The notes beneath the pieces are model-generated. The model saw nothing but the letters and a program-made list of their open reading frames with translations. It ran no database searches and had not been told where the DNA came from. A DNA stretch of 34,990 bases. It comes from a virus (taxonomy: Duplodnaviria; Caudoviricetes). Where the stretch lies: IMG/VR virus record IMGVR_UViG_3300032283_000325, positions 1 to 34,990 of that record. One strand, written 5' to 3'. The translations under genes were made by a program, and so were the position numbers. Shown one piece after another: positions 1-34,990 of this stretch. Within the stretch, counting starts at the first letter, position 1. The number at the start of each line of letters is the position of its first letter.

Positions 1-153
1 CGTGGCGATGTCTTGTTCTTCTCGTTGCATTTCATCAAGTGAGCAATCGCAATGTTTGCACACAAAGCCGCGCAGATAATCCTTGCGGACCAGTTGCCCA
101 TCGTCGCAATGTTCACACCACGACGTAAGTTGTTGATATTTGCGCTTGTTCAT
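1..153 (-). CDS. Small Zn-ribbon-like protein, truncated by the window edge
   Basis: Manual translation from ATG at 153: MNKRKYQQLTSWCEHCDDGQLVRKDYLRGFVCKHCDCSLDEMQREEQDIAT..., with two CxxC motifs; not in the ORF track. Confidence 0.6.
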   Translation of the reverse strand, partial: MNKRKYQQLTSWCEHCDDGQLVRKDYLRGFVCKHCDCSLDEMQREEQDIAT

Positions 154-191
154 GATGGGTGGGAAAGGGGCGGTCGCTCACCCCGGTTGAT

Positions 192-413
192 TTAGCAAGC
201 GGGTGGACGGTTTCCGTGGGCTGCATACGCATCCGCGACACGGGCGCGCTGCTCAAGTTGAGCATCGACACATTGCTGAAAGATCACTTCATCGGGTGCT
301 TGGTTTGCGCGTGCCAAGGCAAGAAGCGTGTTCCACGTTGAAACGCGAAGAGCCTCTAGCTCCGCGGCAGGCATTTCGTAGTACGGGCGGTCGATGATGA
401 TGGGCTTGGTCAT
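192..413 (-). CDS. Hypothetical protein, 73 aa (MTKPIIIDRP...)
   Basis: Internal ATG of ORF 192..659, preceded by an AAGGAA SD just after the stop of 433..741. Confidence 0.65.
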   Translation of the reverse strand: MTKPIIIDRPYYEMPAAELEALRVSTWNTLLALARANQAPDEVIFQQCVDAQLEQRARVADAYAAHGNRPPAC

Positions 414-432
414 GGCTTGATTCCTTTGCGGG

Positions 433-741
433 TTAGGCGTTGTTGGAATTGATGATGTCACGGCAGATTGCTTCGACGGCCTGCTTCTGCGTGTATTGCA
501 GAACCCGAAACGTGCGTCCGGCAATCTCAATCGTTGCCTTCCAACCCGCAAACCCGCCGCCGAAACTTCCCTGCGGGTTGTATGCCTTTCGCAGCAGGAC
601 GGTGTAACCGACCGGGCAAATGTTGTTTGGGTTGTAACTGTCGATCCACACATGAGCAAACGGGTTGGCGCGAGATGCGGAGCGACGATAAATTTGGATG
701 GTTACTGCGCGGCTGTGAATGATGGTTTCGGTGGTCTTCAT
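433..741 (-). CDS. Hypothetical early protein, 102 aa
   Basis: GAGGAG SD upstream; lies downstream of the promoter at 797-824. Confidence 0.75.
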   Translation of the reverse strand: MKTTETIIHSRAVTIQIYRRSASRANPFAHVWIDSYNPNNICPVGYTVLLRKAYNPQGSFGGGFAGWKATIEIAGRTFRVLQYTQKQAVEAICRDIINSNNA

Positions 742-796
742 GGCTGTCTCCTCGTTGTGTCGCGCTTGCGCAACGTGCGTTCCTGCGACACGGTGA

Positions 797-824
797 ATGA
801 TAGCCCCGCGTATACGCCTGTCAA
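797..824 (-). promoter_or_regulatory. Sigma70-type promoter TTGACA-N16-TATCAT, with palindrome GCGTATACGC in the spacer
   Basis: Near-consensus hexamers read directly, upstream of gene 433..741. Confidence 0.7.
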
Positions 825-941
825 GGGGGTAGCACGGATATTTCGTAGAATTATTTGAGGCCGTAGGACGGCCCCTACGGGGCAGGGGGCGCGGGATGCC
901 CTTTCGGCCGTCCGGGCGGGGCGGACGCGTCCCGGGGCAAC

Positions 942-1247
942 CTAGGCGGCTTGCGGCGGCGCTGGGGGATCTTCGGCCACCCCGAAGTCGTTAGCCGTGG
1001 CCGCCCACACGATCCGGGGCGTGCCGGCCCCAAGCCACTCCTGCTCGATCTGATCGGCCACAAACGCCTTCGCATCGCGGTGGCTCATGCCGTCATTGTC
1101 CCGGAGGCGAGCTGCAATCATGTCCGCCGAATAGACGGCGACCGGGATGCCGCGCTCCCCGCTACGGGGGTAGGACACCCCGAGAAGGCAGTCATCGAAG
1201 CCGGATAGAAGTATGGCGGCTACGCGCCGGCGCTTGCCCATGTGCAT
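942..1247 (-). CDS. Conserved phage hypothetical protein
   Basis: Pattern GFDDCLLGV...VAVYS...DGMS..DA..F...WLGAGTP resembles a small family common in environmental phages; GGAGG SD; alternative start at 1241. Confidence 0.7.
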   Translation of the reverse strand: MHMGKRRRVAAILLSGFDDCLLGVSYPRSGERGIPVAVYSADMIAARLRDNDGMSHRDAKAFVADQIEQEWLGAGTPRIVWAATANDFGVAEDPPAPPQAA

Positions 1248-1251
1248 GAGT

Positions 1252-1704
1252 CTACCTCCGGGGTGCGGGGTTCTTGCGGCAATAGTCCAGCGCGACCGCC
1301 AGTACGCGGTGCGTGTCGGGGCTGATGCCGAGGCGCTCTTGGGCCGCTTCGATCTCCGCAGCGGTTGCGGTCTTTAGCACCCCCTTGGCCCACGCATCCC
1401 AATCCGCGTAGTCCTGTGCGGTCGGGCCTTGCAAGGAGGTCGCATCGCGCCGAGTCTGTACGACTTCGCCCCGCGCAAGGACATCGGCCTGCGGCACAAT
1501 CGCGCAATATGCTTTATGAATCGCCGCTACGTCCGGCTTCGTGTCGCGCTCGAGGCGGTGCTGGCGGATGCAATCGCGCAGCTTGTCCTGGTGCAGCGAA
1601 CCCCACCGCTCATTCAAGAGCCGCGACAATTCAGGCTCAAGCGTCCACTTCGGCCACAGTTCCCCCATCAGATTCCGATTGTCCATCCAGGTGATCGTTT
1701 GCAT
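1252..1704 (-). CDS. Hypothetical protein, possibly replication-associated (helicase loader/inhibitor-like)
   Basis: ORF from ATG 1704 (MQTITWMDNRNLMGELWPKW...KPDVAAI); the function is a weak resemblance only. Confidence 0.55.
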   Translation of the reverse strand: MQTITWMDNRNLMGELWPKWTLEPELSRLLNERWGSLHQDKLRDCIRQHRLERDTKPDVAAIHKAYCAIVPQADVLARGEVVQTRRDATSLQGPTAQDYADWDAWAKGVLKTATAAEIEAAQERLGISPDTHRVLAVALDYCRKNPAPRR

Positions 1705-1711
1705 ACGCCGG

Positions 1712-1741
1712 AGTATACGGACAGGCACTCCCGGCTGTCAA
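1712..1741 (-). promoter_or_regulatory. Promoter TTGACA-N18-TATACT giving a probable leaderless mRNA at ATG 1704
   Basis: The -10 hexamer ends 7 nt before the ATG; no SD. Confidence 0.65.
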
Positions 1742-1799
1742 CGTGGGGAAGGACGTTCAGAAGAGAACGAGCGGATGTATTTACAAAGAAGTGAATTCG

Positions 1800-2165
1800 A
1801 TCCGGCCTTTCGCGCCGCCGCTCTGCTGCGCTCCGCAGGTGCTCCGCTCCGCGGCGGCTGATCGCAGGGGCCGTTCGGGCTGTATCAGTTCGCATGGTGA
1901 GCGCGAGGGAAGCATGACCCCACAAAGGGGGCCACGTTCAACCAGCCCGCACGGAGCCGCGCATCGGTCGAAGCCACGAATTTCACCATTTCGCTGGAGG
2001 ATTGCCAGCCGCTACCTTCGTGGGGGAGCGCACCTTTCGGTGGCGCGGGGTAGGGTCAGACACCCGCGACTACTTCCATGCTCCCCTACCGCGCCGGGAA
2101 CGTGTTGCGGCATTCTTGACCCGCAGGCCATTCGCGCTAGAATGCGAGCGCGCAGGATTTCAGCA
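1800..2165 (-). ncRNA. Candidate large structured non-coding RNA (or structured ssDNA / origin element)
   Basis: Long-range stem 2077-2094 with 1901-1916 (G-U wobble on the minus strand), GAAA-capped hairpin at about 2027-2046, nested CCACGAA/TTCGTGG stem, upstream promoter, no convincing ORF. Confidence 0.5.
2116..2143 (+). promoter_or_regulatory. Promoter TTGACC-N16-TAGAAT
   Basis: Near-consensus hexamers in a non-coding region. Confidence 0.55.
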
Positions 2166-2171
2166 GCCGGC

Positions 2172-2199
2172 AGTCTACCACCCTCGGGCAAGATTGCAA
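2172..2199 (-). promoter_or_regulatory. Promoter TTGCAA-N16-TAGACT with extended -10 (TGn)
   Basis: Hexamers read on the minus strand; faces the plus-strand promoter at 2116-2143. Confidence 0.5.
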
Positions 2200-2203
2200 G
2201 CGC

Positions 2204-2242
2204 AAGAAACGGCGTGGGTTTCGGCCCACGCCGTTTTCATTT
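2204..2242. terminator. Intrinsic terminator, probably bidirectional
   Basis: AAACGGCGTGGG-tttcgg-CCCACGCCGTTT inverted repeat with T-runs on both strands. Confidence 0.8.
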
Positions 2243-2268
2243 GACATCGCAATACGCCGCGCTATCCT
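2241..2268 (+). promoter_or_regulatory. Promoter TTGACA-N16-TATCCT
   Basis: Perfect -35; predicted start at about 2275 coincides with the first base of a stem. Confidence 0.6.
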
Positions 2269-2274
2269 GCGCTC

Positions 2275-2380
2275 GTCGGGCGTTTGTTTTTGCGATGGTC
2301 TGCGAGTGCAGCCCATGCCCGACAATTTAGCCCCCGGAAGCGCGGCGCGTTGATCGCAAGATCCGCGCCGTGTTCTTTTC
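2275..2380 (+). ncRNA. Candidate ~105-nt small RNA with its own promoter and terminator
   Basis: Stem GTCGGGCGT (2275-2283) / ATGCCCGAC (2315-2323), then GCAA-capped terminator hairpin (2340-2373) and TTCTTTT. Confidence 0.5.
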
Positions 2381-2448
2381 CGGCCCCGGAAAACCGCGTG
2401 TACGCGGAATCGACACATCCAAATAACGTGTACGAAAGTGCTACATAT

Positions 2449-2641
2449 TTGAACATCTGTGGCGGGTTCGATCCAGCGGACAGCAGCGCGTGCTTTCAGC
2501 ATCGCGCCCTGCCCTGGCGGTAGGTTTCATTACCCCATTGCTGTATACGCCGGCGGTCGTGCCTTACGGTCTTGTGCGCCGGCACAAGTGGGAATCGCGC
2601 CTTGGCCTTCGGCCTACTACACCCACATCACCGCAGCTCAA
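2449..2641 (-). ncRNA. Candidate ~190-nt multi-stem RNA downstream of the zincin-like gene
   Basis: Closing TTGAGC/GTTCAA pairing; hairpins GGCC-GAA-GGCC, CTTGTGC-CGGC-GCACAAG, CC-GTAA-GG and GCGCGATGCTGAAAGCACGCGC. Confidence 0.4.
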
Positions 2642-2649
2642 GTGTACCC

Positions 2650-2931
2650 CTACACAACGGGCTTGCCGTCAACAATTCGGCGATACCCAAGCCGCCACAG
2701 AAGGTGCGCGATGTCGGTGGCGGTCGATGCCACGGCCTCCTCGTCTAGCTCCGGGCGGATCGCGTGGATGGCTTCGTGGATGGTGGTGTCCATCCTGTCC
2801 TTCTCACACGGCCAGGTTGCCACGCGAATGAGGCGGCCAGCGGCCTTGCCGGGGTCGATCATGTCCCCGAAGTCCCTCATGTTCGACGCGAAGCGCAGCG
2901 TCCAGTATTTGCCACCGAGTCGAACTCGCAT
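2650..2931 (-). CDS. Small HExxH zincin-like metallopeptidase-fold protein, 93 aa
   Basis: TTIHEAIHAIRPELDEEAV motif; ATG directly after the phosphoesterase stop. Confidence 0.75.
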   Translation of the reverse strand: MRVRLGGKYWTLRFASNMRDFGDMIDPGKAAGRLIRVATWPCEKDRMDTTIHEAIHAIRPELDEEAVASTATDIAHLLWRLGYRRIVDGKPVV

Positions 2932-2933
2932 GG

Positions 2934-3845
2934 TTAATCCGTGAGTACGAAGGATGGGGTGAGGGTATAGCGCATCGCAATCTTGCCGCTGCGCTTCCTG
3001 TAGGTTTCGCGGGAGAAGTAAACACGCATCCAAACCGCGCCCATGTCGTGCGGGGGATGACCGGACTCGTTTGCCCAGCCCGAGAAGTTGTCGTTGAACT
3101 CGTCCTTGTACGTCCCGCAGCAAATGTGGTGCTGGGTGTCCTGCACCACGCGCACCCCGTCACGGTCGCCCACCAGGCGCTCGCGCCGCAGCGGCATGAT
3201 CCACCGTCGATGAATGTGGCCCGTGCAGACAATGTCTGCGTCCGGCATCACAGCGGCATCGCGGCGGACGCGGAGCGTGCCGTGGCTCATTAGCGCGCCG
3301 CCACCAGCTCCGTGGAAATACTTGAGCGTGAGGCCGTGACGTTCGCTCTGACGATGGCATTGGAAGCGCACCCATCCACCGTATCCGCCAGGATACACCT
3401 TGTGCTTCGTCTGTTCGCTCATGCGTTCGCAAAGACGTTCGGTGTAGTCCGTGTCGCAGTTCTTGAGTACCGACTGCTCATGGTTGCCCCTGGTGATCAA
3501 GCAGATGTTCCGCGCATACGGGGCATAGAACTTCGCCGCGTTGCGGATCACGCTGTCCAAGTAGTCAGTCGCCAGCTCGTCCTCCTCGTGAACGCCACGG
3601 CGCGCTCTGCGCGGGTCGTACCGCCCTTGCATCAAACAGCCAGTATCTCCAAAGAAGAACGCGCCGGCGCGACGCTGAACGCATTCGTCTAGGTGCTTCA
3701 CCTCGAGGTCGCGGTTGCAATGTGGGTTGTCGTGGTGGCGGTCTGACGAAAGCAGGAACCACCACTCATCCGCATAGGAAGTGAACTTCAGATCCACGGT
3801 GTGGATGTTGCGAGACTCCTGCGCCACAGAGAACGGGAGATCCAT
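2934..3845 (-). CDS. Calcineurin-like metallophosphoesterase
   Basis: Motifs SDRH, GD, RGNHE, YFHG and GHIH in the canonical order. Confidence 0.85.
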   Translation of the reverse strand: MDLPFSVAQESRNIHTVDLKFTSYADEWWFLLSSDRHHDNPHCNRDLEVKHLDECVQRRAGAFFFGDTGCLMQGRYDPRRARRGVHEEDELATDYLDSVIRNAAKFYAPYARNICLITRGNHEQSVLKNCDTDYTERLCERMSEQTKHKVYPGGYGGWVRFQCHRQSERHGLTLKYFHGAGGGALMSHGTLRVRRDAAVMPDADIVCTGHIHRRWIMPLRRERLVGDRDGVRVVQDTQHHICCGTYKDEFNDNFSGWANESGHPPHDMGAVWMRVYFSRETYRKRSGKIAMRYTLTPSFVLTD

Positions 3846-3922
3846 GCCCCGCCACGCTATCGGGGTCTGATTGCCTCGCCGCAAAAAAGAAAAAAGTGGT
3901 CGGATTTCTTACAGCCGGGGGC

Positions 3923-3951
3923 TTGCGCCTGCCGATACCGATGCGTATAAC
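3923..3951 (+). promoter_or_regulatory. Promoter TTGCGC-N17-TATAAC for the plus-strand operon, with an upstream A-tract
   Basis: Divergent intergenic region; A-run at 3883-3896 is UP-element-like. Confidence 0.6.
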
Positions 3952-4006
3952 ACCCCCAAGCGGTGGACGCACGTTGCGGAAGCCGCGAAATCACGAGGAG
4001 ATTGCA

Positions 4007-4258
4007 ATGAAGATCAAGGTCACCGTCGAAGATGCCCTGAACAACCACCCCACCCTTGGCCGGATCTACGGGGATGTGCTGCTTGCCTGCGCTCGGGAAT
4101 TGTCTGATGCCGTCAGCCAGGAAGTCCTCCGTACCCACGCCGACTTCCACCACATCGATCCGGACAACGAGGCCGCGTGGCAGGATGCGCTTGACCGCCG
4201 CGACACCGCCGACCGGATGTTCCTCACCGTCCATGCCAAGACGGAGGTGATCCTGTGA
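4007..4258 (+). CDS. Hypothetical protein, 83 aa
   Basis: GAGGAG SD before ATG 4007; GTGA overlap with the next gene. Confidence 0.75.
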   Translation: MKIKVTVEDALNNHPTLGRIYGDVLLACARELSDAVSQEVLRTHADFHHIDPDNEAAWQDALDRRDTADRMFLTVHAKTEVIL

Positions 4259-4572
4259 GCGCACGACGAACCGACCCGTGGACTTCCCACGCCGCCGCCG
4301 ACAGCATGGTCGTTCCCGCCAAGGGGATGCAGGCCAAGTTGCTTGAGGCGTACCGCGCCAGCCCGAACGGGCTGACCGATGAGGAGGCGGCGACAGCCGC
4401 GGGCCTCCCAATCGGTGCGTGGAAGCGATGTAGCGAGCTGCGTACCAAGGGTCTCATCACTTGGACCGGGGCTACCCGCGTAGCCTCAAGCGGTCGCCAC
4501 GCACAGGTGTGCGTCCTGTCGCGGCCCAACCCCACAACCCTCTTCCCCATGCCCGAGGAATACCGATGGTGA
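4255..4572 (+). CDS. Winged-HTH-like phage DNA-binding protein
   Basis: ARRTDPWTSHAAA...GLTDEEAA...WKRCSEL...TR...SGR pattern. Confidence 0.7.
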   Translation: MSARRTDPWTSHAAADSMVVPAKGMQAKLLEAYRASPNGLTDEEAATAAGLPIGAWKRCSELRTKGLITWTGATRVASSGRHAQVCVLSRPNPTTLFPMPEEYRW

Positions 4573-4895
4573 GCAACGAAGATAGCCGCGGGATCTTCAC
4601 CCGCATTCATGCCGTGACGATGTCTGCTGACCTGTTCCCCGCGGGCGATTCCGCGGGCGAATACGTTGCCTCCAAGACCGTGGAGGTCACGATCTTGGCG
4701 CGCTGGCAGCGCACGCCCACCGATCCTCGCCTATTGGATTGGAGCCTGATTGCCATGTCGCTTGACGGCGTGGCGCTGTCTGAGGAGGTCGGCATTCCGT
4801 CCGACTTCCCCATGCAGCAGCTCGTGAATGCTGCCACGGTCTCGAGCAAGATGCGGCGCATCCTTGAAGGCCACGGGCCGGGGGTGATCGCATGA
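4566..4895 (+). CDS. Hypothetical protein
   Basis: Overlap-coupled to both neighbours; start at 4566 or 4569. Confidence 0.65.
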   Translation: MVSNEDSRGIFTRIHAVTMSADLFPAGDSAGEYVASKTVEVTILARWQRTPTDPRLLDWSLIAMSLDGVALSEEVGIPSDFPMQQLVNAATVSSKMRRILEGHGPGVIA

Positions 4896-5878
4896 GTGCA
4901 TCACGAATCTTGACGGGCGACTGTCTTTCCATCCTTCCTACCTTGCCCGACCATTCGGTGAATTGCTGCGTGACAAGCCCGCCATACTTTGGCCTGCGCG
5001 ATTACGGTCACGATGGTCAGATTGGTCTAGAACCAACACCCGACGAGTACGTTTCCAAGATGGTGCAGTTGTTCCGTGAGGTGCGCCGCGTGCTGCGCGA
5101 TGACGGAACGCTGTGGCTCAACCTGGGGGATTCATATTCCGCAGGAGGTCGCGGAGGAGGTGCGAAAGGATCAATTCAGAGCGGAAACATTGGTTCCATG
5201 ACCGGAAGCGTTTTTGACGCATGGAAGGTTCCCGGATTCAAGCCAAAAAATCTGCTTGGCATTCCGTGGCGGGTTGCGCTTGCGCTTCAAGCTGACGGCT
5301 GGTATTTGCGGCAGGACATCATTTGGCACAAGCCAAACCCCATGCCGGAAAGCGTGACAGACCGCTGCACCAAGGCGCATGAATACATCTTCTTGCTTTC
5401 CAAGTCGGAGAAATATCACTTTGACGCGGAAGCGATTGCCGAGCCAGCGGCAAATCCTGAAGGCTTCAAATATGAAGGTGGCTATCAAGAAATGATGCAG
5501 CACAACGAACGAGAAGGTCGTTTGCGAGCTGACGGATCAACGGCCCAGCATTCAAGAACAGAAACAGGCGCTGTTCCTCATTTTGCGTCAGGACATGGCG
5601 ACAAAAGAAATAAACGAAGCGTGTGGACAGTAAGTCCAAAACCTTTCAAGGGCGCACACTTTGCCACGTTTCCCACGGAGCTAATTTTGCCGTGCGTGTT
5701 GGCGGGATGTCCTGCTGGTGGAACGGTTCTTGACCCGTTCAATGGAGCTGGTACGAGCGGCCTTGTAGCCCTGTCCAACGGTCGAAACTACGTTGGCATC
5801 GAACTGAATCCTGAATACGTTGCTTTGAGCATGGAACGCATGGGCGTGCTTTCTTCTTTGATTGAGGTGACCGCATGA
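4892..5878 (+). CDS. Orphan DNA methyltransferase (N4-C/N6-A, beta class)
   Basis: Catalytic TSPPY near the N-terminus, HFATFP, SAM-binding LDPFNGAGT, GIELNPEY. Confidence 0.95.
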   Translation: MSASRILTGDCLSILPTLPDHSVNCCVTSPPYFGLRDYGHDGQIGLEPTPDEYVSKMVQLFREVRRVLRDDGTLWLNLGDSYSAGGRGGGAKGSIQSGNIGSMTGSVFDAWKVPGFKPKNLLGIPWRVALALQADGWYLRQDIIWHKPNPMPESVTDRCTKAHEYIFLLSKSEKYHFDAEAIAEPAANPEGFKYEGGYQEMMQHNEREGRLRADGSTAQHSRTETGAVPHFASGHGDKRNKRSVWTVSPKPFKGAHFATFPTELILPCVLAGCPAGGTVLDPFNGAGTSGLVALSNGRNYVGIELNPEYVALSMERMGVLSSLIEVTA

Positions 5879-6279
5879 CTACCGAAAACCGTTGGGCTAC
5901 GCCCACCATCTTGGAAGTGCAATGGAGGTTGGACGGACTGCCGAACTACGTTGACGAGGATTCCATTGCGGCCACCCTTGCCATGCCAGCGACCAACAAG
6001 GATGGCGTTCCTGCCATCGCTGCCATCGGGTGCGCGCCGTTGGACAACATCACCAGCACCCAGGAGGACTATTTCCCGGTGCGGTATTGGCTTTGTCACG
6101 CGCTGCTTGTGGACATTGGCGAGAGCAAGCGCCAGGATGCCGTGATTGCCACGCGCATCTCGAGCGTAGCAATGTGGGAACCAGGCGACACCGCCGACAG
6201 CGTCCGCACGGAGTACCTTGGCCGCGTGGTGTCGTTTGTGGCCGACAGCCTCAAGGCGATGGAGGTGGGCGATGGTTGA
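5875..6279 (+). CDS. Hypothetical protein, 134 aa
   Basis: ATGA overlap, GAGGTG SD. Confidence 0.7.
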   Translation: MTTENRWATPTILEVQWRLDGLPNYVDEDSIAATLAMPATNKDGVPAIAAIGCAPLDNITSTQEDYFPVRYWLCHALLVDIGESKRQDAVIATRISSVAMWEPGDTADSVRTEYLGRVVSFVADSLKAMEVGDG

Positions 6280-6457
6280 CATCGCTCATCAGAAGCTGCT
6301 AGCGATCACGGTGAGGCCATCTACCCAGGTGGTGTTCTCCGATGCGACCGGGCGCGACATTGCCGCCATCGTCATCAACGACAAGCACCCGCACATTGCG
6401 CGGTTGGTGTTCAAGGTGTCGGCAGACATCAAGATCCGAAGGGAGGTTGCAGAATGA
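6272..6457 (+). CDS. CsrA/RsmA-like small protein, 61 aa, divergent
   Basis: LAITVRPSTQVVF...ARLVFKVSADIKIRRE parallels CsrA LILTRRVGETLMI...VRIGVNAPKEVSVHRE; GGAGG SD. Confidence 0.5.
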   Translation: MVDIAHQKLLAITVRPSTQVVFSDATGRDIAAIVINDKHPHIARLVFKVSADIKIRREVAE

Positions 6458-6750
6458 GGCGTACCGCAGAATCCGTCCGCGCCGGCATCGTTGCCGACGA
6501 GGCCGCCGGGATGCAGCCCAAGGCCATCGCCATCAAATGGGGGGTGCATCGGTCCACGGTCAGCCGCCTTGTGGGGATCAAGCGCAAGGTGACATTGCAA
6601 CAGGCTGCGTCCGTCCTGTCGGCGCATCGTCGCGGGGTCAGCAAGGCCATCATCGCTGCGGAGCTAGGAGTGTCCGTCAGCGCCATCCGCCGCATCCTCC
6701 AAGGAAAGACCGCCGCCGCACGAAAAGCGGCAGGAGGTTTGCATGATTAG
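6454..6750 (+). CDS. Tandem HTH DNA-binding protein
   Basis: Two HTHs: KAIAIKWGVHRSTVSRLV and AIIAAELGVSVSAIRRIL. Confidence 0.8.
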   Translation: MRRTAESVRAGIVADEAAGMQPKAIAIKWGVHRSTVSRLVGIKRKVTLQQAASVLSAHRRGVSKAIIAAELGVSVSAIRRILQGKTAAARKAAGGLHD

Positions 6751-7012
6751 TATCCCCGCCCGTGTACGTTTGCTCCGAAAGGAGGACGGCGCGATGGAAG
6801 ATCCGTGTGTGGATTGGAGAGCGCGGGCGGTTGCCGCGGAGGCCATGCTGGCACGCATGGAGCTGCTGGTCTACAGCGAGCGCCCCACGGTGCAGAATCC
6901 AAACGGCACGACATGGCGCGACCGCGCCATCAGAGCCGAGGAGGAAGCACAGAAGTGCCGCAACGTCCTGCCCACGCATATTGAGCGCATCCTGTATGCG
7001 GGTGAGGGGTAA
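6743..7012 (+). CDS. Hypothetical protein, 89 aa
   Basis: AGGAGG SD; internal WRARAVAAE / WRDRAIRAE duplication. Confidence 0.7.
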   Translation: MISIPARVRLLRKEDGAMEDPCVDWRARAVAAEAMLARMELLVYSERPTVQNPNGTTWRDRAIRAEEEAQKCRNVLPTHIERILYAGEG

Positions 7013-7015
7013 CCA

Positions 7016-7210
7016 ATGCCGCGCCAGGAGGAGGACGAGGACATCGTAGACCGTATCAAGGGCAGCGCGACGACCGACCCCCTCACCATTGAGGCGATGC
7101 ACGAGGTGATTCGCATCCGCCGGGAGATGGCGCGGATCATGCGTACCGGGAATCAACTACAGCAGGAGTTAGAACTTTGCAAGAGCCAGCAGGCCAAGCA
7201 GGCGCGTTGA
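7016..7210 (+). CDS. Small coiled-coil phage protein (DIVxRL...EAxxEIxRLR type)
   Basis: EDIVDRIK...EAMHEVIRIRRE; resembles 34246..34458. Confidence 0.65.
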   Translation: MPRQEEDEDIVDRIKGSATTDPLTIEAMHEVIRIRREMARIMRTGNQLQQELELCKSQQAKQAR

Positions 7211-7608
7211 TGTTTACCGTCCCCGGCGCAGCCGCGCCGCAGGGAAGTAAGACCGTTTTCCGCAGGGGTAGCCGCATCGTCCTTGTGGAGTCAAGCGCCA
7301 AGGTCAAGCCCTACCGCGCCGCCGTGGCGGCAGCAGCCTACGCCGCCGGCGCGACCGTGGTGGACGGCCCGGTCAGCGTGCGCGTGGCGTTCTCGTTCGT
7401 CCGTCCCGCCAGCCATTTCGGGGCGCGTGGGCTGCGGACAGCCGCCCGCACGTTCCCCGGCAAGCCCGATACCGACAAGCTCGTGCGGGCCACGCTAGAC
7501 GCGCTCACGGGCATCGCCTACCGCGACGATGCACAAGTCGTGGAAATTTGGGCCACGAAGGCATACGGGCCGACCGCGCAGACGGTCATCGCTATTTCGG
7601 CCGCTTGA
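7210..7608 (+). CDS. rusA: RusA-family Holliday junction resolvase
   Basis: PQGSK, KPDTDKLVRATLDALTG and YRDDAQVV motifs. Confidence 0.92.
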   Translation: MFTVPGAAAPQGSKTVFRRGSRIVLVESSAKVKPYRAAVAAAAYAAGATVVDGPVSVRVAFSFVRPASHFGARGLRTAARTFPGKPDTDKLVRATLDALTGIAYRDDAQVVEIWATKAYGPTAQTVIAISAA

Positions 7609-7632
7609 CTTTCGGCTACGAAGCCGTATAAT
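7605..7632 (+). promoter_or_regulatory. Promoter TTGACT-N16-TATAAT, with palindrome CGGCT-N4-AGCCG in the spacer
   Basis: Consensus -10 and near-consensus -35. Confidence 0.75.
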
Positions 7633-7694
7633 GATTACGCCCTCGCACGTTGCGCGGGACGGGCGCGGCGCTCCGCGTACATGAGGAGATGCAT

Positions 7695-8618
7695 ATGGAA
7701 CTCGCAAGGATCGGGCAAGCGCAGCTTGACCCCATGTCGGTCGCCCAGGTGTTCAAGGCTTCGGGGATGTTCCCCGACATTCAGTCGGAGGCCGCAGCGT
7801 GCGCGAAGATCATCATCGGGCGCGGCCTAGGCCTGTCGGACTATGACGCGATGACGGGCCTGCACATCATCAAGGGCAAGGCCGTGTTGGCCGCCAACCT
7901 GATGGCCGCCGCCATCAAGCGCGCAGGGAAGTACGACTACCGCGCCGCCTGCACGGACACGGAGTGCAGCATCGTGTTTTTCGGCCGCAGCCCGGAGAAC
8001 AAGTGGGAGGAGATCGGGACCACGACCTTCTCAATGGACGATGCAAAGCGAGCGCAGCTCGGCGGAGACAATTGGCGCAAGTGGCCCAAGGCCATGCTCT
8101 TCGCCCGCTGCATCTCGAGCGGCTACAAGCAGCATTGCCCGGACGCGCTTGGCGCGGCCCCGGTGTACGTTGAAGCCCACGGCGAGACCGAGATCACGGA
8201 GGAGGCCCCCAAGGCCCGCGCCGCCCTTGCCGCCCCCGCAGCCCCTACGATTGACGCAGAGGCCTCCGTGGTGGAGGATGCCCCAAAGCCCGTCCGCAAG
8301 CGCACGGCCAAGCAGGAGGCCAACCCGGCCCCGGAAACCCCGAAGGCGGCTGACGGCTACCCCGACGAGTACGAGGGCGAGTTCAAGATCCTGCGCGTGG
8401 TGCGCCGCCCCGGCAAGCCCATTGCAATTAACGCCGTGGGCGAACACGGCGCGGTGTGGATCGCCACCTCCGTGGCCGAATACGGTGACCTGGCGGACGC
8501 GAACGTGGACAAGGAGATGTGCCTTGAGGTCGCCCGGATCGGGCAGACCCTACAGGTCATGCGCGTCATCGGGCCGATTGCCCCGGCCAAGGTTGACCCG
8601 GCGGACGTACCCTTCTGA
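7695..8618 (+). CDS. RecT/Red-beta-like single-strand annealing protein with an SSB-like C-terminal tail
   Basis: GLHIIKGK, FSMDDAKRAQL, NWRKWPKAMLFAR; ends in DVPF; GAGGAG SD. Confidence 0.75.
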   Translation: MELARIGQAQLDPMSVAQVFKASGMFPDIQSEAAACAKIIIGRGLGLSDYDAMTGLHIIKGKAVLAANLMAAAIKRAGKYDYRAACTDTECSIVFFGRSPENKWEEIGTTTFSMDDAKRAQLGGDNWRKWPKAMLFARCISSGYKQHCPDALGAAPVYVEAHGETEITEEAPKARAALAAPAAPTIDAEASVVEDAPKPVRKRTAKQEANPAPETPKAADGYPDEYEGEFKILRVVRRPGKPIAINAVGEHGAVWIATSVAEYGDLADANVDKEMCLEVARIGQTLQVMRVIGPIAPAKVDPADVPF

Positions 8619-8625
8619 CCGTAGG

Positions 8626-8913
8626 CTAGTCGTTCTTCTCCCCCCCGTCTGCGGCCGCAGGAAGTTGGCCGGCAGGCGGGGGGTTTTCGTTTGCGAACGG
8701 GACGAGGCGGTTCAACGCCTCCTGCCGCTTGCGGCACGGGCCGCATTGACGGATACCCATTGCCTTCGTTGCGGCAGCCACAACGTCCCCCAGGCCGCGC
8801 CATCCTTCAGGCTTGCGCGTGCGATCAAGCTGCGCCAGCGCCCACGCCTCGCGCTCCGCTGCCGGCACGGAATCGGGGACTTCGATGCTGCGACCGTTGG
8901 TGGTGTAGATCAT
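8626..8913 (-). CDS. Small CxxC protein (GLGDVVAAATKAMGIRQCGPCRKRQEALN)
   Basis: ATGA overlap with the upstream gene; motif recurrent in phage small proteins. Confidence 0.75.
   Translation of the reverse strand: MIYTTNGRSIEVPDSVPAAEREAWALAQLDRTRKPEGWRGLGDVVAAATKAMGIRQCGPCRKRQEALNRLVPFANENPPPAGQLPAAADGGEKND
8641..8692 (+). terminator. Intrinsic terminator of the plus-strand operon, inside the 3' end of the convergent gene
   Basis: CCCCCCGTCTGC...GCAGGCGGGGGG followed by TTTTCGTTT. Confidence 0.7.
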
Positions 8914-9854
8914 GTCAGCGTAATGGTGGACGGCAAGGTGAACCCGTAGCCGTTGGCTGAACCGCACAAGCACTCGGCTGGGTTGTCGGGTGCGCCTGTA
9001 GTGATGGTGTCGCATGACGCGCCAGGAAACGGCGGTGCATACGACAGAGAATTCCACGGGCCGCCAAAGCTGGCGTGCGTTTGATAGAAGTTCAATGGAA
9101 CGGTCACTCGTGAAAGGTAGCGCGTGTAAATTCCGGTGAGAGTACGAGTGGCGGTAAACGGAACAGGCTTGTAGAAGTACGCTTCTGCGCTCCAGCCGTG
9201 GTAATACCCATATTCGTATGCTGAGTCATACGGTGGATCACACAAAGTTGAGCCAGTCTCATTTGTCGCTTGTACGGGGTAATACGGCCCGGTGGTATTG
9301 AACCCACCAAAGTTCACATAGACAACATCGTACAGGCCGCTTGCTCCCCCACAGCAAGAGCAAGTCGAACAGATGCCACCAATGTTCAGTCCGCTGCATA
9401 GATATTTGTATGCGACAATTCCGCCATTATCAAACGTGTTGGATTCTGACAATACCGCAATACCATTTGCCGTTCCCGTGAACTGCATATTTCCAGTCCA
9501 GTTTCCGCCCCTGTAAGTCAACGTGTCCTCGGTGATAGCGCAGCATTCGCAATTTGGATCGTCATTGCGATACCAACCATCTCGGTAATACTTTCCTTGA
9601 TATGCACCTATGCCGTTATTCCACCCAGCCCAAATCTTGCGGTCGCAATAGATCGGCGTAGATGTGCCGCAAATGGTGGACACACAGTCGGCGGTGGTAG
9701 AAAGCCCCTTTGGCTCTCCGCGAACCCATCCAGCCTGAGAGGCCGTAATGGTGAAGGTTGGCGTAGACGTACCGACAACCGGAACGCAGACGGTGTTACC
9801 CGGCGGGATTGTCCCACCGCCACAGCAACACGAAGCGTTCAGGATGCCGCTCAT
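8910..9854 (-). CDS. Cys/Tyr/Thr-rich protein, 314 aa with 19 Cys; possible tail-tip or receptor-binding protein
   Basis: Starts MSGILNASCCCGGG; lower GC than its flanks; at the end of the late operon. Confidence 0.7.
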   Translation of the reverse strand: MSGILNASCCCGGGTIPPGNTVCVPVVGTSTPTFTITASQAGWVRGEPKGLSTTADCVSTICGTSTPIYCDRKIWAGWNNGIGAYQGKYYRDGWYRNDDPNCECCAITEDTLTYRGGNWTGNMQFTGTANGIAVLSESNTFDNGGIVAYKYLCSGLNIGGICSTCSCCGGASGLYDVVYVNFGGFNTTGPYYPVQATNETGSTLCDPPYDSAYEYGYYHGWSAEAYFYKPVPFTATRTLTGIYTRYLSRVTVPLNFYQTHASFGGPWNSLSYAPPFPGASCDTITTGAPDNPAECLCGSANGYGFTLPSTITLT

Positions 9855-9898
9855 GCCACGATGACGAGCGCAGCGATGAAGATGAGCAGGCGCGTCAC
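9851..9898 (-). CDS. 15-aa hydrophobic micro-ORF MTRLLIFIAALVIVA
   Basis: GTGA overlap upstream and ATGA overlap downstream; fills the gap exactly. Confidence 0.45.
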   Translation of the reverse strand: MTRLLIFIAALVIVA

Positions 9899-10011
9899 TT
9901 GATGATTCCGCGCTTGCAAAGGTAGATGCCGCCGGCAACGCCGAGGCAGAAGCAAAGGGCGGCCGCCCACACCGAGCCAACGAAACTGGAGAGGTCTGCG
10001 AGAAGCATCAT
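9895..10011 (-). CDS. 38-aa single-pass membrane peptide
   Basis: MMLLADLSSFVGSVWAAALCFCLGVAGGIYLCKRGIIK; TGATG overlap with the upstream stop. Confidence 0.65.
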   Translation of the reverse strand: MMLLADLSSFVGSVWAAALCFCLGVAGGIYLCKRGIIK

Positions 10012-10502
10012 CAAGCCTTTCTTCGAGTCTTTGCTTTGCGATATGCCGCATCAAATTCAGGATCTGACCGCATTGCCGCGATGAATTCCCGATCCCCTTC
10101 GGGTCGGTTGGGGTCTAGCATATCCACGGCGAGTTCCGCCGCGGCTACCTTTTTACGAGGCAGCCATCCGATTGCAACGCGCATGGCCGTGCCAATGCCC
10201 GATTGCCATACGAGGAAGGCGATGCCTGCCACGGCCACGCCGATCCCCCACCACCGCAGGGTCGAAAGCCATGTCGGGGTGATGTCCTGCACCTTGGTGA
10301 GCTGAACGTGGATGTCCGCTGCCGTGGTGTCAATGCGCGTGGCGCGCTCCACCACCTCCGCGTCCTTGATGGCGTGGCCGTGGTCAATGAGCGCCTGGGC
10401 ATCCGTGCGGATGGCGTTCGTATCACCCGCGATACGTTCCACCGGGCTGCACGCGACCGCCAGCAGGGCCACCGCCGCAAGGGCAAGCCATACTCGGCTC
10501 AT
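10011..10502 (-). CDS. Lipoprotein with a second membrane helix (unimolecular spanin-like?)
   Basis: Signal peptide with lipobox LAVA-C, helical linker, then TM segment WWGIGVAVAGIAFLVW. Confidence 0.6.
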   Translation of the reverse strand: MSRVWLALAAVALLAVACSPVERIAGDTNAIRTDAQALIDHGHAIKDAEVVERATRIDTTAADIHVQLTKVQDITPTWLSTLRWWGIGVAVAGIAFLVWQSGIGTAMRVAIGWLPRKKVAAAELAVDMLDPNRPEGDREFIAAMRSDPEFDAAYRKAKTRRKA

Positions 10503-10762
10503 CGCTTTTCGATCTTCCCCACGCGCTCCTCGAGCGCCCCGATGCGGACGTTGATGACCCGGATCTGTGCGTTCCCCTCCCCGGTCGCCTGCTGGATCTT
10601 CTCCATCTCGGAAGCCATCTTGTCCAAGGCGCGCGTCTGCTGCTCGTCGCGTTCGCTGCGCTGCCCCGCGTAGACGAACGCCCCGGCAATGGCAATGACC
10701 GCCACCGCAAGCTGCGCGGGCTTCATCCAAAACTCCACGGCATTCTTGGTTTCGATGGTCAT
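10499..10762 (-). CDS. Membrane-anchored coiled-coil protein (holin / lysis-module-like)
   Basis: One TM helix followed by a heptad C-terminus (IGALEERVGKIEKR). Confidence 0.6.
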   Translation of the reverse strand: MTIETKNAVEFWMKPAQLAVAVIAIAGAFVYAGQRSERDEQQTRALDKMASEMEKIQQATGEGNAQIRVINVRIGALEERVGKIEKR

Positions 10763-10765
10763 GGC

Positions 10766-12406
10766 TCACCACGAGGAAATGATGCAGATGAGGCCACCGC
10801 CACCGTTGCCGCCAGCGCCCGTAGTGGTAGTGGATGCCCCCGATCCGCCACCGCCCGCTCCGTAGCCGCCCAAGCCGCCAGCGGCGCTTGTGCCGCTTGA
10901 CGAGGTGCTACCACCGCCACCCGAACCGTAGAAGCCCACGTTAGTGCCTGCACCGCCTGTTCCATCGCCGCCTGCGCCAATGCCAACCCGCGTAGCCCCT
11001 GATCCGCCGGCGTAAGTCGTGCCGCCCGAAGACATCCCGCCGCCACCACCGCCTCCTGGTGCGCCCTGCGAAGTGCTAGCAGTCGTTCCAATCGCAGCCG
11101 TTCCGCCCGCGCCACCAGCACCACCAAGCCACAATGCGTTGGTCGTGAGAGCCGCACCGCCCGCGCCGCCCGAATTCGTGCCGCCTGCGCCAAAGTTGCC
11201 GCCAGCCGCGTAGGCGTAGGTAATGCCGGATGCGGATGCTGACGATGCGCCGCCCGCCGTTCCTGGGTTGCCGTTGTTGGTCGCCGAAACACCCGCGCCA
11301 CCCGTGCCACCCGTACCCACCGTGACGGTGAGCGAACCCGGAAGGGCCACGGCGCGGTACGTCAGCTCGGTGATGCCGCCGCCGCCGCCTGCACCGCCGC
11401 CACCCCTGTTTCCGCTTGCTGCGGCATGGCCGCTACCGCCGCCTCCCCCTGCTCCGATGCACAAAATCTGCACCGTGCGGCAGCCGCTCGGCTTCGTCCA
11501 TGTTCCGGAGGTCGTAAAGAGCTGCACATCGACACCCGCCCCAGGCTCCCATTGAGTCGTGCTAGAAACGTAGCGCAGCAAGTCGCCGTTGGACGGAGCC
11601 GATGACGAAACGGACGTGCTGCGAATCTTGGCGACGGTCGGGGATGGGTAGGTTCCTGACAGGTCGCCCGAGGCCGCCCCGCTAGGCGCTCGAGAATCCG
11701 ACAGGCGCGCATCGTTGCCAACGCACGCCGTGGTCGATGCCGTGCCAAACGACACCACAAACGTCCGGCTAGCAGTCAGATCGCCGCCACCCGTCAGGCC
11801 CGTGCCTGCGGTCAGGACGATGCTATTCGCTGCCTTGGCCGCGAGGTCGGTGGTCAGGTTGGCGACCTGGGACTGCGCAAGGCCAGCGGCAGGAATTGGG
11901 TCGCTGCCGGCGCTGCCGTGGCTGCTGCCGTGGGAAGTCGGGGTGCGAGCGTTTGAAAGCCTGCTGTCCGTTGCACCAACAAGCTGCGTAGATGTTCCTC
12001 CACCCGACGTAGCAATGTCTGCCGAAATAGTGCGATTCGTAGACAGGTCACCACCGCCGGACAATCCCGTTCCCGCAATTACTTGCCGAGTGGTAGGAAC
12101 AAGACCTACCAAAGTTGAGCTCAAGTCCTCCACCTGACTGATTGTGATTGTCACCGGATCGCTGCTTGTTGCGTAATGACTTGCCGCGTGTGCCGTTGGC
12201 GTGCGGGCGTTTGACAAACGGCTATCCGTAGCCTCCACGATCTTGCCCGCCGTAGCCGCGCCGCTGGCTGCAAAGTCTGCGGCGATGGTTCCGGTAGCGG
12301 TGATAGTCCCGCCCGTCAGTCCCGTGCCAGCCGTGATGCTCACGACCGCGCCGGCGGAAACAGTCACGCCGGAATCAACCACCGAGATGGATACTTGGTC
12401 GGCCAT
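10766..12406 (-). CDS. Tail fibre protein with internal repeats and a Gly-rich C-terminal domain
   Basis: Three AGTGL(T/S)GG...DxRLS repeats; FTTSGTWTKPSG...GAGGGGGSG Gly-rich domain. Confidence 0.8.
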   Translation of the reverse strand: MADQVSISVVDSGVTVSAGAVVSITAGTGLTGGTITATGTIAADFAASGAATAGKIVEATDSRLSNARTPTAHAASHYATSSDPVTITISQVEDLSSTLVGLVPTTRQVIAGTGLSGGGDLSTNRTISADIATSGGGTSTQLVGATDSRLSNARTPTSHGSSHGSAGSDPIPAAGLAQSQVANLTTDLAAKAANSIVLTAGTGLTGGGDLTASRTFVVSFGTASTTACVGNDARLSDSRAPSGAASGDLSGTYPSPTVAKIRSTSVSSSAPSNGDLLRYVSSTTQWEPGAGVDVQLFTTSGTWTKPSGCRTVQILCIGAGGGGGSGHAAASGNRGGGGAGGGGGITELTYRAVALPGSLTVTVGTGGTGGAGVSATNNGNPGTAGGASSASASGITYAYAAGGNFGAGGTNSGGAGGAALTTNALWLGGAGGAGGTAAIGTTASTSQGAPGGGGGGGMSSGGTTYAGGSGATRVGIGAGGDGTGGAGTNVGFYGSGGGGSTSSSGTSAAGGLGGYGAGGGGSGASTTTTGAGGNGGGGLICIISSW

Positions 12407-12753
12407 TAGACGGACCCCGCGTAGATGTTGACCTGTGCCGAACCAAGTGAAATCAATCGCTTGACCACGCTGCTGGGGAACAGGATGTCAAGGTCATACA
12501 GCGCGTTGCCGCACGGGAACGCGTTGGTGATGGTTGAAGGAATCTTGATAGTTGCAACGGTTTTTGCGCCGTTCAGCGTGATGTAGTTGGACGTATTGGC
12601 AGTCAAAAAGGCCGTTTCGCCCGCTCGAGCCACGCGGAGCCGCCAATCCGTGGCCGTTGCAAGCGCGGGATAGGTCGCAGGCCAATCGCTGACCGTAACT
12701 ACCGCCTGAAATTCCGCGCCTTGCTCGAAGATGATGTTCCAAGTAGTTGTCAT
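12406..12753 (-). CDS. Small tail/fibre adaptor protein (BppU N-terminal-like)
   Basis: FEQGAEF...LYDLDI...KRLISLG pattern; directly upstream of the fibre. Confidence 0.6.
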   Translation of the reverse strand: MTTTWNIIFEQGAEFQAVVTVSDWPATYPALATATDWRLRVARAGETAFLTANTSNYITLNGAKTVATIKIPSTITNAFPCGNALYDLDILFPSSVVKRLISLGSAQVNIYAGSV

Positions 12754-12759
12754 GGTTTA

Positions 12760-14538
12760 TTAACCTCCACCCGTAGTGCATTCTACGACCACAGCGTTCG
12801 GCATTGAGAACCAATACTGCGGTCCAAATGGCGGCGACCCGGTCGTGTACGAGGTCGGGAATTGCTCTACCATCATCACGATGGTGTCGTTGGCAATGGC
12901 AACCGCTCGGATGGTCGCATTGGTGTAGTCGCTCTGCGCGACCCCTGGCGCAATGAAGTTGCGAGTGTCGCCCGCTCCATAGTTCAGGTTGGCGTTCTCT
13001 GCCATGTTGCGGGCCAAAATCGACCCGCTGCGCCCATACGCGCCAATGGCAACGCTCGGAGTTCCGCCTGCGCCAGCGGCCGGATTCGGTTCGACTTCCT
13101 CAAACGAATACCGCCACCGCCAGTTGGTATACAGCTCCGAACCCGTGATCTTGGCAGGGAACACTCGGCACATCGGCGGCGGAACGTCGATGATGGTTGC
13201 GCCCACGAGGTTGCGGTACGCCTGGGCGTTGCCCTTGGCCGTCACAAGGTCGGACGGGTTTACCTCCGAAGTGCCTTGCAGCCCGAACCGCCAATCGTCC
13301 TCGCGTGCCTCGCTAATCGTGTACGGAGCAAGCTCGCCGTCGATCTCGGCCATCCGGTAGGACACGTTGCCGATCTGCCCGATGGTCGTGGACGCATCCG
13401 TATACCACGGAATCCATCCCGCCCACACCGTGCGACCAAAGGGGATATTGCTGTTCCGGGAAACGTAATCGTCTCGAATCTTGGTGCGCGACAAAGCCGG
13501 CGGCCATCCCGGCGAGGTTGTCAGTTCCGCGCCGGATGAATCGTTCACCACGATGGAAGCATCCGTGAGGTAGGCCGATCCAATGTCATTAGGAGCGCGC
13601 ACCCAACTAGGCGTAGCGCCTTGTGTGCTTACCGCCTGCTGGCTGAAGTTGATGTCGGCTGCCGGCGTATTGGCGATGGTGACGTTGTTGAACACCGTTC
13701 GCGCTTCCACGCTGCGCCGGGGCATGATCACCGAAGCAATTTGCGGGGCGCGCGCCTGATATCCGGTCGCGTTCCACAGGCTCACCAGCGCATCCGTGGA
13801 CAACGCCGCGCCATTGACGGGCTGCATACCCCCGCGCATGGCCGCCTGATAAGTGTTCATTGCGGTGTTGTATTGCGCTTTGAGGCCCGTCCGGCTGATG
13901 AACCGCGTGGCGCTGCCTGTCGATACCACGATCTGCTGATTGGCCGATGCGATGGCATCAAGCAGGATGGAGAGGCTGACGTTGGGTGATCCGCACAGAT
14001 CGGACAGCCGGCGGATGTATTCCGGGCTTTGCGTGGTGAAGCTCGTGGGCATCGTCAGATTGTCGCCCGATGCCACCGTCCCGATGTCCGTGATGAGATC
14101 CGAATAGGTGCGGGTGGAGTCAACCCGCCAGCGCCCATCGCTTGACCAAGTGGGGGACAGGTTGGTGTTCAGAATGGCCGCGCTAGAGAACTTCCAGTAC
14201 CACCGCTCGTCCACCAGCTCAACCATGACCACGCCGCCCGACTCCCGCCAAAAGAACGGCTGCTGCGGACGGGCATACAGGCCCGACAGCACGACCGACC
14301 GTCCGCTTGAGTCCTCAAGGGTAAGGCTGACGGTGGTAGACCCGTACAGGGTCGCAATCTGCGTGGAGGCCACAAGGACGCTTGCCCGCGTGTGCTGCGT
14401 CATGCCCACCGGGACATCAACGCGGAACAGATCCTCCTCCGCAATGCCGATCTGCCGCGCCGTGCTTCGCATCTCCTGCGTGGGCAGAAGCGTGGGGATG
14501 ACGTTCGCGCCTGCGGTGATGTACGCGCTTACGCTCAT
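12760..14538 (-). CDS. Tail-tip / baseplate hub-like protein, 592 aa
   Basis: Position after the tape measure; VELVDERWYW motif; beta-rich composition. Confidence 0.6.
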   Translation of the reverse strand: MSVSAYITAGANVIPTLLPTQEMRSTARQIGIAEEDLFRVDVPVGMTQHTRASVLVASTQIATLYGSTTVSLTLEDSSGRSVVLSGLYARPQQPFFWRESGGVVMVELVDERWYWKFSSAAILNTNLSPTWSSDGRWRVDSTRTYSDLITDIGTVASGDNLTMPTSFTTQSPEYIRRLSDLCGSPNVSLSILLDAIASANQQIVVSTGSATRFISRTGLKAQYNTAMNTYQAAMRGGMQPVNGAALSTDALVSLWNATGYQARAPQIASVIMPRRSVEARTVFNNVTIANTPAADINFSQQAVSTQGATPSWVRAPNDIGSAYLTDASIVVNDSSGAELTTSPGWPPALSRTKIRDDYVSRNSNIPFGRTVWAGWIPWYTDASTTIGQIGNVSYRMAEIDGELAPYTISEAREDDWRFGLQGTSEVNPSDLVTAKGNAQAYRNLVGATIIDVPPPMCRVFPAKITGSELYTNWRWRYSFEEVEPNPAAGAGGTPSVAIGAYGRSGSILARNMAENANLNYGAGDTRNFIAPGVAQSDYTNATIRAVAIANDTIVMMVEQFPTSYTTGSPPFGPQYWFSMPNAVVVECTTGGG

Positions 14539-16367
14539 GCGTAGTCCTGGGGCGTGCCGACGTTGTACGCGGCCGCGTTGGTGTCGGCGTTGAACACGGA
14601 CACGGCGGTGTTCTGCCCGTCTGTATCGGTTCTAAACCCGAGAGATGCCGGGGCAATGACCGTCTGCGTGGGCGACCACCATTGCCGGCGACCGGACACG
14701 GTGCTGTACCCGTTGCTCGTTGCGCCACCGCCGTCATAGGACTTCAGGGTGCGGGTATACACCCCGATGAACGTGCGCTGGCCACCCGTATCGACATCGC
14801 CGAAGTTGACCTTCCAATCGTCCTTGACGACCACGAAGCCCGATGGAATCGGCCGGAAGATGCGCTGCGGCGGGGTGTTGACCCCCTTGACCGTGGTGAC
14901 TTCCTCAAGGACCGTGCTTGCCTTGCCCGCCTGGAACACGAAGTCCGAACCCTGCGTGTAGAGGGTTTGAAGGCGGTGCATCTTGGTGTCGGTATAGACG
15001 CTCGTGACCGTCTGCGACCGCTCCACGCCAGCGGGCTGGTTGGCCGCGTTGTTGGTCATGCGCGGCAGCGTGGCAAACGGCCCCTGATTCATCGCCGTAT
15101 TGGCATCGTCAAAGTTGGTATCCGGGGCCACCATTGAGGTGGTCGGAGTGCCAGGAGTGCAATAGGCGGTGATCGCCGTGATGACTTCGGCCACGGGAAG
15201 AGTGCTTGCAACACCCGGAGTCTTGGCCGACAGGCTGTTGTTGTACCAATGTGGGACAGACGCAATACCCGTGGTTCCACCATAGGAATCCGGGTATTCC
15301 GGGCAAGTCCGCGTGACCGTGAAGAATTGGCCGATGAGGTTAGCAAGCGGAACGGGCGGGAGCGTGGTGGAGGGCGTTGGATCGCCGGCAAAGGCGTAGC
15401 ACCGCGCCTGAATCTCCACGCGCACCTTGGCACGCGTCATCATCTCCTGCTCAGAGAACACAATGCGGTCAAGCTGCGACGAGCGGAACGGAATGCGGGT
15501 TTGCGCCAGCACCACGGCTGCCCACATCATGTGACGGACATCGCCATTGATTGGCCCCTCAAGGTCGCAGTTGAACCGCAGGGTGGCAAAGGTCAGGTCG
15601 GTACGGGAACGCTCGTAGGTGAAATCGCAATTACCCGTCAGCGCGCTGTCGGGCAGCTTGATGCGCGCCTGGGTATCCACGATGGTGTAGATGAGCGAGT
15701 TGCCGCTTTCGTTGTAGGCAAACGTCTGCGACTCGCGCCGCCAAATGCTGCTGTCCGGCGGACGGGTCGGCAGGATGGCCTTGCGGAACAGGTCGGCCCA
15801 AGGCGCTTTCCCGTTGACTTGAGCAGCCGTGTTGTCCTCGGCGTAGGTCGTGTCTGCGTTTGTGTTCGACAGGTCAAGAACAATGCTTCCCGTGACCGTG
15901 CGCGTCATGTGACCTGCGGCATCAAGCGTGAACGACTGCACCCACCGATGGGACACAATCGGGCAATCGTCCTCCTCGGCCATCGCGTGACCCACGATGG
16001 TGAACGTAATCATCGCCGCCTGCCGGCCGCTGATTTCCGTGACGGTCATGGACATCAGGGGGCCGCGCAGCGCATCCGGCCCGGATGACTCGTAGACCGC
16101 TTCGGTTGCGCCGTCTGCCGTCACCCAAATCTTGACCTCGTCAACGCGACCTGGTTCCTTCTTGAGTAGGTTTGCAAGCGTGGTGTAGGTCGAAGTGCCG
16201 TAGGACACTAGCGCGGACCCCGAGATGGTGGTTTCGTAGCGGATCTGCGTGTAGCCGTCCTCCGCGTAGATTGCCCGCGCATCCCACGAGGTGATGTTGG
16301 CATACGGAAGCGTGAACGTGTTGTCGCCCAGCTTGAACGCCACCCATGTATTGCCGTTGGTAGACAT
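14535..16367 (-). CDS. Tail structural protein, 610 aa (distal-tail position)
   Basis: Coupled to the tape measure stop; Thr-rich, beta-rich. Confidence 0.6.
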   Translation of the reverse strand: MSTNGNTWVAFKLGDNTFTLPYANITSWDARAIYAEDGYTQIRYETTISGSALVSYGTSTYTTLANLLKKEPGRVDEVKIWVTADGATEAVYESSGPDALRGPLMSMTVTEISGRQAAMITFTIVGHAMAEEDDCPIVSHRWVQSFTLDAAGHMTRTVTGSIVLDLSNTNADTTYAEDNTAAQVNGKAPWADLFRKAILPTRPPDSSIWRRESQTFAYNESGNSLIYTIVDTQARIKLPDSALTGNCDFTYERSRTDLTFATLRFNCDLEGPINGDVRHMMWAAVVLAQTRIPFRSSQLDRIVFSEQEMMTRAKVRVEIQARCYAFAGDPTPSTTLPPVPLANLIGQFFTVTRTCPEYPDSYGGTTGIASVPHWYNNSLSAKTPGVASTLPVAEVITAITAYCTPGTPTTSMVAPDTNFDDANTAMNQGPFATLPRMTNNAANQPAGVERSQTVTSVYTDTKMHRLQTLYTQGSDFVFQAGKASTVLEEVTTVKGVNTPPQRIFRPIPSGFVVVKDDWKVNFGDVDTGGQRTFIGVYTRTLKSYDGGGATSNGYSTVSGRRQWWSPTQTVIAPASLGFRTDTDGQNTAVSVFNADTNAAAYNVGTPQDYA

Positions 16368-17173
16368 CAGATTCCCTTCATGCCCATGAGCTTGAGATCG
16401 GCAAGGAACGGCTGATTCATCGCGCCGTAGTCAATCTTGGGATCGGTGTTGCGCTTGATAGCGCGAAGAGAAGTTGCCATATCGGCAAATTTCTGCGCCC
16501 AAACGGACAGAACAATATTCCCGCCAACGGCAGATCCAAACAACCCAGGGCTAACTCCGGGAAGAAAGGAATACAGTTTGGTCAAATCTTGCGCGATGCT
16601 ATTTAGCACCGTTGAAATAATCATGGCGATGTTGGCGGCCAAATCAAAGAGCTTGGGAATGTAATCGCGCATTACTTCCGCCATGTCAGCCACCATCTTG
16701 GTGATGGGACGGAGGAAAATTGCACCAATAGCGCCAAGCGCCGATTTCAATTCTACGAAAGCACGCTCAATGCGACCCACTTCCATCATCTGCGCTCCGA
16801 TAGCGCCGCCGTATTGCATTCCATCTCGGAAACGTGTTGCCACCATCGCAATCTGATTCTGCATCTCGGCAAGCTGGATGCCTGGGCTGTAGTCGCGCAG
16901 ATCATTTGCCACCTCAAGCACAAACCGATTGAGAGCGAGAAGGGCCTTTCCAACCTCCACAGAAGCCTTGTAAAGCGCCCCGAATGCAGCGCCAATTCCT
17001 GCCGCTACGACCGACAATTCCCCAATCAGGGCAACCGTATTTGCGGCCATGCCAAGCTCTTCAGCCGCAGCAGTAGCAGTACCGCCAGCCTTTGCCATAC
17101 CGCTAATGCCTTCGGTTTCGCCACCGCTGCCCTTTTCGTTGATGTCGATGACGATGCGTCCAAGGTCTTGCAT
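16367..17173 (-). CDS. Putative short tape measure protein, 268 aa
   Basis: DLGRIVIDI N-terminus, Ala/Gly-rich amphipathic helices, position downstream of the tail chaperone. Confidence 0.6.
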   Translation of the reverse strand: MQDLGRIVIDINEKGSGGETEGISGMAKAGGTATAAAEELGMAANTVALIGELSVVAAGIGAAFGALYKASVEVGKALLALNRFVLEVANDLRDYSPGIQLAEMQNQIAMVATRFRDGMQYGGAIGAQMMEVGRIERAFVELKSALGAIGAIFLRPITKMVADMAEVMRDYIPKLFDLAANIAMIISTVLNSIAQDLTKLYSFLPGVSPGLFGSAVGGNIVLSVWAQKFADMATSLRAIKRNTDPKIDYGAMNQPFLADLKLMGMKGI

Positions 17174-17175
17174 GG

Positions 17176-17628
17176 TTACAGTCCGTTCTCAAAGGCGCAT
17201 ACGAAGGTCTCCGTGCCGCGCATCCAACCAACCAAGTCCTCGGCTGGCTCAACCTGACCGCCGTTGCGCCAAGTCAGCGCAATGGTCAGAATGCCGTTGA
17301 GGTCGTTCTGATTGAGCAGCACCCGCAGCCCGTCGATGAATTGCTCAATGCCGTTGGACCCAGAGATGCGCTCAGTTGCCCGGTTGACCGGGTCAAGGAG
17401 GCCGCGCCACCACACCACGATGTCGATCTTGGCCTCCTGCAAGCCCACGCCCGACCGCCAATGCAGCGCGGTGTCGCCGCCTGGGATGATCTGTATCGCG
17501 TACTGCGCGATGGTCTCATCGCTCGGCCGCTCCGACAGGTACACGGCGCTGCCATAGCCCTCGGTCACCATCCAGTTGGCAATCTCGGTCAGGAGCGCAT
17601 TCCACACCGCTGCGTTCTGCGTAGCCAT
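17176..17628 (-). CDS. Putative tail completion/terminator-like protein
   Basis: 150 aa with an alpha/beta pattern typical of tail terminators; atypical gene position. Confidence 0.5.
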   Translation of the reverse strand: MATQNAAVWNALLTEIANWMVTEGYGSAVYLSERPSDETIAQYAIQIIPGGDTALHWRSGVGLQEAKIDIVVWWRGLLDPVNRATERISGSNGIEQFIDGLRVLLNQNDLNGILTIALTWRNGGQVEPAEDLVGWMRGTETFVCAFENGL

Positions 17629-18142
17629 CAGCCCACCGCCTTCTGATGCTCGAGGTTCATGCGGATACGGAAGGCGAGGTCGGCATCCCCGGTAGCAAGC
17701 GCCACCGTCTGCTGCGCCACCTCTGCCGATCCCAACGCCATAGCGATGGCCCGTGCCTGAACGATGCTCTGCCTCGCCTCAATCATGGGAATGTTCTGCG
17801 CGAGGCCCATAGCAGTCTCCGGGTCAAAGTCGGTGGGAGGCCGCCCATAGGTCGCCAAGAACACGGCGGCCTCCCGTGTCAGTTTCCCGCGTTCTGTACC
17901 GCCTTGCCCAACCGGGCAAAGACCGCAAACAGCACCTCGTCGGCGGCCTGCTGGGCCACCTCGGGGGTGCGTGCCACGGCCCGGATCGCGTTGGCAATGT
18001 CGGCCACGGTCGGCTGTTCGCCGCCGGCAATGCTGCGCTTCTGCACGGAGGCCACTAGCTCGTTCCATTGGATCACGAGCGCACCCGTGGGGATGGTCAC
18101 GCGGAACAGCATCGGGTCGTTTTCTTCGTTCAAGTCGATCAT
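17628..18142 (-). CDS. Tail assembly chaperone: 87-aa G form (17879..18142) plus a -1 frameshifted GT form
   Basis: Slippery heptamer G GGA AAC (17888-17882) just before TGA; the -1 frame stays open (GKLTREAAVF...) to 17628. Confidence 0.85.
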
Positions 18143-18630
18143 GTGGTAGCCGAGGTGGCAAGAATGTTGGTGGACGGGGTCGGGATCGCCTTGAAGGTCA
18201 GCCCAAGACGCTGCTCCACGTTGCCGAAGTTGCTGTGGTTGATGGCATCACCCATGATCATGCACGTTGCGAACGTGTACGAGGTCTTGCCAGCCGTCAG
18301 GGGCAGGATCTTCACCCCGAACGTGCCGCTGCCGTTGATGAGCAGGCGGCCCACCGTAGTGGTGTATTCCGCGCCGCGCTCCCGCACGGCCAAGGCCGTC
18401 AGGTTGGCCGCGTCCCACTTGACCAGGGTGCAGGAGATGACCGCCGTGGTGTTCTGAAGCACCATTTCCTCCGGCACAGCGCCCGAGGCCACGGTCTTGA
18501 TCTCGTGGACGTTGTCGGTGTAGGTGATCTGCGGAAGGCTGTCGTTGTCGGTCAGTCCGAGGTCAACGTAGCCAGCTCCCAAGTTCACTTGGATTTTGGT
18601 TGGTCCTGCGACGAAAATTGCGGTAGCCAT
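18139..18630 (-). CDS. Major tail tube protein
   Basis: 163 aa, VDLGLTD motif, directly upstream of the frameshifting chaperone. Confidence 0.75.
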   Translation of the reverse strand: MATAIFVAGPTKIQVNLGAGYVDLGLTDNDSLPQITYTDNVHEIKTVASGAVPEEMVLQNTTAVISCTLVKWDAANLTALAVRERGAEYTTTVGRLLINGSGTFGVKILPLTAGKTSYTFATCMIMGDAINHSNFGNVEQRLGLTFKAIPTPSTNILATSATT

Positions 18631-19316
18631 CAGCTTCTTCCTTTCAGGATTCGGGCGAGGCCTAGTCTAATCGACTTTCCGATCTCTCCCCATTCATCGT
18701 TGGTAGGAATCATAAACGGTCGCTTGGGGACGGTCACGCCCTGCCAAGCCATCACGAAGTCCTTGCCGCGCACCAACCCCTCCTTGGTCGGGTTGTTGCC
18801 CGTGGCGTGCGAACGCTTGCCTTTGCGCGTCAGCGGGATGTAGTTCGGGCCGCTGGTCTCAAACCCAAGCTCGTGGAAGATCGCGTGCAGCGGGCCGTAC
18901 AGGATGATCGAAACGCCGTTGCCGCCCGTCTGCCCCTTTGCGTTCATCTCCCGCATCATCTGCCCGGTGTCGCGCAGGGGCTTCCCGCCAGCGCGATAGG
19001 ACTCGCCTGTGACGAGGTATTCCTTGACCGTCGTGGGCTTCGCCACGGTCTTGCCGTTCTTCATCTTGCGCTGTCGAACCACGACCGTTTCCCGCGTGGC
19101 CTTGATGGCCGCGGAGTCCTTCGGCTTGGTCGTGGTCCAGTATTCGCCCTTCACGGCCGCCAAGGGCTGCAAGGCCGTTTCCCCGCCGCTCTCGTCCCGG
19201 CCGCGGCTCGTTGCAATGTGCTGCTTCGCGTAGCGGCCTACGAGGGTGGCGATGCCGTTGACCACCGCGGGGTCGCGCAGCGCTTTGGCAACGCGCTTGC
19301 CCCAATCGGAAGCCAT
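18630..19316 (-). CDS. Phage virion morphogenesis protein (Mu gpG / P2 gpS-like)
   Basis: PLRDTGQM, AIFHELG and VPKRPFM motifs. Confidence 0.8.
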   Translation of the reverse strand: MASDWGKRVAKALRDPAVVNGIATLVGRYAKQHIATSRGRDESGGETALQPLAAVKGEYWTTTKPKDSAAIKATRETVVVRQRKMKNGKTVAKPTTVKEYLVTGESYRAGGKPLRDTGQMMREMNAKGQTGGNGVSIILYGPLHAIFHELGFETSGPNYIPLTRKGKRSHATGNNPTKEGLVRGKDFVMAWQGVTVPKRPFMIPTNDEWGEIGKSIRLGLARILKGRS

Positions 19317-19810
19317 TAGCCGCCCCGGTAGATGTTCGGGGCGCGAGGACGGAAGAACGCGCTGCTGCTCACGTTGTTGTACCAGGCGAGGTTGTTGATC
19401 GGCACAACGGCCACCTCACACACGCCGGCATCGGCGGCCTTGGCAACCGCTCCGAAGATCATCTTGCCGTCCCGCAGCGCCTCGAGCATGGCACGGGCCT
19501 GGGTCACCCGCGCCTCCACGGCCGGGGTGATCTTCATGGCGCGGCGCTGGAACAGCATCTCGGTCGCCAAGTCCACCGTCAGCATCACGAGGAGGCCGTC
19601 ATTGGCGGCCGCCAGCGCGTTCAGGTCGGTGTCCGTGTAGATGTTCCCCACGCGGGCATACGCCTGCACCACGCTGCTGGCGCGTTGCAGGATGGTGTCC
19701 ACGAGGCAGTTCGCGCCGGGGTTGTTGCTGCCCGTATCGCTTGAGAGCTGCGCGATGATGTTGGCATCAAGCGATGACTCAAGTTCCGCATAGCCGGCGT
19801 ACTGTGGCAT
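19316..19810 (-). CDS. Head-tail adaptor, Mu gp36/DUF1320-like
   Basis: YAGYAEL...AQLSSD...LEALRDGK pattern; follows the capsid gene. Confidence 0.8.
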   Translation of the reverse strand: MPQYAGYAELESSLDANIIAQLSSDTGSNNPGANCLVDTILQRASSVVQAYARVGNIYTDTDLNALAAANDGLLVMLTVDLATEMLFQRRAMKITPAVEARVTQARAMLEALRDGKMIFGAVAKAADAGVCEVAVVPINNLAWYNNVSSSAFFRPRAPNIYRGG

Positions 19811-19831
19811 GGTGTCCCCTTATGCGAACAC

Positions 19832-19863
19832 GGGGGGGCAGGAATCGAAACTCCTGCCCCCCC
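19832..19863 (-). terminator. Strong hairpin after the major capsid gene (terminator or stabiliser)
   Basis: GGGGGGGCAGGAG-TTTCGA-TTCCTGCCCCCCC; weak U-tract, suggesting partial read-through. Confidence 0.7.
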
Positions 19864-19883
19864 ATGACTGTGGCGAACAAACG

Positions 19884-20924
19884 TCAGGTCGTGACATCAA
19901 GCACCAGCACGCCGGACACCGGGGCAACCAGTTCCGAGGTGCTGTTGTCGATCACGCGGCCTTCGATGCGACGATCACGCGGATCGTCCCAGTTCTCAAC
20001 AGTCATGTCCTCAAAAGCGAAGATCTGACAGGTGGAGAACGAGGTGGAGCCTTCCACGCCCACCAAGCCACCCGGACGGCTCACGAACACGGCCGAGTTG
20101 CCGTAGACGAAGGAGCGGGTGGTGCTGGCAGCACCCTTGCGGGTAGTGACCTTCACGCTGTCATCGACCACGACCTGCACGCCGAACAGGTTCGGCGGGA
20201 GGCCGTACTTGGCGAAGACATCGTTACCCTGGAGGAAGGGCAGAGCGGCCGGGTAGTTCTTGACGTAGTTCCGAACTTCTTCGGTCTGCGACAGCAGATT
20301 GGCAATCGTGGGCGAGATCACCATCATGATGTCGGTCTCGCCACGCACCGCGCCGCCCGTGGCAAGCGAGATGCGCTGAAGGGCGGTCTGAATGCCCTTC
20401 TGAATGATGTTGGTCGAAGATGCGGTCCATGAAGCACCCGAGATCGCCGTTCCGGTCGCGTAGTAGTTGCCCACGTTGTTGAACGAGGTCTGCGCTGCGC
20501 TGCCCACGAGGGCGGTCGCGGTACGCATGGAGCGAGCCGTCATGGCGAGCTGCGCCTTCGCACGAGCGTGCTGGGCGACAACGTCCCACGCGGCCTGCTT
20601 CACGGTCTCGTTCGGGATGTAGAACGGGTAGGCGAAGCGAGCAGCGGTGAACGCCACGAAGTCGTGCTGGTTCATCTTGCCGACCGGGCGGTCATTGCCC
20701 AGGGGCCAAGCGAACTCGTTCACATCAGTCACGCGGACGTTGTCGTCCGAGTCAAGACGGAGGTAGTAGCCCGTCATCTGCTGGGTGGGAACGATCTGCG
20801 CGTACTTCGTGATGGGGAAGGTGTTCACCGCACGGGTGAATTCAACCTGGAGAGCGCCCGTTGCGAGGGCATTGGTGGAGGGGACGAACGTATTCAGTCC
20901 GCCACCGACTGCGACATAACTCAT
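19884..20924 (-). CDS. Major capsid protein (HK97 fold expected)
   Basis: 346 aa, strong AAGGAGG SD, strongly biased codons, follows scaffold and cement genes, hairpin after it. Confidence 0.85.
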   Translation of the reverse strand: MSYVAVGGGLNTFVPSTNALATGALQVEFTRAVNTFPITKYAQIVPTQQMTGYYLRLDSDDNVRVTDVNEFAWPLGNDRPVGKMNQHDFVAFTAARFAYPFYIPNETVKQAAWDVVAQHARAKAQLAMTARSMRTATALVGSAAQTSFNNVGNYYATGTAISGASWTASSTNIIQKGIQTALQRISLATGGAVRGETDIMMVISPTIANLLSQTEEVRNYVKNYPAALPFLQGNDVFAKYGLPPNLFGVQVVVDDSVKVTTRKGAASTTRSFVYGNSAVFVSRPGGLVGVEGSTSFSTCQIFAFEDMTVENWDDPRDRRIEGRVIDNSTSELVAPVSGVLVLDVTT

Positions 20925-20950
20925 GGTGAGACCTCCTTAGGGTCAGGGAA

Positions 20951-21340
20951 TCAGAGCGCCTTGGTGGCGGGGAGACGGTAAGCCCAGAAGATCGCGCCAA
21001 CCGACGCGTCCTCGAGAGCAACGAACAGGGGAACATCGCCGCTCGTGGACGTACCAACGGCTGCGCCAGCGGTCGTTGCCTTGAGAGCAAGACCAGCGGT
21101 GATGGCCGTGGAGCCGTTGCACTTGAGCTGCACGCAGTTGGACGGCTGGAGGCTGATCGGGTCGCCCGAAGCCGCGTGGAGCGCGGAGTCAAAACGCTTG
21201 GTCGAACCGTCAGCAGCGCCGACAACGTAGTCAGCAGCAGCGGTGGAAGCCGCGCCCGTGAATGCCGTGGTGGACATCTTCACGATGGCGTAGGGGTTGA
21301 TGTCGCCGCCTGCGATGAGATTGGGGGAGAACTGAAGCAT
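20951..21340 (-). CDS. Capsid cement/decoration protein (DUF2190-like)
   Basis: 129 aa, Ala/Gly-rich, AITAGLALKATTAGAAV...VALEDAS; between scaffold and capsid genes. Confidence 0.8.
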   Translation of the reverse strand: MLQFSPNLIAGGDINPYAIVKMSTTAFTGAASTAAADYVVGAADGSTKRFDSALHAASGDPISLQPSNCVQLKCNGSTAITAGLALKATTAGAAVGTSTSGDVPLFVALEDASVGAIFWAYRLPATKAL

Positions 21341-21361
21341 TTCTGTAGTGTCCTTCTGCGA

Positions 21362-21985
21362 TTAACGCTTGATGCGGGAGTTGATGGCCTTGGCGAACTC
21401 TTCCGGCTTGCCAGCGAATTCCTTGACCAACGAGGAGATGTCGCCACCGCTGACGGTCTTCGGCATGGCCGCACGGCTCATGTCGATCTTCGCGCCGATG
21501 GGGTCACGGGAGAACAGGGAGCGCCACGACTCAAGCAGGGCGACCGGGTCGTTGCTGGCCTGGAGCTGAGTCATCAGGTTGTCGCGCTGCGACTCGGGGA
21601 TGCGGTAGCCGTCCTGCTCGAGAATGTCGATCTCGCGGGAGAACTTCTCGCGGCGGATCTCGGCCTCAAGGCGCTCCATGCGGGACTTCAGGCGGGCGTT
21701 CTCCGAACGCAGCGAGTAGGTCGAACGGGCAGCGACCACGGGCATGGCCTCTTCCTCTTCCTCGTCAATCGAATCCGGCGCATTGCCGTGCGAGCCGATG
21801 TCGATGTGGACGCCGTCCTCGGCATTCTTGGACTTGTATTCCATGTCCGTCATGGTCTCGGCGGACATCTCGTCCTTCTCTTCCTTGGACTCGTCCTCAC
21901 CGAACTTCTTCTTCATCATGTCAGCGAGTTCGCCGATGGCGCACTTCATCGCCTCAAGCTCTTCGCGGTAATCGTTGGATGCCAT
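21362..21985 (-). CDS. Nested scaffold protein from an internal start (MASNDYREELE...)
   Basis: In-frame ATG at 21985 preceded by AAGGAGG; analogous to Mu I/Z and lambda C/Nu3. Confidence 0.7.
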   Translation of the reverse strand: MASNDYREELEAMKCAIGELADMMKKKFGEDESKEEKDEMSAETMTDMEYKSKNAEDGVHIDIGSHGNAPDSIDEEEEEAMPVVAARSTYSLRSENARLKSRMERLEAEIRREKFSREIDILEQDGYRIPESQRDNLMTQLQASNDPVALLESWRSLFSRDPIGAKIDMSRAAMPKTVSGGDISSLVKEFAGKPEEFAKAINSRIKR

Positions 21986-22873
21986 TGAGGCTTCCTCCTT
22001 GGTGGTCGCCGGGACAAAGGTGTTGAGTCCGCCTCCGACCCCGGCGAGGTCGAAGTTTGACTTGGAACAAGTGATCTTCTTTCCCTCGCGGGCGAAGTGA
22101 GTATCAGGCAACGGCCGGCGCGGGGTCTCGCGGCCCAGCAGGGCCACTTCCGACAGGTGGTTCGATTCAGCCCAAATCTCTGCCGACCGACGCGGGAACG
22201 CGTTGGTTGCAATGAGGCTGTCGAAGATGGGCTTGTTCACCTCCATGTCTCCCACAATGTAACCGATGCCATTGCGTTCTTCGTAATTGATCGAAGGAAT
22301 TCTGCCCACGGCGCTCTTCGGCTCGTCCCCGTTCTTCTCGTGCATGACCACGACCTGGGGGAAGGAGCCACGCGCCATGTGGGCGCGGGTGGCGCGCACG
22401 ATGGACTTCAGGCGCTCGTTGTTGAACCGCTTCAGCTCCGGGTCGGACTCGCCATCGTCAATAGCCGGGTCGAACGCCATGAACAGCTCCACGCGCTCAA
22501 TCTTGATCTTCTCGCCGTCTTCCTGCACGCTGTGCGATGCCTTGCTATTCATGGTCTTGTCCTCCTTGCGGTCAAGTTCCTCGCTCTTGCGGTCGGCCCA
22601 CGCCTTGCCGGCATCGCCACCCCACAGAAGCCACGCGATATACCCGGCAGAATCCTTGCCCCAACCCTCGCCCTTCTTGTCCACCTCGTGGCGGGCGAAG
22701 TAGGAGTTCATCCGGCGCACCGTGTCGGGGGACAGGTTCTTGCGGTTCTTGATGTCCCGCGCTCGAGCAACGCCGACCTCCGTGCCGCCACGGCCGTGCT
22801 TCTCGCGCAGCGCCAGCCCGCGCTCGGCGTTGGCGGCCATCTCTTCGGTTGGCTTGAGGTCGATTTCGCTCAT
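21362..22873 (-). CDS. Prohead protease-scaffold fusion (Mu gpI-like) with an extra N-terminal domain
   Basis: VVMHEK, PRRSAEI and EVALLG protease-like motifs; acidic, coiled-coil C-terminal half. Confidence 0.8.
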   Translation of the reverse strand: MSEIDLKPTEEMAANAERGLALREKHGRGGTEVGVARARDIKNRKNLSPDTVRRMNSYFARHEVDKKGEGWGKDSAGYIAWLLWGGDAGKAWADRKSEELDRKEDKTMNSKASHSVQEDGEKIKIERVELFMAFDPAIDDGESDPELKRFNNERLKSIVRATRAHMARGSFPQVVVMHEKNGDEPKSAVGRIPSINYEERNGIGYIVGDMEVNKPIFDSLIATNAFPRRSAEIWAESNHLSEVALLGRETPRRPLPDTHFAREGKKITCSKSNFDLAGVGGGLNTFVPATTKEEASMASNDYREELEAMKCAIGELADMMKKKFGEDESKEEKDEMSAETMTDMEYKSKNAEDGVHIDIGSHGNAPDSIDEEEEEAMPVVAARSTYSLRSENARLKSRMERLEAEIRREKFSREIDILEQDGYRIPESQRDNLMTQLQASNDPVALLESWRSLFSRDPIGAKIDMSRAAMPKTVSGGDISSLVKEFAGKPEEFAKAINSRIKR

Positions 22874-24621
22874 GTCGCGGCCATCAGGGAACTAATGACA
22901 AGATTTGCCAATGCGGTGTAGCCATCAGAAGTGTCCTTAGTTGATCCCGTATAGGTTCCACCGGACAGATGAATGGTGATATCAGAGCCAGCATTCGGCA
23001 AGTTGTTGTATCGCTGGTAATACGCACGACCGTTGCCGACACCCGTGATGTTCTGCGTATATGTCAGCAGCTTCTTTACATCCACCACGGTCATGTCCGT
23101 GTAGGTAGTTGGCATCGTGTTGGCTGCGGTACGGATCGTGGCAAGGTTGCCTGTGCTTCCCGAATTGCTTGTGTCCGTGGAGTTCGGAACATGGGAAACG
23201 AATGACACCCATGCAAGATCGGCAGCGGGATATCCAAGCGCAGCCCATGCAGTCTTGTAGGTATTCCACACATCAAGATGTGCAGTCTGCCAGGTCGAAG
23301 TTGTGTCTGCTCCGTTGATACCAGAGTGCATCATCAACAGCACGCGACCTGATCCTGTTGCAGCAATTTGTCGAGCGCGCAATTCCTGCAAATGGACTTG
23401 CAAGGCACTTGATCCAATTCCCGACATCACCGAGTCAATCGTTGTGCTATCAGCTCCGCTCATGTATCCGTGACTATGAACCGACCAACCCTTGCGCTGA
23501 CAGTAGATGCTATGTCCGTGAATTGCTACTGGGCCAACCGCACCACGACTTCCAGCAACCGTTCCGCCTCCAAAACACGCTGCTTCAATTTGAGCTGCAC
23601 CGCTTGGAGTGAACGAATACTCAGTAGTTGCAACACTATTGGCGTTGCCTGTGTTGGTGTTGACCACCGAATTCGTTGCGATTGTTGAACCGCCAAAGTT
23701 GCGAACGGCAGCACGGAAATATCCGCTGCCCGTGCTGAAGGTTCCCCACCGAATTCGATGAATAAGTGTCAGCGATGTATTGAAAAGCGGATGAGATGTC
23801 TCAATATAAACCTGGGGATACCAATTCCAATATTCTGCGCCGCTGATGTATGCCCAACCATCCTTCGCACTCGGATAAGTTCCGTATCTCGTCCAAGCTG
23901 TTCCTGGAGTCCAGTAAGCGTAATTGGTTGCGCCTCCGCTGGTGTTTCCATTCAACAGCGTCCCTCTTGGCTGATAGACATAAGCCGAGCCAAGCCATCC
24001 ACCCGTGTTGGTGTCAACAGCCCAATCGGTCATTGTGTGCGAGTACGGAGTTCCATAGATTGGATAGCCGCGATCATTCAGCGTCTGCGAGAATCCGTTG
24101 TGATAACCCCAAAATCCTGAAAGCGCACTTCCCGTATTGCTGTCACCAATAATGACAACATCAAGGCTATCCGTGCCGGAAGCAAGGTCTTTGAGGAATA
24201 AACCCGCACGGTTGCTTCCATACACAATCGGCCCAGGCTCGGCAACCTCAACCGAACCCACGCGCTGCGCCCACAAGATTTCTCCGCTGCTGGCTGCCTC
24301 GCAGGCCACAAACTGAATGCGAGTCGTTGCGGTAATCACCGCGCCATTGGTGGTCGGGCAAAGACCGTCACCAATGGCGATGGTTCCGCCAGCGCGGAGC
24401 TGAAGGAATTCGCTGTTCTGAAGCACGACCGGGTCGCCGGCAATGGCGTGATCCGTGCTGGCAAAGCGCCGCGTGCTGCCGTCCGTCACACCAAGCACAA
24501 TGTCAGTTTCGGCGGTAGCCACCACGACCTTGAACGGGTCGGTGGTGGTTGCTTCCACGCACGAGAACGGCAGGATGGTTCCTGCGGCGGTGAAGTTCGG
24601 AGTGTGTCCTGCGATGCCCAT
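22870..24621 (-). CDS. Cement-domain / SGNH(GDSL)-hydrolase-like fusion protein
   Basis: N-terminal ~125 aa paralogous to the cement proteins; IIGDSN, SGING and DITIHL blocks. Confidence 0.75.
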   Translation of the reverse strand: MGIAGHTPNFTAAGTILPFSCVEATTTDPFKVVVATAETDIVLGVTDGSTRRFASTDHAIAGDPVVLQNSEFLQLRAGGTIAIGDGLCPTTNGAVITATTRIQFVACEAASSGEILWAQRVGSVEVAEPGPIVYGSNRAGLFLKDLASGTDSLDVVIIGDSNTGSALSGFWGYHNGFSQTLNDRGYPIYGTPYSHTMTDWAVDTNTGGWLGSAYVYQPRGTLLNGNTSGGATNYAYWTPGTAWTRYGTYPSAKDGWAYISGAEYWNWYPQVYIETSHPLFNTSLTLIHRIRWGTFSTGSGYFRAAVRNFGGSTIATNSVVNTNTGNANSVATTEYSFTPSGAAQIEAACFGGGTVAGSRGAVGPVAIHGHSIYCQRKGWSVHSHGYMSGADSTTIDSVMSGIGSSALQVHLQELRARQIAATGSGRVLLMMHSGINGADTTSTWQTAHLDVWNTYKTAWAALGYPAADLAWVSFVSHVPNSTDTSNSGSTGNLATIRTAANTMPTTYTDMTVVDVKKLLTYTQNITGVGNGRAYYQRYNNLPNAGSDITIHLSGGTYTGSTKDTSDGYTALANLVISSLMAAT

Positions 24622-24624
24622 ATG

Positions 24625-25011
24625 TCAAATCTCCCAGGTCTGAACGCGGAAGGCCCAAAGAATTTCACCGCTAGCGGCATTGTCGCACGCTTGGAGGAAC
24701 GCACGTTCCCCCGTACCAATCTTCTCCACAAGGCCAGCCGTGGATGCCTTGAGGAGATCACCGACCACGATGGTCCCGTTGGACTGCACCTGGACAAAGC
24801 GGCTGTTCTGAAGGCTGATCGTGCCGCCTGCTGCCGCGTGTTCGGTGGAGTCAAAGGCCCGCGTAGATCCGTCCGTAACGCCGAGAACGATGTGAGCCGG
24901 ATCGGTGGCCGGGATGGCCGTGAACGCCGCGCTGGTACTCATCCGCACTACCCGAAACGGGTAGACGGTCGATCCTGCCTTGAAGTTGGGGACGTAGCCT
25001 GCGGTTCCCAT
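24625..25011 (-). CDS. Second capsid cement paralog
   Basis: Shares PN...DGST.RF/AFDS..HA..G..ISLQ.S..VQ...W with 20951..21340. Confidence 0.8.
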   Translation of the reverse strand: MGTAGYVPNFKAGSTVYPFRVVRMSTSAAFTAIPATDPAHIVLGVTDGSTRAFDSTEHAAAGGTISLQNSRFVQVQSNGTIVVGDLLKASTAGLVEKIGTGERAFLQACDNAASGEILWAFRVQTWEI

Positions 25012-25018
25012 TAGATCC

Positions 25019-26257
25019 TCATGCGGTGAGAGACTGAAGCGTGGCGTTAGAAAGCACGGCAGGCCAATACTTGATTGAACGAATGCTGTTGTTCAGCACG
25101 ACCGTGGTTCCCGTGATCGACGTTCCGTTCGTAGACGGAGCGCCAATACTCAACCATGTTGAGGCGGAGCTAAATGCCAGCGTTCCGCTGGCAACCGTGC
25201 CACCGTTCAAACACAGGTTGGTAGCCGTGCCGTTATAACTGAATGCGCCCTTTGTCAACGCGCCTGCGGTCATGCTATTTGCGGTCGTGACGGTAGCCGC
25301 AGCGTTGAAGTCTGCCAACCGCAGAGTGAGCGCAGATGCAGTTTGGTACATGTGCAAATGCTTGGTCGTTTGATCGTTAGTTGCAATGACCGTGCGGGCT
25401 GTTGAGCTTGATGCGTTGGCGTACCAATTAGCGACGAACGTACCCGTTGTCCCGCCCGTGTACCATGAGTCGAACTTCGCTCCAGCGGCAATAATGGCGG
25501 TATCAACCGCCCTGCTCACCGAACTTGCCACGGTCGGGATGTACGAAGACATGGAACCTGTTTCCAGTTGTGCGCCCCACAGATGAACAGTAGCCGTTTT
25601 GGGACTCCCCGAATTAAGTACGCGAATCTCAATTCCATCGCTTGTGGTACTGGATGTAAACGTCAACTGCACACGTTGCCATGCAGTAGTGAGAGTCGGG
25701 AAGATTGCTCCAGCAGAACCAGCAGAGCGAGCAAATCTGACATTCGTAACCGTTCCAGAATCAGCACGCATCCACATAGATATGGTGTACTGCGTTGCGT
25801 TCAAAACTGTTACGGAGCGAGAAATCACCGCATCTGTTGTCGTTGCATCGAATACAAGTTTCGAAGCTGTTGAGTTGTTTCCCGGATCAGTTTGTCCGGT
25901 CGTCCTCGTTACTGACGTTCCAAACGCACTCCATGTCGTGTTGTTCCCCTGATCCTCGCTGTAGGTCATCAGGTTGGTCGCGCTCCCCTCAATCAACAAT
26001 CCTTTAGGCTGGAGCGTTGTCGGGTCATAGTCAAAGCGTGGATCTTGAGCTGATGAAACGGTTGTGACGTAGCCAAGGTTGTTGATAAAGGTAGCCCGCG
26101 CCGTAGCGTCCGCGCGGCTAAACGTGATCCGCGAATCAAGGACACCCGTGGTGAAATCAATTGACAGCGTTGAGCCGTCGCCAGCGCGACTCATCAGCTT
26201 GCTCGCATAAGACGAGCCGCTGATGCGTGACATCGTTGGGCGGTTGGCGCGATTCAT
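25019..26257 (-). CDS. Head fibre / virion adhesin with carbohydrate-binding-like domains
   Basis: TFSRA...PRFDYDP...GLLIEGSATNL, WGAQLE..SSYIPT, LamG-like C-terminus. Confidence 0.75.
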   Translation of the reverse strand: MNRANRPTMSRISGSSYASKLMSRAGDGSTLSIDFTTGVLDSRITFSRADATARATFINNLGYVTTVSSAQDPRFDYDPTTLQPKGLLIEGSATNLMTYSEDQGNNTTWSAFGTSVTRTTGQTDPGNNSTASKLVFDATTTDAVISRSVTVLNATQYTISMWMRADSGTVTNVRFARSAGSAGAIFPTLTTAWQRVQLTFTSSTTSDGIEIRVLNSGSPKTATVHLWGAQLETGSMSSYIPTVASSVSRAVDTAIIAAGAKFDSWYTGGTTGTFVANWYANASSSTARTVIATNDQTTKHLHMYQTASALTLRLADFNAAATVTTANSMTAGALTKGAFSYNGTATNLCLNGGTVASGTLAFSSASTWLSIGAPSTNGTSITGTTVVLNNSIRSIKYWPAVLSNATLQSLTA

Positions 26258-26826
26258 CAGAGGGTGGACCAGAACGCGCCCATGTCGGGCGTGCCGCTGG
26301 ACTTGAACTGAGCGGTGACGTACTGCGCGCCTGCCAGGTCGATCATCGCATAGGCGGGTGCCACGTTTGTTTCAGCAGACGTGGCCGGGGAATACAGGTT
26401 CGCCGCCGGGGTTCCCGAGACCTGTGTGATGCCGCTGAACGTGCGCGTATTCGCAACGCTGTCAATGGTGTAGTTCGGGACCGTGCCGGTCGTGAAGGTC
26501 AGCGTCAAATCCGCCAGCACCGTGGGGATGTACCAAAAGGTTGTGCCAGCGGCCTCAAGGTACTTGCGCCATCCGATGATCCGCATACCGATAGTGGTCT
26601 GCGCGGTGGTGGCCGACACCAAGAACGGGCTGACGTACAGCAGGGAGGCGTTCTGACCGCTCACCGATGCGCTGGTGATGTCAAACAGCAGCACGTTCCC
26701 GCTTCCCGAAGTGCCGCTAGACGGCACGGTCGTGGTCAGGACGGCGGATGCCGCGTTGTAGGTGGCCGGAACGGACGCTGCCGTCACCTTGCGGAAGTTT
26801 TCCTGCGGGGTCGTAATCGGGGGCAT
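26257..26826 (-). CDS. Hypothetical virion protein, 189 aa, Thr/Ser-rich
   Basis: TGATG coupling on both sides within the head module. Confidence 0.7.
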   Translation of the reverse strand: MPPITTPQENFRKVTAASVPATYNAASAVLTTTVPSSGTSGSGNVLLFDITSASVSGQNASLLYVSPFLVSATTAQTTIGMRIIGWRKYLEAAGTTFWYIPTVLADLTLTFTTGTVPNYTIDSVANTRTFSGITQVSGTPAANLYSPATSAETNVAPAYAMIDLAGAQYVTAQFKSSGTPDMGAFWSTL

Positions 26827-27812
26827 CAGAGTTCTCCTCGGCGCTTCATGTCAAGCGCAATGGCAACCGCCTGGTCCTGCGGCTTGCCTTCCTTGATGAG
26901 TGTGCGGATCTTGTCGCTGACGGCCTTGTCGGCCTTCTCCATGAGCTTGAGGCCGGCCTTGTCCTGCTCGGTCTCTTCGATCTCGGGCTTGGCGGCGGTG
27001 GCCTTCGGGACGCAGTTGGGAACGTCCTTGCCGTCCTTGGTCTTCATGCCCACGGCCTCGTAGCCCTTCCAGCACGCGTCCTCGAGGCCCATGTTGGCCT
27101 TCGCGCCGGGGCGGGATGATTCTTCCTTGGACGGGAGAACATAAAACATTCTTCCACGGCCCCGGAATACGCGACCAAGGTTGTAGCGGTCGCTAAATGA
27201 CTGAGCCTGTGTTTGATTGGCAAATCCCGCAGGATCGCCGTCATCCCACGCTGCAACGACATCGCCCGTGTTGAGGCGGAATGTCTTTCCCGAGTACCCA
27301 CGCGCCATCTCCGCCTTCGCGCCGGGGCGGGAGAAGCCGCGAGACTTCATGTTGGTTTCCAACATCCGCGCAATGCCGATGACTTCGTTGATAGCCTTTT
27401 GATCGCCCGCATCGGCCTTGCTCATCATGGCGTTGGCGCGCTTGATCCACGATTCGGTATCAGCCATCGCCCTGCGATAAGACGCAATGCGTTCTTCGGT
27501 CAGCGCAATCTGATTTTCCGCCTGCTCGTATGAGGAAACGGCAAACTTCGCCTTCGCGCCGGGGCGGGAGGCGCGGAGGCTTTCGCGAAGTTCGTTCATT
27601 CTCTTATCGGCAGATTGTAATTCGTTTTGGAGCCTTGACTTTTCAACTCCTGAAGCACGCGCAATGCGTGTCATCAATTTGCTAGTCTTTTCTCGCAAGT
27701 TGGCGTACTCAACATAATCGCTTTGCTTGTCCATCTCCGCCTTCGCGCCTGGACGCGCAAACACCCCGAGCCGCTGTTCGATTTCGTTGCGAATGTCGCT
27801 CATGCCTTCCAT
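26826..27812 (-). CDS. Modular head-associated polyprotein with four RPGAKAx(M/F) linkers
   Basis: Repeated linker; C-terminal CWKGYEAVGMK...VPNCVP and EGKPQDQAVAIAL mini-domains; start at 27812 or 27803. Confidence 0.75.
   Translation of the reverse strand: MEGMSDIRNEIEQRLGVFARPGAKAEMDKQSDYVEYANLREKTSKLMTRIARASGVEKSRLQNELQSADKRMNELRESLRASRPGAKAKFAVSSYEQAENQIALTEERIASYRRAMADTESWIKRANAMMSKADAGDQKAINEVIGIARMLETNMKSRGFSRPGAKAEMARGYSGKTFRLNTGDVVAAWDDGDPAGFANQTQAQSFSDRYNLGRVFRGRGRMFYVLPSKEESSRPGAKANMGLEDACWKGYEAVGMKTKDGKDVPNCVPKATAAKPEIEETEQDKAGLKLMEKADKAVSDKIRTLIKEGKPQDQAVAIALDMKRRGEL
27097..27758. repeat. Four dispersed 20-nt direct repeats GCCTTCGCGCCGGGGCGGGA
   Basis: Exact copies at 27097-27116, 27313-27332 and 27550-27569; degenerate copy at 27739-27758; spacings 216, 237 and 189 nt. 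Confidence 0.9.
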
Positions 27813-27833
27813 CGTAGCGTCCTCCTATGCGAT

Positions 27834-28922
27834 TTACGCATTCACAAATCCGGGATCGGGAATCTGCCGCGTGTCAATGAGCTGCTGGCGCTTCCCGTTG
27901 TGCCGCTTTAGCGCGGCGTAGTTCACGTTGCCATCCACATCCGTCCACCCGCGCTCGAGGGCGCGCGCCGCCGGCACGGGTATCAGCGCGCAGCGGCAGT
28001 TGAATCCGCACGGCGGTGCGATCCCCTGGCGGTCGAACATCTCCATCGTGCCGATGTAGCCATCCAAGCCCTGATGCGTGGGCCGCGTCCGGTTGTCCCC
28101 GGTCGCGCTGTATTCCACCAGCGGCACGAACGCCTGCACCTTCGGTTCGCGCAGGGTCTCCGCAAGCCCCTCCGTGGCTGCTCGGTTGGTGTTCGTGCGT
28201 AGCACGGTCTCAAGCCGCGCCGTGGTCAGGTGCGTCCCCGTGACCATCTGCGTGGTGGTCACGAAGTCCCCGAGGTTCATCTTGCGTATCCACTTGCCCA
28301 CCACGGACTTGCCGGGTTTCTCTTCGATGACGCGGGCAATCAGCTCCTGCGTCTGCCGCGTCTGCTTCGGGTTCATGGCGGTCACGAAGAACGTGCCGTC
28401 GGTGATCCGCTTGGCCGTGGAGATTTGCCCACCCTGGGGATTGACCGTGATGCCGCGCAGGAGCGAATCAAGCACCGGGTTACGGGCGCGCATATCGGGC
28501 AGGGCGTTGTCGCGCTCGTGGTCGGCCACCTCGCCGCCGCTGCGCTGGGCGGCCTCAATCAGCACATCCCAATCCGTGCGCGAAATCGGCACGCGGGTGC
28601 GGAACCAGTTGGCGATGGGGGCGAGGAAGTCGCGGCCGAAGCCCTCCAGCGCAATTCCCGTTTCCAAGCGGTCGAAGGTCAGGGCCGTGTTGTCCTCGAG
28701 CATCCCCGTCACGGCCTCGTCGGGGATCTTGGCCTTGTCGATGGCCTCCCGTGCGCCGAAGAGCCACGATGCCATCAGGAGGGCCGACGTTGCCTCGTGG
28801 AACGTCCGCCAATGCTCCGCGCCCGTTTCCCCCAGTACCTGGGCTGCAATGCCCCTGCGGTACGCCTGCTGCGCCTCCTTGAGAACGCTGCGGAGGTGCT
28901 TGTCTAGCGCGGCGCGGTTCAT
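27834..28922 (-). CDS. MuF / SPP1 gp7-like head morphogenesis protein
   Basis: RLETVLRTN, YSATGDNRTRPTH and PPCGFNCRC motifs. Confidence 0.93.
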   Translation of the reverse strand: MNRAALDKHLRSVLKEAQQAYRRGIAAQVLGETGAEHWRTFHEATSALLMASWLFGAREAIDKAKIPDEAVTGMLEDNTALTFDRLETGIALEGFGRDFLAPIANWFRTRVPISRTDWDVLIEAAQRSGGEVADHERDNALPDMRARNPVLDSLLRGITVNPQGGQISTAKRITDGTFFVTAMNPKQTRQTQELIARVIEEKPGKSVVGKWIRKMNLGDFVTTTQMVTGTHLTTARLETVLRTNTNRAATEGLAETLREPKVQAFVPLVEYSATGDNRTRPTHQGLDGYIGTMEMFDRQGIAPPCGFNCRCALIPVPAARALERGWTDVDGNVNYAALKRHNGKRQQLIDTRQIPDPGFVNA

Positions 28923-30409
28923 GCCTTGCGCTTGCGCTTGCGGACGGCCACGACCTTGGGAGCCTGCGGGGCGGGTTCCTCACCCTCCGGGGCATCGTTG
29001 CCCATGCCAAGCATGGCTGCAATGGGGTTGTCCCCGCCGGCCGACTTGCCACCAAGGACGGGTTCGCCGTCCATCGGTTCGGCAAGGCCGAGGAGGTCGC
29101 GCACCTCGCGTTCGCTGACGCGGCCGCCGAGGGCCACAAACTTCTCCACGGCCTCCAGGCGTTCCTTGGTGTCCGGGCGCTCCGGGGCGAAGTTGAAACG
29201 GATGGCGCGGGCTTCGTCATCGGACGCGCCGAGCATCTTGGCAACCACGCGCACGAGGTCGGTGGTGATGGATTCCGCCAGCGCGTCCGCGTGGTAGCGG
29301 ATGACGCGGGAGAGGGTGTCAGCGTGGAGGTCGGCAACGCCGGACCCCATGCCCGTGCCGCCCGCCTCGCTCGAGAGCGACTGCCCAAGGATGGCCTCCT
29401 TGAGCTTGCTGCTGCACCAATCGACCATCTCCATGAAGATTTGTGCACGGCCTGCGTTCGCGTCCTTGATGTCGATGTCGTACATCGACTCGTTCGGGCT
29501 AATGCGCGGCAGCACCACGGAATTGTCGTTGACGAGGTTTTGAAGAACCGTCAGCATCTCGTTCTTGGCCGCATCGTTGCCAGCGGGGTAGTAGCCCACC
29601 CGGATGCCGAGCGCGTATCGCTCCGCGTAGGCGGCGGCGTTCTGAAGGATTTCCTGCTTCAGCAGCCAAATATACCAGCACACATCGCGTGCGCCCACGC
29701 CGCGGTAGACCTGGTCGGCGCTGTTCGGGTCGATGAAGTTCGGGGCGGTCGTGAAGACGCGGTGCAGGACAATGGCGCGGCGCTCGTTGTCATCGAACAG
29801 GTGGACGAGCGAGTCAAATCCAAGGTCGGTCACCGACGATTCGTTGATGTACGCCGAGCCAACGCGCATAGCCACGTTGCCGCGCTGGTCGAATGCCAAG
29901 GTGTCGGAGGCGAACGGAATCCATTCGGCCACGCGCACGCCGAGATTTGCGTCCTTCTCGTAGACGATGTTGGTAGCGGACACGCCGTACCACACGGCCT
30001 CATGCATGGCGCGGAACAGGTCGCTGCGCCGGGGGATGGCGTTCACGATGTCTGCGATGCGGGAAGCGAGTTCCTGCGTGCGGGGGTTCTCATCATCGTC
30101 CGCGGTCACGGACCATTCAAGGCCAGCGAGGGTGACGAGGAGGGAGCGCAGGACACCTTCAATGTCCGCATCCATCCGCATCATGGCCTGATAGTTCACA
30201 TCCAGGCGGTACGCGAGGCTGCTGTTTCGCAGCATCAGGGACGCGGTACGGAAGTACGACCGCTGCACTTCCACGGGCAGGGCAAGCGGCCCGGTGGGTC
30301 CGCGGCTCGTGGGCGGTGGCAGGGGCTTGCGCGGCCGGCGTGCGGGCGGGAGGCCCGTTCCCGGAACGGCGTTCGGCATGAGTGGATTGCTGTGCTGCTG
30401 GTCTGCCAT
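28919..30409 (-). CDS. Portal protein (Mu gp29 / DUF935-like)
   Basis: AERYALGIRVGYYP, KEAILGQSLS and GVADLH motifs; between terminase and MuF. Confidence 0.88.
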   Translation of the reverse strand: MADQQHSNPLMPNAVPGTGLPPARRPRKPLPPPTSRGPTGPLALPVEVQRSYFRTASLMLRNSSLAYRLDVNYQAMMRMDADIEGVLRSLLVTLAGLEWSVTADDDENPRTQELASRIADIVNAIPRRSDLFRAMHEAVWYGVSATNIVYEKDANLGVRVAEWIPFASDTLAFDQRGNVAMRVGSAYINESSVTDLGFDSLVHLFDDNERRAIVLHRVFTTAPNFIDPNSADQVYRGVGARDVCWYIWLLKQEILQNAAAYAERYALGIRVGYYPAGNDAAKNEMLTVLQNLVNDNSVVLPRISPNESMYDIDIKDANAGRAQIFMEMVDWCSSKLKEAILGQSLSSEAGGTGMGSGVADLHADTLSRVIRYHADALAESITTDLVRVVAKMLGASDDEARAIRFNFAPERPDTKERLEAVEKFVALGGRVSEREVRDLLGLAEPMDGEPVLGGKSAGGDNPIAAMLGMGNDAPEGEEPAPQAPKVVAVRKRKRKA

Positions 30410-30849
30410 TAGGATTGCCCTGCGTATACGAGTGCCGTCAGATCGGCAACGGTCACACGTTCAGTCTTGCCATTGGGGTAGCGAAGCAGCTCCGTGGTGA
30501 CGAAACGGCCGTCCGGTCCTGGCGCGCTCTGCGAATCGCTGACGGAGTAGCCCATCTGCTTAAGGGCCGCCTGCTGCTCGTCGATATTGAGCCGCCGCGG
30601 GTTTGCTGGCAGTTTGATGTCGTGCTTCTTCTCCGGCTTCCACTCGCGGGTCGGCTTGGACTTCTGCCGCCTAGAAGTCGGCGCTGCTTTCTTTGCGGGC
30701 GCGGGCTTGCTTTCGGAGCCACCGCTACCGGGCTTGCCGCCGCAGTCGTTACCAGGCTCAAAGCCATTCGGGCCGATCCCGCAGTTGTCGAACAGAGCGC
30801 GGCGGGCAAAGATGCCTAAGCGGTTTTCGATTTCCTCTCGCGTGGTCAT
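30409..30849 (-). CDS. Small head-associated protein inserted between terminase and portal
   Basis: NCGIGPNGFEPGNDCG motif, basic linker; N-terminus shared with 26826..27812. Confidence 0.75.
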   Translation of the reverse strand: MTTREEIENRLGIFARRALFDNCGIGPNGFEPGNDCGGKPGSGGSESKPAPAKKAAPTSRRQKSKPTREWKPEKKHDIKLPANPRRLNIDEQQAALKQMGYSVSDSQSAPGPDGRFVTTELLRYPNGKTERVTVADLTALVYAGQS

Positions 30850-30867
30850 GGGTGGGAGTCTACCGCG

Positions 30868-32313
30868 TCACCCGAACATCCTTCGCTTCGGACCACGCGA
30901 TTCAAACATCCGCGTAGGCGTGGTGTTGACGGTCACCACGCCACCTTGGCTCACCACCGTGCCGCTGGCGGCCGCGTTGCAGAGGTCCACCACAACGTCC
31001 ACGGTGTCATCGTGCGACCCGGCGGGGAACGACAGCAGCTCGTCCAGCACCACGCGGAAATCGGGCGCGGCTTGGCCGTTTGCGGCCTGGGGGAAGTGGA
31101 GGCGGCCCTGCTCCACGAAGGGCTGCGCCCCGGCGGCGCGGAGGTGCTTGTCCGCCCCGCGCTCCACAGGGATGACGGGCTGACGGCAGCCCATGCGGAA
31201 TTGATCGAACACGCCCTTTTGCGGCCCGTTGGCCTCCGCGAGAACCAGTTGGCAGCCCCGGCGCTCCACCAGTTCCTTCGCCATGCGGGCGAAGTCCGGG
31301 AAGGACTCGCGCACGCGCAGGATGTCGGTCAGGTACAGGTTGCGGTTGTAGTCCACCTCGCCAACGATGCAGACGGAGTAGTCGGGATCGTCGCGCTCCT
31401 GACGCTTGCGGCCGTACCCCCAGTCGATGGCGGCGATGGTGCGCGACCCCGTGTGGTTGCCATCGTGATAGCGCACCCACTCGGGCCGGAACACGAGGAG
31501 GTCGGAGGACAGCGGCACAAGCTCGTAGGCGCGGGCGTAGGCCATCGGACCCATGTCGCGGCGGTTGCGGTTGAGCAGTTCAGCCGTAAAGACTTCGGGC
31601 CACGGGCTTTCCAAGCCCCGGCATGGCTTCCGCAGGAGCGTGCCGTTCTCCTCGCACTCGCGCCGCCATTGGGCGGTGATGTCATCCGTGTGGAAGGGCG
31701 TGGCCGTGCGCCAAATGCGCGCCGGGTGCTTGGCGGACGGGTCAAGCATCGGCAGCCAAATGTTCGCCATCGCCTCCTTGACCTGTTCGCGTAGTGCGGG
31801 TTGCAGTACCGCGTTGCGGAGGTCGCAGATGTCATCGGGCCACAGGATGTCGGCGCGACCGCCCGTGCGGCCGAAGATGCCGGAGGCTTGCACGGACGGG
31901 TCGCGGCGTGCGGGCAGACCGGGGGCGGTCACGCTCCAGGCGGTCACGGTGTCCTCACCGGGCTTGAGGGCAACGTGGGGGACCACGGCCCGGTACAGGG
32001 GGCTGCGGATGATGTCGCGCAGGAATCGGCTCGTGGCGCTGGCGGCCTCGTCGTTGGACCCGATGAGCTTGAACCGGGTCGCGGGGCGGCGGCCCAGCCA
32101 CCACGCAGCGAGGTAGGTTAGGCTCGAGGTCTTACCGTGGCCGCGGGGCAGCTCGGCGTACCAGCGGTGATGGGTGGCCGCGTGGATCAGCAGTTCGCGT
32201 TGCAGTTTGCTGATGGGCTTGCCGATGAGCAATGCGATAAAGGCCGCCGGGTTCTCCCGTGCGGCCTCCACGGCCTGGGTCGCGGTCAGGGCTTGCGCTT
32301 GGGCTTTCGGCAC
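30868..32313 (-). CDS. terL: Terminase large subunit
   Basis: Walker A PRGHGKT, Walker B ILWPDD, TATPFH, nuclease motifs AIDWG...DYS...HDDTVD. Confidence 0.95.
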   Translation of the reverse strand: MPKAQAQALTATQAVEAARENPAAFIALLIGKPISKLQRELLIHAATHHRWYAELPRGHGKTSSLTYLAAWWLGRRPATRFKLIGSNDEAASATSRFLRDIIRSPLYRAVVPHVALKPGEDTVTAWSVTAPGLPARRDPSVQASGIFGRTGGRADILWPDDICDLRNAVLQPALREQVKEAMANIWLPMLDPSAKHPARIWRTATPFHTDDITAQWRRECEENGTLLRKPCRGLESPWPEVFTAELLNRNRRDMGPMAYARAYELVPLSSDLLVFRPEWVRYHDGNHTGSRTIAAIDWGYGRKRQERDDPDYSVCIVGEVDYNRNLYLTDILRVRESFPDFARMAKELVERRGCQLVLAEANGPQKGVFDQFRMGCRQPVIPVERGADKHLRAAGAQPFVEQGRLHFPQAANGQAAPDFRVVLDELLSFPAGSHDDTVDVVVDLCNAAASGTVVSQGGVVTVNTTPTRMFESRGPKRRMFG

Positions 32314-32684
32314 GGCTTGGGGGGTTCTGCCGGGGCCACGCCGGCGATGGAGCGGGCCACGGCCTCAAGCGCCCCGTCCGCCATGTCAATCAGGGCCACG
32401 TTCTCGGTGGCCGTCCCCGAATCCAGCCGCGCCATCCGGTCCTCCTGCACGGCGGCTTCGATGGACAGCCGCTCTAGGATGGCAAGGGTCTGCGTGGCGC
32501 GCATGATCTCGCGGCGGGTGCTGGATTGGTCGGCAAGGATCTGCGCTGCCCGGTTCACGGCGGCGCGCTTGACCACATCCGGGATCTGCCATCCCTCACG
32601 GATGGCGCGCATCCACAGACGCGGCGCGTCCGCACTTTCCCCTTTCCCCGTTGATTGATCGGGCATCTTGGCCTCCGGTGGCAT
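32286..32684 (-). CDS. Putative terminase small subunit
   Basis: 132-aa helical protein overlapping the terL start; positional call. Confidence 0.55.
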   Translation of the reverse strand: MPPEAKMPDQSTGKGESADAPRLWMRAIREGWQIPDVVKRAAVNRAAQILADQSSTRREIMRATQTLAILERLSIEAAVQEDRMARLDSGTATENVALIDMADGALEAVARSIAGVAPAEPPKPCRKPKRKP

Positions 32685-32685
32685 C

Positions 32686-33861
32686 TTACACTTCCTCGCG
32701 GGTGGCCGTCTGCCCGGTCAGGGTTTCCCACCGCTTCACGATGACATCGCAGTACGCGGGGCTGATCTCCATGCCATAGCAGGCGCGGCCAAGCTGCTCG
32801 GCGGCGATCAGGGTCGTGCCGGAGCCAAGGAAAGGGTCACAAACAAGTTCTGCCTGCACACTTTGCATGATGTCCACAAGCAGTTTGACGGGCTTTTGCG
32901 TTGGATGCGCTCGTCTTTCATTTCTTTCAGTTGCTGCCCATCCAACCCATCTAATCCAAAACGCCCGCCGTTTATGTGAAATTTTGCTCCACAGCAGTTC
33001 GATGTCGTTTCCAATCATTTCTTTATCTGCTTCACCGCGCTTTATCCATACAGACCACGAGCCACCCGAAGGAAGAGTTTCGCGGTAGTAATCCGCGCCA
33101 AACCACATTTCTTCGCGTGCTTCGATTGCAATTGATCGACGGTCGAAAGGACGGTCATCTCCGATGACTCTTTCGTACTCGTAGCCACAAGCATTTGGAG
33201 ATTTTGAAGTTCCCTTGATGGCAGAATAATCCGTATTCAGGTTCATCCCATATGGCGGATCTGTAAGCACAAGATCCGCTTTTTTCTCATCCATCAGCCG
33301 CTGTACATCTTCGACCTTGGTGCTGTTTCCGCAGAGCAAGCGGTGCTTGCCCAGCAGCCACAGGTCGCCGGGTTGCGTGATGGGTTCGGCGGGCGGCTCG
33401 GGTACATTGTCCTCGGTCACCTCGGGCGCGTTAGCGGCGGCGAGCTTGACGAGTTCCTTCTCGTCAAAGCCTGTGGCGGCAAGGAGTTCCTCGTCGTCGA
33501 TGGCGATGGCGGCGAGCTGCTGCTGAAGGGCGGCATCGTCCCATTCGGCTAGTTCGGCGGTGCGGTTGTCCGCGATGGCAAAGGCGGTCGCCTCGCTGCC
33601 AGCGAGGTTGGTGCGGACGGCCTTGATGGTCTGCCACCCCAGGGCGCGGGCGGCCATCAGGGTTCCGTTTCCGGCGATGACCACCCCGTCCTGATTGACC
33701 ACAATGGGCTTCTGCTGGCCGAAGCGGGCAAGGCTGGCCTTGATGGCGGCCAGGTTCTGCTCCCCGTGCTTGCGGACGTTGGCGGGGTCGTTGTGCAGCT
33801 CGGCGCAGGGGATGTCCACGATGCCCATGTCCACGCCGCTGGGGGTCTTGGCCTTGCTCAC
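32686..33861 (-). CDS. ParB-like N-terminal domain fused to a DNA adenine methyltransferase
   Basis: PANVRKH...FGQQKPIVV...IAGNG...IADNRTAE; HRLLCGNS, TDPPY, HPTQKP, DPFLGSGT; GTG start overlaps the upstream stop. Confidence 0.93.
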   Translation of the reverse strand: MSKAKTPSGVDMGIVDIPCAELHNDPANVRKHGEQNLAAIKASLARFGQQKPIVVNQDGVVIAGNGTLMAARALGWQTIKAVRTNLAGSEATAFAIADNRTAELAEWDDAALQQQLAAIAIDDEELLAATGFDEKELVKLAAANAPEVTEDNVPEPPAEPITQPGDLWLLGKHRLLCGNSTKVEDVQRLMDEKKADLVLTDPPYGMNLNTDYSAIKGTSKSPNACGYEYERVIGDDRPFDRRSIAIEAREEMWFGADYYRETLPSGGSWSVWIKRGEADKEMIGNDIELLWSKISHKRRAFWIRWVGWAATERNERRAHPTQKPVKLLVDIMQSVQAELVCDPFLGSGTTLIAAEQLGRACYGMEISPAYCDVIVKRWETLTGQTATREEV

Positions 33862-34109
33862 TTGTGCTTCCTTTCCATCAGGATGAGGTCGAATCCGGCG
33901 GCGTTCGCCACCTTCAGGATGGAGTCGAAGGTGGGCTTGCGCTTCCCGATGACCGTGCCGGGTGTGCCGAGGAGGCATCGGACGGTATGGGCGCGCAGGA
34001 TGCCGTTGGCTTCCATCTCGCGGGCGAGGCCGGATCGCGTGCCGCCAGCGGCGGCCACGGCTTCGGTGATGGTGGCCTTGAATTGATCGTAGGTCGTGAT
34101 TACTGCCAT
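33858..34109 (-). CDS. XRE-like HTH protein, 83 aa
   Basis: TRSGLAREM...KPTFDSILKVANAAGFDL. Confidence 0.7.
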   Translation of the reverse strand: MAVITTYDQFKATITEAVAAAGGTRSGLAREMEANGILRAHTVRCLLGTPGTVIGKRKPTFDSILKVANAAGFDLILMERKHK

Positions 34110-34249
34110 ACGCGGAAGCATATCACGCCAACGTAGCCCATGATGGCGGCGGCGGCGAAACCGATGCAGATGACCACCGCATTGATGATGCGGTCCTGGG
34201 ATCGGTACTGGCGGCAGATTTCGCATTCGCAGCGGTCATCGTCCTTCAC
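34100..34249 (-). CDS. 49-aa membrane peptide with an N-terminal CxCxxC
   Basis: Manual translation MKDDDRCECEICRQYRSQDRIINAVVICIGFAAAAIMGYVGVICFRVWQ; GTGA overlap, AAGGAGG SD. Confidence 0.6.
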   Translation of the reverse strand: MKDDDRCECEICRQYRSQDRIINAVVICIGFAAAAIMGYVGVICFRVWQ

Positions 34250-34458
34250 TTGCGGTCCTCCTTAAAGCAGTCCCACCCATAACGGCGCGCAACCTCTTCA
34301 GGAGCTTGCTCATATGAAAGCGACACCCAATCGCAAATTTCCCGTTGCAGCTTGTCACGCTCGGCGCGGAGGCGTTCGATGGTGTCAGCGGCCTCGAGCA
34401 TGATCGACGGCGCAAGGCACTCGCTGTTGGCGCGGAGCTGCGTGACGATGTCCTTCAT
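34246..34458 (-). CDS. Small phage protein (DIVTQLR...EAADTIERLRAE)
   Basis: Recurrent phage coiled-coil motif; GGAGG SD; lower-GC 3' half. Confidence 0.75.
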   Translation of the reverse strand: MKDIVTQLRANSECLAPSIMLEAADTIERLRAERDKLQREICDWVSLSYEQAPEEVARRYGWDCFKEDRK

Positions 34459-34754
34459 CGGGAGTCCTCCACCACGGTGTGAATGCCGTGCTGCACCATG
34501 ATGCCGGGTGGTTCGCCCTCGAGGCCGCGGCGGTCGAACCCGCCGCCCAAGCGCACGATGATGGATTCCAGGCGGTCGCGCTCGGCGCGGTGCTTGTCGG
34601 CGGATTCCCAGTTGTATTCCAACGATTTGACAAGCATGGACACCACTTGTTCCGCTGCGAACGCGGTCGCTGGTCCGGCCTTGTCGGCAAGCTTGCGTAG
34701 GTCATTGATTCGGTTGCGCTCAAATGGCAAGAGGTTTTCCGGTACTTCGATCAT
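34455..34754 (-). CDS. Hypothetical protein, 99 aa
   Basis: AAGGAG SD and ATGA overlap. Confidence 0.7.
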   Translation of the reverse strand: MIEVPENLLPFERNRINDLRKLADKAGPATAFAAEQVVSMLVKSLEYNWESADKHRAERDRLESIIVRLGGGFDRRGLEGEPPGIMVQHGIHTVVEDSR

Positions 34755-34990
34755 GCGCGCTCCTTCAGGGCGGTGAGGTTGAGGACACCGGGGCTGACGA
34801 GTTCGTAGCCACGGTTGCGTTCGGTCACGGAGCGCACGCGCACTCCGTAGGTGTGCTTGGCGTGATCCACGAGGTGGGAGACCGCCCTTGGGCTGCACCC
34901 CCAAATCGCGGCAAGTTCGCGGCGCGTGTAGTACGTGTTTCGGTCAGCCTGGACAACAAGGAAGACCACGCGGTCGAAGAGGTCGGCGTA
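34751..34990 (-). CDS. Winged-HTH protein, 5' end outside the window
   Basis: TRRELAAIWGCSPRAVSHLV...RGYEL; the frame is open to the window edge. Confidence 0.7.
   Translation of the reverse strand, partial: YADLFDRVVFLVVQADRNTYYTRRELAAIWGCSPRAVSHLVDHAKHTYGVRVRSVTERNRGYELVSPGVLNLTALKERA

What the first reader, a model, noticed from the sequence alone, without database searches (positions are those of the whole stretch)
26826..27812. Cassette-array polyprotein: unrelated modules joined by an identical DNA/peptide linker in the head module
Seen: directly after MuF, one ORF contains (A/S)RPGAKA(EM/KF/EM/NM) four times. Three copies are identical over 20 nt including synonymous positions, and copies 1 and 3 share a 19-nt stretch running through the EM codons. 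Spacings of 189, 237 and 216 nt are all multiples of 3. The intervening 55-71 aa modules are mutually unrelated (two helical, one alpha/beta) and more AT-rich than the GC-rich constant C-terminus, which holds CWKGY...VPNCVP and EGKPQDQAVAIAL mini-domains. Inference: the repeat serves twice, as a recombination site for in-frame gain, loss or shuffling of cassettes (a RecT-like annealase is encoded at 7695) and as a prohead-protease site that releases small injected effectors such as anti-defence proteins. Similar x-M/F junctions occur in the protease-scaffold protein (KSNF, KKKF, KDEM, KIDM). This is the best candidate here for an undescribed system.
Basis: partly seen in the sequence, partly recalled or inferred. 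Interest (0 to 1): 0.85.

Follow-up and report, generated by a model that had tools for sequence, protein, structure and literature searches.

The report
Shuffled mini-protein cassettes in phage head
A small lake phage strings unrelated mini-proteins into one head-region gene, joined by a short linker with a fixed DNA spelling at which related phages add, lose and reorder them; the linker is likely also the cut site of the phage's head protease, which would free a changeable cargo predicted to travel in the virus particle.

Summary
The 328-aa ORF has a leader, three unrelated 54-70-aa modules and a tail, joined by four [SA]RPGAKAx[MF] linkers. Across 206 related proteins, 548 internal modules fall into 204 families. 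Of 76 module pairs seen together at least twice, 22 occur in both orders, and 25 near-identical loci carry 12 different arrays. DNA similarity between relatives ends at the linker (297 of 349 ends; 21% expected), and its codons are fixed far beyond codon usage. In-frame shuffling at the linker is therefore shown. Five complete genomes each encode a RecT- or ERF-type annealase and no tyrosine integrase. Cleavage is inferred, not measured. The 503-aa protein has a T4-gp21-like fold. [FM]|[AGSD] sites are enriched in its scaffold, two relatives' scaffolds contain the linker itself, and a mini-domain shared with other aquatic phages is preceded there mostly by Glu and here by Met/Phe/His/Asn/Ala. 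Modules are basic and under purifying selection, but their function is unknown; anti-defence is an analogy to T4 internal proteins. Ten literature searches found no description. Earlier unchecked scan notes describe a parallel Glu-linker system in T4-like phages.

The parts
26826..27812 (-). Cassette-array ORF, 328 aa, with a strong AGGAGG ribosome-binding site
27759..27812 (-). Leader (aa 1-18, ...IEQRLGVF); similar leaders start most related arrays and the 146-aa ORF; candidate targeting peptide (inferred)
   Evidence: (repeat D15)
27732..27758 (-). Linker 1, ARPGAKAEM
27570..27731 (-). Module 1 (54 aa, helical; family 8, 9 members)
   Evidence: (exact copy in another context, run X6)
27543..27569 (-). 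Linker 2, SRPGAKAKF
27333..27542 (-). Module 2 (70 aa, helical hairpin; family 0, the commonest: 19 members, 12 different left and 9 different right neighbours)
27306..27332 (-). Linker 3, SRPGAKAEM
27117..27305 (-). Module 3 (63 aa, alpha/beta at low confidence; family 22, 6 members)
27090..27116 (-). Linker 4, SRPGAKANM
27003..27089 (-). CWKGY...VPNCVP mini-domain; optional; matched in 227 annotated phage records, mostly cyanophages
26985..27002 (-). Secondary junction (K)ATAAKP, where relatives insert further modules
26829..26984 (-). C-terminal helix-turn-helix tail (GKPQDQAVAIAL; phrog_2423); fused to portal in some relatives
21362..22873 (-). Protease-scaffold, 503 aa: mobile N-terminal domain (phrog_2859); gp21/assemblin-fold protease (invariant His178 and Ser230, catalytic role inferred); KSNF|D boundary at 22049-22063; acidic scaffold with multiple F/M|small sites
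30409..30849 (-). 146-aa ORF with the same kind of leader, between terminase and portal; relatives hold arrays in this slot, or carry a similar domain inside the array
7650..8618 (+). RecT-like single-strand annealing protein; candidate recombinase (inferred)
27834..28922 (-). MuF minor head protein, upstream neighbour; 93.6-98.3% nt identical in strains with different arrays

Best explanation
This is an in-frame cassette array in the head gene cluster of a 35-kb freshwater phage: related phages add, lose, reorder and exchange ~70-aa modules at a codon-fixed linker, likely by short-homology recombination through the phage annealase, and the same linker is predicted to be cut by the prohead protease so that the polyprotein, likely built into the prohead, would release small basic proteins that likely act in the host at the start of infection, probably against host defences. 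Shown: shuffling at the linker, fixed codons, purifying selection on modules, constant position in the head module (about 0.95). Inferred: general annealase rather than a site-specific recombinase (about 0.8); cleavage after the linker's F/M, and perhaps also before its Ser (about 0.75); encapsidation (about 0.7); delivery and host-directed activity (about 0.5).
For: Shuffling: 155 distinct architectures among 159 proteins with two or more modules; 22 of 76 repeatedly co-occurring family pairs occur in both orders. 24 loci plus the window with MuF 93.6-98.3% nt identical hold 12 arrays. 297 of 349 blastn segment ends lie in or within 10 nt of a linker, against 21% expected. The exact 15-nt core occurs in 31 of 41 linkers from loci not selected on linker DNA, against 2-5% by codon usage. 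Module 2 is 98.6% nt identical between phages whose MuF is 50% aa identical. 13 of 18 and 13 of 16 listed loose contig ends in lake runs lie at linkers. Lineage-specific linkers are uniform within a protein (SRSGGK 13 of 15 in P0128; SRAGAK; SRTGAK) yet share the module pool. 5 of 5 complete genomes carry RecT-like (2) or ERF (3) annealases; 0 of 5 have PF00589, and none has PF00239 over its cut-off. Cleavage: the protease model's best match is T4 gp21 (Z 8.1, rmsd 3.4, 117 aligned), and it also matches phage maturation proteases (E 1e-6). The residue before the module is M 43%/F 37% in 629 unconstrained [SA]RPGxK matches, and it switches within 24 of 64 families, mostly between F and M, which needs two base changes. 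14 of 14 aligned proteases have [FHA]|[DGE] at the protease/scaffold boundary. [FM][AGSD] is enriched in 7 scaffolds (121 vs 79.6, 0 of 400 shuffles) and not in 9 other protein sets. The scaffolds of L035 and L006 contain SRPGKADTF|A and SRRGKVDTF|A. The CWKGY module follows M/F/H/N/A in 11 of 11 rows of this group and E in 6 of 8 outside rows, and follows L-D-E in two cultured Kyanoviridae, fitting the gp21 rule L/I-X-E (PMC9026906). Cargo: arrays lie in head-module slots; pN/pS 0.17, with 34 of 36 pairs pN<pS; 78% of families have net positive charge and none has a transmembrane segment; one family is a stand-alone 94-aa gene in a small-ORF cluster of Agrobacterium phage Milano.
Against: No cut, virion protein or activity was measured. 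The stricter motif tests are not specific: Kxx[FM][AGSD] also exceeds all shuffles in gp36 and the 412-aa tail protein sets, and the wide motif does so in portal, terminase and the 412-aa set, probably because conserved sites in homologues count repeatedly. About half of the modules start with Met plus a small residue, as captured genes would. No module matches an effector or enzyme family: DUF7678 was the only Pfam hit over cut-off among 112 and 30 proteins scanned. Module 2 was found only inside arrays and module 3 had no stand-alone hit. Only 2 of 42 near-identical module pairs link divergent phages. The distant lineage (L078, L075, L056) lacks the scaffold site at the position of the L035 linker, and its second linker type SRPGxPxxF lacks the Lys. 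The protease model has mean pLDDT 61, and its Foldseek PDB hits are not significant. Annealases are common in phages, so their presence is not specific (own knowledge).
Confidence: 0.6

Rival explanations
1. The array is shuffled, packaged and cut, but its products stay structural: basic core or DNA-neutralising fillers, or scaffold helpers that leave the head and never act on the host.
For: The modules are basic. The linker motif occurs in scaffolds. The tail weakly resembles the scaffold C-terminus (hhalign probability 9%, E 0.0036). T4 core proteins are cut into fragments that mostly leave the head (PMC9026906).
Against: A filler role does not need 204 observed families (Chao1 354), each under purifying selection. 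One family is a free accessory gene in unrelated phages.
Confidence: 0.17
2. The linker is a recombination joint and flexible spacer only; the protein works uncut, for example as a beads-on-a-string head or surface protein, and F/M reflects captured gene starts and hydrophobic caps.
For: Codons are fixed at DNA level, which alone would conserve SRPGAK. Met precedes 94 of 204 families. The motif tests are partly unspecific.
Against: Phe precedes 97 of 204 families and is not a start codon. The residue switches within 24 of 64 families. The same CWKGY module has Glu at that place in acidic-linker phages. Leaders that lack SRPG keep KAx[FM].
Confidence: 0.12
3. The gene is a late, non-virion product (for example a superinfection or late counter-defence factor) that sits in the head operon only for its expression timing.
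For: There are no virion data. No capsid-binding element is shown.
Against: The arrays sit in two different head slots, between terminase and portal or between MuF and protease. They share mobile mini-domains with portal, MuF, capsid and protease.
Confidence: 0.07
4. Cassettes move by a dedicated site-specific recombinase acting on the linker, as in integrons.
For: The 15-nt core is nearly invariant.
Against: No conserved hairpin (z -0.25 to -1.29). No PF00589, and no PF00239 over cut-off, in 5 complete genomes. The linker sequence differs between lineages and is homogenised within a protein.
Confidence: 0.03
5. The variety is an assembly artefact of a short repeat.
For: All sequences are metagenomic assemblies. 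Linker 4 is not bridged by 31 nt on both sides in the probable source run.
Against: Exact repeats are 22 nt or shorter. Linkers 1-3 are bridged in run X1. One array recurs in five contig records. Frames stay open and modules are under purifying selection.
Confidence: 0.01

Closest known systems
Phage T4 internal proteins IPI-IPIII and Alt (capsid-targeting sequence plus gp21 processing; PMC9026906, PMC9391042, passages read)
   Same: Small, variable, basic head cargo freed by a gp21-fold protease. IPI inhibits GmrSD, and IPIII is needed on ECOR17.
   Different: T4 IPs are separate genes, each with its own N-terminal targeting peptide cut after L/I-X-E. Here many modules share one ORF and one leader, the predicted cut is after F/M, the site is also the DNA exchange point, and the phage is a 35-kb Mu-portal phage.
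Polyvalent proteins of phages and conjugative elements (Iyer et al. 2017, PMC5512222; abstract, section 6 and passages read)
   Same: Unrelated domains in one polypeptide encoded beside portal/MuF, predicted to be packaged, processed and delivered; cassette recombination is suggested for one case.
   Different: Those combine mostly enzymatic domains and are predicted to be processed by zincin-like peptidases. Here the modules are ~70 aa with no Pfam enzyme or LPD hit, and a repeated codon-fixed linker marks every joint.
PeSL cassettes of T4-type phages RB49/phi1 (PMC2839356; passages read)
   Same: A conserved repeat between orphan genes serves as the homologous-recombination point for insertion, deletion and exchange; mini-circles were shown.
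   Different: PeSLs are ~100-bp intergenic promoter/stem-loop elements between early genes. This linker is 27 nt, coding, in frame, has no conserved hairpin and lies in a late head gene.
Cyanobactin precursor peptides such as PatE (recalled, no call)
   Same: Leader plus hypervariable cassettes flanked by conserved protease recognition sequences.
   Different: Those are bacterial peptides with cores of a few residues and tailoring enzymes; these are folded ~70-aa phage proteins that change order and move between genomes.

Membership tests
T4 internal proteins | Separate small genes, each with its own N-terminal capsid-targeting sequence | tested here: not met
   One ORF, one leader, several modules
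T4 internal proteins | Cut after L/I-X-E | tested here: not met
   The linker ends in M/F
T4 internal proteins | Genome encodes a gp21/assemblin-fold prohead protease | tested here: met
   Best VIA match T4 gp21, Z 8.1, rmsd 3.4, 117 aligned; BFVD maturation proteases E 1e-6; model pLDDT 61
T4 internal proteins | Packaged in the head, processed and injected | not testable with these tools
   No isolate or proteome
Polyvalent proteins (Iyer 2017) | Several unrelated domains in one polypeptide in a portal-terminase head context | tested here: met
Polyvalent proteins (Iyer 2017) | Contain that paper's enzymatic, DNA-binding or LPD domains | tested here: not met
   Pfam on 112 and 30 array proteins: only DUF7678 over cut-off; remote homology not excluded
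Polyvalent proteins (Iyer 2017) | Processing by a zincin-like metallopeptidase | tested here: inconclusive
   No such Pfam hit in arrays or in 37 window proteins; not searched with dedicated profiles
PeSL cassettes | Intergenic promoter plus stem-loop element | tested here: not met
   The linker is coding; 0 sigma-70-like sites in 26000-31500; no conserved fold
PeSL cassettes | The repeat is the point of gene gain, loss and exchange | tested here: met
PeSL cassettes | Excised mini-circles | not testable with these tools
   Only contigs were available
Integrons | Tyrosine integrase IntI | tested here: not met
   PF00589 in 0 of 5 complete genomes; control found it in 14 of 14
Integrons | attC hairpin at each cassette | tested here: not met
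Tandem repeat protein | Units are diverged copies of one repeat | tested here: not met
   hhalign probability at most 0.23%; 165 short families collapse only to 151

The most novel reading that the evidence does not exclude
An integrase-free, integron-like library of several hundred injected mini-effectors. One 27-nt sequence, apparently borrowed from the scaffold's own processing site, is at once the crossover point that keeps every swap in frame and the site at which the prohead protease frees each protein. Unrelated phage groups would have built the same device independently, each on its own protease's specificity (F/M here, Glu in T4-like phages).
Probability: 0.45. Interest if true: 0.92.

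Novelty: new variant of a known kind. Interest (0 to 1): 0.78.

Why it matters
It shows how a small phage can carry and remix accessory functions without spending promoters, ribosome sites or targeting peptides on each one. It delimits, to the residue, more than 200 families of small, selected, unannotated proteins that are ready-made candidates for anti-defence screens. It predicts a non-glutamate specificity for a gp21-fold protease, and it makes the old idea of linker-mediated modular phage evolution testable inside a single gene.

Tried and rejected
PADLOC on 65 array proteins: one marginal hit, E 9e-4; PADLOC holds defence genes, not anti-defence genes. PDB sequence search with the protease profile: nothing. 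Foldseek of the protease model against PDB: no E below 0.001, weak herpes assemblins. ESM Atlas for the whole protein and for module 3: nothing usable. Single-sequence model of the array against BFVD: no E below 0.001. Alignment A2 (array plus fragments) was misaligned and not used. Stand-alone search for module 3: no candidate. tblastn of P0128 in annotated phages: the 40 of 89 records listed matched only its mobile N-terminal domain. Hairpin or attC-like structure at the linker: none. Internal translation starts: no well-spaced ribosome site before the module Met codons. Tail as a mimic of the scaffold's C-terminal helix pair: only a weak lead (probability 9%), and the complex prediction with the capsid protein was never run because the queue was full. 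Host: relatives sit in a Planctomycetaceae bin and a Nitrospiraceae bin, which conflict, so no host is assigned; the Sphingorhabdus match is chance. RNA runs held small shares, and the one laid covered only the tail end, so there is no statement on expression. Parts without cover in laid runs were not used as evidence. Scan look-ups by sequence and by place were empty.

Full report
Setting. The window is a whole 34,990-base virus record, rated 100% complete. Its minus strand carries terminase, Mu-type portal, MuF, the ORF in question, a 503-aa protease-scaffold, major capsid protein and tail genes. Runs that hold the region are mostly labelled freshwater or lake. The host is unknown.

The observation.

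The family. The protein search gave 356 relatives among 7,997 scored candidates, of which 120 were listed. These 120 plus 116 array ORFs from fetched loci reduce to 206 non-redundant sequences with 1-9 linkers. They hold 548 internal modules in 204 families, median 70 aa. Some long 'modules' are two modules with a missed degenerate linker. The 165 families with all members at most 115 aa merge only to 151 by profile search; the count is still rising with sampling, and Chao1 is 354. Longer relatives reach 15 linkers in 1,886 aa. In the loci of 3 kb or more that were mapped, arrays lie between terminase and portal or between MuF and the protease, sometimes in both slots.

Shuffling is shown. Among 159 proteins with two or more modules there are 155 architectures; identical proteins had been collapsed, which inflates this share. 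More telling, 22 of 76 family pairs seen together at least twice occur in both orders. Twenty-four loci (some are the same contig) plus the window, with MuF 93.6-98.3% identical in DNA, hold 12 arrays. One array recurs in five contig records, which may come from one campaign. Of 349 unique ends of DNA segments of at least 100 nt and 90% identity within arrays, 196 lie in a linker and 101 within 10 nt of one; 21% is expected. The 15-nt core is exact in 31 of 41 linkers from loci not selected on linker DNA, and in 151 of 177 from pattern-found loci after dropping one match per ORF. Codon usage predicts 2.0-4.7%. Of 42 module pairs at least 95% identical, 2 join phages with head genes under 85% identical, including module 2 at 98.6% nt with MuF at 50% aa. 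In lake-run contigs, 13 of 18 listed loose ends (20 not shown) and 13 of 16 (10 not shown) lie at linkers. One 2,008-nt contig carries another array between the same leader and the same CWKGY flank. In the probable source run linkers 1-3 are bridged and linker 4 is not.

How cassettes likely move. Other lineages use SRAGAK, SRSGGK or SRTGAK, uniform within a protein (13 of 15 in P0128), with modules from the same pool. That is what repeated crossover or duplication at the linker would give. Five complete genomes (the window and four picked from my loci) each have an annealase, RecT-like in two and ERF in three; none has PF00589, and none has PF00239 over cut-off. The linker forms no conserved hairpin. 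I infer short-homology single-strand annealing. T4 amplifications at 6-10-bp microhomologies (PMC9391042, passages) and PeSL exchange (PMC2839356, passages) are precedents. Fixed codons could reflect selection for exchange or simply recent spread; my data do not separate the two.

Cleavage is inferred. A model of the protease domain (14-row alignment, pLDDT 61) matches T4 gp21 best among 48,161 chains (Z 8.1), followed by VZV protease (Z 7.3), and matches phage maturation proteases in BFVD. In 629 [SA]RPGxK matches the ninth residue is M or F in 80%, and the next is A, G, D or S in 86%. The residue before the linker draws on a similar set (F 36, A 26, S 13, M 10%), so both ends may be cut. F or M precedes 191 of 204 families, and the residue switches within 24 of 64 families with three or more members. 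All 14 aligned proteases have F, H or A followed by D, G or E where the protease ends, including KAKF|G in L078. The dipeptide [FM][AGSD] is enriched in seven dereplicated protease-scaffolds (121 vs 79.6; 0 of 400 shuffles) and not in nine other sets (ratios 0.75-1.13). The stricter and wider motifs also exceed shuffles in proteins not expected to be cut (gp36, the 412-aa tail protein, portal, terminase), so those two tests are not specific. K[AS]x[FM][AGSD] is absent inside modules of up to 110 aa (0 vs 3.2 +/- 1.7 expected; weak). Two scaffolds carry the linker itself between the acidic region and the coiled coil. Near relatives have [RK]xx[YF]|small there, and the most distant lineage does not. 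The CWKGY mini-domain follows M, F, H, N or A in 11 of 11 rows of this phage group, and E in 6 and K in 2 of 8 outside rows. Several outside loci look T4-like by their neighbours only. In Synechococcus phage Bellamy and Prochlorococcus phage P-TIM68 the module follows L-D-E, matching the gp21 rule L/I-X-E (PMC9026906, passages).

The cargo. Modules are under purifying selection (rough pN/pS 0.17; 34 of 36 independent pairs), mostly basic, and lack transmembrane segments. Pfam gave only DUF7678 over cut-off. PHROGs matched three unknown small families (9437 and 7884 nearly end to end, 4709 in part). The 9437 family is a free 94-aa gene among small ORFs in phage Milano and hits 27 annotated phage records. 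Module 2 occurs only in array-type proteins (19 of 20 hits at E below 1e-4). Anti-defence function rests on analogy with T4 IPI and IPIII (PMC9391042, passages) and on the scale of the diversity.

What is known. It works like T4 internal proteins (cargo freed by the prohead protease, inferred) combined with PeSL-type linker exchange (shown), and it belongs to neither family, nor to integrons. It shares the architecture but not the domain content of polyvalent proteins (PMC5512222: abstract, section 6, passages). Ten full-text searches listed no paper describing such an array; I saw those results as listings only, the library lacks most subscription papers, and no supplements were read. Earlier notes of this scan (unchecked AI notes, not independent support) report Glu-linker arrays of the same design in T4-like aquatic phages. 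My searches show acidic-junction mosaics there, so this design is recurrent in the scan. The new points here are an unrelated small phage group, a non-glutamate linker, and the linker's presence in the scaffold.

Verdict. Real and widespread, with shuffling shown; processing and cargo function are likely but untested. New variant of protease-matured head cargo; interest 0.78.

Noticed in passing
window 22010-22042 (-) and start of 19884-20924 (-): Right after the predicted KSNF|D cut, the scaffold part reads GVGGGLNTFVP, nearly the same as the capsid protein's N-terminus (AVGGGLNTFVP); both are conserved in relatives down to 50% identity. Possible capsid N-arm mimicry.
   Followed up: partly
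L005, L029, L038, L053 (MuF genes): MuF carries a ~275-aa insert starting with Cys and ending Ser-Asn inside the CGFN|CRC motif, intein-like by its ends (recalled pattern), and absent from the window's MuF.
   Followed up: no
window 22560-22873 (-): The ~105-aa N-terminal domain of the protease (phrog_2859) is mobile: in other phages it is fused to portal, MuF, capsid protein or the arrays.
   Followed up: partly
window 20951-21340, 24625-25011 and the N-terminus of 22870-24621 (-): Three paralogous ~128-aa domains (phrog_673), one fused to a long variable domain; the genes between the array and the protease vary widely among near-identical strains.
   Followed up: no
window 21416-21442 vs 26829-26920 (-): The scaffold C-terminus (DISSLVKEFAGKPEEFAKAI) resembles the array tail (DKIRTLIKEGKPQDQAVAIA); weak profile match.
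   Followed up: partly
L052, L054, L078, L173: A distant lineage has two array genes side by side with two linker types, SRPGxPxxF and SRPGAKAxF.
   Followed up: partly
L016, L018, L022, L024, L026; P-TIM68 and Bellamy (L167, L168): Mosaic proteins with acidic xxE|E junctions, carrying the same CWKGY mini-domain.
   Followed up: partly
window 4892-5878 (+), 32686-33978 (-), 7177-7608 (+), 2934-3884 (-): Two N6/N4 DNA methylases (one with a weak ParB-like N-terminus), RusA and a metallophosphoesterase-like gene.
   Followed up: no
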